A stretch of 64,000 bases of DNA from an uncultured Sorangium sp. (GCA_966250485.1 CBINHN010000004.1:99726-163725), one strand, 5' to 3'; shown: positions 1 to 64,000, numbered from the stretch's first letter. Numbers and translations: made by a program. Notes: generated from the letters alone by a model not told the origin.

Positions 1-900
1 CTCCTCCAGCAGCTCGTCCACCTGTCCGCTGTGTGACGCAACGTCCACCTTCACCAATCGGCAAAATATCCCCTCCTCCTCCAATCGTCCCTTCAGCTCC
101 TGTATCGCTTCACTCTCGCCCGATACCACCGTCGATCGCCGGCTGTTCGAGACTCCAATCGACACCGCTCCACCGTACTCCTTCAACCGCTCGCACAGCT
201 CCTCCGTCGTCTGCTCCACCACCGCCATGCTCCCTCGACCGCTCACTCGCTTCAGCAAGCGGCTCCTCACGCAGATCACTCGCGCACCATCCTCCAAACT
301 CAACTTCCCGCTCACCACTGCAGCCGCCACTTCCCCCATGCTGTGGCCAACTACACCTTCCGGCTCCACTCCATAGCTCCGCCAAACCTCCGTCAGGCTC
401 ACTCCCAGACCGAACAACACCGGCTGGATGACGTCGATACCCTCCCACTTCCCTCTCCTCAGCTCCTCACTCAGCGACCACTCCACGTACGGCCTAAACG
501 CCGCTTCACAACGCTCGATCGCCTCCCGAAATACTCCCTCTCTCTCGTACAACGTCCGCCCCATCCCGCCCCATTGCGACCCTTGTCCAGGGTACACGAA
601 CACCAACTTCCCGCTCTCCCCACTCTCCTCTCCTGCTCCTCCCTCTCGCCAACTCACTAGCTTCCCAAGCAGCTCCTCCCCCCTAAAGCCTACTACCGCC
701 TTCCGCTTCTCGTGCTGCGTCCGCCGTCGCGCCGACGTGTAACATACGTCCCTCACCTCTCGCTCGCTCAACCCTCCCCTCAACAGCTCCTCATAACACT
801 TCCCTAGCTCTCGCAGCGCTCCCTCGCTACGACCAGACATCAACAAGATCTGCGCTCTCCCTATCCGATCCTCTCCCTCAACACTCTCCTCAGGCGCCTC
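1..900. repeat. Copy A of a 900-bp or longer near-perfect direct repeat (KS-AT linker plus AT domain); partner 5529-6428
   Basis: The offset is 5528. Four pairs of track ORFs give identical translations (33..431 = 5561..5959; 110..448 = 5638..5976; 343..660 = 5871..6188; 428..742 = 5956..6270). By eye I found one mismatch (about 856 t vs 6384 a, Arg vs Ser). Identity stops at 900/6428. The left end is cut by the window edge. Confidence 0.93.
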
Positions 901-2283
901 TTCGACGACGACGTGGGCGTTGGTGCCGCTCAAGCCAAACGAGCTCAGGGCCGCCATCCGCGGCGCGTCGCCTGCCGGCCAAGGCACGAGCTCCGTCGGG
1001 AGGAAGAAGCGCGAGCCCTCCAGCGTGATGCGCGGATTCACCTGACGCAGATGTAGATTCGGCGGGATCGCTCCGTGGCGCAGCGCTAACAAGATCTTGA
1101 TGAGCCCAGCCATGCCAGCCGCCGACTCGAGGTGGCCAACGTTCGTCTTCACCGAGCCGAGCGCGCAGCGCGCAACGGCGTCGCTGCTACCGTAGACCTC
1201 CGAGAGCGCGGAGAACTCGATGGGATCGCCCAGCGGTGTGCCCGTGCCGTGTGTCTCGATGAACGATACGCGCGCTGGCGAAACGCCCGCGGCCGTGAGC
1301 GCCTGACGCAACACCGCCTGCTGCGCGAGCGCGTTCGGCGCCGTCAAACCGTTGGAGCGACCGTCCTGGTTCACGGCCGAGCCGCGGATCACGCCCCAGA
1401 TTGGATCTCCGTCCCGCTGCGCGTCCGAGAGACGCTTCAAAATGACGACGCCGCAGCCTTCGCCACGAACGAAGCCGTTCGCCTGCGCGTCGAAGCTCTT
1501 GCAGCGGCCGTCGGGCGCCAGCGCGTAGAGCTTGGAGATCACCAGGCTCGTCAGCGGGGAAATGATGGCGTTGGTACCCGCGGCGATCGCCAGCGTGCTC
1601 TCGCCGCGCCGCAAGCTCGCGCACGCGAGATGCAGCGCAACGAGCGACGAGGAACACACCGTGTCCACGACCATCGCGGGACCCTGCAGGTCCAACCAAT
1701 ACGCGATCCGCCCAGCCGCCAGGCTGTTGCTGTTGCCGGTGCAGGCGTACGCATCGGCGCTAGCCACGTCCGAGAACTGCAGCGCCGCGTAGTCTCCGTT
1801 GTAGATGCCGACGAACACCCCAACGGGCTTACCGGCGAGCTCGTACGGCCGCTGCCCCGCGTTCTCCAGGGCCTCCCAGGTAACCTCGAGCAGCAAGCGT
1901 TGTTGGGGATCCATCGCGCTCGCCTCGCGCGGTGAGATATTGAAAAAAGCCGCGTCGAAGCGATCGATGCCGTCGATGAATCCGCCCCAACGCGCGCTGG
2001 CGGCCACAGGATTGGCCGGATCGAGCCGGGCAAGGAGCTCCGGCTCCCAGCGCTCCTTCGGAGCTTCTCGAATGGCGTCGCGACCCTCCCGCAGCAGCTG
2101 CCAAAACGCGTCGGTATCCGGCGCCCCGGGAAAGCGGCAGCTCACGCCGACGACGGCGATCGGCTCGTTCCCGGCTTGCTCTAGGGCGCGCAGCTGTCCC
2201 TTCAGAGTTTGAATCGCGACAAGCGCGCGCTTGATGGGCGACAACTCGTCGTCGTGGGCGGGAGTGTTGGTCGGCGTTTCCAT
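1..2283 (-). CDS. Type I modular polyketide synthase, 5' part only (N-terminal docking helix, KS, KS-AT linker, start of AT); continues beyond the left edge
   Basis: Absent from the ORF track because it has no stop in the window. The ATG at 2283..2281 overlaps the TGA of the upstream PKS (TGATG). My reverse translation reads [61 protein letters not shown]. The KS active site is [15 protein letters not shown] (about nt 1640-1690). The frame appears open to nt 1 (761 codons). Nt 1-900 are in frame and near-identical to the linker plus AT of the next gene (5529-6428), including GHSMGE and VDVASHS. Confidence 0.9.
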
Positions 2284-5200
2284 CAGGCCAGCCCGTCCAC
2301 CGCCGCCAACTCGCGAAGCAGCAACGCCTCGGCGTCGGTCTCGGAGATGCCGCGCACGTCCACGCGCTCCGCCGCGCTCGAGGTAGGCGTGGCGATGGGC
2401 GCGCTGGGCTCAGCTTGGCGTGGCTCGAAATCCAGCTTGCCCAGCAGGTAGCTCGCCAGGTTGACGACGTTCGAGTAGCTCCACACGAGGATTGCGGGCA
2501 GGCTGAGGCCGAGCGAGCCCTCGAGGCGGTTTCGGATTTCGAGCCCCATCAGCGAATCCAGGCCGAGCGAGGAGAAGGGCGTCTTGCGGTCCAGGCGCGC
2601 GGCGTCGAGCCGCAACACCTCAGCGATTTGCCGGCGCAGATACGCTTCGAGCAGCGCCGGGCGTTGTTCGGGGTTCGCGGCTGCGAGCTGGCGCCGGAGC
2701 TCGCCGGCGCGCTCGCTGGACCGCGGCTTCGGCTTGCTCGCGTCCATGGCGCTCAGGAGCGGCGTGCGCGAAGCGCTCAAAAAGAATTCGCGCCACTGGC
2801 GCACATCGAGCGGCAGCACGGCGATCTGATGCTCGCTGCGACGAAGCAGGCGCCCGAAGACTTCGAGCGCCTGCGCGGGAGGCAGGCTTCGTACGCCCCG
2901 ATTGCCGAAGCGTTCGCCGGGTCCGCGGGTCGCGGCGCGGCCCACTTCGGACCACGGTCCCCAATTGACGCTCACGGCAGGCAAGCCAAGGTTACGGCGA
3001 TACGCCGCGAAAGAGTCGAGAAACGCGCTCGCAGCAGCGTAGTTGGCCTGCCCGGGCGAGCCGAGGACCGATACGGCAGACGAGAACAGCACGAAGAAGT
3101 CGAGCGGCAGCTCAGCCGTAAGCTCGTGCAGATTCCACGTGCCGCGCAGCTTGGCGCGGAACACGTGTTCGAAGCGGGCAGCGGTTTGCTGCAATAGAAT
3201 GCCGTCATCGAGCGACACCGCGGCGTGGACGACTCCGCGCAGCGGCGGCAAATCACGGGCGATTTCGGCGAGCGCGCCGCGGAGAGCTTCCGCGTCGCCG
3301 ACGTCGGCGCGCACGACGCGCACGCCGGGGATCTCCGCCAGCGCGGCGCGCGCCGCTGGCGACGGTTCGCCGCGTCCGAGCAGCACGAGGTGCTGTGCAC
3401 CGTTCTCATTCATCCAGCGCGCGAGCGTGAGCCCGAGGCCGCCGAGCCCACCGGTGATGAGGTACGTCGCGTCGGCGCGGAACGAGGCTCGCGGCGTCTG
3501 GCGGTCGCTGACCGGCGCGGGTACGAGGCGCGCTACCCATCGCCTCGAGCCGCGCAGCGCGACTTGGTCCTCCTCCGTGGCAGCCGAGAGTTCCGCGAAC
3601 AGCGCGGCGCGCTCCTGCTCGTCGGGGACGCGGCTCGTGTCGACACGCGTCACCTGGAATTCGGGGTGCTCGTGCAGCAGAGAGCGACAGAATCCCCAGA
3701 GCGGAGCGGACTCGATGGCGGGCGGCTCCGCGGCGTTCAGCGCTTGCGCACCGCACGTTACTACGATGAGGCGCGGTGGGTTTCGCAGCGCGAGTCGCGT
3801 CAGCGCTTGGACCAGGAACAGCAACGCGAGCACGCCTCGAGATTGGGCCCGCTCGACCGCTTCGAGCGTCAGCGACTCGGCGTTGCGCGCGCCCCACGCA
3901 AACACGATTGTGCTGCACGGCGCGTGTTGATCGGCAAAGACGCGCGCCAGGCACTCACCGTACTGCCGAGGATCTTCGGGATCGATGGTGAAGTGAGCGG
4001 GGTCTAGGATTTGGAAGCGGGATCCAGGGCTGACGATGCACGGCGCTGGACCGGCGCTGCCGAGCTCTTCGGCGAGCGCTGGAGCGAGCAGGTCGTCGGC
4101 GAAGAGCAGCCAGCGCCCGGGGCTCGGCGCGCTCGCCGCGCGAGGCCTCGGTCGCTCTTGCCACTCGAAGCGGTAAAGCCAGCTATCCAGCTCGTCACGC
4201 ACTCCGGGCAACGTACCGGCGCTCAGCCGCTTCAACGCCAGCCCTTGCACCTCCGCCATCACCTCGCCGGCGTCGTCCAGCAGTCGTACCGTCCCTTGCA
4301 CCACCTCGCCTTCGCTCACCGCCATTCGCACGTGCGCCCAGCACGACCCTCCTGCCGCCCGCGCAGCAATCACCTTCTCCACTTGCGCCGGCAGGCGCAG
4401 CTCGCCGCTGCTCTCCTGCTCCAGCGCCGCTCCTATTACTTGAAAGCTTGCGTCCAGAAGCGCTGGGTGCAGCACGTAGCGCTCCGCTGCGCCGGCCGCC
4501 TCCGGCAGCTGCACCCGGCCGAGCGCCTCGCGCTCTCCTCGATACAGCTCCTGCAGCCCGCGAAAGCTCACGCCGTACTCCAACCCCTGCTGCGACAGCC
4601 GCTCGTAATACTCTTCGACGTCCAGCGCCTCGGCGCAGCGCGCTCGCACCGCCGATAGCGGCTCGGCGCTCTCAGGCTGCGCCGCGCTCAGCTTCAGCTC
4701 GCCCTTCGCGTGCACGCTCCAGCTTCGCGCTTCACCCGCCTCTCGGCTCGCGACGCTGAAGCTCCCAGCGCTCTCGCTACGCCGCGTCACCACCACTTGC
4801 ACGCGCCGCCGCTCTCCTTCTTTCAGCACCAGCGCTTGCTCGAAGCTCACCTCGGCCAGCTCCACTGCTTCGCCGAATACTTCCCGTCCTGCCGCCAAAC
4901 CCAGCTCCAGGTACCCCGCTCCGGGCACCACCACCATGCCCTGCACTCGGTGATCCGAAAGGTACCTCACGCTCCCCGCGCTCAGCTCCCGCTCGAAAAA
5001 ACACGTCCCTTCCAGCGATGACTCCAGCTTCCCTCCCAATAACGGGTGCCCGCTCGCTGCTACGCCTGCTCCGCCCGCCGACTCCCAAGGCTTGCTCTCC
5101 GTCTCTACCCAGTACCGCTCGCGCTGAAACGGGTACCGCGGCAGCTCCACCACTCGCCCGCCACCGTAAACTCTCTCCCACTTTATCTCTCGCCCGGCTT

Positions 5201-7805
5201 CATACAGCGCTCCCAGACCCTCCAAAATCGTACTCTCCTCCTCCGCTTCTCGTCTCATCGACGCGACCACCACTGCTTTGCCACCTCGTTCCCTGATCAC
5301 CTCCTCGATCGCTCCCTGCAATATCGGGTGCCCGCTCACCTCCACGTAGCTCCCATATCCACCTTCCCACAGCCGCTCCACCGTCTGACCGAACATCACA
5401 GGCTCTCGAAGGTTTCTCACCCAGTACTTCCCTCCCAGCTCCTCTCCTCTCAACTCCCTCCCTTCTACCGTCGAGTAAAACGGCACCTGACCCGCTCTCC
5501 CTTCCACCCCCTTCAGCTCCGCTGCCAGCTCCTCCAGCAGCTCGTCCACCTGTCCGCTGTGTGACGCAACGTCCACCTTCACCAATCGGCAAAATATCCC
5601 CTCCTCCTCCAATCGTCCCTTCAGCTCCTGTATCGCTTCACTCTCGCCCGATACCACCGTCGATCGCCGGCTGTTCGAGACTCCAATCGACACCGCTCCA
5701 CCGTACTCCTTCAACCGCTCGCACAGCTCCTCCGTCGTCTGCTCCACCACCGCCATGCTCCCTCGACCGCTCACTCGCTTCAGCAAGCGGCTCCTCACGC
5801 AGATCACTCGCGCACCATCCTCCAAACTCAACTTCCCGCTCACCACTGCAGCCGCCACTTCCCCCATGCTGTGGCCAACTACACCTTCCGGCTCCACTCC
5901 ATAGCTCCGCCAAACCTCCGTCAGGCTCACTCCCAGACCGAACAACACCGGCTGGATGACGTCGATACCCTCCCACTTCCCTCTCCTCAGCTCCTCACTC
6001 AGCGACCACTCCACGTACGGCCTAAACGCCGCTTCACAACGCTCGATCGCCTCCCGAAATACTCCCTCTCTCTCGTACAACGTCCGCCCCATCCCGCCCC
6101 ATTGCGACCCTTGTCCAGGGTACACGAACACCAACTTCCCGCTCTCCCCACTCTCCTCTCCTGCTCCTCCCTCTCGCCAACTCACTAGCTTCCCAAGCAG
6201 CTCCTCCCCCCTAAAGCCTACTACCGCCTTCCGCTTCTCGTGCTGCGTCCGCCGTCGCGCCGACGTGTAACATACGTCCCTCACCTCTCGCTCGCTCAAC
6301 CCTCCCCTCAACAGCTCCTCATAACACTTCCCTAGCTCTCGCAGCGCTCCCTCGCTACGACCAGACATCAACAAGATCTGCGCACTCCCTATCCGATCCT
6401 CTCCCTCAACACTCTCCTCAGGCGCCTCCTGCAGGATCGCGTGGCCATTCGTCCCGCCCATCCCGAACGAGCTCACCGCCGCCAGCAAGGGTTGATCGCG
6501 AGGCTGCCAGTCTTCTGCGCTCGTCGGGATCGAGAACGGGACGCCACCTAGGCTGATATTGGGGTTGAGCTCGCGAAAATGCAGGTGGGGCGGGATCACA
6601 CGGTGGCGCAGCGCGAGCGCGACCTTCATCACGCCCGCGATGCCCGCTGCGGCCTCCAGGTGACCGACGTTCGTCTTCACCGAACCGAGCGCGCAGCGCT
6701 GCTCCGGGGTACGGCCGCGACCGTACTGATCGACCAGCGCCTCGACCTCGATGGGATCGCCCAACGAGGTGCCCGTGCCATGAGCTTCGATGTACGAGAT
6801 CTGCGACGGCGCGACGTGCGCGCGCTCGATCGCCTGCCGTATCACGGCCTTCTGCGCCAAGACATTGGGCGCGGACAGGCCGTTGGAGCGGCCGTCTTGG
6901 TTGACGGCCGAGCCGCGGATCACCGCCCAGATTGGATCGCCGTCCCGCCGCGCGTCCGACAGCCGCTTCAAAACGACGACGCCGCAGCCCTCACTCCGGA
7001 CGTATCCGTCCGCCCGCGCGTCGAAGGTCTTGCAGCGCCCGTCGGGCGCCATCAGGCGTGATTTGCAGACCGCGACCATCGGCTGCGGCATTAGAATGAC
7101 GTTCACGCCGCCGGCCAGCGCTGCGTCGCACTCGCCCGCGCGCAAACTCTGACAGGCGAGGTGCAACGCGACCATCGACGACGAGCACGCGGTGTCCACG
7201 GCGAGGCTCGGGCCGCGTAGATCGAGCAGGTAAGAGAGCCGGTTCGCCACGATGCTGAACGCGCTGCCGGCGGTGGCGTAGACGTCGATTTTTTCGAGAT
7301 CTCCCAGCTGAAACCAAGCGTAGTCGCTGGTGCAGATGCCGACGAACACACCCGTGCGGCTGCCCGCCAGTCGCTCCGGCGGAAGCCCAGCGTTCTCGAG
7401 CGCGTGCCAGCTGACCTCGAGCAGCAAGCGTTGTTGCGGATCCATCGCGCTGGCCTCGCGCGGCGACACGCCGAAGAACGTCGCGTCGAAACGATCGATG
7501 TGATCCAAGAAGCCGCCCCAACGCGTGTACGTCTTGCCGGGCGCTTCGGGGTCCGGATCGAAGAGCGCCGCGGAATCCCAACGATCGCGCGGGATCTCGC
7601 CGATCGCGTCACGTCCGTCGCGGAGTGCCGCCCAGAACTCCTCTGGACCGTTGATGTTGCCGGGAAAGCGGCAGCCCATCCCGACGATAGCGATCGGCTC
7701 GGACTGCTGCCGCCTCAGCGCTTCGAGCTGGCTGTTGAGATCGAGAGCGAGCAACGCGACCCGCTTGGGCGGCAGCTTCGTTACCTGTTCGAGAAATGAT
7801 TCCAT
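2283..7805 (-). CDS. Type I PKS, one module: KS-AT-DH-KR-ACP
   Basis: Track ORF 2283..7940. I trimmed the start to the ATG at 7805 ([30 protein letters not shown]), because the upstream PKS ORF ends at 7813. Motifs: [27 protein letters not shown]; AT GHSMGE plus VDVASHS; [35 protein letters not shown]; [23 protein letters not shown]; [13 protein letters not shown]. Approximate nt spans: KS 6426-7697, AT 5166-6131, DH 4206-5051, KR 2946-3473, ACP 2436-2678. Confidence 0.95.
5529..6428. repeat. Copy B of the near-perfect linker plus AT repeat; partner 1-900
   Basis: Evidence as for copy A. The boundary at 6428 is the first base of the codon for Glu505 in [14 protein letters not shown], the last residues of the KS. 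Confidence 0.93.
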
Positions 7806-7812
7806 CAAAGGA

Positions 7813-10800
7813 TCAACCCTTCTGCCCGAAGTTCGCGAGAAAGAGCTGCTCGACCTGCTCGTCGCTGAGCTCGTTGATTCGCGCCAACGCCGCGTCAGCG
7901 CCCGCGGCCACCTCCACAGCGCTGGTCGCGGGCGCGTCATCCAGCACCGCTGCGACCTCCAAACCCAGCTTTTCCAGCAGGTGGCGAGCGAGCGCCGTCA
8001 CCGTCGGATGAGCCCACACCAGAGTTGCAGGCAAGCTGAGCGCCAGCCCGACCTCCAGGCGATTTCTAAGCTCCAGGGCCATTAGCGAGTCCAGCCCCAG
8101 CGTGTTGAACGGCGCGCTATTCGCGATGCGTGCCTCCGGCAAGCGCAGCACGCGCGCGAGCTCCTCGCGCAAGTAGCCCTCCAGCGCTGCGACGCGCTCC
8201 GTGGCCGCGCTGCTGCGTAGTCGATTGCGGACCTGCCCCTCGGATTCGGCGAGGCTGCCCCCCGCGACGTCGGCCAATAGAACTCGCAGAAAGGGCGTCT
8301 TGGCGAGCTTGGGAAAGAACTGACACCACTGCCGCGTATCGAAGGCCATGATGGCGAGGCCAGAACGCTCGCTGGCCAGCGCTCGCTCGAGCGCCGCGAG
8401 GCCCTGCGCCGCGCTCAGCGCCGCGAGTCCACGCGCCGCGAAGCGCTCGCTGCGGCTAGCATCAGCGACCAAACCAGTGTCCGAGAAGGGCCCCCAATTG
8501 ACGCTGAGCGCGGGCAATGCGCGCGCTCGGCGCTGCGCGGCCAGCGCATCGAGAAACGCGTTGGCTGCGGCGTAGTTGGCCTGCCCTGCCGAACCCAGCA
8601 GCGCAGCAGCGGAAGAGTACAGCACGAAAAAATCGAGCGGCGCTGCGCGCGTGACGCGAGCCAAGACGAAGGCGCCATTGAGCTTGGCGGTGTTGACCTT
8701 CTGAAAATGAGCGCGGCTCTGCTTGAGCAGCGTTGCGTCCGCGAGCACGCCCGCGGCGTGAATCACGCCGCGCAGTGAGCGACCGCTGTCTGCCAAGCCC
8801 CGTACCACGCGCGTGAGCTCCGGCTCCGACGCGACGTCGAAGCATTCGACGTCGACCCGAGCGCCTTCCGCTCTCAAGCTGGCGATGGCGGACTCCGCGC
8901 TGGCAGATGGCTGCCTGCGTCCGACCAGAACCAGGTGGCGAGCGCCGCGCCGCACCAGCCAGCGCGCGGCCGCCAAACCGAGCCCGCCCAGACCGCCCGT
9001 GATGAGGTAGCTCGCCTCCGAGGACAAGGCGGAGGCCGTCGATGGCCGCCGCAGGCGTGCCTCTGGATCGCGCACGTTCAGCACGATCTTTCCGATGTGC
9101 TGAGCGTTGGCCATGAACCGAAACGCGTCGCTGACACGGGAGATCGGGAAGCTCGTGGTGGGGAGCGGCTCGAAGCTCTCCTCCTCGAACAACGAGACTA
9201 CCTCGCGGAGCAACGCGCCCGCCGCGGCCGGCCGCTCCGCGGTGAGCGTCGCGATGTCGATGGCGACGTAAGACAGTCCACGCTTGAACGGCGCGAGGGG
9301 CAGCCGCGAGTTCTCGAAGATCTCCTTCTTTCCGATCTCGAGGAAGCGCCCGAACGGCGCGAGCAGCTCCAGGCTCTTGATCATCGCCGTATCCGTGAGC
9401 GCGTTCAACACGACGTCGACGCCCTGACCTGCGCTGTCGCGCAGCGTCTGCGCGACGAAATCGAGAGAGCGCGAATCCATGACGTGGCGCACGCCGAGCG
9501 CGCGCAGGTATTCACGCTTCTGCTCGGAGCCGGCGGTTGCAAAGACCTCCGCGCCCACGCGCTGCGCTAGGCGCAGCGCCGCGAGCCCAGTGCCGCCCGC
9601 GGCGGAGTGGATCAGGACGCGCTCTCCGGCGCCGAGACGCCCGGCTTGGCACAGCGCGGCGTACGCTGTCATGAAGCAGCCGGCCACACCGGCAGCCTGT
9701 TCCCACGTCAGCCGCGCTGGCTTGCGCACGACCAGCTCGCTGGACGTGATCACGTGGGAGGCGAAGGCGTGCTCCGCGACCGCGATGACCTCGTCGCCCA
9801 GGGCCAGCCCGCGCACTCCGTCTCCGAGGCGGACCACGCGTCCCGAACACTCGAACCCCAGCGGCAAACGATCGCCGCCGCCGGGTCGGAGTCCCATCGC
9901 CGACAGCACGTCCAGGAAGTTCAATCCGGCATACGCGACTTCAATCTCCACCTCTCCAGCCGCGAGACTCCGGGTTTCCGAGGGCGTGAGCTGCAGCCGC
10001 TCGAGCAAGCCCGGCTTGTCGATTTCCAAGCGAAAGCGATGCCCCAGAGCCGCTGTGGTCTCTACGCCGTCCTCCAGCTCGGCGCGCGTGAGCCGCGCCA
10101 CTCGGCGCTCACCGCGTCGCAGGGCAACTTGATCGTCGGCGCCGTCGGCGCAGAGCTCCTCGACCAGGGCGCTGACGTCGCGCGCATCGAGCGTGCCGTC
10201 CTCCACCGCTCCCAGATCGCAGCACGAGCAGCGAAACTCCGGGTGCTCTTGCACGATGACGCGAGCAAGTCCCCAAAGCGGCGCCTGCGCGAGCCCGCCA
10301 ACGCCATCGCCGTCCACGACGCCCATGGCGTCTTGCGTGCAAAGCCAGATCCGCGGCGGGTTGCGCAGTCCGGCCTTGGCCAAGGCCTGCACCATGTGAA
10401 CCACACCGACGCTCCCCACGTCCTGCGCTCGCTCGAGCCCTGGACAATCGAGAGCATCCCCGCGCGGCGCATCCACGCTGGCACAGTGCAGAACGACGCG
10501 CAGCGGCCCGAACGACTGAACGTCCTGCAGCAGCCGACGATGATGTTCCGGATTGAGCGGATCGATCTCGAACTGCCCTGGCTCGATTTGGCGATAATTC
10601 TCCCCGGCCCAGGCCAACACGGGCGACCCGCCGCGAGCCTCTAGCGTGCGCGCCAGACCCCGCGCCAGGCCGCGCCTGTCGGCCAGGAGCAACCAAGCAC
10701 CTTCGATGCCGCCGCTCGCCGGCGAAGCGCTGCCTGCTTCGGAGCGCTGCGCCTGGAGCATCGAAAGCGGCTCCGCCTGCCACGCCCGCTCGAACAGCCA

Positions 10801-13800
10801 ACGGGAGATCGTGTCCGCAGCCTTGGCGCGCTCCAAACGATCGGCACGCAGCTCCCTGGCTTCCAGCAGGAGCTCCCCGTCGTCGTTCATCAGGCGGAGG
10901 TCGACGAGCACCGAACCTTCGCGCGGCGCTCCGACGCGCTCCGCGAGCGCCCAGAGCCGACGATCGCGCTCGGGCGCGAACGGTCGCACGATGCGCAGAC
11001 GACCCACCTCTGTCGGCAAAAACGTGTCGTCTGCGCGCGCTTCGGGGCCGGCGAACAAACCGCCCAGGGCCTGGAACGCGGCGTCGGCGAGCGCCGGGTG
11101 CAGGCGGTACCCAGCGCGCTCCGGGATTCCCGCGGGCACGTGAATTTCCGCGAGCGCCGCGGGTTCGCTACGCCACAGCGAGTGAATGCCTTGGAAAGCG
11201 GGACCGTAGCTTAGACCTTGGCCGACCAGCGCGGCGTAGTACTCTGCGCCGGAGACCACCTCGGCGAAGGCCTCGCTCGGCGGGCGACGCATCGGCTCGG
11301 GGACGGCATCCGGGTCCGCTTCGGCCAGTAGCAACGTACCTTCCGCGTGCAGCGTCCAGCTCGGCGCGCTCTGCGCAGCGGTTTCGCGGCTGAAGAATCG
11401 GACGCTGGCGCGGCCCGCGCCCGCGCTCTCCAACACGAGCTCCAGAGTCCGACTCGTGGCGTCGTCCAACACCAGGGCGCGCCGAAAGGAGAACGAGTGA
11501 ATAGCGTGCACGCCCGCGCCGAACACGTCTTCCGCGGCAGCGAGCGCCATCTCGAGATAAGCGGTGGCCGGGAGCAGCGCCAGGCCCTGCACGCGGTGGT
11601 CATTCAGATAGGGAAAGCTTGCCAGGCTGAGCTCGGACTTCCACAGCACCGTGCCTGGCTGAGCGGCGTGATCCACGCGAATCCCGAGCAACGGATGGCC
11701 GCTGAAGGTGGCGTTATCGACGCTGGCCGCCGACGGAGCAGCGCGTCCGCCTTCTACCCAATGGCGCTCGCGCTGCCACGGATAGCGCGGCAGCGGCAGC
11801 AGGTCTCCGGGCGGATGAAGCTTTTCCCAGGCGATCGTGCGACCGCGCACGTAAAGCTCGGCGAGCACCGTCAGCACGGCTCTCGTCTGCGCCTCGCCGC
11901 GGCGCAGCGACGCTAGGACATGCCCGGAACGCCCGGCACGCCGCAGGCCGTCTTCGAGCGCGGGCGCGAGCACCGGATGCGGAGCGAGCTCGAGGAACAG
12001 CTCGTGCTCGCTCTCGAGCAAGCGCTCGACGGCGAGTGAAAAGAGCACCGGTTCGTTGAGGTGCTTGACCCAGTACTCGCTCGTCAGCTCGCTGCCCTCG
12101 CAGCGACCGCCGAGCACGCTCGAGTACAACGGCAACGTCGCGGGTCGCGGCCGCAGCTCGGCCAGCTCGCCCGCGAGCCGTGCGGCGACCTCGCGCATCT
12201 GCGGGCTGTGCGACGCCACGTTCGCCACGCCCCAACCGCAGAACACGCCTTTTTCGCTGAGCTCGTCGAGCAACGCCTCGAGGCTCGCCGGATCACCCGA
12301 CAATACTGTCGAACGCGGGCCGTTGCTGACGGCGATGAACACGCGATCGGCGCGGGATTGGATCGCCTCGCGCGCCTGCGCGAGCGACAGCTCGACGACT
12401 GCCATGGCACCCTCGCCGCTCGCCCCCGCCAGCAGCGCCGATCGCCGGCAAACCAGCCGTGCGCCCTCCGCGCGCGTCAGCGCACCCGCGAAGCACGCCG
12501 CCGCGATCTCTCCCATACTATGACCCACCACGGCATCGGGTTCGACGCCCAAGCTACGCAGATACTCGGCCACGGAGAGCTGCAACGCGAACAGCACGGG
12601 TTGGAAGATCTCGATGCGCTCGAGCCAGTCCGCGTCGGAGCGATGAATCATGTCGAGCAGCGACCAGCTGACGTGCGGGGCGATGGCCTGCGCGCAGGCT
12701 TCGAACGTGCCGCGAAAGAGCGGCTCGTCGAGCAGCTCACGGCCCATGCCGAGCCATTGGGACCCGTGCGGTGAGAACACGAACACCAACTTCGGACGCG
12801 CCGCTGCGTTCAGCGCGCCGCTGAGTATGCCCGGACGGCCTTGACCGCCCGCGTACTGCTCGAGCTCATGAGCGAGCTCCGCCGCGCTCGAGCCGATGAC
12901 GACGAGGCGCTGATCGTGGTGACTGCGCCGCACGCTCGCGCTGTAACAAAAGTCGCGTAAGGAGACGCCGGACGACAGCGCTGCAGCGTAAGCGCCGGCC
13001 AAGCTCTTCAGCGCCGCCTGCGTGTGGGCAGAGAGCGGCAGTAGATGAGTCGAGCCGGACGACTCCGTCGGATCGCGCTCCGGCTCACGCGACGGCTCGA
13101 GCATCGCCTCGAGCACCGCGTGGGCATTGGTGCCGCCGAAGCCGAACGAGCTGACGCCGGCGATTCGCCGGCCCGCGATGGGAGACCACGCCGTGAGCTC
13201 GGTCGGAACACGGAGCGGGAGCTGATCCCACGCGATGAAGGGGCTCGGCTGCTCGAAATGGAGGTGGGCAGGCAGCGCGCCGTGCTGCAGCGCCAGGGCG
13301 GTCTTGATCACGCTGGCGACGCCCGCAGCAGCCTCTAGGTGCCCCAGGTTCGTCTTCACGGATCCCAGCCAGAACGGCTGATCCGCGGGGCGGCCTTGCG
13401 CGAGCACGCGCCCGAGCGCCCCGACTTCGATGGGATCACCGAGCGCTGTGCCCGTGCCGTGCGCCTCGACGTAACCGACGAGCCCGGGCTCTACGCGCGC
13501 GTTGGCGAGCGCCTGGCGAATCACGGCCTCCTGAGCGACGCCGTTCGGCGCGGTGAGCCCGTTCGAGCGCCCGTCGTGGTTGGTCGCGGAGCCGCGCACC
13601 AAGCAGTAAATCTTGTCACGATCGCGCTGCGCGTCACTGAGGCGCTTCAGCACGAGCACGCCGCAGCCTTCCCCGCGCGCATAGCCGTCGGCGCGCGCGT
13701 CGAACGTCTTGCAGCGACCGTCGGGAGCCAGCGCCTTCACGGTCGAGAAGTAGACGAACGACTCGGGGCTGAGGATCAGGTTTACGCCCGCGACGATGGC

Positions 13801-14487
13801 CAGCGCGCACTCCTGACTGCGCAAGCTCTGGCAGGCGAGGTGGAGCGCAACCAGCGAGGACGAGCACGCCGTATCGATCGCGATCGATGGCCCCTGCAGG
13901 CCCAGGACGTACGACAGACGACCGGCCGCGACGCTCGCGGCGGTCCCCGTGCCGAAGTAGGCATCCATCTCTTTCGGGTCGTTCGGCAAGAGCTCGAGGT
14001 AGTCATTCGAGCTCATGCCGACGAACACTCCGCTCGCGCTGCCGCCGAGCTGATCCTTGCGTATCCCCGCGTCCTCCAGCGCTTCCCAGGTGACTTCCAG
14101 CAGCAGGCGTTGCTGCGGATCCAGACTCTGCGCCTCGCGCGGGGCGATACCGAAAAACTCCGCGTCGAACTGCGACACATCGCCCAAGAAGCCGCCGCGC
14201 TCCGTGTAGGTCTTACCGGGCGTGCCCGGGCTGGCGTCGTAGAAGGCGGCGCTGTCCCAACGACCCGCCGGGACATCCGCGGTGGCGTCGACCCCAGCGC
14301 ACAGCAGGCGCCAGAAGGCCTCGGGGTCCGTCGCGCCGCCCGGGAAACGGCAGCTCATCCCGACGAGGGCGAGCGGCTCGGCGTCGCGGCCGCGCAGCGC
14401 GTCGAGCTGGGCGCGCAGCTCCTTCAGCGCCAGGACGGAGCGCTGCAGCGGCGAAAGGTCCTGAAGTTCTCGTGAAGGCTCGGTCAT
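7813..14487 (-). CDS. Type I PKS, one fully reducing module: KS-AT-DH-ER-KR-ACP
   Basis: Track ORF 7813..14673. I trimmed the start to the ATG at 14487 (MTEPSRELQDLSPLQRSVLALKELRAQLDAL), because the upstream PKS ends at 14531. Motifs: [27 protein letters not shown]; AT GHSMGE plus ANVASHS, with an atypical FSPHGSQW in place of PGQGSQW; DH HPLLGIRV, LNDHRVQGLALLPATAY, LSYGPAF, HPALADAAFQ; ER LIHSAAGGTGLAALRLAQ; [13 protein letters not shown] with LAD in place of LDD; ACP LGLDSLMALE. Approximate nt spans: KS 13108-14379, AT 11824-12792, DH 10819-11700, ER 9076-10041, KR 8479-9012, ACP 7969-8196. Confidence 0.95.
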   Translation of the reverse strand: MTEPSRELQDLSPLQRSVLALKELRAQLDALRGRDAEPLALVGMSCRFPGGATDPEAFWRLLCAGVDATADVPAGRWDSAAFYDASPGTPGKTYTERGGFLGDVSQFDAEFFGIAPREAQSLDPQQRLLLEVTWEALEDAGIRKDQLGGSASGVFVGMSSNDYLELLPNDPKEMDAYFGTGTAASVAAGRLSYVLGLQGPSIAIDTACSSSLVALHLACQSLRSQECALAIVAGVNLILSPESFVYFSTVKALAPDGRCKTFDARADGYARGEGCGVLVLKRLSDAQRDRDKIYCLVRGSATNHDGRSNGLTAPNGVAQEAVIRQALANARVEPGLVGYVEAHGTGTALGDPIEVGALGRVLAQGRPADQPFWLGSVKTNLGHLEAAAGVASVIKTALALQHGALPAHLHFEQPSPFIAWDQLPLRVPTELTAWSPIAGRRIAGVSSFGFGGTNAHAVLEAMLEPSREPERDPTESSGSTHLLPLSAHTQAALKSLAGAYAAALSSGVSLRDFCYSASVRRSHHDQRLVVIGSSAAELAHELEQYAGGQGRPGILSGALNAAARPKLVFVFSPHGSQWLGMGRELLDEPLFRGTFEACAQAIAPHVSWSLLDMIHRSDADWLERIEIFQPVLFALQLSVAEYLRSLGVEPDAVVGHSMGEIAAACFAGALTRAEGARLVCRRSALLAGASGEGAMAVVELSLAQAREAIQSRADRVFIAVSNGPRSTVLSGDPASLEALLDELSEKGVFCGWGVANVASHSPQMREVAARLAGELAELRPRPATLPLYSSVLGGRCEGSELTSEYWVKHLNEPVLFSLAVERLLESEHELFLELAPHPVLAPALEDGLRRAGRSGHVLASLRRGEAQTRAVLTVLAELYVRGRTIAWEKLHPPGDLLPLPRYPWQRERHWVEGGRAAPSAASVDNATFSGHPLLGIRVDHAAQPGTVLWKSELSLASFPYLNDHRVQGLALLPATAYLEMALAAAEDVFGAGVHAIHSFSFRRALVLDDATSRTLELVLESAGAGRASVRFFSRETAAQSAPSWTLHAEGTLLLAEADPDAVPEPMRRPPSEAFAEVVSGAEYYAALVGQGLSYGPAFQGIHSLWRSEPAALAEIHVPAGIPERAGYRLHPALADAAFQALGGLFAGPEARADDTFLPTEVGRLRIVRPFAPERDRRLWALAERVGAPREGSVLVDLRLMNDDGELLLEARELRADRLERAKAADTISRWLFERAWQAEPLSMLQAQRSEAGSASPASGGIEGAWLLLADRRGLARGLARTLEARGGSPVLAWAGENYRQIEPGQFEIDPLNPEHHRRLLQDVQSFGPLRVVLHCASVDAPRGDALDCPGLERAQDVGSVGVVHMVQALAKAGLRNPPRIWLCTQDAMGVVDGDGVGGLAQAPLWGLARVIVQEHPEFRCSCCDLGAVEDGTLDARDVSALVEELCADGADDQVALRRGERRVARLTRAELEDGVETTAALGHRFRLEIDKPGLLERLQLTPSETRSLAAGEVEIEVAYAGLNFLDVLSAMGLRPGGGDRLPLGFECSGRVVRLGDGVRGLALGDEVIAVAEHAFASHVITSSELVVRKPARLTWEQAAGVAGCFMTAYAALCQAGRLGAGERVLIHSAAGGTGLAALRLAQRVGAEVFATAGSEQKREYLRALGVRHVMDSRSLDFVAQTLRDSAGQGVDVVLNALTDTAMIKSLELLAPFGRFLEIGKKEIFENSRLPLAPFKRGLSYVAIDIATLTAERPAAAGALLREVVSLFEEESFEPLPTTSFPISRVSDAFRFMANAQHIGKIVLNVRDPEARLRRPSTASALSSEASYLITGGLGGLGLAAARWLVRRGARHLVLVGRRQPSASAESAIASLRAEGARVDVECFDVASEPELTRVVRGLADSGRSLRGVIHAAGVLADATLLKQSRAHFQKVNTAKLNGAFVLARVTRAAPLDFFVLYSSAAALLGSAGQANYAAANAFLDALAAQRRARALPALSVNWGPFSDTGLVADASRSERFAARGLAALSAAQGLAALERALASERSGLAIMAFDTRQWCQFFPKLAKTPFLRVLLADVAGGSLAESEGQVRNRLRSSAATERVAALEGYLREELARVLRLPEARIANSAPFNTLGLDSLMALELRNRLEVGLALSLPATLVWAHPTVTALARHLLEKLGLEVAAVLDDAPATSAVEVAAGADAALARINELSDEQVEQLFLANFGQKG

Positions 14488-14530
14488 GGTTGGGCTCGCT
14501 TTATCGTCACCGCTTCGGCGAAGCGCATCA

Positions 14531-17500
14531 TCACGTGCCGCGCGCGAGACGCGCGATCTCTTCGTCGACGGCCGCGCCGAGCTCTTGCTCGGAGAGCCGT
14601 GTAATCTCGGCGAGCGAGATGCCTGACACCACCGCTGGCGCCGAGGCCGGCGCCGAGGTCGATGTCGGGCCATCGCACGCGAGCTGGTTCAGCAGGTAAT
14701 CGCTGACCTCCTCGATGCTCGGATAATTGAACAGCAACGCCGGTGGCAAGGCGCGCCCGACGCCGCGCGCGAGCGCCTTCGAGAGGCTCAGCGCCATCAA
14801 CGAGTCGAGGCCGAAGTTGCGCAGCGGCACACGCGGATCGAGCTGCCCTGCTTCGGCATGACCGAGCACCAGCGCGGACTGCTCTTGCACGAAGCGCCGC
14901 ACGATATCGCGACGCTCGGCGCCGCGCGCACTCTGCAAACGATCGAGCAAGAGCGATGACTCGTCTGCGGCTTCGCTGAGACGGGCGCGCGGCCACTCGC
15001 CGTGCAGGATCGCGACCTCAGGGCTCGGCTGCTCGGGGTCGAGAGCACCCGCGAGCGCGGCGAGCGCACTGTCTTTCTGCATCGCGCGCAGGCCGAGCGC
15101 CGAGAGCCGCTCGCCGTCGCGGGCGCTCAAGCGGGCGGTCATCCCGAGCTGCGCGAACGGGCCAAAATTCACGGACAACGCCGGCAAGCCGCGGGCTCGC
15201 CGTACGAACGCAAAGGCGTCGAGGAACGCGTTGGCTGCTGCGTAGTTGCTCTGCCCAACCGAGCCCAGGACGGACGCTATGGACGAGCACATGACGAAGA
15301 AATCGAGCGCTAGGCCCTCACTCTCCGCGTGCAGCCAGCGAGCGCCGAGGGCCTTCGCCGCAAATACCCGCTCGAACCGCTGCATCGTTTGCTGCGCGAT
15401 GACGCCGTCGTCGAGCGCGCCGGCGGCGTGCACGATGCCGCGCAGCGGCGGCAACTTCGACTTGAGGCTGAGCATCAGCGCGGCGACCTGGTCGCGCTGC
15501 GCGACATCAACGCTGAACGTCGAGATTTCTGCGCCGAGCGCGGACAACGCGCGGAGCTGCTCGCGTACCGCCGGGGAGGGCTCACTGCGCTGCACGAGCG
15601 CGATGTGCCGCGCACCTCGCTCCGCCAGCCAGCGCGCCAGCGCGATGCCCACGCCACCAAGGCCGCCCGTGATCAGATAGCCGCCATCGGCACGGATCAG
15701 AGCGCGTACCTCGGGCGCTTCCGCTTGGACGCGCTGCCACGTGAGCGACAGGCATTGGCCGCCGCGCAAGGCGAGCTCGCTCTGCGGCTGGCCGGCGAGC
15801 AGCACGCGCGCCAAGCGCGCCGCATCCACCGGCGAGCGGGGATCCAGGTCAATCAGGCCGCCCCACGAGTTCGGATATTCGAGCGCCGCGCTGCGCGCGA
15901 AGCCCCACAGCGGAGCCTGGGCCAACAGGCCAGCAGCGTCGCCGACGTCGCCCACCTCGAGCGCTTGTCCGCCTCGCGTTACGACCCAGAAGCGCGCGTC
16001 CGGCAACAGCTCGCTCGCGCAGCGAAACTGCGTCAGCAGCGTGGCAAGCTGCTGCCTGGCTCCGTCCTCCTCGTCCGTCGCATCCTCCGGCTCCGCTAGA
16101 TGAACGACGCCGCGCCAGGCTGCGGAGCGCGCCGCCGCCGTGGCTTCGCGCAGCCCCTCGCGCGCTTCGACTTCGTCGCTCGCGCTCAGCAACCAGGCGC
16201 GCTGGCCGCTAGCTTCCAGCGCCTGTACGAGGCTCCGGCCGAAGCCCGTAGCGCGAGCGCAGATCAACCAAGCGCCCGGCGCTGCAGCGGGTAGGCGTGG
16301 CTCTGCCGCGGGGCGCCAAACGGGTACGTAGCGCTGCGCCGCGCGCTCGACCGTCGCGAGCGTGCGCCGCACGCATAGGCCCTCCATGGCGATGACGAGC
16401 TCCCCCGCTTCGTCGCAGAGCTCGACGTCCCCGGTGAAGACCTCGCCAGCCTCGGCCGCGGAGGAGGACCGCAGCCGCGCACGGCACGTTCGCGGCGTGC
16501 CGCGGCCCGGATAAAAGCAAAAGCGCTCGATCCCGAGCGGCACGTACAGCGAATCCGCTTTCGCGAAGCGCTCCCATGCCACTCCGAACAGCTGAAAACA
16601 AGCATCGATGAGACCCGGGTGCAGCACGTAGCTTTCGGCGACGTCTCGCGCGCGTGGCGCGCGCACGACGCCAAGGGCCTCGCAGTCGCCTCGCGTCACT
16701 GAAGCGAGCCATTGAAAGCTCGGACCGAGCTCGTAGCCGCGCTCGCGCATGTCGGCGTAGAAGCTGTCGCCGCTCAGCGGCTGCGGCGCGTCGCCGCTCT
16801 GCGTCGAAAGCTGCCCCGCGGGAGCACGCGCCTCCGCCCGCTCGGCACGCGTCGCCTCCATGTGCGCGTACCACGGTGTATCGGCGTCGCTCGTCAGCGG
16901 CTGGCTGGCGATGAGCACCGTCGGTTCCTCGGCGACGCGGCGTTCTAGCGTTTGAACGACGTAAGCGTCCGTCCCCGTCAAGATCAGCGGCTCGCGAAAC
17001 ACGATATTTAGCAGCGCGCTCTGCTCACGCCCCGTGGCGCGCGCGGCGAGCAGCCACATCGCCAGGTACCCTGCGGCGGGGAAGATCACCTGGCCGCGCA
17101 GGACGTGCTCACGGATGGGTTCACTGCCGGCGCTGAGCTCCGATTCGAAGATGCAGTCTCCCGCTGCCGAACGTCGGCGTTCACCGAGCAGCGCGTGCTG
17201 GCGCTCCTTGGCGGGCGGTGTGCGCGCGGCTATCACCCGCGAGGTCCTGCGCCGCAGGCTCGTGCCCTGAAACGGATACGCCGGCAAGCTCACACGTCGG
17301 CGCTGACGTTCCGCGTCGATGCGGCTCCAATCGAGCTCTGCGCCGCGAACGAAGAGCGCGCCCAGGCTTTGAAACAGCTGACGGCAGTCGCTGTGCCCGC
17401 GCCGCAGCGACGGCAACCAATCCAGCCCTGCGCTGCCGAGCGCCCGTTGACCCAGGCTCGTCAGCACCGGCTGCGGACCGAGCTCGATGAATGCGTTGCA

Positions 17501-19945
17501 GCCCAGCTCCTTCAGCGTCGCCAGCCCCGCTCCGAATCGCACCGTCTCCCGAGCCTGCCGCCGCCAGTACTTCCCGTCCGGCGCGTCTCCCTTCACGCGA
17601 CCGCTCACGTTCGAGACCAGCGCCAGCCGCGGCGCCCGCGACTCCACCCCACCACACGCTCGCTCGAACTCGTCCAGTATCTCGTCCAGCGCCGCCGAAT
17701 GGAACGCATGCGACGTCTTCACCTTCCGCGTCTTCAAACCTCGCTCCGCGCAGCGCTCACCAAGCAGCCCGAGCGCAGCCTCCGGTCCCGAGTACACCCA
17801 CTCCCCTCCCCCGTTCTCCGCTGCCACGCTCAGCCCCCATTCCTCCACGCACAGCTCCCTCACTTCCTCCTCTTCCCCGAACACCGCCAGCATCCCGCCG
17901 CCGCTCTTCGCTCGCTGCATCAGCCTCCCTCGCTCACTCACCAGCCGCATCGCCGCTTCCGGCTCCAAGCACCCAGCAACCGTCGCCGCAACGTATTCAC
18001 CCACGCTGTGCCCGAGCACCGCCGCCGGCTCTACTCCCCACGACTGCCATAACTTGCTCAGCGCGTACCCGATCGCGAACAACGCCGGCTGCGCGTGCTC
18101 CGTACGCTCTAGCTCCTCCTCTCCTCCTTCGCCGTTCATCACTCGCCACAGCGCTCCACCGTCTCCTAGCTCCCCCAAGCACCGCTCCAGCTCCCGACGA
18201 AAAACTCCCTCCGCTTCGTACAGCTCACGCCCCATCCTCACGTACTGCGATCCCTGTCCCGTGCACAAAAATCCGACCTTCAGCGCGTCACACCCGCTGG
18301 GCGGGGAATGCTCCGGCTGCGCGGCGCTCGCGCGCTCCAGCGCCGCCCGAGCTTCCCGCTCGGAGCTCGCGACGATGGCCAGCCGCGTCGGGAACGCGGT
18401 CCTCGTGGTGTTGGAGGTGAAACAAACGTCGGCAAGTGAGCTCTCTGGGTGCTCCGCGAGGTACTTCGCGTAGCGCTGAGCGAGCGCGCTCAGCGTCCGC
18501 GGGTTGCGCGCGGAGAGCAGCAGCAACGAAGCGGAACGATCCGCGCTGGCGGGCGCCGCAGCCTCCACGGCGGGGGCCTGCTCCACGATGACGTGCGCGT
18601 TCGTACCGCCGAACCCGAACGAGCTCACGGCGGCGCAGCGCCGGGAGCCTGCTGGCCATTGCGCAGCTTCGAGCGGAACGAAGAAACGGCAACCATCCAG
18701 CGCGAGGCTCGGGTTGAGTCGCTGAAAATGTAGATGCGGGAAGATCCTCGCGTGCTCCACGGAAAGGACGGCTTTGAGCAGCCCCGCAATACCCGCAGCG
18801 CCCTCCAGGTGACCGAAGTTCGTCTTCACCGAGCCGAGCGCACAAGGCAGCGACCCCCGACCGTAGACCTCGCGCAACGCGTCGACCTCGATGGGATCGC
18901 CGAGCACCGTGCCCGTGCCGTGCGCCTCGATGTACGCCACCTGGTCTGCGTCGAGACCGGCGTTCTCGAGCGCGCCGCGGATCAGCGCCACTTGCGCCAA
19001 AAGGTTCGGAGCCGTCAAGCCATTGGAGCGGCCATCCTGGTTCACGGCGGAGCCGCGGATCACCGCATGGATGATGTCGCGATCACGCAGCGCGTCCGCG
19101 AGCCGCTTGAGCACGACGACCCCGCAGCCCTCGCCGCGAACATAGCCGTCGGCGCGCGCGTCGAACGTCTTGCAGCGCCCGTCGGCAGCCATCATGCGAG
19201 CCTTGGAAAGCGCGATGTTGCCCTCGGGCTCCAGCACCACGTTGACGCCCGCGGCGATGGCGAGATCGACCTCCCCGCTGCGCAGGCTCTGGCAAGCGAG
19301 GTGCACGGCGACGAGCGAGGAGGAACACGCCGTATCCACCGTCAGACTCGGACCACGCAGGTCGAGCAGATACGAAAAGCGGTTCGCGATGATGCTGTGT
19401 GCCGCGCCCGAGCTCGAGTACGCCTCGATGCTGGTCGGGTCCTGGAACTCGGTCACGGTGTGGTCGTTCGCGCAAGCGCCGACGAACACGCCGCTGGAGC
19501 TCCCCGCAAGGCTGGACGGCAATATGGCCGCGTCTTCCAGCGCTGACCAGGCGGTCTCCAGCAGCAACCGTTGCTGCGGGTCCATGCGCTGCGCCTCGCG
19601 CGGCGCGATGCCGAAGAACTCCGCGTCGAAGCGATAGGGATCGGCGAGCAGCGCCGCGTGACGGCTGTACATCTTGCCCGGGGCGTCAGGGTCGGCATCG
19701 TAGTAGGCGCCGAGATCCCAACGCGCCTCGGGGATCAACGAGACCGCGTCGCGGCCCTCGGAGAGCAGATGCAAGAAGCCGTCGAGACCATCGGCCTCGC
19801 CGGGAAAGCGACACGCCGCGCCGACGATCGCGATCGGCTCACGGCCGAGCCACTCCACGCCCTCGATGCGCGAGCGCAGCTGCTTGATCATCAGCGCGAC
19901 GCGGACGGGCGACAGGTTCGTGGGTCGATCCATCTCTCCAGCCAT
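14531..19945 (-). CDS. Type I PKS, one module: KS-AT(malonyl-type)-DH-KR-ACP
   Basis: Track ORF, ATG at 19945 (MAGEMDRPTNLSPVRVALMIKQLRSRIEG), 10 nt after the upstream stop. Motifs: [27 protein letters not shown]; AT GHSVGE plus KTSHAFHS; DH HALLGER, REHVLRGQVIFPAAGY, YELGPSF, HPGLIDACFQ; [16 protein letters not shown]; ACP FGLDSLMALS. Approximate nt spans: KS 18575-19840, AT 17327-18286, DH 16361-17197, KR 15146-15688, ACP 14681-14908. Confidence 0.95.
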   Translation of the reverse strand: MAGEMDRPTNLSPVRVALMIKQLRSRIEGVEWLGREPIAIVGAACRFPGEADGLDGFLHLLSEGRDAVSLIPEARWDLGAYYDADPDAPGKMYSRHAALLADPYRFDAEFFGIAPREAQRMDPQQRLLLETAWSALEDAAILPSSLAGSSSGVFVGACANDHTVTEFQDPTSIEAYSSSGAAHSIIANRFSYLLDLRGPSLTVDTACSSSLVAVHLACQSLRSGEVDLAIAAGVNVVLEPEGNIALSKARMMAADGRCKTFDARADGYVRGEGCGVVVLKRLADALRDRDIIHAVIRGSAVNQDGRSNGLTAPNLLAQVALIRGALENAGLDADQVAYIEAHGTGTVLGDPIEVDALREVYGRGSLPCALGSVKTNFGHLEGAAGIAGLLKAVLSVEHARIFPHLHFQRLNPSLALDGCRFFVPLEAAQWPAGSRRCAAVSSFGFGGTNAHVIVEQAPAVEAAAPASADRSASLLLLSARNPRTLSALAQRYAKYLAEHPESSLADVCFTSNTTRTAFPTRLAIVASSEREARAALERASAAQPEHSPPSGCDALKVGFLCTGQGSQYVRMGRELYEAEGVFRRELERCLGELGDGGALWRVMNGEGGEEELERTEHAQPALFAIGYALSKLWQSWGVEPAAVLGHSVGEYVAATVAGCLEPEAAMRLVSERGRLMQRAKSGGGMLAVFGEEEEVRELCVEEWGLSVAAENGGGEWVYSGPEAALGLLGERCAERGLKTRKVKTSHAFHSAALDEILDEFERACGGVESRAPRLALVSNVSGRVKGDAPDGKYWRRQARETVRFGAGLATLKELGCNAFIELGPQPVLTSLGQRALGSAGLDWLPSLRRGHSDCRQLFQSLGALFVRGAELDWSRIDAERQRRRVSLPAYPFQGTSLRRRTSRVIAARTPPAKERQHALLGERRRSAAGDCIFESELSAGSEPIREHVLRGQVIFPAAGYLAMWLLAARATGREQSALLNIVFREPLILTGTDAYVVQTLERRVAEEPTVLIASQPLTSDADTPWYAHMEATRAERAEARAPAGQLSTQSGDAPQPLSGDSFYADMRERGYELGPSFQWLASVTRGDCEALGVVRAPRARDVAESYVLHPGLIDACFQLFGVAWERFAKADSLYVPLGIERFCFYPGRGTPRTCRARLRSSSAAEAGEVFTGDVELCDEAGELVIAMEGLCVRRTLATVERAAQRYVPVWRPAAEPRLPAAAPGAWLICARATGFGRSLVQALEASGQRAWLLSASDEVEAREGLREATAAARSAAWRGVVHLAEPEDATDEEDGARQQLATLLTQFRCASELLPDARFWVVTRGGQALEVGDVGDAAGLLAQAPLWGFARSAALEYPNSWGGLIDLDPRSPVDAARLARVLLAGQPQSELALRGGQCLSLTWQRVQAEAPEVRALIRADGGYLITGGLGGVGIALARWLAERGARHIALVQRSEPSPAVREQLRALSALGAEISTFSVDVAQRDQVAALMLSLKSKLPPLRGIVHAAGALDDGVIAQQTMQRFERVFAAKALGARWLHAESEGLALDFFVMCSSIASVLGSVGQSNYAAANAFLDAFAFVRRARGLPALSVNFGPFAQLGMTARLSARDGERLSALGLRAMQKDSALAALAGALDPEQPSPEVAILHGEWPRARLSEAADESSLLLDRLQSARGAERRDIVRRFVQEQSALVLGHAEAGQLDPRVPLRNFGLDSLMALSLSKALARGVGRALPPALLFNYPSIEEVSDYLLNQLACDGPTSTSAPASAPAVVSGISLAEITRLSEQELGAAVDEEIARLARGT
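17327..18286. repeat. Copy A of a 960-bp perfect direct repeat (exactly one malonyl-type AT domain, 320 codons); partner 35034-35993
   Basis: The offset is 17707. The two PKS proteins are identical from ALKVGFLCTGQGSQ to FVRGAELDW and unrelated immediately outside. Shadow ORFs agree (17997..18182 = 35704..35889; most of 17491..18420 = 35198..36007). I saw no mismatch by eye. Confidence 0.93.
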
Positions 19946-19955
19946 GAGCTTCCCG

Positions 19956-22900
19956 TCAGGCGTTCAGCAGCGCCGTGAGCGCATCTTGTTCCGAGAGGTT
20001 TGCGACCGACTCCAGCGCGCCACGAAGCGCAGCGGCATCTTCCAGCCGGGCTGCTTCCGCGCGCTCGGGCGGCGCCGTGCGCGGCGCTGTCGTCTCTGCA
20101 AGCTCCAGCCCCAGACGTCCCGCCAGGCTCGCGGCGAGCAGCGCTACGCTGGGGTGCGCCCAGACGAGCGTCGCCGGTAAAGTCAGCCCGAGGCTCGCCT
20201 CGATGCGATTGCGCAGCTCGAGCGCCATCAGCGAATCGAGCCCCAAGCTCGCGAACGGCGTGTCGCGCTCCACGCGGCCGCGCGCAAGGCGAAGCACCTG
20301 CGAGAGCTGAGCGATGAGGTGGCTCTCCAGTAACCCGCGGCGCGCCCCCGGCGCCGCCGCGCGCAGCGTCTTTTCGAACGCCGGCTCGACGACCGCCGCG
20401 CCCTCCGCCTGCTCCGGTAGCGCCGCGAAGATCGGGAGCTGCGCCGACTTCGGATAAAACTGCCGCCATTGTCGCAAGTTCAGCGGCAGCACGCCGAGCT
20501 GCGCAGCGCCGTGATCGAGCGCCCGCTCGAGAGCCTCTAAACCCTGCTCTGGAGTGATGCTGGCGAGCCCGCGATAGGCGAGCCGCTCGCCACGCCGCGC
20601 GCTGGCGGCGGCGAGGCCCACCTCGGCCCAGGGTCCCCAGTTGATGCTGAGCCCCGGTAGTCCCAGCCGCTGACGGTGATGAGCGAGCGCATCGAGAAAG
20701 GCGTTGGCTGCAGCATAGTTGGCCTGACCCGGTGAGCCCAATAGCGAGGCGCCCGATGAGAACAGGACGAACCAGTCGAGCGGGTCCTGCTGCGTCGCGA
20801 CGTGCAGGTTCCACGCGCCGTCGATTTTCGGGGTCATGACCTTGGAGAGCCGCTCCTCTCCTTGTTCCAGCAAAGTGGCGTCATCCAAAACCACGGCGCA
20901 GTGAAAGATGGCGCGCAGTGGCGGCAGCTCGCGACGAACGAGGCTCAGAGCGCGCTCGAGCTCGGCGCCGTTCGCTACGTCCACCATCAGCGTGCGCACG
21001 TCCGCTCCGCGCGCGCGCAGCGCTTCTACGCTGGCGCGCTGCTCGGCGTTCGGTTCGCGCCGGCCCAGCAACACTAGGCTGCGTGCTCCGCGCTCGACCA
21101 GCCAACCCGCTAGCGTGAGACCGAGCCCGCCCAGCCCGCCGCTCACGAGGTAGCTGCCGTCGGCGCACACCCGAACGCCGGCTTTGGCAGCAGCGAGCGA
21201 AGTGGTGCGGCGCTCGGCGAACGAGAGCACGACCTTTCCGATGTGCTTGGCTTGGGCCATGAAATGCAGCGCGTCCGCCGCTCGTTCGACGGGGAACACC
21301 CGTGTCGGCAGCGGCGCGAGTTGCGCCTCCGCGAGCCGACCGACGACCTCGCTCAACGCTTCGCGCAGCAGCGCGGGGCGCTCCCGCGCGACGGCCAAAA
21401 GGTCCACGAGCGTGAAGCTCAGGTTCCTGAGGAACGGGCGTAGACCGAGCGATCGATCTTCGTAGTAGTCGCGCTTGCCGATCTCGACGAACCGGCCATA
21501 GCTGCGCAATAGCGCGAGGCTCGCCGCGATGAACGGACCGGAGAGCGAGTTTAGTACAACGTCGACACCCTCGCCTCGACTCTCGGCCAAGACCTCGTCC
21601 GCGAAATCGAGCGAGCGCGAGCTCACGACGTGCGCCACGCCGCGTTCGCGTAAAAACGCTCGCTTCTCTTCGCTGCCCGCGCTCGCGAAAACTTCCGCGC
21701 CGATGATCTGCGCCAACGCCACGGCCGCTAGCCCCACGCCGCCAGTCGCAGCGTGAATCAGCACGCGCTCGCCCGCGGCTAGGCGCGCTACGCGATGCAA
21801 CGCATGATACGCGGTGGTGAAGGCGATCGGCACGCCGGCTGCCTCGAGCAGCGAGAGGCGCGCCGGCTTGCGCACCACGAGCTGGGCGCTGGCGATGACG
21901 TGCGTCGAGAACGCAGCCGGCGCGATGGCCATGACCTCGTCGCCCAGCGAGAGCTCGCTCACTCCGGCACCCAAAGCGACGATCCGGCCAGCGCACTCGC
22001 CGCCCAACGCGATCGGCTTCTGCTCGGACGGCCCCGACGGATCGGGGATCGCACCGAGCGCGACGAGCACGTCGACGAAGTTCAGGCCTGCGGCCTCGAC
22101 CTCGATCTCGACCTCCCCGGCAGCCGGTGACCGGCGTTCGATGGCCGAACAGACCAGGCCTTCCAGCGTGCCCGGTCGCTCCAGCGTCACGCGGAATGGT
22201 GCGTCGCCCGCGCTCGCGGGCGCGCGCGCCGGACGTTCCGCCGGGCGAGCCAGACGCGCCACGTAGCGGCGCTCATCGCGCAGCGCGACTTGGTCCTCGG
22301 GGCTCGACTCGAGCAGCTCGCGGCAGAGGGCGGAGAGCTCCCTCTGCGGCTCGGCGCTGAGATCGATACGTGCGCAAGCGAGCTCGGGATGCTCGAGCGC
22401 CACCGTTCGACCGAGACCCCACAATGGCGCCTGAGCGAGGGCAAGCGGCGCGGAGTCCGTAGCGATCGGCTGAGCGCCAGCTGTCACCAGCCACAGTCGA
22501 GGCGGCTCGGCGCTGTTGCGCACTAGCGCCTGAACCAACTGGACGGCGCTCCGCATCGCGCCGAGCTGCAGCCGCGTCGGTGCGGCGTCGGGCGCCAAGG
22601 CAGCGCCGAGATCGATGCTCGGCAGGTGAACGACACCGCGAAACGCGCGGCCCTGCACGACCCGGCGCAGCTCCGCCGCGTTATCGCTCGCGTCGCTGGC
22701 CGCGAGCTCGACACGAACCACTCGGGCGCCGTTGGACTCGAGCTGTTCCGCGAGCTGCGTGCCCAAGCCACCCCGATCCAGCAGCACGAGCCAGTCGCCG
22801 GCCGCGCTCTGCTCGGGGGCGCTCAGCTGCAGCGCCTGCGGCTGCCAAGCGAGCTCGTAGAACCAACCGCTCACCACGTCGCGCTGAGCCGTGGCTGCCG

Positions 22901-25900
22901 ACTCTAGTCGGCGCGTGCGCAGCCCAGAGACCTCAGCGACGCGCTCGCCCGCTGCGTTCAGGAGCCGGATGTCGCAACGGACCTCGTCCGATCGCTGCTC
23001 GTCGGCCACGAGCGTGACATGGCTGAACAGCTCACGCCCCGGAGTTTTCAGCAGCTCGAAGCGGTCGAACCCGACGGGCACCCAGGTGTCACTGGCCCCG
23101 ACGCCGTCTCGCGAGCGAGCGGCGCTGAGAGCTTGAAAGCACGCGTCGAGCAGCGCGGGATGGATCGCGTGGACGAGCGCGTCCGACGCGGCGTCAGGCA
23201 GCGCCGCCTCCGCCAGGGCCTCCCCATCACGCCGCAACAGCGTCCGAACTCCCTTGAATGCCGGGCCGTAATCGACGCCGTGCTCAGCGAGAAAGGCGTA
23301 GTGCTGCTCGGGCGTCAGCGAGTCGTGCAAGCGCGTTCGCACTCGATCGAGCGCTTCCGGCGCCTCACGCGTCGCAGCGCCCGTCCGGATGCGTCCGGTC
23401 ACGTGCTCGGTCCAAGCGCCGCTCTGCGCGCCGTCGCCGAGCCGTCGGCTGCAGATGCGGAAGCTCGCAGCGCCGCCGCCTTCTACGGCGACCACACATT
23501 GCAAATGCATCCGCGCTCCAGCGTCGAGCGCCAGGAGCCGTTGGAACGCCACGCGTTCGAGGCGCAGCTCGGACGCCGCGAGCGCCCGACGACCCGCCGC
23601 GAGCGCCATGTCGATGTACGCGGCTGCCGGCAGCACGAACGCGCCGCCGACGCGATGGTCGCGCACGATGTCGAGCTTCGTCGCGTCGATGGCGCTTTGC
23701 CAGACGACGGTGTCCCGCGCCGTCGCAGGCTCCACACGCAGACCGAGCAGCGGATGTTCTTCGCTCTCGGCGTGCGACGAGGTCTCGCCGGCCGGAATCC
23801 GCGGCGGCGAGGCTTCGAATGCCGAGTAGTCTTCGCGCTGCCAGGGGTAGGTCGGCAGCCGAAGCGGCTGGCGTTCCCCGGGCACCGGCGCCAAGAGCGC
23901 GAGCCAATCCGGCCTCACGCCGAGGCTGTACAGCGCGCCCATCGCCACGAGCAGCGTCTCGCGTTCAGGCTCTTCACGGCGCAGCGACGCTACCGCGCGC
24001 GCGTGCGAATTGCATTCACTCGCGCCTTGCTCGATCGCGGGCAGCAAGATCGGATGCGGGCTCACCTCGACGAACACTTCGTGGCCCTCTTCGAGCAGCC
24101 GGCGCACCGCGCTAGCGAGCAGCACCGGCGCGCGCAGGTTGCGCACCCAGTACTCGGCATCCAAGCTCGCGCCTTGCGCCAACTCGGCGCTCACCGTGGA
24201 AAACATCGGGAGTTCGCAAGACCGGGGCGTGACGGACGAGAGCTCGGCCAGCAGCTCGGCGCGCAGAGGGTCGACCTGCGGGCTGTGAGATGCGACGTCC
24301 ACCTTGATCCAGCGGCAGAATACCTCGTGCTGCTCGAGCGCTCGCACGACGTCGCTGAGCGCCTCGCGATCACCCGAGAGTACCGTCGACCGCGCGCTGT
24401 TGCTCACAGCGACGGAGATCCGATGTTCCAGACCGCTGATGGCTCGTTGCGCGGCGTCCAGGCCGAGATCGACCAGCACCATCGCGCCTTGACCACTGAT
24501 GCGCCGCAGCAGCCGGCTGCGCACACAAATGATGCGCGCCGCGTCCTGCAACGTGAGCGCCCCAGCTGCGTGCGCCGCCGCGACCTCGCCCATGCTATGA
24601 CCGACGACGACGTCCGGACGAACGCCCCACCTGCTCCAGAGCTCCGTCAGCGCGACTTGGATCGCGAACAGACAGGGCTGGATGAAGTCGATTTGCTCGA
24701 AGCGTGCGCTGGCCGGGTGGGACAGCTCCTCGAGCAAGGACCAGCTGACGTACGGTCGAAACGCGCGCTCGCAGCGCTCGAGCGCCTCGCGAAAGCTGGG
24801 CTCGTCTGCGGCGAGCTCGCGCGCCATCCCGAGCCACTGCGAGCCTTGACCGGGATAGACGAACACCACCTTCGGTCGTCGGTCGCGGGCGCAGGCGACG
24901 CGAAGGCGGGCGTGCGACTCGCCGGCGACGTGCGCGTTCAACGCCTGCGCGAGCTCGAGCGCGCTGGTGCCCACCGCGGCGAGCCGATGGTCGTGATGCG
25001 TGCGCCGCGTGGCCGCGGTAAAACACAGATCCGCAAGCGGTAGCGCGCCGTCCGCCTGCAACAACTCGGCGAATTGTCGGGCCCGCGCGACGAGGCCGGA
25101 CTCGCTGGCCGCCGACAGCGGCAGCAAGTACGCGGGCGGCCGCTCGAGCTTCCTGTCGACCGGAACCCGCGCCGTCTGCCCTGCTGGCCGCGCTGGCGCG
25201 GGCGCCTCTTGCAGCACGACGTGCGCGTTGGTGCCGGACCACCCGAACGAGCTGACGCCCGCGAAGCGGGGCTTGCCGTTCGCCGGCCACGGCAGCGGCG
25301 TGGTCGGGATCACGAAGCGCGTATCGTCGAGACGAATATGGGGATTTAGAGTCTCGAAGTTGACATTCGGGGGGATCACTTCGTGATGGAGCGCGAGGAT
25401 CGCCTTGATCAATCCCGCGACGCCCGCCGCGCCCTCGAGGTGTCCGATGTTGCTCTTCACTGCGCCCAGCGCGCAGCGCGCGTCGCCCTCTGCGCCCAAC
25501 ACCCGCGTGAGCGCCTCGACCTCCATGGGATCTCCGAGGACAGTGCCCGTGCCGTGCGTCTCGACGAACCCGATCTCCGCCGGCGCGACGCCCGCGCGCC
25601 GCAACGCTTCACGCAAAACGGCTTCCTGCGCCTGCACGTTGGGCGCCGTCAGCCCGGCAGAAGTGCCGTCTTGGTTCACGGCCGAGCCGCGGATCAGTGC
25701 CCAGATCGCGTCACGGTCGCGCAGGGCGTCCGAGAGCCGCTTCAAGATCAGGACTCCGCAGCCTTCCCCGGTGACGACGCCATCGGCACGGGCGTCGAAC
25801 ACGCGACAGGCGCCGCTCCCCGAGCCCGTTCCCATGCGCGAGGTGGCGAGGAAGAACGCTGGCGAGAGCCGCAGGTTCACGCCTCCGGCGATCGCGAGCT

Positions 25901-26579
25901 CACTCTCTTTCGCGCGTAGGCTCGCGCAGGCCAGGTGCGCGGCGACGAGAGACGCCGAGCAGGCCGTGTCCACCGCCACGCTCGGACCGCGCAGATCGAA
26001 GCAATAAGAGATGCGCCCAGCCAGGACGCTGTGGGCGGTACCGGTCCCGGAGTAAGCGTCGAGCGAGCTCGGATCCGAGACCTGCATCAAGAAATAGTCG
26101 CTGCTTTGGCTGTGCACACCCGCGAACACGGCCGTGCGGCTCCCAGACAGTGACTCCGCGGGCAGCCCGGCGTCCTCGAGCGCTTCCCAGGTCACCTCCA
26201 GCATCAATCGCTGCTGCGGGTCCATGCAGGCCGCTTCACGCGGCGAGATACCGAAGAAGGTCGGGTCGAAGGCGGAGCAGCGCTCGAGAAATCCGCCGCG
26301 CACTCGCGTCGGCCCGAGCGGCTGGATGCGCCGCAAGGTCGCCTCGAAGTGCGCAAGATCCCAGCGATCCGCCGGCAAATCACGGACTGCGTCGCGGCCG
26401 TCGTGGAGCAAACTCCAAAACTCATCCGGGCCCTCCCCCCCGCCGGGCATGCGGCATCCCAGACCAATTACGGCGATCGGCTCGCCTTGGCTCGCGTCGA
26501 GCTCGGCCCTGAGCTGCTTCAACTCTACGAATGCGCGCTGCAACAGCGCGCGCTGATCCGGCTTTTCCTGCGTCGTCAT
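19956..26579 (-). CDS. Type I PKS, one fully reducing module: KS-AT-DH-ER-KR-ACP
   Basis: Track ORF. The ATG at 26579 overlaps the upstream stop (ATGA). N-terminus: MTTQEKPDQRALLQRAFVELKQLRAELDAS. Motifs: KS VDTACSAS, ETHGTGT, NIGHLEGAAG; AT GHSMGE plus VDVASHS; DH HPLLGLRV, VRDHRVGGAFVLPAAAY, VDYGPAF, HPALLDACFQ; ER LIHAATGGVGLAAVALAQ; [16 protein letters not shown]; ACP LGLDSLMALE. Approximate nt spans: KS 25206-26483, AT 23910-24869, DH 22890-23756, ER 21219-22196, KR 20625-21158, ACP 20115-20342. Confidence 0.95.
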   Translation of the reverse strand: MTTQEKPDQRALLQRAFVELKQLRAELDASQGEPIAVIGLGCRMPGGGEGPDEFWSLLHDGRDAVRDLPADRWDLAHFEATLRRIQPLGPTRVRGGFLERCSAFDPTFFGISPREAACMDPQQRLMLEVTWEALEDAGLPAESLSGSRTAVFAGVHSQSSDYFLMQVSDPSSLDAYSGTGTAHSVLAGRISYCFDLRGPSVAVDTACSASLVAAHLACASLRAKESELAIAGGVNLRLSPAFFLATSRMGTGSGSGACRVFDARADGVVTGEGCGVLILKRLSDALRDRDAIWALIRGSAVNQDGTSAGLTAPNVQAQEAVLREALRRAGVAPAEIGFVETHGTGTVLGDPMEVEALTRVLGAEGDARCALGAVKSNIGHLEGAAGVAGLIKAILALHHEVIPPNVNFETLNPHIRLDDTRFVIPTTPLPWPANGKPRFAGVSSFGWSGTNAHVVLQEAPAPARPAGQTARVPVDRKLERPPAYLLPLSAASESGLVARARQFAELLQADGALPLADLCFTAATRRTHHDHRLAAVGTSALELAQALNAHVAGESHARLRVACARDRRPKVVFVYPGQGSQWLGMARELAADEPSFREALERCERAFRPYVSWSLLEELSHPASARFEQIDFIQPCLFAIQVALTELWSRWGVRPDVVVGHSMGEVAAAHAAGALTLQDAARIICVRSRLLRRISGQGAMVLVDLGLDAAQRAISGLEHRISVAVSNSARSTVLSGDREALSDVVRALEQHEVFCRWIKVDVASHSPQVDPLRAELLAELSSVTPRSCELPMFSTVSAELAQGASLDAEYWVRNLRAPVLLASAVRRLLEEGHEVFVEVSPHPILLPAIEQGASECNSHARAVASLRREEPERETLLVAMGALYSLGVRPDWLALLAPVPGERQPLRLPTYPWQREDYSAFEASPPRIPAGETSSHAESEEHPLLGLRVEPATARDTVVWQSAIDATKLDIVRDHRVGGAFVLPAAAYIDMALAAGRRALAASELRLERVAFQRLLALDAGARMHLQCVVAVEGGGAASFRICSRRLGDGAQSGAWTEHVTGRIRTGAATREAPEALDRVRTRLHDSLTPEQHYAFLAEHGVDYGPAFKGVRTLLRRDGEALAEAALPDAASDALVHAIHPALLDACFQALSAARSRDGVGASDTWVPVGFDRFELLKTPGRELFSHVTLVADEQRSDEVRCDIRLLNAAGERVAEVSGLRTRRLESAATAQRDVVSGWFYELAWQPQALQLSAPEQSAAGDWLVLLDRGGLGTQLAEQLESNGARVVRVELAASDASDNAAELRRVVQGRAFRGVVHLPSIDLGAALAPDAAPTRLQLGAMRSAVQLVQALVRNSAEPPRLWLVTAGAQPIATDSAPLALAQAPLWGLGRTVALEHPELACARIDLSAEPQRELSALCRELLESSPEDQVALRDERRYVARLARPAERPARAPASAGDAPFRVTLERPGTLEGLVCSAIERRSPAAGEVEIEVEAAGLNFVDVLVALGAIPDPSGPSEQKPIALGGECAGRIVALGAGVSELSLGDEVMAIAPAAFSTHVIASAQLVVRKPARLSLLEAAGVPIAFTTAYHALHRVARLAAGERVLIHAATGGVGLAAVALAQIIGAEVFASAGSEEKRAFLRERGVAHVVSSRSLDFADEVLAESRGEGVDVVLNSLSGPFIAASLALLRSYGRFVEIGKRDYYEDRSLGLRPFLRNLSFTLVDLLAVARERPALLREALSEVVGRLAEAQLAPLPTRVFPVERAADALHFMAQAKHIGKVVLSFAERRTTSLAAAKAGVRVCADGSYLVSGGLGGLGLTLAGWLVERGARSLVLLGRREPNAEQRASVEALRARGADVRTLMVDVANGAELERALSLVRRELPPLRAIFHCAVVLDDATLLEQGEERLSKVMTPKIDGAWNLHVATQQDPLDWFVLFSSGASLLGSPGQANYAAANAFLDALAHHRQRLGLPGLSINWGPWAEVGLAAASARRGERLAYRGLASITPEQGLEALERALDHGAAQLGVLPLNLRQWRQFYPKSAQLPIFAALPEQAEGAAVVEPAFEKTLRAAAPGARRGLLESHLIAQLSQVLRLARGRVERDTPFASLGLDSLMALELRNRIEASLGLTLPATLVWAHPSVALLAASLAGRLGLELAETTAPRTAPPERAEAARLEDAAALRGALESVANLSEQDALTALLNA

Positions 26580-29500
26580 ACTCGCCTGCGATCCTCGAGC
26601 TGCTTCAGCTCGTCAGCCAGCAACAGCGCCAAGTCGGCTTCCGACAGCGCGCCGAGCTCGAGCTCGGCGGGCGCCGGCGATACCGAAGCGAGCTCGGCGC
26701 GCTCGGACACCTGCAACAGTCCAAGTTCGTTGGCGAGATGCGTGGCGAGCTGCGCGACCGTGGGGTGAGTCCAGACCACCGTCGCCGGCAACGTCAAACC
26801 CAAGCCGCTCTCCAGGCGATTTCTGAGCTCGAGCGCCATCAACGAGTCGAGCCCCAGGCTGCCGAGGGGTTTCCTGACGTCCAGCCGCGCGCTCGATAGC
26901 CGCAGGACGCGCGCGACCAGCTCTCGCAACCCGCTCTCCAGCGCTTCCAAGCGAGTCGGACCGGCGGGCAACGCCAGGAGCGACGCGCGCCAGGAGCCCG
27001 CTTCGCGCGGAGACCCCTCGCGCGAGTCCTGCGTGTGCGCCACGAGCTCACTCAACAGAGCGCGTGTGGCAGAGCCTTGCGCGGCGAGCCAGCGGCTCGC
27101 GTCGAGCTCCATGACCCCGACCTGCCCCGCTCGAATCGCCAGCAGCTCGAACAGCACGCGTATGCCCTGTTCGGGACGCAGGCTCTTCATGCCGAGTCTG
27201 GTCAAGCGCTCACCGCGGTTCGACTGTGCCGCAGCGAGCCCCACTTCCGCCCAAGGCCCCCAGCTGATGCTGAGCGCCGGCAAGCCGCGCGCGCGGCGCT
27301 GCTGCGCGAAGGCGTCCAGGAAGCGATTCGCTGCGGCGTACGCAGCTTGCGCCTGCGCGCCGAGCCACGCCGCCGTGGACGAGAACAGAACGAAGAAATC
27401 CAGCTCGAGGCCACGGCTCGCCAGCTCCAAATTGCAGACGCCCTCCACCTTCGGCGCGAGCACGCGTTGGAAGCGCTCGCGGCTTTGCTCGAGCAGGATG
27501 CCGTCGTCCAACACGGCAGCCGCATGGAAGATGCCGCGCACCGGCGGCGCCGTGGCGGCCTGCTCCTCGAACAAGGCCTCGATTTCGGCCCGCTGCGTGA
27601 CGTCCGCCCGTCGCACGCGCACGTCCGCGCCAGAGTCTTGCAGCTCGCTGACTACGCGCGCAGCGTCATCGTTCAACCCGCTACGCCCGATCAACGTCAG
27701 GTGACGTGCGCCACGCGCGACGAGCTCCCTCGCAAGGAGTAGGCCGATCGCGCCGCACCCGCCCGTGATCAAATAACTCGCGTCGGCTCGGATCGGCGCT
27801 GCTGCGGCAGCGCTGAGCTCGGCGCGCAACGGCACCACGCGCTCGCCTCGCAGCCCGTCGGCGCGCAGCAGTAGACGCGGTTCCGCTGAACCGCGTGTCA
27901 CCACGTCCCAGACCTGCCGCGCTTCGCCCGTCATCGGCAGCGCCGGCAGGTCGAGCAGCGCGACGCGGAACTCCGGGTGCTCGAGCGCGAGCGTCGCAGC
28001 GATGCCCCACGAGAGCGCGCCCGCGGGGCGCACCGGCTCGTCCGCCATCCCGTACGCCGCGCGCGTGACGATGACGAGACGGACGCTGGCGTCCGCGCGG
28101 TGACGCGCCAGCGCTTGCACGAGGCTCAGCAGGGCGAAGGCTGCGCCGTCGCTCAGCTCTCGCCCCGCTACGCCGCCCGCTAGATCCCACAGAAAGAGAA
28201 CGCCCCGCAGCGGGACGTCGCTGCTTTCGGCGCGCTGCGAGAGCAGTTGCTCGAAGGCCTGCGGAACGTCCGGGTCGAGCTGCCAGCCGCTCGACGTGCG
28301 CTCGAACGACCGCCCAGCGCGTACCATGGCGACCTCGCCAGCAGCGCGCGCCTGCTCGGCGACTTCGGCGGTGAGCGCGTCATCGCCGCCGAACACGAGC
28401 CAGCCGCCGGGCTCCACGCTCGTCGACGACGCCGCAGCAAGCTCGACCCTGCGCCACTCGACCTCGAACAACGAATCGCGTGACGGCGCGCGCGCCGAGA
28501 AGCGCTCCTCGCCCGCGGCCTGAGCTCTCAATCCGCTCAGCTCTGCGAGCACTCTCCCGTCGCTGTCCAGCAGCCGTACGTCGACGAGCGGCACGGATTC
28601 GTCGCTGTCAGCGCGCAGCTCGGCGTGGGCGAACAGCGTGCCGTCGGGCAGCGGCTCCGACCAGCGCAGCCGCTCGAAGGCTACGGGGACCAGCGTGGTC
28701 GCGAAGCGACCGCTCGGGAAGGCCGCCGCCGGCAGCTGCAGCAAGATATCGAGCAAGCTAACCCGAGCTTGCGAAGCGCTCGCGGCGGGCGGACGCCGCA
28801 CTTCGCAGAGAACTTCGCCGTCACGGCGACGCAGCGACGCGACCGTTCGGAAACTATCTCCGAAAAGATAACCCCGGCGGCGCATCGCTTCATAAAACGC
28901 TTCCCCGCTCTGCTCTTCCACGCAGCGCTGACGAACGGCGGCGAGCGCGGCGCTGGCGGAGCGCGGCGCGAGGTCAGCGCGTGAGAGCCTGCCGTCGAAA
29001 TGTTGGCGCCAGCCCTCGCCTGTCGCACCGTCGGCGGGCGCGGAGTACACCCGGGCCTTGGCGCCCGCGGCGTCCGCGCTCTCCAGCACGACGTGCGCTC
29101 GGCGTTCCTCGCCGGCCGCCAAAACGCAGGGCTCGGGAAAGAACGCATCGACGAGCTGCCAGTGTTCTGCTGCAAGCGCCTGCTCTGCGGCGGCCAGCAC
29201 CGCGGCGGCGTGAAAAGCACCCGGAACGACCACGTTGCCGTGCAGTTGGTGGTCGTCCAGGAACGGGGCACGCGTGGAGCTGACGAACGTCTCGAAGATG
29301 CGATCGCGCAGCGGCGTCTCCAAGGCGCGCCCCGGGATCAACTCGCGGCCGTACTCGCGTGCGGGCGCTGCTGGCGCTTCGGCGCTGAGCTCGAGCCAGT
29401 AGCGTTCGCGCGTCCACGGATAGCTCGGCAGAGAAACCGGAGCGCCAGCGGGCGCCAGCTTCGGCCACTCCAAAGGATGACCGAGCGTGAACAGCGCGCC

Positions 29501-32128
29501 CACGGACTCGAGCATCGTCGCGCGCTCGTCCTCGTCACGGCGCAAGGACGGCAACGCGTGACCGCCGCGACCCGCGGCCTGAATGCCGTCTCGCAGCGCC
29601 GGCAACAATATCGGGTGAGGGCTGATCTCTACGAACACCTCGTGATCCGCCGCGAGCAGCCGCTCGACGGCGGGCCAGAACAGCACCGGCTCACGCAGGT
29701 TCCGCACCCAGTACCGCGCGTCGAGCTCGCTGCCCGAGAGCGGCCCTTCATCCACGGTCGAATGAAAGCGAATGGTACTCGCGCGCGGCGCGGTGGCCGC
29801 GAGCGCGTCCAACAGCGCGCCGCGCAGCGGATCGACCTGCGGGCTGTGCGACGCCACGTCGACCTTGACCCAACGGTAAAACACGCCGCTGCGCTCGAGC
29901 TGCTCCACGACCTCCGAGAGCGCGCTCTGCTCACCGGACAGGACGATCGCGCGCGGCCCGTTGCAGGCGGCGACGGACACGCGCCCCTCCTGATTGCGAA
30001 TCGCGCTGCGCGCGTCGTCGAGCGAAAGCTCCACGGCGAGCATCGCTCCGCGGCCGCTGATGCCAGCGAGCAGCCGGCTACGTTGGCAGATGATTCGCGC
30101 TGCGTCGTCCAGCGTCAACGCGCCCGCGAAGCAAGCGGCGGCCACCTCACCCATGCTGTGGCCGATCACCACGTCTGGCTCTACTCCATAGGCGCGCCAG
30201 GTCTCCGCGATCGCGAGCTCCACCGCCAAGAGCAGCGGCTGCAAAGCGTCGATACGCTCGAATGCGTTCGCGGCAGAAGACGTTAGCTCGGCGCGCAGCG
30301 ACCAGTCGACGTAGGGGGCGAAGGCCCGCTCGCAACGAGCGATGGTGTCCGCGAACGCCGGCTCACTCTCGAGCAAGGCTCTTCCCATACCGCGCCACTG
30401 CGAGCCCTGGCCGGGGAATACGAACACGACCTTGCGGCGTAGACCGGGCACGCGGGTGCCGACGGCCACGCCCGCCCCAGAACCATTGGACAGGTAGTCG
30501 TCGAGCCGTTCGGCGAGCTCCGCGGGCGAGCGCGCGACGAGGGCCAAGCGCTCGTCCAGGTGAGCGCGGCGGCGAGCCGCCGTGTGCACCACGTCGGGCC
30601 ACGCTTCGTCCGAAAGCACCGGCACGAAGGCCCGCCAGCGCCGCGCCAGGGCCTCGAGCGCGCGCGAGTCCTGTGCAGACAGCGGGACCAGCCACGGCCG
30701 CTCCGCCGCCGGTCTGTCAGCGCGGTCCGCGCGCGGCGGCGCTTCGACGATGACATGGGCGTTGGTGCCGCTGAAGCCGAACGAATTGACGCCTGCGCGC
30801 CGTGGCGCTCCTGCGGGCCAGCTCGTAAGCTGGGTGGGCACGGCGATCGGCAGCTCGTTCCAGCGAATGTTCGGGCTTGGGTTCGCCAGGTGCAGGTGCG
30901 GGGGAATCGCGTCGTGATGCAGGGCGAGCACGGCCTTGATGAAGCCCGCGATGCCCGCCGCTGCCTCGGTGTGGCCGAAGTTGGTCTTCACGGAGCCAAC
31001 GAGCAGCGTGCGCTCTACAGGACGCCCGTCGCCGTAGGCGCTGCCGAGAGCGTGCAGCTCGATCGGATCACCGAGCGGAGTTCCGGAGCCGTGCGCTTCG
31101 ACGTAAGTGACGTCCGCCGGCGACAGGCGAGCGTTGGCGAGCGCGCGGCGAATCACGGCCTCCTGCGCCGGGCCGTTCGGCGCCGTGAGCCCGTTACTCC
31201 GCCCGTCCTGGTTGCACGCCGAACCGCGGACGAGCGCCAAGATGCGATCCCCGTCACGCAACGCGTCCGAGTAGCGCTTCAGCACGGCGACGCCGCAGCC
31301 TTCGCCGCGCACGTAGCCGTCCGCCGCAGCGTCGAAGGCCTTGCAGCGCCCGTCAGCGGCCATGGCCTTCAGCTTGCAAAAATAAACCGTGCGATCCGGC
31401 GTCAGAATGAGGTTCACGCCGCCGACCAGCGCTAGGTCCGACTCTCTCGAGCGCAGACTTTGGCAAGCGAGGTGCACCGCGACGAGCGACGACGAGCACG
31501 CACTGTCCACGGCAATGCTGGGTCCCTGCAAGCCGAGCACGTACGAAACGCGCCCCGCGGCCACGCTCGCGGTGTTCCCCGTCCCCGTGTAAGCGTCAAT
31601 CAACTTCTCGGCGCCGGCTTTGACCTGGCGGTTGTAGTAGTCGAACGAGAAGAAGCCGAAGAACACGCCGGTCTTGCTGCCGCCGAGCTCGTCCGGGCGT
31701 TGCCCGGCATCCTCCAATGCTTCCCAGCTGACCTCCAAGAGCAGCCGCTGCTGCGGGTCCATGCTGACCGCTTCACGCGGCGAGATGCCGAAGAACTCCG
31801 CGTCGAAATCGCGGACCTGATCGAGAAATCCGCCGCGTCGCGTGTACATCTTGCCCACGGCGTTCGGATCAGGATCGTAAAAGGCGTCCACGTCCCAGCG
31901 ATCGCTCGGCACCGCGGTGATGGGGTCCCGGCCGTCTCGGAGCAGCGCCCAAAACGAATCGGCGTCTTCGACGCCTCCGGGAAAGCGGCACCCGATGCCG
32001 ATGACGGCGATCGGTTCGCGCTCCACGGCGTCCAATCGCTGGCCCATCTTCTCGAGCGCAACCAGAGCTCGCTTGAGCCGTGCGGTCACGTCGGGCGCGC
32101 CGTTCGTATCATGGTCGAGCTTCGTCAT
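26576..32128 (-). CDS. Type I PKS, one module: KS-AT-DH-KR-ACP
   Basis: Track ORF 26576..32194. I trimmed the start to the ATG at 32128 (MTKLDHDTNGAPDVTARLKRALVALEKMGQRLDAV), 1 nt after the upstream stop at 32130-32132. Motifs: KS VDSACSSS, EAHGSGT, NFGHTEAAAG; AT GHSMGE plus VDVASHS; DH LDDHQLHGNVVVPGAFH, YLFGDSF, LLDILLQ (no N-terminal HPLL); KR YLITGGCGAIG, LDD; ACP LGLDSLMALE. Approximate nt spans: KS 30740-32017, AT 29459-30433, DH 28490-29347, KR 27245-27781, ACP 26720-26947. Confidence 0.95.
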   Translation of the reverse strand: MTKLDHDTNGAPDVTARLKRALVALEKMGQRLDAVEREPIAVIGIGCRFPGGVEDADSFWALLRDGRDPITAVPSDRWDVDAFYDPDPNAVGKMYTRRGGFLDQVRDFDAEFFGISPREAVSMDPQQRLLLEVSWEALEDAGQRPDELGGSKTGVFFGFFSFDYYNRQVKAGAEKLIDAYTGTGNTASVAAGRVSYVLGLQGPSIAVDSACSSSLVAVHLACQSLRSRESDLALVGGVNLILTPDRTVYFCKLKAMAADGRCKAFDAAADGYVRGEGCGVAVLKRYSDALRDGDRILALVRGSACNQDGRSNGLTAPNGPAQEAVIRRALANARLSPADVTYVEAHGSGTPLGDPIELHALGSAYGDGRPVERTLLVGSVKTNFGHTEAAAGIAGFIKAVLALHHDAIPPHLHLANPSPNIRWNELPIAVPTQLTSWPAGAPRRAGVNSFGFSGTNAHVIVEAPPRADRADRPAAERPWLVPLSAQDSRALEALARRWRAFVPVLSDEAWPDVVHTAARRRAHLDERLALVARSPAELAERLDDYLSNGSGAGVAVGTRVPGLRRKVVFVFPGQGSQWRGMGRALLESEPAFADTIARCERAFAPYVDWSLRAELTSSAANAFERIDALQPLLLAVELAIAETWRAYGVEPDVVIGHSMGEVAAACFAGALTLDDAARIICQRSRLLAGISGRGAMLAVELSLDDARSAIRNQEGRVSVAACNGPRAIVLSGEQSALSEVVEQLERSGVFYRWVKVDVASHSPQVDPLRGALLDALAATAPRASTIRFHSTVDEGPLSGSELDARYWVRNLREPVLFWPAVERLLAADHEVFVEISPHPILLPALRDGIQAAGRGGHALPSLRRDEDERATMLESVGALFTLGHPLEWPKLAPAGAPVSLPSYPWTRERYWLELSAEAPAAPAREYGRELIPGRALETPLRDRIFETFVSSTRAPFLDDHQLHGNVVVPGAFHAAAVLAAAEQALAAEHWQLVDAFFPEPCVLAAGEERRAHVVLESADAAGAKARVYSAPADGATGEGWRQHFDGRLSRADLAPRSASAALAAVRQRCVEEQSGEAFYEAMRRRGYLFGDSFRTVASLRRRDGEVLCEVRRPPAASASQARVSLLDILLQLPAAAFPSGRFATTLVPVAFERLRWSEPLPDGTLFAHAELRADSDESVPLVDVRLLDSDGRVLAELSGLRAQAAGEERFSARAPSRDSLFEVEWRRVELAAASSTSVEPGGWLVFGGDDALTAEVAEQARAAGEVAMVRAGRSFERTSSGWQLDPDVPQAFEQLLSQRAESSDVPLRGVLFLWDLAGGVAGRELSDGAAFALLSLVQALARHRADASVRLVIVTRAAYGMADEPVRPAGALSWGIAATLALEHPEFRVALLDLPALPMTGEARQVWDVVTRGSAEPRLLLRADGLRGERVVPLRAELSAAAAAPIRADASYLITGGCGAIGLLLARELVARGARHLTLIGRSGLNDDAARVVSELQDSGADVRVRRADVTQRAEIEALFEEQAATAPPVRGIFHAAAVLDDGILLEQSRERFQRVLAPKVEGVCNLELASRGLELDFFVLFSSTAAWLGAQAQAAYAAANRFLDAFAQQRRARGLPALSISWGPWAEVGLAAAQSNRGERLTRLGMKSLRPEQGIRVLFELLAIRAGQVGVMELDASRWLAAQGSATRALLSELVAHTQDSREGSPREAGSWRASLLALPAGPTRLEALESGLRELVARVLRLSSARLDVRKPLGSLGLDSLMALELRNRLESGLGLTLPATVVWTHPTVAQLATHLANELGLLQVSERAELASVSPAPAELELGALSEADLALLLADELKQLEDRRRV

Positions 32129-32129
32129 T

Positions 32130-35100
32130 TCAAGAGGTCTCCAGCAGCGCGTCGATGGACGCGAGCTTCTGGTCGAGCAGGGCTTCGAGCTCACCTTGAG
32201 ATAGGTCAGAGATATCGGACGGCAGCGGCTCGGGAGGCGACTCCGGTTCCGCGGGCGCGGGCGCTCGCGCCGGACTCGACTCGGTATCCAAAATTTTGAT
32301 CAGGTAGTCCTGCAGTCCTGCTAGCGACGGGTAATCGAAGAGCAACGAAGCGGGCAGCGAGCGGCCGAGCAGCGCGCCGAGGGCGTTCCTGAGCTCCACC
32401 GCCATGAGCGAATCCAGCCCGAGCTCGCCCAGCGGCTGCCGTGGGTCGATCGGCGCCGAGGGCGCGAGACCAATCACGCGGGCGGCCTGCTCGCGCAATT
32501 GCTCACCGAGCAGCTCGCGCCGCTCGCGGGCGGAGGCGGCCCGCCAACGCTCGAGGAACTCTGCCGATCGCGTCGCAGGGTTCGCTGTCGGACGCTCGTC
32601 TGCGAGTGCGAAAAGCAGGGACCGCGCCGTGGGGGATGACGACGCCATGCGATTCCAATCGACGCGCGCCACCACGGCGTGGCCGCCGTCGCCCCAGAGC
32701 AGCGCTTCGAGCTCGAGCAGCGCCTCACGCGGTTCCAGCTCCGAAATGCCGCGCTCGTCTCGAAACCGCCGCGCACGTTCACCGCCGTTAGCCGCCATAC
32801 CGGTCGCGCGCCACGGCCCGAAGGCGACGCACAGCGCGGGCAGGCCGCGCGCCCGCCGCGCGTGCGTCACAGCCTCCAGCGCAGCATTCGCCGCAGCGTA
32901 GCCCGCTTGCGCAGGCGCGCCGATGATCGCGGATAGCGAGGAGAAGGAGACGAAATAATCGAGCGGCACGTCGCGCGTATGGCAATCGAGCAGCACGGCG
33001 CCGACGAGCTTCGGGCGAACGACGGCGTTCAAGCGCTCCGCGCTCTGCTGCAACAGCACACCGTCGTCGAGCACGCCCGCGGCGTGGAACACTCCGCGCA
33101 GGTTGCCATCACGCTTCAGGCTCTCCAGGAGCGGCAGCAGGCGGCCTTCGTCGCTCACGTCGATGGCTTCGACGCGCACGTTCACGCCGAGCTCCGCGAG
33201 GCCGGCGAGCTCTGCCTTCGCCGCTTCATTCGCGCGTCGTCCGATCAAGCAAAGCCGGCGCGCGCCGCGCTCCACCAAAAATCGAGCAAGGTTCGAGCCT
33301 ACGCCGCCGAGCCCTCCCGTAATCAGATACGTCGCGCTCGGATCCAGCGCGAGGGTGCCGCTCGCGCGAACCGGCTGGGCGCGTCGCAGGCGCAGTGTGT
33401 GGCGCGCGCCGTTGCGCAGCGAGACTTCGCTCGACGCCTGGCCCTCGACGAGGCTGTCGAGCAGTAGCTTCGAGCCTACCCGGTCGAGCGTCATATCGAG
33501 ATCCACGCTGCTGACGAACAGCTCCGGGTGCTCGACCCCGAGCCCGCGAGCAAGGCCCCAGAGCGCGGCCGGGCCCGGGCTCGGCTGCTCCTCGGCGCTC
33601 ACCGCCTGAGCAGAACGCGTGACGAGCCAAAGCCGGGGCGTCGGGCCGCCGGAGTAACGGGCCAGCGCCTGACCGCACGCCAGCAGTTCGGCGAGACCGG
33701 GTTCTTCGTAGTCGCCGCGTTCTTCGCGTCCGACTGCGGCGTTCTCCAACGCCGACGCGTGAAGGTACAGAACACGCTCGATCGGTGCGCTGGCGCTGCT
33801 CTCTTCCAGCACGCGCAAGATGTCGTCGGCCTGGGCGCGGGTGCGGTACTGGCCCGGCCCAAGCGCCGCGAAACTACTCCCAAGTGTTACCAGGATTGCA
33901 CGGCCTGCGCGTGCCTCGAGCTCCGCAACCAACGCGTTCGCGGGAGCTCGGCAGAGCACGAGCGTCGTACCCCAGCTCGGCCGCGTGCTGGTGGCGCTCG
34001 CCTCGGGCTCCCAATGAAGCTCGTGGCGCAGGCCGCCGTGCACGACAGAGCGCGTCTGCAGGGTCTCACGGTTCACGCGCTGGAAGCGAACGCCACTCAG
34101 CTCGGCGGCGAGCAGCCCGTCACCATCGACGAGCTCGGCATCACCCGAGAAGCCGGCGCCCGAGGCGGGCGAGCCGGCTTGCACGCGAGCGTGCGCCCGG
34201 TAGGGGCCGGCGGCGCCGCGGCGAAACCAGAAGCGCTCAATGGCAAGGGGCACGCGTATATCGACCGCGCCCTCATCCATGAAGTCTGGGTTCGCGGCTG
34301 CGCTCAAGGCCTGCAGGCAGGCTTCGCAAAGCCCGGGCAGCAGCTCCTCCGCGCTAGGCCGGAAGTCTCGCGCCGGGGCCAGCTCGACGCCGCTCTGCCC
34401 ATCCGCGATGTGCAGGCGATCGATCCATTGGAAGCGCGGACCGAACTCGACCTCACTCTGTCGCAATCGACCATAGAATTCAGCGCGAGTGATGGTGCGC
34501 TGCGCTCCACTCGACGCGAAGCTCGGGCCCGCGCGACCGACCCCGGACACATGTCGGGCAGAGCACGTGGCGTGAACCGTGAAGCTTGGCTCTTCGGGAG
34601 CGCGGCTGGCCACACGGATCGCGGCGCCGCCGCCCGCTGCTACGGACACGACCGTTTGCACCACGCGCTCCTCGTCGTCCGCGAGCGTCAATGGTCGCAG
34701 GAACGTGATGTCGATCAACTCAGCGGCGTTCCCTGGAAACACGCCCTCGGCCGCCGCCAGCATGAGCGCCAAGTAGCCGACCGCGGGCATGGTGATCCGC
34801 CCGAAGTAGCGGTGATCCGCGAGCAGCTCGAGCTCGTCGCCCCGATAGCGCGCTTCGTAAACCGTCTCCTCGAGCGCCAGGTCGAGCCGCGTCCCGAGCA
34901 GGCGCTGGCCCGCTGATGGCGTCGCGGCCTGGTGCTCACGGCGAGCAACGGGCTCCAAGAAATGGCGGGTGCGCTCGAAGGGATAGCTCGGCAATGAGCT
35001 TCGCCGCCGGCCGTTGCCGCCCGAAACCGCGCGCCAATCGAGCTCTGCGCCGCGAACGAAGAGCGCGCCCAGGCTTTGAAACAGCTGACGGCAGTCGCTG

Positions 35101-37592
35101 TGCCCGCGCCGCAGCGACGGCAACCAATCCAGCCCTGCGCTGCCGAGCGCCCGTTGACCCAGGCTCGTCAGCACCGGCTGCGGACCGAGCTCGATGAATG
35201 CGTTGCAGCCCAGCTCCTTCAGCGTCGCCAGCCCCGCTCCGAATCGCACCGTCTCCCGAGCCTGCCGCCGCCAGTACTTCCCGTCCGGCGCGTCTCCCTT
35301 CACGCGACCGCTCACGTTCGAGACCAGCGCCAGCCGCGGCGCCCGCGACTCCACCCCACCACACGCTCGCTCGAACTCGTCCAGTATCTCGTCCAGCGCC
35401 GCCGAATGGAACGCATGCGACGTCTTCACCTTCCGCGTCTTCAAACCTCGCTCCGCGCAGCGCTCACCAAGCAGCCCGAGCGCAGCCTCCGGTCCCGAGT
35501 ACACCCACTCCCCTCCCCCGTTCTCCGCTGCCACGCTCAGCCCCCATTCCTCCACGCACAGCTCCCTCACTTCCTCCTCTTCCCCGAACACCGCCAGCAT
35601 CCCGCCGCCGCTCTTCGCTCGCTGCATCAGCCTCCCTCGCTCACTCACCAGCCGCATCGCCGCTTCCGGCTCCAAGCACCCAGCAACCGTCGCCGCAACG
35701 TATTCACCCACGCTGTGCCCGAGCACCGCCGCCGGCTCTACTCCCCACGACTGCCATAACTTGCTCAGCGCGTACCCGATCGCGAACAACGCCGGCTGCG
35801 CGTGCTCCGTACGCTCTAGCTCCTCCTCTCCTCCTTCGCCGTTCATCACTCGCCACAGCGCTCCACCGTCTCCTAGCTCCCCCAAGCACCGCTCCAGCTC
35901 CCGACGAAAAACTCCCTCCGCTTCGTACAGCTCACGCCCCATCCTCACGTACTGCGATCCCTGTCCCGTGCACAAAAATCCGACCTTCAGCGCCGAACCG
36001 CTGTTAGGCGGCGCGCTCACGGCGCTCTCGCTCGTCAGCCAGCGCGTGAGCTCATCGCTCGCGTGCTCGCGCGAGGAGGCCACAATGGAGGCGCGGAATG
36101 CAAAACGGGCGCGGCTCACGTTCGCCGTCCAACACACATCGCTGAGCGGCGGCGCCTCCGGGTCGCGCAAGAAGCTGGCGTACCGGCTGACCAGCTCTGT
36201 CAACGCCGTTCGAGAGCGCGCAGAGAGCGTCAGAATCTCGAACGGCCGCGCGGCGGGCGCAGCCGGCAGCGCTGGACGCGGCGCTTCCTCCAGAACCAAG
36301 TGAGCGTTGGTCCCGCCGATGCCAAACGCGCTCACGCCGGCGCGGCGCGGCGCGCGCGTGCGCGGCCAGGGCCGCAGCGCGTCGACCACGAAGAACGGGC
36401 TGTCTTCGAAGCGGATGCGCGCGCCGGCGGTCTTGAAATGCAGCGTCGGAGGCAGCTGCTCGTGCTCGAGCGCGAGCACGACCTTGATCAAGCTGGCGAT
36501 ACCCGCGGCGGCATCGAGGTGACCGATGTTGCTCTTGACGGATCCAATGCCACAGAACTGTTGCCGCGAGCTCGCGCCGAACGCACGCGAGAGCGCCGCG
36601 ATTTCGATCGGATCCCCAACCGGCGTACCGGTCCCGTGCGCCTCGACGTAGCTCACGGACTCCGGCTCCACGCCCGCCAACGCTTGCGCTTGAGCGATGA
36701 CCTCGAGCTGTCCGTCTGGGCTCGGCGCCGTGTAGCCGGCCTTCGCGGCGCCGTCATTGTTCACGGCCACGCCGCGAATCACAGCGCGAATGTCGTCGCC
36801 GTCGCGCAGCGCGTCTGCGAGACGCTTCAGCACCACCACGCCCGCGCCGTTCCCGAGCACGGTGCCCGCCGCGTGCTCGTCGAACGGCCGGCAGTGACCA
36901 TCGCCGGACAAGATCATGCCGTCCTGGAACAGGTACCCGGCGCGATGCGGAAACCCGATGGCGACGCCGCCCGCCAACGCGGCATCGCACTGATAGGCGA
37001 GGAGCGCTTGGCAAGCGGTCGCCACTGCGACGAGCGACGTGGAACACGCGGTCTGCACGGTGAGACTCGGGCCACGCAGATCGAGCTTGTAAGAGACGCG
37101 CGTCGCCAAGAAATCCTTGTCGTTGGCGACGAACGCTTGATACGACGCCGCGCCGCCGAGCTCGAAGCCCAAACGCGGCACGACGTTGTTGAGCAAGTAG
37201 CTGTTCAGGCCCGCTCCCGCGTACACGCCGACGGAGCTCGGCTGCCGGCTGGGAAAATAGCCAGCGTCCTCCAGAGCCTCCCAGGCGCACTCGAGGAAGA
37301 CGCGCTGCTGCGGATCGAGCAGCTCCGCCTCGCGCGGACCGAAGCCGAAGAATGCTGCGTCGAAGCACTCGCAGTCGGCCAGCACCCCCTTGGCCTTGAC
37401 GTAATTCGGGCGTGATATCAGCTCCGCGTCCAGGCCGCTGGCGAGCAGCTCGGTGTCCGTGAGCCGCGCGATGGATTCGACGCCGTCGCGCAGGTTGTTC
37501 CAGTAATCCCGCAAGTTCCGCGCGCCGGGGAAGCGGCCGGCCATGCCGACGATCGCGATGCTACCGAGCTCGCCTTCAGCGTCCATCTTCAT
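32130..37592 (-). CDS. Type I PKS, one module: KS(hybrid/NRPS-accepting type)-AT(malonyl-type)-DH-KR-ACP
   Basis: Track ORF, ATG at 37592. Only 10 residues precede the KS (MKMDAEGELGSIAIVGMAGRFPGARNLRDYWNNLRDGVESI). Motifs: KS VQTACSTS, EAHGTGT, NIGHLDAAAG; AT GHSVGE plus KTSHAFHS, identical to the AT at 17327-18286; DH LADHRYFGRITMPAVGY, VEFGPRF, LCEACLQ (Glu where Asp is expected); [16 protein letters not shown]; ACP LGLDSLMAVE. Approximate nt spans: KS 36288-37562, AT 35034-35993, DH 34053-34910, KR 32793-33335, ACP 32298-32525. Confidence 0.95.
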   Translation of the reverse strand: MKMDAEGELGSIAIVGMAGRFPGARNLRDYWNNLRDGVESIARLTDTELLASGLDAELISRPNYVKAKGVLADCECFDAAFFGFGPREAELLDPQQRVFLECAWEALEDAGYFPSRQPSSVGVYAGAGLNSYLLNNVVPRLGFELGGAASYQAFVANDKDFLATRVSYKLDLRGPSLTVQTACSTSLVAVATACQALLAYQCDAALAGGVAIGFPHRAGYLFQDGMILSGDGHCRPFDEHAAGTVLGNGAGVVVLKRLADALRDGDDIRAVIRGVAVNNDGAAKAGYTAPSPDGQLEVIAQAQALAGVEPESVSYVEAHGTGTPVGDPIEIAALSRAFGASSRQQFCGIGSVKSNIGHLDAAAGIASLIKVVLALEHEQLPPTLHFKTAGARIRFEDSPFFVVDALRPWPRTRAPRRAGVSAFGIGGTNAHLVLEEAPRPALPAAPAARPFEILTLSARSRTALTELVSRYASFLRDPEAPPLSDVCWTANVSRARFAFRASIVASSREHASDELTRWLTSESAVSAPPNSGSALKVGFLCTGQGSQYVRMGRELYEAEGVFRRELERCLGELGDGGALWRVMNGEGGEEELERTEHAQPALFAIGYALSKLWQSWGVEPAAVLGHSVGEYVAATVAGCLEPEAAMRLVSERGRLMQRAKSGGGMLAVFGEEEEVRELCVEEWGLSVAAENGGGEWVYSGPEAALGLLGERCAERGLKTRKVKTSHAFHSAALDEILDEFERACGGVESRAPRLALVSNVSGRVKGDAPDGKYWRRQARETVRFGAGLATLKELGCNAFIELGPQPVLTSLGQRALGSAGLDWLPSLRRGHSDCRQLFQSLGALFVRGAELDWRAVSGGNGRRRSSLPSYPFERTRHFLEPVARREHQAATPSAGQRLLGTRLDLALEETVYEARYRGDELELLADHRYFGRITMPAVGYLALMLAAAEGVFPGNAAELIDITFLRPLTLADDEERVVQTVVSVAAGGGAAIRVASRAPEEPSFTVHATCSARHVSGVGRAGPSFASSGAQRTITRAEFYGRLRQSEVEFGPRFQWIDRLHIADGQSGVELAPARDFRPSAEELLPGLCEACLQALSAAANPDFMDEGAVDIRVPLAIERFWFRRGAAGPYRAHARVQAGSPASGAGFSGDAELVDGDGLLAAELSGVRFQRVNRETLQTRSVVHGGLRHELHWEPEASATSTRPSWGTTLVLCRAPANALVAELEARAGRAILVTLGSSFAALGPGQYRTRAQADDILRVLEESSASAPIERVLYLHASALENAAVGREERGDYEEPGLAELLACGQALARYSGGPTPRLWLVTRSAQAVSAEEQPSPGPAALWGLARGLGVEHPELFVSSVDLDMTLDRVGSKLLLDSLVEGQASSEVSLRNGARHTLRLRRAQPVRASGTLALDPSATYLITGGLGGVGSNLARFLVERGARRLCLIGRRANEAAKAELAGLAELGVNVRVEAIDVSDEGRLLPLLESLKRDGNLRGVFHAAGVLDDGVLLQQSAERLNAVVRPKLVGAVLLDCHTRDVPLDYFVSFSSLSAIIGAPAQAGYAAANAALEAVTHARRARGLPALCVAFGPWRATGMAANGGERARRFRDERGISELEPREALLELEALLWGDGGHAVVARVDWNRMASSSPTARSLLFALADERPTANPATRSAEFLERWRAASARERRELLGEQLREQAARVIGLAPSAPIDPRQPLGELGLDSLMAVELRNALGALLGRSLPASLLFDYPSLAGLQDYLIKILDTESSPARAPAPAEPESPPEPLPSDISDLSQGELEALLDQKLASIDALLETS
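35034..35993. repeat. Copy B of the 960-bp perfect AT repeat; partner 17327-18286
   Basis: Evidence as for copy A. It corresponds to codons 534-853 of the PKS at 32130..37592. Confidence 0.93.
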
Positions 37593-37607
37593 ACCTCGTC
37601 GCGCGGG

Positions 37608-38399
37608 TCATGTGCCGAGCGCGGGCGCGCTGGTGACTTCCAGGCCAGCGAAGGCAACGTCGTCGAGCAGGGCGCGCACGACCGGACGAGGGCGCTCCAA
37701 CGCAAAGAAATGGCCGCCGGCGAAGGAGCGCAACGAGCTCGCTTCGCGCGCTTCCTGCTGCCACGGCAGTACCAGATCGAGCGGCGCCTCTTCGTCCTCC
37801 TGTCCGCGGAAGATGGATAGCGGCACATCGAGCGGCGGACGCCGAACGTACTCGTACGTTTCGATCACTTTGAAGTCAGCGCGCAGCACGCCTATGAACA
37901 GCGCGCGCAGCTCGGGGTCATCGAGCAACACGCTGGGAGTGCCGCCGAAGCGGCGAATCCTGGCCTCGACTTGCTCGTCCGGTAAGAGGTGCAACACGCG
38001 GCCGCCGACACCAGTGGAGGGTGCTCGACGGCCCGAGACGACCAACCGCAGCGGCGGGCGCTGTCCCTCGCCGCGGATGCGGTGAGCGAGCTCGAACGCG
38101 AGCAGCGCGCCGAAGCTGTGGCCGAACAGCACATAAGGCGTCTCGAGCAGCGGCGCGATGTTCGTGTACACGGCTTCGACGAGCGGCATCATGGACTCGA
38201 TGGCGGGCTCGTTCAGACGCTCGCCGCGCCCCGGCAACTGCAACGCGCAAGCGTCCACCCCTGCGGGTAGGTGCTCGGCCCAGGATCGGAACGAGGTGGC
38301 GCTCCCCCCAGCGTGCGGAAGTAAGAATAGGCGAAGCTTGGCGTCGTTCTCCGGCCGCAACCGGAAGAGCCACTTCTTCGCCACCGTCGAGCTCATCAT
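37608..38399 (-). CDS. Type II (discrete, editing-type) thioesterase, alpha/beta hydrolase
   Basis: Track ORF 37608..38813. I trimmed the start to the ATG at 38399 (MMSSTVAKKWLFRLRPENDAKLRLFLLPHAGGSATSFRSW), which overlaps the TGA of the upstream PKS-NRPS (ATGA). The product is 263 aa. Motifs: PHAGG, nucleophile elbow GHSFG, C-terminal GGHFF. The longer N-terminal extension in the track lies inside the upstream gene. Confidence 0.88.
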   Translation of the reverse strand: MMSSTVAKKWLFRLRPENDAKLRLFLLPHAGGSATSFRSWAEHLPAGVDACALQLPGRGERLNEPAIESMMPLVEAVYTNIAPLLETPYVLFGHSFGALLAFELAHRIRGEGQRPPLRLVVSGRRAPSTGVGGRVLHLLPDEQVEARIRRFGGTPSVLLDDPELRALFIGVLRADFKVIETYEYVRRPPLDVPLSIFRGQEDEEAPLDLVLPWQQEAREASSLRSFAGGHFFALERPRPVVRALLDDVAFAGLEVTSAPALGT

Positions 38400-41300
38400 G
38401 ACTGCCTCCTTGAAGCGGACGCCAGCGCCGCCCGCTGTGCCTCGGCGCGTCGCCGCGCCTGCGCCGCGCGTTCGTTGCGCGCCGGCTCGGCGAGCAACCG
38501 AGCCAAGCCCTGCACGGTCGTATGTTGGTACATGTCCACCAGGGGAAGCTCCTTGCCGCTCCGCTCCGCGATCAGCGCGCGAGCCCGAGCAATCAGGAAC
38601 GAGCTGCCACCCACGTCGAAGAAGTTGGAGTGCAGGTCGAATGAGCGCCGGCCGAGGAGCTCCGCCCAAACGTCGGCCACGAGCCGTTCCGCGTCGGAGC
38701 GAGGCTCGCGCTCGACGTCGCTGGTACGTCCAGCGTGGCTGGGGGCCGGCAAGGCCCGACGATCGATCTTGTTGTTCGGCGTGCGCGGTAGCGCTGGCAA
38801 CTGCTCGAACCAACCCGGGATCATGTAATCGGGCAGCGAGCGGCGAAGGTGGCTGCGCAGCGCTGGCTCGTCCACCGCAACATCGCTCACGACGTAGGCG
38901 ACCAGCTCCGGAACGCCGCCGGGCCGCTCGTGCAGCACGGTGACACTCTCCCGCAACGCGGGATACGTGCCGAGCGCCGCGTCAATTTCTCCGAGCTCCA
39001 CGCGATAGCCGCGAATCTTGACCTGCGTGTCCGCGCGACCGAGAAACTCCAGCACGCCGTCGCCGCGCAGCCGCACGCGGTCCCCTGTGCGATACGCGCG
39101 CTCGCCAGCCAGCCAGTGCGGGCGGACGAAGCGCTCCCGCGTCAGCTCCGGGCGACCATGATAGCCCTCCGCGACGCCGTCCCCAGCGATGAGCAGCTCC
39201 CCGATTGCGCCCAACGGAACCGGCCGCAGCTCAGCGTCGACGACGTAGACGCGGGTATTCGCGACGGGTCGACCGATCGGGATGGACTGCCCGAGATCGC
39301 TTCGGGTCAGCGGGTGCACCAGCGACCAGATGGTGGTCTCCGTGGGACCGTACAGGTTGAAGACACGACCGCGGTCGAGCAGCGCGGCCGCGAGCTCCGG
39401 CGGGAGAGCTTCTCCGCCACACAAGATCTTGAAGTCGTGGTGGCCGCGCCAGCCTGCATCGACCAGCATGCGGAACGTGATGGGAGTGGCCTGCAGCACC
39501 GTCGCGCGAGTGTCGGCGAGGAGCCCGGCGAGCGCGACGCCGTCGAGCGTCGTGGCCCGTGACGCCAGCACCAGCGTCGCACCGACGATCAACGGTAAGA
39601 ACAACTCCAACGCCGCAATATCGAAGGACACGGTCGTGACCGCCACCCACACGTCCGCGTGCGTGGCGCCGGGCGTCGCCTTCATCGACCACAACAGGTT
39701 GGTCAGCGAGCGGTGCGCGACGCGCACGCCCTTCGGGCGCCCCGTGGAGCCCGAAGTGTAGAGCAAGTATGCGCCAGCCTCGAAATCGATCGCCTCCGGC
39801 TCGTCGCAGCGCGCGCAGTCCTCGTAGAGCTGCTCCATTTGCAGCACTTGTCCGCGGAAACCAGCGAATTGATCCGCGAGCGCGCCGCTCGTAAGCGCGA
39901 ATGCTGCGCCGGAGTCCTGTAAGATGAAGGCGCTGCGTTCTTGCGGGTAAATGGGATCCAGCGGGACATATACGGCGCCCGCGCGCAGCAGCGCGAGCAA
40001 CGTCACCACGAGATCGCGCGAGCGCTCGAGCAGAACGCCCACGTGAGCGCCGCTAGCGATCCCACGCGCGCGCAGCTGAGCGGACACATTACTCACGGCT
40101 GCCGCGAGCTCGCGGTAGCTCATCGCGCCTTGCGCATCGACGAGGGCCGTCTTCGAGGCGAACTCCTGCGCGGCGGCAGAGAACAGCTGGGGCACCGTGG
40201 CGCGCGGATACTCCGCCTGCGTCGCGTTGAGCTCCCGCTCCGCAGCAGCCCAATCGGTCGCGCCGATCACCGGCAAGGCCGCGAGCTCTACCTCCGCTTG
40301 CGCGGCGATGGCTTCGAGCAGCGTGAAGTACGTGCCTACCAGCCGCTCCACGCTGCGCGCGTCGAACAAGTCGCTGTTGTACTGAGCCAGCGCCGAGTAC
40401 CGCCCTGACGCTTCCGCCAGCACCATCAGCTCGAGGTCGAATCGCGCCTTGTACTGCGGCACCTCGATCGATTCGAGCTCCAGCGGTCCCAGCCGCAGCC
40501 TACCCCCCGCGCGGCCGTCGGTGAACGGGTGCAGCGCGGGCATGCTGCTCGCCTGCTGCAACACGAACACGGTTTGGAAAAGAGGCGAGCGGCTCGCGTC
40601 GCGCGGCAGGCGCAGGGCGTCGATCATGAGCGGCAGCGGATAGTCCGCGTGCTCCAGCGCCCCCAGCATCGCCTCGCGCACGCGCGCGAGCAGCGCCCGA
40701 AACGAAGCGATGTCGCTGAACTGCACCCGAATCGGAAGCGGGTTCACCAGGTCGCCCACGGTGCGTTCGAACCGGCCCTGCGAGCGCCCCGACGAATACG
40801 TCCCGACGACGATGTCGGATTGTGCCGAGTGACGGTGCAGGGCCGCCAAGAAGCCGGCCAGCAACACGGTGTGCAAGGTCGTCGCCGACTCCTGTGCCAG
40901 TTGCTGCAGCGCCGCCACGAGCTCCGCCGGCAGCGGACGAAAATGCGTGTCGCCGCGGTAGGTCTGGAGCGCCGGACGCGGACGGTCGCTCGCCAGATCG
41001 AGCGGCACCGTGCCGGCCAGCGTAGCGACCCAGTACTCCCGTGACCGCGCTCCTTCGGCGCTGCTGAGCCAGCGTTGCTGCCATGCCACGAACTCGGGGT
41101 AGTCCGCGGTGACCGCGGGCAGCCGGGGCGGCTCGCCCGTGGCGGCCGCGGCGTAGGCGTGAGCAAGCTCTTCCAGCACGACCACTAGCGACGCAAAGTC
41201 GATGATGATGTGGTGCAGAGTGATAGAAATGACGTCGCCAGTACTCGCGCCGCTGAACACGCTCACGCGCAACGGAGGCTCACGCAGCGAGAACGGCTCG

Positions 41301-44300
41301 TGAAACTCGCGCGCCAGCGCCTCTCGCAGCGCGGACTCGCTCCAGCCCTGCGCGTCAGTGAGCCGCCACTCGAAGGTCCAGCTCGACCTGCCAACGGCGC
41401 TCATTTCGCCGCCCTCCACGACGAACGCGCTGTGCAACGCCGAGTGCCGCGCCGTGACCACCCCTACCGCGGCGCGGAACGCCGTGACATCGAGCTTGCC
41501 GCACACGCGCGCGGTAAACCCGTAGTGGTAAGCGGCGCTCGCGGGCGCGAGCTCGTGAATGAACGCCAGCGCTCGTTGATTCCACGACAGCGCGCCGTGC
41601 GGCACAGGCGCCGCCTCGGCGAGCGCCGGCTCCGACGCCGCTCGCGCGTCACGCTGCTCGTCGCGTTCCATGCTCTCCAGCAGCCAGGCGCCGAGCTGCA
41701 CGACGGTTGGTCCTTGCAGCAATTTGACCGTGGAAATTGCCATCGCAGCCTCGCGCTCCAGTCGACGCCGCAGCTCCACGGCCATCAGCGAATCGAGCCC
41801 GAGACGGTTGAGCGGCACGTCCAGGGGGAGCTCGGAGCGCCGCTGCCCGAGCACCTGCGCCACCATGTCCGCAAGCCGCTCACGCGCCAAATCCGCCCGC
41901 TGTTCTGGCGCGGCAGCGAGCACCGCCGCGCGGCACTCGAGGCCGCCAGGCGCGGGCCTCGGCTCGGCCGCTCGCAGTCGCGTCAAGCGCAGCCCTTGCA
42001 CGCGCAGAACGGCGCGCCCGGCGGCGTCGAACGCCGAGAGCTGCACGCAAGCGACGTCTCCTTCGATCTGCGCAGTGGCGACGACGCGCTCGCTGCCGCT
42101 CAGCGCCGCATCGATGGCCAGCTCCTCGATGCCGCTCGCCAACCACACCGCGTCGGAGTCCGGCAGCGCGTGCGCTGAGACCTGAAAACAGGCGTCGAGG
42201 AGCGCGGGATGAACGACGAAGCGAGAAGCCTGCGCGCGCGTCTCCTCACAGGGCGCGAGCTCGCCGATCGATGTCCCAGGCGCGCCCCAGACGCGCGCCA
42301 CGGCGCGGTAAGCGCCCGTCAGCTCTAGGCCGCGCGCGGCGAGCCGCGCATAGTGCTCGGCCTCGCTGATTTCCTGCATCGCGTCGCTCACGGCGTCCAC
42401 TGGACACGCTGGGGTCGCCCGCGCACCGCGAGCCAGCGACAGCTCGGCGTGCAATGTCCACTCCGCGTCGGGCTCGGGCAGCGCGCTGTACACCTGCACC
42501 TGCGCTCGTTGCCCGCCGGCGCGGAACAGCACCTGCACCCGCCGTGGCTCGTCTCCCAACACCAACGGCGATGGCAGGCTCAGGCCGCGGATGGTACTCA
42601 CCTCCCCGAGCAGCTCGCGTCCCGCGGCCAGAGCCATCTCGACGTACGCGGAGCTCGAGAGCAGCACGTCGCCCTGGAAGCGATGCCCCTCCAGAAACGC
42701 GGGTGAGGTGCTCGTGAGCAAGGACTCGAACACCTGGACCGGCTGCGCGCCCGCGAGCGGCACGCGCTCGCCGAGCAGGCTATCGGAGGTGAGCTGGCGC
42801 GCAGACTTCGAGGTTTGCGCGCCTTGCGGCCAGAACGACCGCCCCTCGAACGGATACGCCGGCAAGCTCACCACGCGGCTCTCAGCGGGCACGAGCGCGC
42901 CCCAATCGGCGTCGTGCCCGCTCGTGTACAGCGCCGCCAGGGTACGGCGCATGGACACGCGCTCGTCCTGCTCGCGCACCAGAGAGCCGAACGTGACCAC
43001 GTCGCGGCCGCTCTGCGCAAAGCCCTGGCGCAAGGAGGTGAGCGTGATGGGGTGCGGGCTAATCTCCAGAAACGACGTGGCACCCTCGTCGCAAGCGCGC
43101 GAGATCGCGGTCCAGAAGCGTACCGGGTCGACCACGTTTCGAATCCAGTACTCCGTGTCCAGTCGCTCGGGCGCGATGCGCTCTGCCATCACCGCCGAGT
43201 AGTAGGGCACGGCTTGCGAACGCGGAGTGATCCCGGCGAGCGCCTCGCGCATCTCCGGAATGACAGCGCGAAGCTGCGGCGAGTGACCGGCGACGTCCAC
43301 GTTCACGTAGCGGCAGAACACGCCGCGTTCGCGCAGCGGCACCAAGAACGCTTCGATGAGCGCGCGATCTCCCGAGAGCACGCACGACTCCGGGCCGCTC
43401 TCCACCGCGACGGCCACGCGATCGGCGAATGACGCGACCGCCTCGCGCGCCGCTGCGAACGGCAGATCCACGACCGCCATGGCCGTGTCGCCCGGCGCAC
43501 GCCGCATGATCGCGCTGCGCAAGCTGATGACGCGCGCCGCGTCCTCGAGCGACAACGCGCCCGCGACGTGCGCCGCCGCCACCTCTCCCATGCTGTGGCC
43601 CACGACGGCTCGCGGCAGCACGCCCCAGGCGCGCCACAGCGCCGCGCACGCCACCTGCAGGGAGAAGATCGCGGGCTGTACGAAATCTAGCTTGTCGTTG
43701 CGGAAGCCGGGCCCCGGCCGCGCGAGCTCATCGAGCAAGGACCAGCCGACGTGCGGGCGCAGCGCTCGATCGCAGGCGAGCAGCGCTTCCCGACTGGCGG
43801 GCTCGAGGAGCAGCTGCTGACCCATGCCCTTCCATTGCGAGCCGTGACCGGAGAACACGAAGACGGCCTGGCGGCTGTCGCCTGCTTGGCCGACGTGCAA
43901 CGCATGGCTAGCTTCGCCGGCCAGGTGCGCCGCGAGCTCTCGCGCGGCTTCCGCGGCGGAGCTCGCGCAAAGCGCTAAACGATGGCGGTAGTGACGCCGG
44001 CGCGCGCTCGCAGTGTAACAAACGTCCGACCACGGCGAGCGCTCGCAAGCGAGCTCGTGAACGAAGCGCTCCGCCGTCGTCCGCAGAGCTTGCGGGCTAG
44101 CGGCAGACAAAGTGAGAACGCAAGCTCCTTCCTCGCCCTCGGCCGTCAGCGCCCCTGGTGCCGGCGCCGCGCCGGCTAGCACCACGTGCGCGTTGCCGCC
44201 GGATAGCCCGTAGGAGCTCACTCCTGCGATGCGACGCTGCCCCGGCCAGTCCTCGGTCCGGGTCTGAACCCGCACTGGCAACGTGTCCCAGGGCACGGCG

Positions 44301-45439
44301 CGGTTGGGGGTCGAGAAATGCAAACTCGCGGGCAACACACCGTGATGCAGCGCTAGCGCCACCTTCATCAAACCGGCGATCCCGGACGCGGCCTCGGTGT
44401 GGCCGATGTTGGTCTTGACGCTGCCGAGCGCGCACCGCCGAGCGCTTCCCGTCGCGGCGATGGCCTCGCCCACCGCCTGAATTTCCAGCGGATCGCCCAC
44501 GCGCGTGGCGGCGCCGTGCACCTCGACGTACTCGACGTCCCCCGCCGCTACCTGGGCGTCCTCGAACGCTCGCGCCAGGAGCTCACGATAGGCGTCCACG
44601 CTCGGTGTCATCAGCGTCGCGCTGCGCGCGCCGTTGGAGCTCAGCGCCGAACCCCGCACGACGGCATAGATGCGATCGCGATCCGCGAGCGCATCGGCTA
44701 GTGGCTTGAGCACGACCACGCCAGCGCCTTCGCTGCGCACGAAGCCGTCCGCTGAATCGTCCGCGAATTTGCAGCGACCGTCGGCGGCCAAAATGCCGCC
44801 CTGGCACAGCGAGATGAAGCCGCGCGGACGCAGCAGCAGATTGACGCCGGCAGCGAGCGCCAACCGGCACTCCCCCGAACGGAGACTCTGCAACGCGAGG
44901 TGCACCGCGCTGAGCGACGAAGCGCACGCCGCATCCAGCGTGAGGCAGGGCCCCTCGAAGCCGAATGCGAACGCCACCCTGCCGGCCAGGAAGCTGCGGT
45001 CGCCGCCGGTCGTCGCGTAGACGTCGAGCAAATCGGGCGTGAGCAGCACCTCGGCGTAGTCGTTGGCGTGCGCGCCCACGAAGACGCCCGTACGGCGAGC
45101 CTCCGTCGTGCTGCCGCGCCAGCCTGCGTCGTCCAGGGCTTCCCACGTCAGCTGCAGCAGCAGCCGCTGCTGCGGGTCCATGCGCAGCGCCTCCCGCGGG
45201 GACACGTTGAACAGCGCGTTGTCGAACGAGGCGATGTCGTCGATGAAACCGCCGCGACGCGTGTAGATTTTTCCGCTCACGCCCGGACGCCGATCGAACA
45301 GCGCGTCCGCGTCGAAGCGCGAGCGCGGGATCTCGCCCACCGTTTCGCGGCCTTCCGCGAGGAGCGACCAGAACTCTGCCAGGCTGTTCGCCCCCGGCAG
45401 GCGACACGCCATACCCACGATCGCGACCGCGCGTTCCAT
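38396..45439 (-). CDS. Hybrid PKS-NRPS megasynthase: KS-AT-DH(degenerate)-ACP-C-A(Gly)-PCP; probable first assembly-line protein
   Basis: Track ORF, 2347 aa, ATG at 45439. The KS starts at residue 3 (MERAVAIVGMACRLPGA) with no N-terminal docking region. Domain motifs and coordinates are given in the seven domain features that follow. Confidence 0.95.
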   Translation of the reverse strand: MERAVAIVGMACRLPGANSLAEFWSLLAEGRETVGEIPRSRFDADALFDRRPGVSGKIYTRRGGFIDDIASFDNALFNVSPREALRMDPQQRLLLQLTWEALDDAGWRGSTTEARRTGVFVGAHANDYAEVLLTPDLLDVYATTGGDRSFLAGRVAFAFGFEGPCLTLDAACASSLSAVHLALQSLRSGECRLALAAGVNLLLRPRGFISLCQGGILAADGRCKFADDSADGFVRSEGAGVVVLKPLADALADRDRIYAVVRGSALSSNGARSATLMTPSVDAYRELLARAFEDAQVAAGDVEYVEVHGAATRVGDPLEIQAVGEAIAATGSARRCALGSVKTNIGHTEAASGIAGLMKVALALHHGVLPASLHFSTPNRAVPWDTLPVRVQTRTEDWPGQRRIAGVSSYGLSGGNAHVVLAGAAPAPGALTAEGEEGACVLTLSAASPQALRTTAERFVHELACERSPWSDVCYTASARRRHYRHRLALCASSAAEAARELAAHLAGEASHALHVGQAGDSRQAVFVFSGHGSQWKGMGQQLLLEPASREALLACDRALRPHVGWSLLDELARPGPGFRNDKLDFVQPAIFSLQVACAALWRAWGVLPRAVVGHSMGEVAAAHVAGALSLEDAARVISLRSAIMRRAPGDTAMAVVDLPFAAAREAVASFADRVAVAVESGPESCVLSGDRALIEAFLVPLRERGVFCRYVNVDVAGHSPQLRAVIPEMREALAGITPRSQAVPYYSAVMAERIAPERLDTEYWIRNVVDPVRFWTAISRACDEGATSFLEISPHPITLTSLRQGFAQSGRDVVTFGSLVREQDERVSMRRTLAALYTSGHDADWGALVPAESRVVSLPAYPFEGRSFWPQGAQTSKSARQLTSDSLLGERVPLAGAQPVQVFESLLTSTSPAFLEGHRFQGDVLLSSSAYVEMALAAGRELLGEVSTIRGLSLPSPLVLGDEPRRVQVLFRAGGQRAQVQVYSALPEPDAEWTLHAELSLARGARATPACPVDAVSDAMQEISEAEHYARLAARGLELTGAYRAVARVWGAPGTSIGELAPCEETRAQASRFVVHPALLDACFQVSAHALPDSDAVWLASGIEELAIDAALSGSERVVATAQIEGDVACVQLSAFDAAGRAVLRVQGLRLTRLRAAEPRPAPGGLECRAAVLAAAPEQRADLARERLADMVAQVLGQRRSELPLDVPLNRLGLDSLMAVELRRRLEREAAMAISTVKLLQGPTVVQLGAWLLESMERDEQRDARAASEPALAEAAPVPHGALSWNQRALAFIHELAPASAAYHYGFTARVCGKLDVTAFRAAVGVVTARHSALHSAFVVEGGEMSAVGRSSWTFEWRLTDAQGWSESALREALAREFHEPFSLREPPLRVSVFSGASTGDVISITLHHIIIDFASLVVVLEELAHAYAAAATGEPPRLPAVTADYPEFVAWQQRWLSSAEGARSREYWVATLAGTVPLDLASDRPRPALQTYRGDTHFRPLPAELVAALQQLAQESATTLHTVLLAGFLAALHRHSAQSDIVVGTYSSGRSQGRFERTVGDLVNPLPIRVQFSDIASFRALLARVREAMLGALEHADYPLPLMIDALRLPRDASRSPLFQTVFVLQQASSMPALHPFTDGRAGGRLRLGPLELESIEVPQYKARFDLELMVLAEASGRYSALAQYNSDLFDARSVERLVGTYFTLLEAIAAQAEVELAALPVIGATDWAAAERELNATQAEYPRATVPQLFSAAAQEFASKTALVDAQGAMSYRELAAAVSNVSAQLRARGIASGAHVGVLLERSRDLVVTLLALLRAGAVYVPLDPIYPQERSAFILQDSGAAFALTSGALADQFAGFRGQVLQMEQLYEDCARCDEPEAIDFEAGAYLLYTSGSTGRPKGVRVAHRSLTNLLWSMKATPGATHADVWVAVTTVSFDIAALELFLPLIVGATLVLASRATTLDGVALAGLLADTRATVLQATPITFRMLVDAGWRGHHDFKILCGGEALPPELAAALLDRGRVFNLYGPTETTIWSLVHPLTRSDLGQSIPIGRPVANTRVYVVDAELRPVPLGAIGELLIAGDGVAEGYHGRPELTRERFVRPHWLAGERAYRTGDRVRLRGDGVLEFLGRADTQVKIRGYRVELGEIDAALGTYPALRESVTVLHERPGGVPELVAYVVSDVAVDEPALRSHLRRSLPDYMIPGWFEQLPALPRTPNNKIDRRALPAPSHAGRTSDVEREPRSDAERLVADVWAELLGRRSFDLHSNFFDVGGSSFLIARARALIAERSGKELPLVDMYQHTTVQGLARLLAEPARNERAAQARRRAEAQRAALASASRRQS
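38495..38707 (-). other. PCP (thiolation) domain
   Basis: FFDVGGSSFLIARA (a GGxS core) at residues about 2273-2286, followed by a basic Arg/Ala-rich tail (ERAAQARRRAEAQRAALASASRRQS). Confidence 0.8.
38744..40207 (-). other. NRPS adenylation (A) domain, predicted glycine-specific
   Basis: Core motifs: LLYTSGSTGRPKG, FDIAALE, NLYGPTETT, GELLIAGDGVAEGY, YRTGDRVR, GRADTQVKIRGYRVELGEI, PNNKIDR. The 10-residue code read against GrsA positions is D-I-L-Q-L-G-L-I-W-K. Confidence 0.85.
40280..41593 (-). other. NRPS condensation (C) domain
   Basis: HHIIIDFAS (an HHxxxD core without the usual following Gly) at residues 1409-1417. The domain length and its position between ACP and A fit a C domain. Confidence 0.8.
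41675..41902 (-). other. ACP domain
   Basis: LGLDSLMAVELRRRLE, Ser at residue 1217 (about nt 41789-41791). Confidence 0.85.
41960..42787 (-). other. DH-like domain, partly degenerate, in a module without KR
   Basis: EGHRFQGDVLLSSSAY (His retained; Pro of HxxxGxxxxP is Ser), LELTGAYRAV in place of GYxYGPxF, HPALLDACFQ (Asp retained); residues about 885-1160. Confidence 0.6.
42920..43867 (-). other. AT domain with non-canonical specificity motif (VAGH)
   Basis: FVFSGHGSQW (His where Gln is usual), GHSMGE, VNVDVAGHSPQ; residues about 525-840. Confidence 0.8.
44165..45433 (-). other. KS domain of the hybrid protein (catalytic Cys/His/His retained)
   Basis: LDAACASSLSAVHLA (Cys retained, so not a KSQ/KSY), EVHGAATRVGDPLE, NIGHTEAASG; residues about 3-425. 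Confidence 0.85.
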
Positions 45440-45450
45440 CAGCCGTTCCT

Positions 45451-46071
45451 TCAGTAGTTGCTCGCGCTGCGCGCGACGCTGGCCTTGGCCTCAGCGGCCA
45501 GGTTCAAGAAGTTGCGCGCGATGAGCTTGCCCGACGGGGTACCGATGGACTCTGGGTGAAACTGCACGCCGAACATCGGCCAGTGCCGGTGACGGAAGGC
45601 CATGATGGTGCCGTCCCAAGTCTTCGCTGTAACCTCGAGCTCCGACGGGAGGCTCCCCGGATCCGCGATCAAGGAGTGATAGCGCATCGCCTCGAAGGCG
45701 CGCGGGACGTCCGCGAACAGCGGGTGACCATCGTGAAAGACGTAGCTCGTCTTGCCGTGCATGGTCTCCGCGGCTCGCACCACCTTGCCGCCCAGGACGT
45801 GCGCGATGCCTTGGTGACCCAAGCACACGCCCAAGATGGGAGTCGTGGCGCCCAGGAAGCGGATTACGTCGGCGCAGACGCCGAAGTAAGCCGCGTCGTC
45901 GGGGCGGCCCGGGCCCGGCGAAATGACGATGAAATCCGGATCGAGCTGGCGCACGCGCTCGAGTGAAATCGCGTCGTTGCGTACCACCGCGGGCGCGGCC
46001 GACAGGCTGCCGAACAGCTGATAGAGGTTGTGCGTGAAGGAGTCGTAGTTGTCGAGGATGAGACCGCTCAT
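45451..46071 (-). CDS. pabA: Glutamine amidotransferase, aminodeoxychorismate/anthranilate synthase component II (PabA-type)
   Basis: Track ORF 45451..46374. I trimmed the start to the ATG at 46071 (MSGLILDNYDSFTHNLYQL), which overlaps the pabB stop (ATGA). The product is 206 aa. Motifs: class-I GATase GVCLGHQ (nucleophile Cys) and FHPES. The stop lies 11 nt before the PKS-NRPS start. Confidence 0.88.
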   Translation of the reverse strand: MSGLILDNYDSFTHNLYQLFGSLSAAPAVVRNDAISLERVRQLDPDFIVISPGPGRPDDAAYFGVCADVIRFLGATTPILGVCLGHQGIAHVLGGKVVRAAETMHGKTSYVFHDGHPLFADVPRAFEAMRYHSLIADPGSLPSELEVTAKTWDGTIMAFRHRHWPMFGVQFHPESIGTPSGKLIARNFLNLAAEAKASVARSASNY

Positions 46072-47627
46072 GTTTCGGCTCCCAGACTGATGGCGTTGCG
46101 CAGCGCTCGCTCTAGGGCTGCCGCCTTGTCCAGCGTCTCGCGATACTCGCCGAGCGGGCTCGAGTCCGCGACCACGGCGCCGCCGACGCTGAAGTAGCAG
46201 CGCCCGTCTTTCACGAGGAAGCTGCGAATGACGATGTTCAGGTCGAGCAGGCCACGATCGTCCAGATAGCCGACCGCGCCGGAGTAGATGCCGCGCTTGT
46301 ACGGCTCGAGCGCGTCGATGATCTTCATGGCCTCGATCTTCGGCGCGCCCGTCATCGAGCCGCCTGGGAAGCAAGCCCGGATCAAATCGAATGCGTCGCG
46401 ATCGGCCCGCAGCTTGCCGCGGATCGTCGAGACCATCTGAAATACCGTCGCGTACTGCTCGATGACCATGAGCTCCGGCACGTGGACCGTATCGATCTCA
46501 CAGACGCGGCCGAGATCATTGCGCACCAAGTCGACGATCATCACGTTCTCGGCGCGATCCTTGACCGATCGGAACAGGTCCGCTCGCAGCTCCGCGTCCT
46601 GCTCCGGCGTAGCGCCGCGCGGACGCGTTCCCTTGATCGGCCGGCTCTCCGCGACGCGCTCCCCGTCCAGACGAATGAAGCGCTCCGGCGACGAGGACAC
46701 CAGCTGCCCCCACGGGAAATTGAGGTAGCACGCGAACGGAGCCGGGTTGATGCGCCGAAGCTCGCCGTAGAGTAGCCAGGGGTCACCGCCGTAGCGCGCC
46801 TCACGCCGATGCGTGGTGCAGACTTCGAAGATGTCGCCAGCGCGGATATGACGCTTGGCCTGCTCCACCGTCTCGATGTAGCTCGCCTCGCTCGCGTGAC
46901 CTTCGATGTCCCCGGCCGTACCCGAGGCTGCACGCGCTTCCCGGCTCACCGTGGATCGCGCCTCGAGCCCCGCGATCTGCGTGAGCACGCTCTGCCGGCG
47001 CATTTCGATCCGTCGTCGCGCGCTGGCTTCATCGGCCGCGAACGCGCTGACGCACAGGTACGAGCGGCTGCGGAGGTGGTCATGGCACCACACCACGTCA
47101 GCCATCATCATGGTCACGTCCGGCAGGTTGAGATCGTCGCGACCGAGATTCGGCAGCCGCTCGATCAGGTAGCCCGCCTCGTACGCGAAGTAGCCGACCA
47201 TGCCCGCGCAGAACGGCGCCGGCGCGTCCGTCCACGCGGGGGCGCGCCGCTCGTCCGCCGCACGCCGTAGAGCTTCGAACGGCTCGCAGCTGAGCTCCGC
47301 GCGCAGCGGCCGCTCGTAACGCGCGCCGCTCTCGTCGCGCAGCGTGATCCACGCTGCGTCCGCTGGCTCGCCCGGTGAAGCGCCGGGCCTGCGCCTGGCC
47401 TCGAAGACGCGCTCCGGCTCACCGATCAAGAACGAGTAGCGGCCGAGCGACTCGGCGTCCCGCGCGCTATCGAGCAGCGCAGCGTACGGCTCGGAGCGAT
47501 AGAGCTCGAAGTAACTCCAAAACTCACGCTGCAGCTTCAGCTCGAAGACGGCGTCGACACGCAGCCGACCGTTGGGAGCCTGAGTCGTTCGCTGGATGGT
47601 CATAGGCGAGCTCCGGGCAAACGTCAC
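46068..47627 (-). CDS. pabB: Chorismate-utilising enzyme, aminodeoxychorismate synthase component I (PabB-type)
   Basis: Track ORF, 519 aa. Motifs: SSPERFIRL, RPIKGTRPRG (Lys as in E. coli PabB PIKGT; TrpE has PIAGT), DRAENVMIVDLVRND, FPGGSMTGAPK. The start at 47627 is a GTG by my reading; an in-frame ATG at 47603 (MTIQR) is an alternative. Confidence 0.85.
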   Translation of the reverse strand: MTFARSSPMTIQRTTQAPNGRLRVDAVFELKLQREFWSYFELYRSEPYAALLDSARDAESLGRYSFLIGEPERVFEARRRPGASPGEPADAAWITLRDESGARYERPLRAELSCEPFEALRRAADERRAPAWTDAPAPFCAGMVGYFAYEAGYLIERLPNLGRDDLNLPDVTMMMADVVWCHDHLRSRSYLCVSAFAADEASARRRIEMRRQSVLTQIAGLEARSTVSREARAASGTAGDIEGHASEASYIETVEQAKRHIRAGDIFEVCTTHRREARYGGDPWLLYGELRRINPAPFACYLNFPWGQLVSSSPERFIRLDGERVAESRPIKGTRPRGATPEQDAELRADLFRSVKDRAENVMIVDLVRNDLGRVCEIDTVHVPELMVIEQYATVFQMVSTIRGKLRADRDAFDLIRACFPGGSMTGAPKIEAMKIIDALEPYKRGIYSGAVGYLDDRGLLDLNIVIRSFLVKDGRCYFSVGGAVVADSSPLGEYRETLDKAAALERALRNAISLGAET

Positions 47628-47631
47628 AGCC

Positions 47632-49059
47632 TCAAGTTCGTAGGTCGAAGAAGCGCTTGGCCTTGAATTCGGTGCGCGGAAGCGAGCCGAAGGGAACGAC
47701 CACCACCGTCACCTCGATGCCAAGCGCGCCTTTGAGCCGACGGGCCACCTGCTGACCGACCTCCGCGTAGTTACTCTTGGGAATTTCCGAGCGCGGTTCC
47801 ACGATCGCGCGCAAACGATCCATGTCGTTCTCTCGCACGAGCTCGACCTTGAAATCGTCTCCCAGCTCCTCCTGGCTGCGGATCGCGTCCTCGATGGCCG
47901 AGGGATAGAACGTCAGACCGCGCACCTTGATCAGCTGATCGCTGCGACCATGCAAGCCGCCAATGACTCGCGCGTGCGTGCGCCCACAGCCGCAGCGCTC
48001 CCGCGTGATGCTGGCCCAATCACCCATCACGTAACGAAGCACGGGCTGCGCCTCGCTGAATAAATTGCTGACCACGAGCACGCCGCGAACGCCGTCCTCG
48101 ACGGGTCGCCACGTCTCCGGGTGGACCACCTCCGCGTAGTAAGCGTCCTCCGTCAGGTGCGTGTCGACGCCGTCCTGCCGCTCGACTTGGTACTCGCAGG
48201 TGTAGCCCAGCGGAGACATCGCAACTTCGGTGCAACCGAAGTCGTCGTGCACCTTGGCTCCCCACAGCTGTTCGATGCGCGCCTTCGTTGCGGGCACGCA
48301 CGCGCCCGGCTCGCCCGCCGCCACGATCCGGCGAATCGACGAGGCCGCGGGATCCTGTCCCAGCTCCTGCATGACGCGCGCGAGGTAGCAGGCATAAGAT
48401 GGGGTGCACAACAGCAGCGTCGGCTTGTAATTTTCGATCATCGCGATGCGGCGCTCGGAGTTGCTGCCGCCGCCGGGGATCACTGGGACGCCCATCAGGT
48501 TGAGCGCGTAGTGCAGGCCCCAAAAGGCCACCGAGGTGCCATAGCCGAAGCAGTTGATGGCCACGTCACGGCCGCGCCGTACGCCCATGGCGTAGAGAGA
48601 GCGCGCGCCGTGCCAACTCCAGAGCTCGCGATCGAAATTCGTGTGGCGGAACGCGCGCGGCGTCTTCGCCGTGGTGCCGGACGTGGAAAACATCATCCAC
48701 CCGTCGTTCAGCCAAGCATCTTGCGTCAGCGGCGAGAAGGTGCCCCACGGCGGCGAGCGCTGCTGATCGATGAGCCACTCTTCGCGATGCGTGAGCGGCA
48801 CCTTCGCGAGATCAGCGATCCCGCGGACGCTATCCGGACCGAGGCCGGACATTTCGAATTTGTTTCGATAGAACGCGCTGCTGTCCCACAGATAACGATA
48901 CGCAAGCGCCACTCGCTCGCCCTGGAGCCGGCGGAGCTCGGCGGGGCTCGCGCACTCGTAACGCGGAGCCCAATAGCGCTCGTCGGCAGGCTCACCATAC
49001 GGCTTCGCGTGCTCGCGCCCGAAATCAAGCCACCTCTTTTTGCTCGACTCCATCTGCAA
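47632..49059 (-). CDS. Phenylacetate-CoA ligase (PaaK)/F390-synthetase family adenylate-forming enzyme; putative aryl-acid (PABA?) activating ligase
   Basis: Track ORF, 475 aa. Family-typical features: N-terminal YWAPRYECASPAELRRLQGERV, STSGTTAKTPRAF (the P-loop-like AMP-binding motif of the PaaK family), LLCTPSYA, VAAGEPG. The track start at 49059 reads as TTG by eye; the ATG two codons in (49053, MESSKK) is the likelier start. Confidence 0.75.
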   Translation of the reverse strand: MQMESSKKRWLDFGREHAKPYGEPADERYWAPRYECASPAELRRLQGERVALAYRYLWDSSAFYRNKFEMSGLGPDSVRGIADLAKVPLTHREEWLIDQQRSPPWGTFSPLTQDAWLNDGWMMFSTSGTTAKTPRAFRHTNFDRELWSWHGARSLYAMGVRRGRDVAINCFGYGTSVAFWGLHYALNLMGVPVIPGGGSNSERRIAMIENYKPTLLLCTPSYACYLARVMQELGQDPAASSIRRIVAAGEPGACVPATKARIEQLWGAKVHDDFGCTEVAMSPLGYTCEYQVERQDGVDTHLTEDAYYAEVVHPETWRPVEDGVRGVLVVSNLFSEAQPVLRYVMGDWASITRERCGCGRTHARVIGGLHGRSDQLIKVRGLTFYPSAIEDAIRSQEELGDDFKVELVRENDMDRLRAIVEPRSEIPKSNYAEVGQQVARRLKGALGIEVTVVVVPFGSLPRTEFKAKRFFDLRT

Positions 49060-49081
49060 AACTCCGATCCTAAATTTCCAC

Positions 49082-49993
49082 TCACATCGCGCCGGCTCGG
49101 CTGACCAAATCCATGAATGCTGCCGACAAACGTCGAAACACGGGCCCTGGCGCGCGGGCGGCGTACGCCCCTGCGACGCTTCGAATCGGCAGTAGCTCCA
49201 TCACCGTGCTCGTAAAAAACAGCTCGTCGGCCGCTAACATCGTCGGCACGTCGAGCGCGGTCTCGCGGGCCGTCACGCCGAGCTCTCGCGCGAGGCGAAG
49301 CACGACAGCGCGCGTCACTCCCGGTAATGCTCCGCACTCGAGCGCGGGCGTCACGACGTCTCCGCCGATCACTGCGAACAAATTGGACACGGTTCCGGAC
49401 ACGACTTCACCAGTCGGCGAAAGTTGGATTCCCTCACTGAACCCCTGCTCCTCGAGCTCACGACGCGCCAAAATTGTCGGCAAATAGTTGATTGATTTGA
49501 TGCTCGTATCCAGGCAGCACGCCGGAACACGACGCTTCGTCAGCAACGTCGAAGCAATTCCGTCGCTGTACGAGCCTGCAGAATAGCGGGGCAGTGGACG
49601 AGCGACGATCGACAGGGTCGGCGCGCCGGCGTGCGAAGTGGCGATGCCCGCACCGCCGACGCCACGCGTGAGAGTCACGCGCACGTAAACCTCGGGCTCA
49701 TTGGCGCGTTCCACGCATTCCTGCAGGGCCCGCAGCAACGCGTCACTGCTTAGAGGCAGCGGAATACCGGCCACCGCCGCCGAGTGAAGCAGGCGTTGAA
49801 CGTGCTCCGGCGCTGCAAACAGCCGCCCGCCGTAGCTGCGTAGCGTATCGAACACTCCATCGCCCAGTAAATGCCCGCGATCCAGGACGCTGATGCGCGC
49901 GGCGCTTGGCTCGACGAAGACACCATCGAGGTAAATCTGGCCGAGCACAGCGCCCGCAGGCGGAGCCCTCGAGCGGAGAGAGGCCGCCGTCAT
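49082..49993 (-). CDS. pabC: Class IV (fold type IV) PLP aminotransferase family; by context 4-amino-4-deoxychorismate lyase (PabC-type)
   Basis: Track ORF 49082..50266. I trimmed the start to the ATG at 49993 (MTAASLRSRAPPAGAVLGQIYLDG), which is preceded by GGGAG. Motifs: VLDRGHLLGDGVFDT, SIKSINYL (PLP Lys context), GTVSNLF, GALPGVTR. The family alone cannot separate ADC lyase from BCAT/DAAT; I assign it from linkage to pabA and pabB. Confidence 0.7.
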   Translation of the reverse strand: MTAASLRSRAPPAGAVLGQIYLDGVFVEPSAARISVLDRGHLLGDGVFDTLRSYGGRLFAAPEHVQRLLHSAAVAGIPLPLSSDALLRALQECVERANEPEVYVRVTLTRGVGGAGIATSHAGAPTLSIVARPLPRYSAGSYSDGIASTLLTKRRVPACCLDTSIKSINYLPTILARRELEEQGFSEGIQLSPTGEVVSGTVSNLFAVIGGDVVTPALECGALPGVTRAVVLRLARELGVTARETALDVPTMLAADELFFTSTVMELLPIRSVAGAYAARAPGPVFRRLSAAFMDLVSRAGAM

Positions 49994-50306
49994 CTGTCGT
50001 CTCCCGTTCTTGCCATTACTCCCACGCGTACAACCGCTGCTTCGTAACGATATTCCCTCGAGCAGCTGCGCGCGTCGCCGCCTCGCAGCTGCCACAACCC
50101 GCGCGTCATCACCAATAGTAATTCGACGACCAAGATCGGTCGCGGCCACCAGTGGTTCGTTTTCTAAATGATCCGTGTGCTGTGTGTCAAGGCACCGTCC
50201 CGCAGTTGTCATGTCGCGATACGTCAGCTCACTGTGTCGATCGCGTTTTCCGTCGACGCGGGTCACCCAGCAGGCGTATGTAAACGAGTGCTGGCAGGGA
50301 GGTCCG
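49994..50306. promoter_or_regulatory. Divergent intergenic region; candidate bidirectional promoter for the long minus-strand operon and the plus-strand ACAD/FkbH pair
   Basis: This is the only sizeable non-coding gap in the left 52 kb (313 bp). It is visibly less GC-rich than its surroundings (runs such as ccaatagtaattcg, gttttctaaatgatcc, gtatgtaaacgag). GGGAG/GGGAGG Shine-Dalgarno-like boxes sit before both flanking ATGs. I could not assign a -35/-10 or sigma-54 box with confidence. Confidence 0.4.
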
Positions 50307-51461
50307 ATGGGAGTTCGATTGAACGCAGCACAGCGCGAACTGCAAAGACACTATCGCGAGTTCGCGGCGGAACACGTCACACCAGCCGCGAGCCGCTTCG
50401 ACTCCGAGCAGAAGCTAGCGCCCGAGCTCATCGTGGAGCTCGCGCGCGGCGGCTTCCTCGCGGCCTTGGTGCCCGCTGATTTCGGCGGAAAACCAGTGGA
50501 TTTCGTCAGCTACGGGTTGATGCACGAAGAGCTCGGGCGTGCCTGCTCCTCGACGCGCAGCTTGATCACCGTGCATTCCATGGTGTGCCTCGCGATCGAT
50601 CGCTGGGGCACGCGTGAGCAGCGGACGACGTGGCTGCCGGCGTTGGCACGAGGTGACAGCATCGCCGCGTTCGCGCTGACTGAGCCCAACGCCGGCAGCG
50701 ACACCAGCGCGATCGAAACGAATCTCACACGCACGAGTGGCGGTTTTCGCCTGAACGGGAAGAAGACCTGGATCACGTGCGGACAACTCGCCGGGGTGTT
50801 CCTCGTGTTCGCCAAGCTCGAGGGTGCTCCGTGCGCGCTGCTGGTTCCCGGCGACACTCCCGGCTTCTCACGACAGCCGATCTTCGGAATGCTCGGTTGC
50901 CGCGCCTCGATGTTGGCCGAGCTCACGTTTGATGATTGTGAGATCCCCGAGAGCGCGCTGCTCGGCCGGCCTGGCTTTGGATTGTCGCACGTCGCACAAA
51001 GCGCGCTGGACAACGGTCGCTACTCGATCGCCTGGGGCTGTGTTGGCCTGCTGCGCGCTTGCGTCGAGGCCAGCGTCGCGTATGCAAACGAACGCAGGCA
51101 ATCCGGCGCGGCAATCGTCGATCAGCCGCTCGTGCGCCGGCTGCTCACGAACATGGTGACGGAGCTCAAGGCGGCGCGCCTCCTGTGCTGGAGCGCGGCG
51201 CTGGCCCGCAGCGCCAAGCATCCGAACTCGCTGCTGGAGGTGGCGCTCGCCAAGTACTACGCGTCGACTGCGGCCGCGCGGGTCGCCGCCGACGCGGTTC
51301 AAGTCCACGGCGCACGAGGTTGCAGTGACCGCTACGCGGTGGAGCGCTGGTACCGCGACGCGAAGATCATGGAGATCATCGAAGGCTCGACGCAAATCCA
51401 ACAGTCGCTGATCGCGGCGCACGCCTCGGAGCTGCTCGACAGCGACGAGGAGTGGAGCTGA
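50307..51461 (+). CDS. Acyl-CoA/acyl-ACP dehydrogenase family flavoprotein (FkbI-like by context)
   Basis: Track ORF 50175..51461. I trimmed the start to the ATG at 50307 (MGVRLNAAQRELQRHYREFAAEHV), which is preceded by GGGAGG. Motifs: FALTEPNAGSD, GKKTWIT, RDAKIMEIIEGSTQIQ (catalytic Glu position retained). Confidence 0.85.
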   Translation: MGVRLNAAQRELQRHYREFAAEHVTPAASRFDSEQKLAPELIVELARGGFLAALVPADFGGKPVDFVSYGLMHEELGRACSSTRSLITVHSMVCLAIDRWGTREQRTTWLPALARGDSIAAFALTEPNAGSDTSAIETNLTRTSGGFRLNGKKTWITCGQLAGVFLVFAKLEGAPCALLVPGDTPGFSRQPIFGMLGCRASMLAELTFDDCEIPESALLGRPGFGLSHVAQSALDNGRYSIAWGCVGLLRACVEASVAYANERRQSGAAIVDQPLVRRLLTNMVTELKAARLLCWSAALARSAKHPNSLLEVALAKYYASTAAARVAADAVQVHGARGCSDRYAVERWYRDAKIMEIIEGSTQIQQSLIAAHASELLDSDEEWS

Positions 51462-51462
51462 C

Positions 51463-52542
51463 ATGAACCGGCCCGAGCTCGCTGATGCGGGCGTGGGGCG
51501 CGAAGAGCGCTCGCGCGTGAAGTGCCTGGTGTGGGATCTGGACGAAACGCTCTGGCACGGCGTGCTGCTGGAAGGCGGCGGGCGAGAGCTACGACCGGGA
51601 GCCGTCGCGCTGATCGAGGAGCTGGATCGGCGAGGCGTGCTGCAGTCGATTGCCAGCAAGAACGACGCGGATCTCGCCTGGCGCCGCCTGCAGGAGCTGA
51701 AGCTGCAGCAGTACTTTCTTCATCCGCAGATTCATTGGGGACCCAAGTCCGAATCGATGCGCACCATCGCGCGCGAGCTCAACATCGGCCTCGACACGCT
51801 CGCGCTGCTGGACGATCAGCCGTTCGAGCGCGACGAGGTCCGCTTCGCCCTGCCGGAGGTGCTTTGCTTGGACTCTGGCGACTTAGAACCGCTGTTCACG
51901 CACGCCGCGCTGAACCCCAAGTTCGTCACCGAGGAGTCACGGCTGCGCCGCCAAATGTACATCGGCGACGCCGCGCGCAAGAACGCGGAACAATCCTTCA
52001 CGGGTACCCCCGAGGAATTCTTGTCGTCGCTGCAAATGCGCTTCCGGGTGCACCGGGCAGTGGAGCAGGACCTCAGGCGCGCCGAAGAGCTCACGCTGCG
52101 CACCAATCAGCTCAACACGACCGGCTACACGTACAGCTATGACGAGCTCGTGCGCCTCCAGCACTCGGATGAGCACACCGTGCTCGTTGCTAGCCTCGAC
52201 GATCGCTACGGGAGCTACGGAAAGATCGGGCTCGGACTGATCGAGCGCCACGCCGGCATTTGGAAGATACGGCTTCTGCTGATGTCCTGCCGCGTGATGT
52301 CGCGCGGCGTAGGTACGATCATGCTGCGCCACATCATGGCGATGGCGCGTCGCTCGGGGGTGCGGCTGCAGGCGGAGTTCGTCGCCAACGATCGCAACCG
52401 CATGATGTACGTGACCTACAAGTTCGAGGGCTTTCGGGAAATCAAATCCGCACCGCCGTGGAGTCTGCTGGAGGCAGATCTCACGCGTGCGCCCTCGTTC
52501 CCCGGCTACGTCGAGTTAGACCTCGAGGCCTTCGGCCAGTAG
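51463..52542 (+). CDS. FkbH-like HAD-superfamily IIIC protein (candidate glyceryl-S-carrier loading enzyme)
   Basis: The ATG lies 1 nt after the ACAD stop. Motifs: HAD motif I VWDLDETLWHG, IASKND, LLDDQPFER, and the FkbH-type Cys motif LLLMSCRVMSRGVG. The 359-aa size fits stand-alone FkbH proteins. Confidence 0.75.
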   Translation: MNRPELADAGVGREERSRVKCLVWDLDETLWHGVLLEGGGRELRPGAVALIEELDRRGVLQSIASKNDADLAWRRLQELKLQQYFLHPQIHWGPKSESMRTIARELNIGLDTLALLDDQPFERDEVRFALPEVLCLDSGDLEPLFTHAALNPKFVTEESRLRRQMYIGDAARKNAEQSFTGTPEEFLSSLQMRFRVHRAVEQDLRRAEELTLRTNQLNTTGYTYSYDELVRLQHSDEHTVLVASLDDRYGSYGKIGLGLIERHAGIWKIRLLLMSCRVMSRGVGTIMLRHIMAMARRSGVRLQAEFVANDRNRMMYVTYKFEGFREIKSAPPWSLLEADLTRAPSFPGYVELDLEAFGQ

Positions 52543-53655
52543 ACCACTTTCGATGCTGGACTGGGCGCGCTCGAACGGGCTCCCGAGCCCGAGCGTCACC
52601 TGGCGCAGCACTGGCTCGAGCACGCTCGCGGGGGCGCCCGCCGCGCGACCTTCCAGCGCCGCAGCGTACGCCGCCAGCAAGCGGCCGCGCTGAACGAAGG
52701 CCTGCGCGAGGAGCGGCCACACCTGCTCGCCAGGTGCGCCGAGGTTCGCCGCGCGCCGCAGCGGTGCGATGGCCTCGCCCGCGCGACCGTCGAGCATCAT
52801 GGCGTCGCCGAGCCGGAAGTAAGCCGTCGCCGCGGCGTTGCCGTCGCCCGCGTATTGTACGGCGAGGCGCAGGACCTCTTCGCCCTTGCTGATCTCACCC
52901 AGCGATACGCAGGCGCTGCCCAGCAGCCCGAGCGCGTTGGCGATCAGCGCGCGAGTCTCCGGGGTGATGGTCTGCCCCTCGGGAGTCCGCAGAAAGATGG
53001 CGAGCGGAGCCGGCCAGCTGCCGAGCAGCTCGAGCACGCGCACGTGGTCGCCGCGCGCGGCCGCCTGTTCGGCCTCATTGAAACGTGTGAGGTCGATGGC
53101 GGAGCGGGACTGCGGCCGAGCGACGCGCTCGAGCTCCTCACGCACGTGCGTGCGCAACCGCGCGCGGAACGCGCCGAGCGAGTACAGCTCCTCGACTCCG
53201 TCGTGAAACAGCTTGATGCGCGAGCCTTCGTCGTCAACGCTGAGCTCGCGCAGCGCATAGCCGTACAGCGGCGCGAGCAGCAGGTAGCGCACTCCGATAT
53301 GAAATTGCACCGCTTCGATGTCGGTCTCGCGCCGCGGCGGCGGCCCGATGGGCTCCTCCGTGACGAGCGCGCTCACGAGACGCAGCCGAAACTCGGACAG
53401 CGAGAGGCGCTGCACGTCTGCAGTGTCGAGGTCCACGTCGTCCCCGCCCACCACGAACTCTACCAGGGTGTTGTCCGGGCTTCTGCGGTCGACCGTGAGC
53501 GAGGTGATGCGCGCGCCGGTGATCATCGCGTACGCGAAGAAGTGCGCGCCCACGATGTCGCACAGGGCTTGAAAGCTGCCGATGCCCTCGCCCATGCGCT
53601 CGAACCAGCCGTCGGTGCGGATCGCTTCGAGCGAGATGACCAGGGGCTTCTGCAT
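52516..53655 (-). CDS. Hypothetical protein, C-terminal half Ala/Leu-rich helical (TPR-like)
   Basis: Track ORF 52516..53811. I trimmed the start to the ATG at 53655 (MQKPLVISLEAIRTDGWFERMGEG). I recognised no catalytic motif. The C-terminal part (LGLLGSACVSLGEISKGEEVLRLAVQYAGDGNAAATAYFRLGDAMMLDGRAGEAIAPLRRAANL) resembles TPR helices. Confidence 0.5.
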   Translation of the reverse strand: MQKPLVISLEAIRTDGWFERMGEGIGSFQALCDIVGAHFFAYAMITGARITSLTVDRRSPDNTLVEFVVGGDDVDLDTADVQRLSLSEFRLRLVSALVTEEPIGPPPRRETDIEAVQFHIGVRYLLLAPLYGYALRELSVDDEGSRIKLFHDGVEELYSLGAFRARLRTHVREELERVARPQSRSAIDLTRFNEAEQAAARGDHVRVLELLGSWPAPLAIFLRTPEGQTITPETRALIANALGLLGSACVSLGEISKGEEVLRLAVQYAGDGNAAATAYFRLGDAMMLDGRAGEAIAPLRRAANLGAPGEQVWPLLAQAFVQRGRLLAAYAAALEGRAAGAPASVLEPVLRQVTLGLGSPFERAQSSIESGLLAEGLEV

Positions 53656-53849
53656 CACGTGGCGCCCATTTTCACACGGTTTGCGCGACGCCCACAACAA
53701 AAAGCCTCGCGCGCTGCGCGCCACTCGGCGAAGGTGGCGGACTTCGGTGCCCATAGTCGCGCGCGGGATTTGGTGCGCGAGCCGCACACACACCCCGCGC
53801 GAGCGACGCACCCGCGCGCGCTGGCGGCCAATCGCGGGGTCAAAAGGCC

Positions 53850-54944
53850 GTGAGCGGCGCCGCGGACGCGATCGCGAAGCCGCTGCTCGCCTGGTACGAC
53901 GCCGTCCGGCGTGATTTGCCGTTCCGCAAGACGCGCGATCCCTACGCCATCTGGATCAGCGAGATCATGCTGCAGCAAACGCAGGTCGCTACGATGCTGC
54001 CCTACTACGAGCGTTGGATGCAGCGCTTTCCGACGGTGCGCGACCTCGCCCGAGCCCACGAAGACGAGGTTCTGCACGCTTTCCAGGGGCTCGGGTACTA
54101 CTCGCGCGCCCGCAGCCTGCACCGCGCCGCGCAAGCGGTGATGGAACGCCACGCGGGCGCGCTGCCCGCCAGCGCCGAGGAGCTGTTGGGACTGCCCGGC
54201 ATCGGGCCTTATTCCGCCGGCGCGATCGCCAGCATCGCCTTCTCCGAACGCGTCCCGGTTGTCGACGGCAACGTCGTGCGCGTGCTGTGCCGCTATTTCG
54301 CGCTGTTCGGCGATCCCAGCCGCGCGCCGCTGAAGCAAACGCTGTGGTCCACCGCGCGCGAGCTGGTGCCGCGCAAACGTCCCGGTGACTTCAACCAGGC
54401 GCTGATGGAGCTCGGCGCCACGCTGTGCACCGTGAAGAGCCCCGCGTGCGCCGAGTGTCCGCTCAGCGGCGGCTGCCAGGCGCGCGAGCGGGGCCTGGTG
54501 GAGCGCCTCCCAGAGACGAAGAAGCCGCCCGCGCCCACCGCCGTCGCCATGGCTGCGGCGCTGATCGAGCGCGCGGGTCGCGTCGCCGTCGTGAAGCTGC
54601 CGCCCGCTGCGCCGCGCTGGGCCGGCATGTGGCAGTTCCCAGCGGTCGAGCTGCGCGACGGTGAGGCGCTCGCAGCGGGCGCAGCTCGCGCGGCGCGCGA
54701 GCTCGCCGCGCTGCGCGCGGAGGTGCGTGAGGAGCTCGCCACGGTGCGGCACAGCGTCACTCGCTACCGCATCACGCTCACCGCGTTCGCCTGCCGCAGC
54801 GAGCGGCGGGCGAACGCGCGCGCGGTTGAGGCGAAGCCGCAGCTCGTCGAGGCGCTGGCCTGGAGACGCGTGCACGAGCTCGACGCGCTGGCCATGCCCG
54901 CGGCGCATCGCCGGCTCGCGCAGGCGCTCGCCGCGCGGCGTTGA
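53850..54944 (+). CDS. mutY: A/G-specific adenine DNA glycosylase
   Basis: Motifs: DPYAIWISEIMLQQTQV, HhH-GPD LPGIGPYSAGAI, and an Fe-S cluster loop with C-x6-C-x2-C-x5-C spacing (CTVKSPACAECPLSGGC). A C-terminal NUDIX-like part follows. The start reads as GTG. Confidence 0.9.
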   Translation: MSGAADAIAKPLLAWYDAVRRDLPFRKTRDPYAIWISEIMLQQTQVATMLPYYERWMQRFPTVRDLARAHEDEVLHAFQGLGYYSRARSLHRAAQAVMERHAGALPASAEELLGLPGIGPYSAGAIASIAFSERVPVVDGNVVRVLCRYFALFGDPSRAPLKQTLWSTARELVPRKRPGDFNQALMELGATLCTVKSPACAECPLSGGCQARERGLVERLPETKKPPAPTAVAMAAALIERAGRVAVVKLPPAAPRWAGMWQFPAVELRDGEALAAGAARAARELAALRAEVREELATVRHSVTRYRITLTAFACRSERRANARAVEAKPQLVEALAWRRVHELDALAMPAAHRRLAQALAARR

Positions 54945-54977
54945 AGCTCGGCGCGCGCCGCTGCCGACGCCGCGCGC

Positions 54978-55970
54978 CTACGACGCCGGCGCTCTCGCGA
55001 AGCGCGCCGCGAGCCAGCTCGCGACGAACAACTGCAGCGAGTGATAGAGCAGGATGGGCAGCAAAATCACCCCGATCTGCGGCGAGCCGGGGAACAGCAG
55101 GCGCGCCAGCGGCACGCCCGAGGCGAGCGTCTTCTTCGAGCCGCAGAACATCACGGCGATGCGCTCCGGCAGAGCAAAGCCCAGCGCCCGCGTCACGGCC
55201 GCCGTCGCGAGCAACATCACGGCCAGCAACGCGACGTCGAGCAGCAACACCAACCCGAGCGTCTCCAAGCCGTAGCTCGACCACACGCGCGCCCGCACGG
55301 AGTCGCAAAACGAGGTGTAGACCAGCAGCAAAATCGCGAGCCGATCCACCAGCGATACGCGCGCGCGGTGCCGCTCCATGAACGCGCCGATCCAGCGCCG
55401 CAGCAGCTGACCCAGCGCGAGCGGCAACATCAACCAGCGCAGCAGATCCACGATCACGCCGGCCAGCGACAGCGAGCCGCCGCCCTGCCCTGCGAAGAGG
55501 CTCACCCACGCCGGCGTCACGAAGACGCCGAGCACGCTGGACAGCGTGGCGTTGAACAGCGCGGTCGGGACATTGCCGCGCGCCGCGGCGGTCAACGCGA
55601 CCGAGGAGGACACCGTGGACGGCAAGGCGCACAAAAAGAACACGCCGAGCGCGAGCGGCGCGCCGAGCCAGGCGCCGAGCGCCCAGCACACCAGCAGCCC
55701 CAGCGCTGGAAACACCAGGTACGTCGCCGCCTGGGTCACCAGGTGCGCGCGCCAGTTGAAGACCCCACGCCGCAAGGCGCTGGTCGACAGCAGCGCGCCG
55801 TGGAAGAAGAAGATCAGCGCGACGCTGAGCTTGTTCGTGAGCTCTGGATGCAAGAACCCGCCCGCCGCGCCCGGCCCTGGCGCGAGCCAGGCGAGCGCAG
55901 CGGCGAGCGCGAGCGCGGGCGGGAACCAATCGCGACGCTGCCGGCCGTCGCGCGGCGGCTCGCCGCTCAC
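54978..55970 (-). CDS. Bile acid:sodium symporter (BASS/SBF-like) family membrane transporter
   Basis: 330 aa and highly hydrophobic, with multiple predicted TM helices. Family-like motifs: ALPSTVSSSVALT and FCGSKKTLASGVP. The GTG start overlaps the aceE stop by 4 nt. Confidence 0.7.
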   Translation of the reverse strand: MSGEPPRDGRQRRDWFPPALALAAALAWLAPGPGAAGGFLHPELTNKLSVALIFFFHGALLSTSALRRGVFNWRAHLVTQAATYLVFPALGLLVCWALGAWLGAPLALGVFFLCALPSTVSSSVALTAAARGNVPTALFNATLSSVLGVFVTPAWVSLFAGQGGGSLSLAGVIVDLLRWLMLPLALGQLLRRWIGAFMERHRARVSLVDRLAILLLVYTSFCDSVRARVWSSYGLETLGLVLLLDVALLAVMLLATAAVTRALGFALPERIAVMFCGSKKTLASGVPLARLLFPGSPQIGVILLPILLYHSLQLFVASWLAARFARAPAS

Positions 55971-58645
55971 ACCGACAGGGGCTCGACCTTACCGGCGTCG
56001 ACGCCGAGGTCGTGGATGGCCTTGGCCAGCTCGGAGGAGCTGATTTTGCCTTCCTGGCGCAGCGCGTCGAGCGCGCCGATCACGATGTTCTCGGCGTCTA
56101 CCTCGAAATGCCGGCGCAATGCCTCGCGCGAGTCGCTCATGCCGAAGCCGTCAGTGCCCATCGGCACGAGCCGCCCCGGGAGCCAACGCCCGATCAGATC
56201 CGCCGTGGCCTTGACGTAGTCGGAGGCCGTGATGAACGGCCCCTTCACGCCCTCGAGCGCGCGCGTAATGTACGGGACGCGCGGCTCCGCGTCGGGGTGC
56301 AGGCGGTTCCAGCGCTCGCACGAGAGCGCGTCGCTGCGCAGCTGCTGATAGCTGGTGACGCTCCACACGTCCGACGAGATCTGGAAACGCTCCTCGAGCA
56401 GCGCCTGCGCGCGCAGCACCTCGCGCAAGATCGAGCCGCTGCCGAACAGCTCTACGTGGCGTTCGCGCCGCTTCTCGGCGGGCTTGAAGCGATACAGCCC
56501 CTGGAGCACGCCCGCCTTCGCCCCTTCGGGCATGGGCGGCATCTGGTAATTCTCGTTCTGCAGCGTGATGTAATAGTAGACGTTCTCGTCCTTGTTGATC
56601 ATGCGGTCGAGGCCGTCCTCGATGATCGCGGCGAGCTCGAAGGCGAACGCGACATCATAAGAGCGGCACGACGGCACCGTCATGGCGTGCAGCAGGCTGT
56701 GCCCGTCCTCGTGCTGCAGACCCTCACCGTTCAGGGTGGTGCGGCCGGCGGTGGCGCCGAGCACGAAGCCGCGCGCCATCTGATCCCCCGCCGCCCACAG
56801 CTGGTCACCGGTGCGCTGAAACCCGAACATCGAATAGAAGATGTAAAACGGGATCATCGTCTGCCCATGCGTCGCGTAGGACGTCGCGGCAGCGATGAAC
56901 GACGCCATCGAGCCGGCCTCGGTGATGCCCTCTTCCAGCACCTGGCCGTCCTTGGTCTCGCGGTAATAGAGCAGCTTGCCCTTATCGATGGGCTCGTACA
57001 GCTGGCCCTGCGCGGCGTAGATGCCCACCTGGCTGAAGAGCGCGTCCAGGCCGAAGGTGCGCGCTTCGTCGGGCACGATGGGCACGATGCGCTTGCCGAT
57101 CTGCTTGTCGCGGATGAGCTTGGAGAGCAGGCGCGCGAACACCATCGTGGTGGACGCTTCGCCCTTGCCCATGCCCTTGTAGAACTCTTCGTACAGATCC
57201 GGCTTGGGCAGCTCGAGCTTGACGTCCACCGAGACGCGGCGCTCTGGCAGGCAGCCGCCGAGCGCGCGGCGGCGCTCCATCAGGTAGCGCACCTCGGGGC
57301 TGTCCTTGCCGGGGTGATAATAGGGCGGATCCTCGAGCTCGGAGTCGGCGATGGGCAGCTCCAGAATGTCGCGGAACGCGCGCAGCTCGTTGCTCTCGAA
57401 CTTCTTGCGCTGGTGCGTGACGTTGCTGCCCTCGAAGCCCTCGCCCAGCATCCAACCCTTCACGGTGTGCGCCAGGATCGCGACCGGGCGGCCCTGACCG
57501 AGCAGCTGCGCGGCGCGGTGATACGCGGCGTAGACCTTCGTCTGGCTGTGACCGCCGCGGCGCAGCTTGCCGATCTGCTCGTCCGTGAGATGGCTGACGG
57601 TCGCGAGCATGCGCGGATCCTTCGCGAAGAACTGCTCGCGCACGACCTGGCCGCTCGCCGTCGTGAAGCGCTGCCACTGACCATCGACGACGGTGTTCAG
57701 GTGATCGCGTAGCACCCCTTCGCTGTCGCGCGCGAAGATGGCGTCCCACTCCGGGCCCCAGATCACCTTGATGACGTGCCAGCCGGCGCCGCGGAACACG
57801 GCCTCGAGATCTTGGATGATCTTACCGTTGCCGCGCACCGGACCGTCCAGGCGCTGCAGGTTGCAGTTGACGACCCAGCACAGGTTGTCGAGCCGCTCGC
57901 GCGCCGCGATGCTGAGCGCGCCGAGGGTCTCCGGCTCGTCACTCTCGCCGTCGCCGACGAAGCACCACACGCGCTGCTCGGAGGTGTCCTTGATGCCGCG
58001 CGCGTGCAGGTAGCGGTTGAAGCGCGCCTGATAAATCGAGCCGATCGGGCCGAGGCCCATGCTGACCGTGGGAAACTCCCAATAGTCAGGCATCAAGCGC
58101 GGGTGCGGATAGGACGAGAGCCCCTTGCCACGCTCCGCCTCGCGCCTGAAGCGCTCCAGCTGCTCCATGCTCAGGCGGCCTTCCAGGTACGAGCGCGCGT
58201 AAATGCCCGGCACGGCGTGGCCCTGGAAATAAATCTGATCGCCGCGGCCTGGGGCGTCCTTGCCACGGAAGAAATGATTGAAGCCCACTTCGTACAGCGT
58301 CGCGCTCGACGCGTACGTCGAGATGTGACCACCGATGCCCGAGGAGTGATGGTTCGCGCGGTGCACCATCACGGCCGCGTTCCAGCGCAGGATGCGACGG
58401 ATGCGGCGCTCGAGCTGCTCGTCACCGGGGAACTGCGGCTCCTGCTCGACAGGGATCGTGTTCACGTAATCCGTGTTGAGCGGCAGCAGCGGCTCCACGC
58501 CGCGGCGGCGGCCGGCGTCGATCACCTTCTCGAGCAGAAATCGCGCGCGTTCGCGGCCTTCGTGCTCGACGACGGCGTCCAGCGACTCGACCCACTCCCG
58601 GGTCTCCTGTGGGTCTCGATCGGAATCAGGCCTGTAGCTGTCCAC
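55967..58645 (-). CDS. aceE: Pyruvate dehydrogenase E1 component, homodimeric type
   Basis: 892 aa. N-terminus: DPQETREWVESLDAVVEHEG. Motifs: GGHISTYASSATLYEVGFNHFFRG, GDGESDEPE, GPTHQ-like HEDGHS. The length and motifs are typical of AceE. The start reads as GTG. Confidence 0.92.
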   Translation of the reverse strand: MDSYRPDSDRDPQETREWVESLDAVVEHEGRERARFLLEKVIDAGRRRGVEPLLPLNTDYVNTIPVEQEPQFPGDEQLERRIRRILRWNAAVMVHRANHHSSGIGGHISTYASSATLYEVGFNHFFRGKDAPGRGDQIYFQGHAVPGIYARSYLEGRLSMEQLERFRREAERGKGLSSYPHPRLMPDYWEFPTVSMGLGPIGSIYQARFNRYLHARGIKDTSEQRVWCFVGDGESDEPETLGALSIAARERLDNLCWVVNCNLQRLDGPVRGNGKIIQDLEAVFRGAGWHVIKVIWGPEWDAIFARDSEGVLRDHLNTVVDGQWQRFTTASGQVVREQFFAKDPRMLATVSHLTDEQIGKLRRGGHSQTKVYAAYHRAAQLLGQGRPVAILAHTVKGWMLGEGFEGSNVTHQRKKFESNELRAFRDILELPIADSELEDPPYYHPGKDSPEVRYLMERRRALGGCLPERRVSVDVKLELPKPDLYEEFYKGMGKGEASTTMVFARLLSKLIRDKQIGKRIVPIVPDEARTFGLDALFSQVGIYAAQGQLYEPIDKGKLLYYRETKDGQVLEEGITEAGSMASFIAAATSYATHGQTMIPFYIFYSMFGFQRTGDQLWAAGDQMARGFVLGATAGRTTLNGEGLQHEDGHSLLHAMTVPSCRSYDVAFAFELAAIIEDGLDRMINKDENVYYYITLQNENYQMPPMPEGAKAGVLQGLYRFKPAEKRRERHVELFGSGSILREVLRAQALLEERFQISSDVWSVTSYQQLRSDALSCERWNRLHPDAEPRVPYITRALEGVKGPFITASDYVKATADLIGRWLPGRLVPMGTDGFGMSDSREALRRHFEVDAENIVIGALDALRQEGKISSSELAKAIHDLGVDAGKVEPLSV

Positions 58646-58676
58646 TCTGCGGTCCTCTCGGGGGGGCCGAATACCT

Positions 58677-60017
58677 ATGCCGGACCGCGCGTGTATTCAA
58701 GGTCGACGGCTGATTTGGTGCAGGGTGTCGGGTGGCGTGTGGCGGCTCACTACAACGCCGCGCAGTTCCGCCGCGCTCGGCCGGGCTTGCGGTCGGTGCG
58801 CGCGGGCCCACTATTCGCTCCGCGTGCCCCGTCCCCTCGCTTTCGCGCTCTTTTTTACGACCGCCCTCAGCTTGGTAGCGGGAGTGCATTACTTCATTTG
58901 GGTGCGATTAATCCGGGATCCGGGCTTTTCGCCGCTGACGCAGCGCTGGCTGACGCTGTTGCTCTGGTCGCTGTTCGCGAGCGTTCCTGGCGGCTTGATC
59001 CTGTCGCGAATCCTGGAAAACGCCGTCGGTCGCGCGCTGAGCTGGGTGGCGTTCATCTGGCTGGGCATGGTGCTGATCCTGCTCGTCGTGCTGGGCGGGC
59101 TCGAATTGTTTCGGGCAGGAGTCGAGCTCGCGCTGCGCGCGACGAACCCTGCGGCGGCCGCAGATCCGGAGCGGCGTCGCTTCCTCGCTCGCGCGCTGGC
59201 GCTGGGCGGCAGCGTCGTGGCGGCGGCGCTCGGGTTGAGCGCGCTGCGTTCCGGCCTGTCGCGCGTGCTCGCTCGTGAAGTGCGGGTGCGCCTCGAGCGG
59301 CTGCCGAGCGAGCTCGACGGCTTCACCATCGTTCAGCTCACGGACGTTCACATCGGGCCCACGCTGCGCGGCGAATTTCTCAGCGAGGTCGTGCGCACCG
59401 CGAATGCGTTGAAGCCCGACGTGATCGCCATCACCGGCGACCTCGTCGACGGCTCCGTGGAAGAGCTGCGCGAGCACGTCGCGCCGCTCGCCGAGCTGCG
59501 CGCTCGCTACGGCGTGTTCTTCGTGACCGGCAATCACGAGTACTACTCGGGCGTCGAGGAGTGGTGCGCGGAGCTCGGTAGGCTCGGCGTTCGCGTCTTG
59601 CGCAACGAACGCGTCGCCATCGGTACGCCCAGCGCGAGCTTCGACCTGGCCGGCGTCGACGACTATCAGGGCGCACGGTTCGGCGACGGGCACGGCGCCG
59701 ATCTGGCGCGCGCGACGCGGGGCCGCGACGCGACGCGGGAGCTGGTCCTGCTCGCTCATCAGCCGAAGGCGGTGTTCGAAGCGGTCGAGCGCGGCGTCGG
59801 TCTGCAATTATCGGGGCACACCCACGGAGGACAAATCTGGCCCTGGAATCTGCTGGTTCGCCTGCAGCAACCGGTGGTCTCCGGGCTGGCGCGCTTCGGG
59901 CGCACGCTGGTGTACGTGAGCAACGGCACCGGCTATTGGGGGCCTCCGATGCGGCTCGGCGCGCCCGCGGAGGTGACCAAGGTGGTGCTGCTCGCGCCGC
60001 CCGAAGTCGCCGTCTAG
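58677..60017 (+). CDS. Membrane-anchored metallophosphoesterase (calcineurin-like)
   Basis: N-terminal TM helices (FALFFTTALSLVAGVHYFIW and others). Phosphoesterase motifs: LTDVHIG, GDLVDG, GNHEYY, GHTHGG. The true start is probably downstream of 58677 (for example the in-frame GTG near 58824), because the first 49 residues are Arg/Cys-rich and the annotated start is only 31 nt from the divergent aceE start. Confidence 0.75.
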   Translation: MPDRACIQGRRLIWCRVSGGVWRLTTTPRSSAALGRACGRCARAHYSLRVPRPLAFALFFTTALSLVAGVHYFIWVRLIRDPGFSPLTQRWLTLLLWSLFASVPGGLILSRILENAVGRALSWVAFIWLGMVLILLVVLGGLELFRAGVELALRATNPAAAADPERRRFLARALALGGSVVAAALGLSALRSGLSRVLAREVRVRLERLPSELDGFTIVQLTDVHIGPTLRGEFLSEVVRTANALKPDVIAITGDLVDGSVEELREHVAPLAELRARYGVFFVTGNHEYYSGVEEWCAELGRLGVRVLRNERVAIGTPSASFDLAGVDDYQGARFGDGHGADLARATRGRDATRELVLLAHQPKAVFEAVERGVGLQLSGHTHGGQIWPWNLLVRLQQPVVSGLARFGRTLVYVSNGTGYWGPPMRLGAPAEVTKVVLLAPPEVAV

Positions 60018-61615
60018 AGCGCGGCTCCGGTTCCGGCCCGCTGAAAAGCGGGCTTCGCGAGGATGGCGCGAGCGACGCGCACGCCGTCGAGCGCAGCGCT
60101 CACGATGCCGCCCGCGTAGCCCGCGCCCTCGCCCGTCGGGTAAAAATCGCGCAGGCCGCGCGCCTGCAGCGAGCTCGCGTCGCGCACGACGCGCACGGGC
60201 GCGCTGGTGCGGGACTCGACGCCGATCAACACCGCTTCGTCCGTGAGATAGCCGGGCATGCGCCGCGCGAACACCTGCAGCGCCGCGGCCAAGCGCGCGG
60301 CGATGGGCACGCGCGCGGCGTCGAGGACGGCCCACAGCTCTGCCGCTACTACGCCGGGGATATAGCTCGACTCCGGCACCGTCGACGACGCGCGGCGGCG
60401 TACGAAATCACCGGGGCGCGCCGCGGGCGCGCGCAGCTCACCGCCGCCCGCCTCGAACGCCGCGCGCTCGATGACGCGCTGAAACTCCACGCCGCCGAGC
60501 GGGCCGCTGAAGCCGGCGCGTTCCCAGTCGCCGGGCTCCACGGCGACGACGAGCCCGGAGTTTGCGTGCGGCGAGCTGCGGCGCGACAAGCTCATGCCGT
60601 TCACGACCAACGCGCCGGGCTCGGTCGCGGCCGGAACGACCCAACCCCCCGGGCACATACAAAAGCTGAACACACCGCGCCCGTTGACCTCATGAGCGAT
60701 GCGATAGGCGGCGTTGGGGAGCCGCGGGTGGTCGGCCACGGCGCCGTATTGAATGCGATTGATCAGCGGCTGCGGATGTTCGATGCGCACGCCCAGGGCG
60801 AAGGCCTTGGGCTCGAGCGTGAGCCCGTTCGCGAGCAGCAGCTCGAGCACGTCGCGCGCGGAGTGACCCGTCGCGCAAACCACGGCGTCTCCCAGCACCT
60901 CGCTGCCGTCCGCGAGCCGCACGCCGAGCACGCGGCGCTCCGCGCCCTGCCCTTCGCTGAGCAGCCCCGTCACGCGCGCGCCGAAGCGGAACTCGCTGCC
61001 CGCGCGCAGCAGCTCCTCGCGCAACGCGCTGACGACCTTCGGCAAGCGGTTGCTGCCGATGTGCGGTCGAGCGTCGACGAGCACCTCATTGGGCGCGCCG
61101 TGCTCGGCCAACACCAACAACACGTCGCGCACGCTGCCGCGCTTGTGGGCGCGCGTGTAGAGCTTGCCATCGCTGTACGTCCCAGCTCCGCCCTCCCCGA
61201 AGCAGTAGTTGCTGTCGGGATCGACGTGTCCGCGGCTGTTCAGCGCCTTCAAATCGTGACGGCGCGGCTGGACCAGCTTGCCGCGGTCGAGCACGATGCT
61301 GCGCACACCGCAGCAGGCCAGCTCATGCGCGCAGAATAGCCCGGCCGGGCCATCGCCGATGATGATCACGCGCTGCGCGCCGCTCACCGGCCGCGGGCGG
61401 CGCACGGTCTCCGGAGCCTCGTCGCCGATGGAGAGCAACAGCTGGAAGCGCACCGCGCCACGCCGCGCGTCGATGCTGCGGCGACGCACGCTGACGTTGG
61501 GAAGCTCACTCGCGGGGCGCCCCAAGCGGCGCGCCGCCAGCCGTCTCAGGCTCTCGGCGTCGTCGGCCTCGTCGAGGCCGAGCTCCAGCTCGAGCTCTGC
61601 GGGCGGCACAGTCAT
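60014..61615 (-). CDS. FAD/NAD(P)-dependent oxidoreductase (uncharacterised FAD-dependent dehydrogenase family)
   Basis: 533 aa. Rossmann motif VIIIGDGPAGLFCA, then FGEGGAGTYSDGKL and a C-terminal GEGAGYAGGI. Confidence 0.75.
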   Translation of the reverse strand: MTVPPAELELELGLDEADDAESLRRLAARRLGRPASELPNVSVRRRSIDARRGAVRFQLLLSIGDEAPETVRRPRPVSGAQRVIIIGDGPAGLFCAHELACCGVRSIVLDRGKLVQPRRHDLKALNSRGHVDPDSNYCFGEGGAGTYSDGKLYTRAHKRGSVRDVLLVLAEHGAPNEVLVDARPHIGSNRLPKVVSALREELLRAGSEFRFGARVTGLLSEGQGAERRVLGVRLADGSEVLGDAVVCATGHSARDVLELLLANGLTLEPKAFALGVRIEHPQPLINRIQYGAVADHPRLPNAAYRIAHEVNGRGVFSFCMCPGGWVVPAATEPGALVVNGMSLSRRSSPHANSGLVVAVEPGDWERAGFSGPLGGVEFQRVIERAAFEAGGGELRAPAARPGDFVRRRASSTVPESSYIPGVVAAELWAVLDAARVPIAARLAAALQVFARRMPGYLTDEAVLIGVESRTSAPVRVVRDASSLQARGLRDFYPTGEGAGYAGGIVSAALDGVRVARAILAKPAFQRAGTGAAL

Positions 61616-61686
61616 GCGCGGGCGATATCACACAGCCGCGCGGAAGGCCTTCCGAATGTGGTCTCGCGCGGCTATCGTCCGGCGGC

Positions 61687-62256
61687 GTGGAGCCGCGGAA
61701 CCCCCCGCAGAACGAGCCCGACGACGTGGCGCTGGTGCGCGCCATGGCTCGCGGTGACGCGAGCGCGCTCGGCGTGCTCTACGACCGACACGCGCCCGTG
61801 CTCCTCGCCTTGGCCCAGCGCATCGTCGGAGCGCGCGCCGAAGCCGAGGATTTGGTGCACGAGGTGTTCTTGGAGACGTGGCAGAAGGCCGCTTCTTATG
61901 ACGCGGAGCGCGCCAGCGTACGAGCCTGGCTGCTGCTGCGCGCTCGCAGCCGCTGCCTAGATCTCAAGAAGTCGGCTCGCGTCGCGCGCCGCTCTCCGGT
62001 GGACGCCAGCGCGCTCGACGAGCTGAGCGACCCCAGCGCGCTGGCTGCAATTTCCCCTGATCGTGGCAGAATACGAGCCGTGATGCTGAGCCTGCCGCGA
62101 GAACAGCAGAGCGTGCTGCTGCTCGGCTATTTCGAGGGCTTGAGCTCGAGCGAAATCGCGAGCGCGCTCTCGATCCCCATCGGGACGGTGAAGAGCCGGA
62201 CCGCGGCGGCGCTCGCCGCGCTGCGCAGCGCGCTGGCCAGCGAGGGTGCGCCATGA
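61687..62256 (+). CDS. ECF-type (sigma-70 family) RNA polymerase sigma factor
   Basis: Region 2: DLVHEVFLETWQKAASYD. Region 4 HTH: LSSSEIASALSIPIGTVKSRTAAAL. 189 aa. The start reads as GTG. Confidence 0.85.
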   Translation: MEPRNPPQNEPDDVALVRAMARGDASALGVLYDRHAPVLLALAQRIVGARAEAEDLVHEVFLETWQKAASYDAERASVRAWLLLRARSRCLDLKKSARVARRSPVDASALDELSDPSALAAISPDRGRIRAVMLSLPREQQSVLLLGYFEGLSSSEIASALSIPIGTVKSRTAAALAALRSALASEGAP

Positions 62257-62822
62257 CGCGCGACGAACTGTTCGCCGAGCTCGTCTGCACGGAGGAGGAT
62301 CACGCGGCGCTCGCCGAGCTCGCGACGCTGCTCGAGCCGCTGCCCGTCAGCGCCAGCGCGCGGGCGCGCCTGCTCGCGGCCGTCGCCGCGCCCGCGCTGC
62401 GCTGGGCGCCGCTGTTCGAGAAGCTCGCGCGCTTCTTCGATTTGCCGCGAGCGGCGCTGACAGCGCTGAGTGAGCGCGCAGCGAAGGACGAAGAGTGGGA
62501 GAGCGCGCCGCTCGACGGCGTGCGGCTGTTGCATCTGAGCGGCGGCCCGGCGCTGGGCGGCGCGGACGCGGGCCTAGTGTGGCTGAAGCCCGGTCTGCAC
62601 TTTCCCGAGCATCGCCACCTCGGCGAAGAGCGCACGCTGATTTTGGAAGGCAGCGTCCGCTACGATAGCGGCCAAATCCAAGGCCCCGGGGACACGCTGC
62701 GGATGCCGGCGGGCTCGCGGCACAGCTTCGCGGTCACCTCCGAGCAGCCGCTCATCTATGCGTTGATTTTGCACGACGCAGTCGAGATCGCTGGCCAACG
62801 CTTCCCGCCGATCACTGGCTAG
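62253..62822 (+). CDS. Cupin-domain protein, ChrR-like putative anti-sigma factor partner
   Basis: The ATG overlaps the sigma-factor stop (ATGA). The C-terminal cupin has FPEHRHLGEERTLILEG and PAGSRHSF. I saw no HxxxCxxC zinc motif in the N-terminal part, so the anti-sigma role rests on context. Confidence 0.55.
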   Translation: MTRDELFAELVCTEEDHAALAELATLLEPLPVSASARARLLAAVAAPALRWAPLFEKLARFFDLPRAALTALSERAAKDEEWESAPLDGVRLLHLSGGPALGGADAGLVWLKPGLHFPEHRHLGEERTLILEGSVRYDSGQIQGPGDTLRMPAGSRHSFAVTSEQPLIYALILHDAVEIAGQRFPPITG

Positions 62823-62956
62823 GTATCGCAAGTTTCTTTAAGACAACACTCCACGCCTGAAGTTTTCTGCGCGCTACGCCGGTATCAGGTGACTTTCCTC
62901 CACTCGCACGCCACAGCGCGCACGCCACTTTCGAGATAGAGTCCGGGGCCGCCAGG

Positions 62957-63847
62957 GTGCGTGTCGCGCGAATGAATGCGCGGCCGCCGGCGGCGCATCG
63001 AACAGCATATCTCGACTCGGCCATGGCTCCTCACGTCCACGATCTGGCGTCGTTCTCTGCCTTCCCCGCGCTGAGCCGGCTCGCACGAGCAGCGCCCTCG
63101 CTCGCGTTGCTTCTGCCTCTGTTCAGCGGCTGCGCGCAATCGCAGAGCGCGAACGAGCGGACGCCGACGGGAGCGCGCAGCGGCGGTTCCGGGAGCCTCG
63201 CGCTTGGCGGCAGCGCCGGGGTGGCGACAGAGCCGAGCAGCAGCGGCGGGACGCCCTCGGGCCATGAAGTCGGTGACAGCTGCCGAGCTTCGGCCGAGTG
63301 CGGACCGCCGACTCCGTATTGCCTCACGAAGTTGGGGCATTGTGTGGAGTGCCTGTCGCACGTCAATTGCCAGAACAGCGGCTCTCGCTTCTGCAATACG
63401 ACGACGAACACCTGCGTCCAGTGCGTCACCGACGTCGACTGCCCCTCGGACGTACCGTATTGCTCGCCCGCGGGCGCTTGCGTGCAGTGTCTCTCGACCA
63501 GAAATTGCGGGACCGGCGACGTCGTCTGTGATCCCTTGGTGTTCCGCTGCGTGCCGACCTGCCTGAGCGAAGACGATTGCCAGAACAGCGTCGCGCGGCC
63601 GTACTGTGACGTGAAGCGCAACGTGTGCGTGGAGTGCGACTCCGACGAGCAGTGCCCGGCCGCTTCCCCGCATTGCGAAGGCGCCACAGGGACCTGCGAG
63701 AAGTGCCTCGTCGATGACGACTGCCCGGCGAGCGAGCCGCACTGTGACGAAGCGAGCCCGCACCGCTGCGTGGAGTGTCGGACCTCGGCGGACTGCGTCG
63801 ATCACGTGCCGTGCACCGCCGGCCAGTGCGCGAAGAAGCCGACCTGA
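62957..63847 (+). CDS. Secreted lipoprotein made of tandem cysteine-rich repeats (Myxococcus cysteine-rich repeat type)
   Basis: Lipobox LLLPLFSGC (Cys about nt 63131) after a basic/hydrophobic leader. The likelier start is the ATG at 63023 (MAPHVHDL). A Gly/Ser linker is followed by about 8 repeats of C-x5-C-x6/7-C-x5/7-C-x2-C (for example CVQCVTDVDCPSDVPYCSPAGACVQC). Confidence 0.75.
   Translation: MRVARMNARPPAAHRTAYLDSAMAPHVHDLASFSAFPALSRLARAAPSLALLLPLFSGCAQSQSANERTPTGARSGGSGSLALGGSAGVATEPSSSGGTPSGHEVGDSCRASAECGPPTPYCLTKLGHCVECLSHVNCQNSGSRFCNTTTNTCVQCVTDVDCPSDVPYCSPAGACVQCLSTRNCGTGDVVCDPLVFRCVPTCLSEDDCQNSVARPYCDVKRNVCVECDSDEQCPAASPHCEGATGTCEKCLVDDDCPASEPHCDEASPHRCVECRTSADCVDHVPCTAGQCAKKPT
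63281..63829 (+). repeat. Tandem coding repeats (about 8 units of 23-27 codons) of a Cys-rich module
   Basis: The spacing C-x5-C-x6/7-C-x5/7-C-x2-C recurs from Cys109 to Cys291 of the track ORF. The units are diverged at nucleotide level. Confidence 0.7.
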
Positions 63848-63863
63848 GCCGGTCAGCGCCCGC

Positions 63864-64000
63864 TCAACGTGAGCTCACGCCGAAGACGACGTAGACGCGG
63901 CCGGCACCGTCATCGGCGGTCGCGTCGCCGAACGCGAGATCGGCGATGCGGTCGCCGTTGACGTCGCCGACGATAGCGGCAGAGCTGATCTCGCCGCCCG
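63864..64000 (-). CDS. C-terminal fragment of an FG-GAP/VCBS-repeat protein (runs off the right edge)
   Basis: My reverse translation of 64000..63864 gives GGEISSAAIVGDVNGDRIADLAFGDATADDGAGRVYVVFGVSSR-stop. The xGDVNGDxxxDL and GxVYVVFG patterns are typical FG-GAP repeat signatures. Only about 45 codons are visible. Confidence 0.45.
   Translation of the reverse strand, partial: GGEISSAAIVGDVNGDRIADLAFGDATADDGAGRVYVVFGVSSR

Follow-up and report, generated by a model that had tools for sequence, protein, structure and literature searches.

The window, by which we mean the whole 64,000-nucleotide stretch of uncultured Sorangium sp. DNA analysed here, contains four genes located directly upstream of the first megasynthase gene (M1) of a PKS-NRPS operon. 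All five genes lie on the minus strand and follow the transcription order class IV protein, ligase, PabB, PabA, M1. The original prediction had read the four genes as a cassette supplying and activating 4-aminobenzoate (PABA) as the starter of the downstream assembly line. The features of the locus are given below by position in the window.

1 to 2283, minus strand: beginning (5' part) of the following PKS gene, cut off by the window edge; full product 3325 aa, KS-AT-DH-KR-ACP-KS-AT-KR-ACP
2283 to 37592, minus strand: six single-module cis-AT PKS proteins, M2-M7 (Pfam domains, docking termini, AT/KS motifs)
37608 to 38399, minus strand: discrete type II (editing) thioesterase, 263 aa (Pfam Thioesterase, 1.2e-47), its start overlapping the M1 stop
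45439 to 38396, minus strand: M1, 2347 aa, KS-AT(VAGH)-DH-ACP-C-A(Gly)-PCP (Pfam domains)
46071 to 45451, minus strand: GATase (PabA/TrpG type), 206 aa (GATase, 4.6e-53)
47627/47603 to 46068, minus strand: chorismate-binding protein (PabB), 519/511 aa (Chorismate_bind, 5.4e-89, and Anth_synt_I_N)
49059/49053 to 47632, minus strand: PaaK-family ligase, 475/473 aa (AMP-binding and AMP-binding_C_2)
49993 to 49082, minus strand: class IV fold protein, 303 aa (Pfam Aminotran_4, 5.8e-56)
49994 to 50306, no strand: intergenic stretch separating the cassette/PKS operon from the divergently transcribed ACAD-FkbH pair; presumed to hold the promoters (gene calls)
50307 to 52542, plus strand: acyl-CoA/ACP dehydrogenase (FkbI-like, 384 aa) and FkbH-family phosphatase/acyltransferase (359 aa) (Pfam, TIGR01686)

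Organization of the cassette

Gene calling on the ENA source contig independently predicted the four cassette genes, and coordinates and gene calls agree with the placement originally described, directly upstream of M1 and on the same strand. Using the longest-ORF starts, the spacers are 22, 4, -4 and 11 nt, exactly the values reported previously, while the ATG starts of the gene caller, from which the 473 aa of the ligase (ATG at 49053) and the 511 aa of PabB (ATG at 47603) are counted, give spacers of 28, 28, -4 and 11 nt. The pabB stop and pabA start overlap as ATGA, and the 11-nt spacer between pabA and the M1 ATG holds an AGGA-type ribosome-binding sequence. Between 45000 and 50600 no terminator-like sites were detected, against 3.2 expected in shuffled sequences. 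Co-transcription of the cassette and M1 is favoured by their common strand, by the short spacer with its ribosome-binding site and by the lack of a terminator. HMM assignment placed the four products in the Aminotran_4, PaaK-type, Chorismate_bind and GATase families, as anticipated, and these assignments, judged by E-values, are far beyond chance.

PabB and PabA

The identification of the chorismate-binding protein as pabB-like is well founded. It exceeds the NCBIfam equivalog cut-off for pabB (TIGR00553, 358.7 bits against 328.4) and fails every TrpE cut-off, scoring 384.4 bits against 517.7 with trpE_most, and its scores against the NCBIfam isochorismate and salicylate synthase models lie far under their cut-offs. 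Its sequence contains the motifs SRPIKGTRPRG and FPGGSMTGAPK. The PIKGT lysine, which we take to be the active-site residue K274 of E. coli PabB with a catalytic role, occurs in both the window protein and E. coli PabB. PIAGT, the form typical of anthranilate synthases, stands at this site in E. coli TrpE, and PIKGT is kept in all 14 syntenic PabB homologues. The top PDB matches are ADC synthases (8hx6, 7pi1 and 1k0e). Combined, these results identify the protein, at the level of sequence, as a predicted ADC synthase component I (PabB) that would form ADC from chorismate. The adjacent PabA likewise agrees with its pabA-like designation, exceeding the TIGR00566 trpG_papA cut-off (197.4 bits against 121.05) and containing the GVCLGHQ and FHPES motifs of the Cys-His-Glu triad of class-I GATases.

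The PaaK-family ligase

Assignment of the ligase to the PaaK family was upheld by both its two-domain Pfam architecture (PF00501, AMP-binding, and PF14535, AMP-binding_C_2) and its best matches. The latter are PaaK models in NCBIfam (1.9e-79 and 1.3e-74) and PaaK structures in PDB (4r1l at 223 bits and 2y27 at 213 bits), and a TSGTT loop and a CxCGRTH motif are readable in the translation. The PaaK-model scores, 267 and 251 bits, are under the equivalog cut-offs of 700 and 646, respectively, and the ligase represents a separate, uncharacterised PaaK subfamily. PaaK enzymes classically use arylacetates, not benzoates. The window enzyme shares the M1 operon, is the sole visible activating enzyme and is predicted to be a 4-aminobenzoate-CoA ligase with a CoA thioester as product.

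Homologues of the ligase (46-77% identity) lie beside a PIKGT-type pabB in 16 loci spanning Myxococcota, Planctomycetota, Gemmatimonadota and Scalindua, and in six loci they occur with no pabB nearby. Other neighbours in the ligase-pabB loci encode enzymes that use acyl-CoA, namely GNAT-domain proteins, a KSIII and a PKS, the last with an N-terminal ACP-like domain from which the Ser is missing. Ligase and pabB together form a portable cassette of wide distribution, present also in the absence of any PKS.

The class IV protein

The class IV protein is the weakest link of the cassette reading. It reaches no NCBIfam cut-off, its best match being a BCAT subfamily model (220 bits against 363), while the best ADCL model, the Bacillus-type PRK07650, gives 160 bits where 308 would be required. 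The best PDB matches are archaeal BCATs at 168 bits compared with at most 90 bits for ADCLs (2y4r at 90), and identity is 31% to E. coli IlvE and 25% to E. coli PabC. Overall, these scores place the protein nearer to BCATs than to ADCLs. The curated BCAT cut-off is nevertheless missed, and the position of Gly38 in E. coli IlvE is occupied by Thr50, a column that is Thr or Ser in all six cassette homologues and in E. coli PabC. According to Hoehne et al. in 2010, Gly38 reportedly belongs to the BCAT F-x-G-x-R signature. BCAT-like residues are also retained, as Tyr107/Arg109 and Tyr170, the latter additionally fitting the 'position II' PabC type. Seven active-site residues are strictly conserved in four solved PabCs (F27, T29, H43, R46, K140, G199 and R202 in P. 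aeruginosa), of which the Thr is the proposed proton donor (PMC3174152), and all seven are matched by F48, T50, H64, R67, K166, G225 and R228 of the window protein. The class IV fold, the complete PabC residue set and Thr50 speak for the pabC-like label applied originally, whereas BCATs are closer overall and no ADCL cut-off is reached.

Synteny with pabB is constant for the class IV gene, which adjoins pabB and the ligase gene in L001, L002, L003, L005, L008, L015, L027 and L030 and lies 6 kb from them in L024; several pabB-ligase loci contain no class IV gene.

The head and course of the assembly line

M1 stands at the head of the assembly line as seen here; 90 kb or more of downstream cluster sequence lies beyond view, where a separate loader or ACP is possible. 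Its N-terminus, MERAVAIVGM, begins only 4 aa ahead of the KS core, no upstream extension is possible, and neither a loading domain, an N-terminal ACP nor an N-terminal docking domain was found in the Pfam domains and N-terminus. The DH is degenerate and there is no KR. KS1 is catalytically complete, with the Cys (DAACASS) and both His residues, and its Cys indicates that it is not a KSQ-type decarboxylating loader. KS1 is a sequence outlier, sharing 43-51% identity with the other KSs compared with 55-66% among KS3-9, and it is no closer to the cassette-adjacent KS of L030 (42%) than to other KSs. The A-domain code, read by hand from motifs with GrsA-PheA position numbering, is DILQLGLIWK, the glycine code, so PABA is not the NRPS substrate and the NRPS module is not supplied by the cassette. 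The thioesterase, also 263 aa in the gene call of the source contig, carries the N-terminal motif LFLLPHAGGSATSFRSW, which we take to be a mark of type II thioesterases.

Downstream of M1, M2, M3, M5 and M7 have the organization KS-AT-DH-KR-ACP and M4 and M6 the organization KS-AT-DH-ER-KR-ACP. In M2 the N-terminus is short and the KS belongs to the hybrid type that follows NRPS modules (VQTACSTS), which fits a PCP-bound donor. M3-M9 possess N-terminal docking helices of ~35-40 aa and matching C-terminal tails, and the docking pairs are collinear from M2 to M3 and onward to M9, continuing past the window. A 99.97% identical contig (L007) holds the complete 3325-aa gene and a further 2308-aa PKS gene. 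By its domains and docking ends, the line is collinear through at least 10 PKS modules, continuing beyond the window start.

On the opposite side of the cassette, no sigma-70 consensus was found in the intergenic region 49994 to 50306, a result that is uninformative for this taxon. Of the two divergently transcribed products, the dehydrogenase matches Pfam Acyl-CoA_dh_N, _M and _1 and the FkbH protein exceeds the TIGR01686 cut-off (277.7 bits against 146.65). The pair represents a partial pathway to a glycerate-derived (hydroxy- or methoxymalonyl-ACP) unit, possibly linked to the VAGH AT of M1.

Discussion

PABA synthesis and an aryl-acid activating enzyme are encoded within the cluster and adjoin the first PKS module. 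The lack of a loader and of docking in M1, the divergent and intact KS1, the glycine A domain and the matching, collinear docking ends downstream together indicate that a starter is needed in trans, in keeping with the starter role originally proposed for the four genes. Every step of that proposal that was examined by computation gave a favourable or neutral outcome. The missing loader and starter carrier, the extension of the line past the window start, the portability of the ligase/pabB pair and the divergent FkbH/ACAD pair go beyond the original proposal. It is reasonably probable, in our judgement, that they constitute a starter-unit cassette whose product, 4-aminobenzoyl-CoA, primes KS1 directly. 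In this pathway PabA and PabB would convert chorismate and glutamine to 4-amino-4-deoxychorismate, from which the class IV PLP enzyme would eliminate pyruvate, yielding 4-aminobenzoate, and the PaaK-family ligase would convert PABA to 4-aminobenzoyl-CoA. The window shows no starter carrier protein, and 4-aminobenzoyl-CoA would acylate the KS1 active-site cysteine directly, M1 possessing no loading AT, ACP or CoL. Module 1 would then add one unit through its atypical AT (VAGH), with no ketoreduction, a unit that may be a glycerate-derived extender supplied by the neighbouring FkbH/ACAD genes. The C-A(Gly)-PCP module would add glycine, the chain would move collinearly via at least nine further cis-AT PKS modules, and the type II TE would edit mis-primed carriers. 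The gene families, diagnostic residues, operon packing, head position of M1, glycine code and conserved ligase-pabB synteny are read from the sequences, whereas we infer that the ligase acts on PABA, that it releases a CoA thioester and that KS1 is primed directly, as well as the identity of the module 1 extender. The line most likely starts from a PABA-type aromatic amine and yields an undescribed compound.

Alternatively, PABA could be made and activated for tailoring, as an acyl group, or as a partner in chain release. An ester or amide would then be formed on a hydroxyl or amine of the completed polyketide, either by the ligase or by a downstream acyltransferase. KS1 would be primed in another way, perhaps through decarboxylation of its own extender or with an activating enzyme or ACP whose gene lies farther along the cluster. 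We consider this unlikely, as the ligase scores 223 bits against true PaaK CoA ligases compared with 47-49 bits against ester-forming ligases, the window contains no acyltransferase for such tailoring, and the cassette is translationally packed onto a loader-less head module, the usual site of starter-supply genes. Weak matches to distant PaaK-like ligases, AjiA1 (6wuq) and NatL2-type 6siw in PDB and BagE/FevW in NCBIfam, which are ester- or amide-forming enzymes of aminobenzoate-type pathways, do point towards tailoring, as does the Planctomycetes cassette, where the partner is a GNAT-type acyltransferase and not a KS; the far end of the cluster also lies beyond view.

A different acid as starter is quite unlikely. 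Here the class IV enzyme, as a genuine aminotransferase or through a different action on ADC, would lead to another chorismate- or ADC-derived acid for the ligase to activate. The BCAT-like scores, the retained Tyr107/Arg109 and Tyr170 and the pabB-ligase loci with no class IV gene are consistent with such a role. Class IV function is also hard to deduce from sequence, and Rv0812 is bifunctional, ADCL/DAAT (PMC8105722). Opposing this are the ADCL-specific Thr/Ser of all cassette members where BCATs have Gly, the agreement at every PabC-invariant residue and the assignment of Tyr170 to the 'position II' type (PMC3174152), and no PapB/PapC-type mutase or dehydrogenase for other ADC fates lies nearby.

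Similarly doubtful is the idea that the four genes are an independent unit beside the PKS, functioning in folate supply or in the same small-molecule pathway as in Planctomycetes and Stigmatella, while the line starts with acetate or an FkbH glycerate-derived unit. The cassette does occur in many genomes in which no PKS accompanies it, the FkbH/ACAD genes are adjacent, and FkbH-type enzymes provide glycerate-derived starters in some PKSs. FkbH, however, requires an ACP, which M1 does not have at its N-terminus, KS1, with its Cys, is not a KSQ-type decarboxylating loader, a CoA ligase is unnecessary for folate synthesis, and the packing of pabA onto M1, same-strand and terminator-free with a ribosome-binding site in the 11-nt spacer, speaks for co-transcription.

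Finally, the layout resembles at first glance a PKS module, an NRPS module and a TE, as though M1 and the thioesterase were the last module in a non-collinear gene order with PABA destined for the A domain or chain release, a very remote reading that is effectively refuted by the canonical glycine code, the discrete type II nature of the TE, the absence from M1 of an N-terminal docking domain for an incoming chain, and the post-NRPS type KS and short N-terminus of M2 followed by collinear docking to M9 beyond the window.

Comparison with known systems

Phenylacetate-CoA ligases of the PaaK type (2y27, 2y4n and 4r1l) share the AMP-binding plus AMP-binding_C_2 architecture of the window ligase, matching at 213-223 bits. 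The window ligase differs in falling far short of the equivalog cut-off (267 bits against 700) and in belonging to a subfamily syntenic with ADC synthase and not with paa catabolic genes. The PabCs of E. coli, P. aeruginosa, L. pneumophila and T. thermophilus resemble the class IV protein in their type IV fold, their PLP lysine, the Thr that acts as proton donor and the F/H/R/G/R set of active-site residues, and its 'position II' tyrosine is shared with the PabCs of the last two species (PMC3174152). The differences are the identity of only 25% to the E. coli enzyme, the greater proximity of BCATs and the unreached ADCL HMM cut-off.

Cystobactamid shares with this locus a myxobacterial cluster with its own PABA supply. 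In cystobactamid and albicidin, NRPS A domains select PABA, which is joined as anilide units, whereas the only A domain seen here reads glycine (DILQLGLIWK), a PABA-specific code being absent, and PABA would enter through the KS. The candicidin/FR-008 aromatic heptaene PKS (PabAB, PabC, FscA loading module) is similar in that a modular PKS receives its starter from PABA synthesis encoded in the cluster. In candicidin, PABA is activated by a CoA-ligase-type domain and ACP within the loading module, whereas here the PaaK-type ligase is free-standing and there is no loading ACP.

A precedent for the direct-priming proposal comes from aureothin and neoaureothin of Streptomyces (AurG PabAB, AurF, AurE acyl-CoA ligase, AurA), which, as here, have their own ADC synthase and a discrete aryl-acid CoA ligase. 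From the 2003 work of He and Hertweck, a dedicated loading domain is reportedly missing from the first aureothin PKS protein, and for aureothin, too, the priming of the KS directly from CoA is a proposal. These PKSs use CoA-activated p-nitrobenzoate derived from PABA, an aryl-CoA starter for a modular cis-AT PKS like the one proposed here (PMC6718629). The ligase of the present locus is PaaK-type and may differ from AurE in family. Unlike aureothin, the locus has no N-oxygenase, so that the amine is presumably kept, a PabC-like gene is present, pabA and pabB are separate genes, a glycine NRPS module directly follows module 1, and the host is a myxobacterium (Polyangiaceae-like) and not an actinomycete.

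Organisation of the cassette

According to the original prediction, four genes for the production and activation of 4-aminobenzoate (PABA) lie directly upstream of the first megasynthase. All four are present on the minus strand, and a gene caller applied to the source record (ENA ERZ27393559 NODE_16, 130,867 bp, in which window position w is record position w+8794) returned the identical four calls.

49993 to 49082, minus strand: class-IV-fold PLP protein, 303 aa (Aminotran_4, 5.8e-56)
49059 or 49053 to 47632, minus strand: PaaK-family ligase (AMP-binding and AMP-binding_C_2)
47627 or 47603 to 46068, minus strand: chorismate-binding enzyme, PabB (Chorismate_bind, 5.4e-89; SRPIKGTRPRG and FPGGSMTGAPK)
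46071 to 45451, minus strand: class-I glutamine amidotransferase, PabA (GVCLGHQ and FHPES)

The spacers of 22, 4, -4 and 11 nt originally described were reproduced with the longest open reading frames and, when the ATG starts of the gene caller are used, become 28, 28, -4 and 11 nt. pabB and pabA overlap by ATGA, and an AGGA-type ribosome-binding sequence lies inside the 11-nt spacer preceding M1, the first megasynthase (38396..45439, minus strand; KS-AT-DH-ACP-C-A-PCP). No terminator-like hairpin was detected in 45000-50600 and the sigma-70 promoter scan was empty, both scans being uninformative for this taxon. GC3 gave no clear signal of horizontal transfer, with values of 0.71-0.87 in the cassette and 0.79-0.84 in the PKS genes.

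Identity of the cassette enzymes

PabB scores 358.7 bits against TIGR00553, the NCBI curated pabB model (cut-off 328.4), and does not reach the NCBIfam cut-off of any TrpE, isochorismate synthase or salicylate synthase model, in agreement with its original assignment. Whole-sequence similarity does not separate ADC from anthranilate synthases, the ADC synthases 8hx6, 7pi1 and 1k0e matching at 264-274 bits and the TrpE structure 7bvd at 265 bits, and the diagnostic residue was therefore examined. PIKGT, the motif of E. coli PabB, is present in the window protein and in 14 of 14 syntenic homologues, whereas E. coli TrpE has PIAGT. The PabA assignment also holds, as the protein scores above the trpG_papA model and contains the catalytic triad motifs.

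The class-IV protein, predicted to be pabC-like, is the least secure of the four assignments. It reaches no NCBIfam cut-off, scores higher with the BCAT subfamily (220 bits) than with the Bacillus-type ADC lyase model (160 bits), and has archaeal BCATs as its nearest solved relatives (168 bits, versus 90 bits for P. aeruginosa PabC). As overall similarity was not decisive, residue-level tests were applied to an alignment of the window protein with five homologues from syntenic loci and with PabC and IlvE of E. coli. Seven residues are strictly conserved in four PabC structures, F27, T29, H43, R46, K140, G199 and R202 in PaPabC numbering (PMC3174152), and all seven have equivalents here (F48, T50, H64, R67, K166, G225 and R228). 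Six are common to BCAT; the seventh is the Thr, the proposed proton donor, which 123 of 129 PabCs retain and in place of which five others have Ser (PMC3174152). This column contains Thr or Ser in all cassette proteins aligned and Gly in IlvE. The active-site tyrosine, Y170, is located four residues past the PLP lysine, at the site termed 'position II', which the tyrosine also occupies in the enzymes of Legionella and Thermus (PMC3174152). Thus, the pabC-like claim stands at the level of the invariant residues, Thr included, but not at the level of best model and nearest structures. The residue set and the constant pabB neighbourhood suggest, from sequence, an ADC lyase of the position-II type with an overall likeness to BCATs.

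The PaaK-family claim was borne out by a PaaK architecture and by best PDB matches to 4r1l and 2y27 (213-223 bits), with the ligase remaining far under the PaaK equivalog cut-offs.

M1 heads the line and is probably primed in trans

M1 begins with MERAVAIVGM, four residues ahead of the KS core, and is not extendable upstream because the pabA stop is so close. A 35-40-residue helical N-terminal docking region is present on each of M3 to M9, with a matching acidic C-terminal tail on every preceding protein (M2 to M7 are single-module cis-AT PKS proteins at 2283..37592, minus strand; M8 and M9 follow M7). M2 has 11 residues before its KS, which is of the post-NRPS hybrid type (RFPGA, VQTACSTS). 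KS1, the KS of M1, is a sequence outlier, sharing 43-51% identity with the other KSs versus 55-66% among KS3-9, and retains an intact Cys-His-His, which marks it as condensing rather than as a KSQ loader. Combined, the N-terminus, docking pairs, M2 KS type and KS1 features indicate that M1 is the head of a collinear line. Assignment of M1 and the thioesterase that follows it (37608..38399, minus strand) as the terminal module is ruled out, as the latter is a discrete 263-aa type II enzyme, M1 lacks an N-terminal docking domain, the M2 KS is hybrid-type and the docking pairs are collinear.

M1 has neither a loader nor a starter carrier and would therefore be primed in trans; the operon encodes a single acyl-activating enzyme, the PaaK-type ligase. 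Synthesis of PABA by the cassette, its ligation to CoA and its use in priming KS1 is the best-supported explanation, and one that we consider fairly probable. The remaining probability is divided between use of PABA as a tailoring unit, a cassette product other than PABA, and mere adjacency of cassette and megasynthases. PABA as the substrate of the M1 A domain is ruled out because the A domain has the canonical glycine code: at what we take to be the GrsA-PheA positions, the motifs FDIAALE, TVLQATP, ILCGGEA, NLYGPTETTIW and NNKIDRR read D-I-L-Q-L-G-L-I-W-K.

Predicted chemistry of module 1

Module 1 contains no KR, and its DH (M1 residues ~888-1161) is degenerate, with HxxxGxxxxS instead of the final P and a GYxYGPxF-type motif that is likewise degenerate; the orthologue of M1 in Chondromyces apiculatus keeps HxxxGxxxxP. 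The predicted chain start is unreduced for these reasons, and would be 4-aminophenyl-CO-CH(X)-CO-NH-CH2-CO-. AT motifs are HAFH in M2, M5 and M9, VASH in M3, M4, M6, M7 and M8, and an atypical VAGH in M1, a type whose specificity is regarded as not predictable (PMC10646177). Two genes diverge from the cassette:

50307-52542, plus strand: FkbI-like acyl-CoA-dehydrogenase-family gene and FkbH-family gene

FkbH and an FkbI-type dehydrogenase are two enzymes of the fkbGHIJK pathway, which makes hydroxy- or methoxymalonyl-ACP. Within the window, no ACP, FkbK-type (3-hydroxyacyl-CoA-dehydrogenase-type) gene or O-methyltransferase partnering FkbH was found. Given the FkbH/FkbI neighbours and the atypical AT, incorporation of a glycerate-derived extender by module 1 is plausible.

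Extent of the line and cluster border

The line continues past the start of the window, and the right border of the cluster lies at ~52.5-53.7 kb, beyond which MutY, an SBF-family transporter and pyruvate dehydrogenase E1 are encoded.

2283 to 1, minus strand, running off the window: 3325-aa two-module PKS gene, KS-AT-DH-KR-ACP-KS-AT-KR-ACP
52516-53655, minus strand: 379-aa ORF between FkbH and the housekeeping genes, with only weak TPR matches and assigned to no family

A second sample yielded a contig of 99.97% identity, L007 (ERZ27393303 NODE_25, 180,699 bp), which carries the full 3325-aa gene; the PKS continuation occupies 15523-25523 of L007, and a 2308-aa PKS gene follows. The line thus comprises at least ten PKS modules and one NRPS module, a lower bound covering sequence short of the contig's distal ~90 kb. 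The AT regions of M5 and M2 (17324-18286 and 35031-35993) are 99.9% identical over 963 bp, and M7 and M8 share ~91% identity across their KS-AT regions, which suggests that sequence was recently duplicated or converted between modules. The segments concerned also have a strongly negative GC skew on the plus strand.

A ligase-pabB cassette in other phyla

The nearest database relatives of the ligase (46-77% identity) occur in a Polyangiaceae MAG, Stigmatella species, many Planctomycetota MAGs, Gemmatimonadales and a Scalindua MAG. In 16 non-redundant loci a PIKGT-type pabB, mostly accompanied by pabA, lies no more than about 2 kb from the ligase, and in nine of these a class-IV gene adjoins or is near the pair; the ligase occurs without pabB in six loci with adequate flanks.

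The neighbours differ by lineage. In Planctomycetes (five loci), where the ligase is often accompanied by pabB and pabA, a conserved ~374-aa protein is encoded that begins with a GNAT domain and matches no NCBIfam model, a pairing which suggests a pathway for N-(4-aminobenzoyl) transfer. Neighbours in Scalindua are genes for a small ACP, a second acyl-CoA ligase and a methyltransferase. In a deltaproteobacterial MAG (VBLP01000129.1, ~4513 to 1, minus strand), a modular PKS is divergent from a class-IV/pabB/pabA/ligase cassette and begins with an ACP-like domain (Pfam PP-binding, 22.8 bits) with GVTA replacing the GxDS phosphopantetheine site, which may be a vestigial loader. In Stigmatella erecta (FOIJ01000006.1, 8554-17145), the four-gene cassette lies between an SRPBCC (Polyketide_cyc2) cyclase-like protein and KSIII plus FAAL-ACP genes, after which ABC transporter genes follow. 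Stigmatella strains produce 5-nitroresorcinol and long-alkyl nitrocoumarins (myxocoumarins), the aromatic part of which is shikimate-derived (PMC3869339); a tie between these compounds and the S. erecta cassette is speculation only.

These lineage-specific neighbours indicate that the cassette is older than its PKS association, portable and not specific to one line. GNAT, KSIII and KS neighbours alike take acyl-CoA thioesters as substrates, and a CoA-ligase function with an ADC-derived substrate, most simply PABA, fits this. We tentatively propose, as an idea that falls somewhat short of probable, that PaaK-like ligase, PIKGT ADC synthase and class-IV lyase form an 'aminobenzoyl-CoA' module spanning Myxococcota, Planctomycetota, Gemmatimonadota and the anammox Scalindua, with lineage-specific acceptors (GNAT N-acyltransferase, KSIII plus FAAL-ACP, or modular PKS) and, here, direct priming of a loader-less, carrier-less KS. 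We found no description of a PaaK/ADC-synthase cassette in the open-access literature. If true, this proposal would add a previously undescribed module, extend the PaaK family to a new class of substrate and make the product of this line the first from a myxobacterial cis-AT PKS-NRPS to be started with PABA. That this ligase subfamily is conserved in its association with ADC synthase points to a role for PABA beyond folate metabolism that is unstudied, and the ligase function, once known, would allow annotation of hundreds of genes labelled 'phenylacetate-CoA ligase family'. The widespread, unstudied ligase-pabB cassette is the more general lead.

Comparison with known systems

The sole full-length M1 orthologue in the protein database is that of C. 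apiculatus DSM 436 (45% identity over 98% of the length), which shares the VAGH AT and the Gly code. In line with the original prediction, no description of a myxobacterial PABA-primed PKS was found in the open-access literature, in which myxobacterial use of PABA is documented only for the cystobactamid NRPS. If the PABA-starter interpretation is correct, the product would be a long, undescribed myxobacterial hybrid polyketide built by at least ten PKS modules and containing one Gly. Its free arylamine terminus, if present, would be a chemically addressable handle traceable by isotope feeding or derivatisation.

The aureothin PKS, in work by He and Hertweck from 2003, reportedly lacks a dedicated loading domain. 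The aureothin and neoaureothin PKSs use CoA-activated p-nitrobenzoate derived from PABA as starter (PMC6718629). The system predicted here functionally resembles the aureothin and candicidin starter systems but differs in its ligase family, in having pabA and pabB as separate genes and a pabC-like gene in addition, in having neither a loading domain nor an N-oxygenase, in the glycine module right after module 1, and in its phylum. If correct, it would be a second example of a modular PKS primed without a loading domain, phylogenetically remote from aureothin and useful for the engineering of starter-unit exchange.
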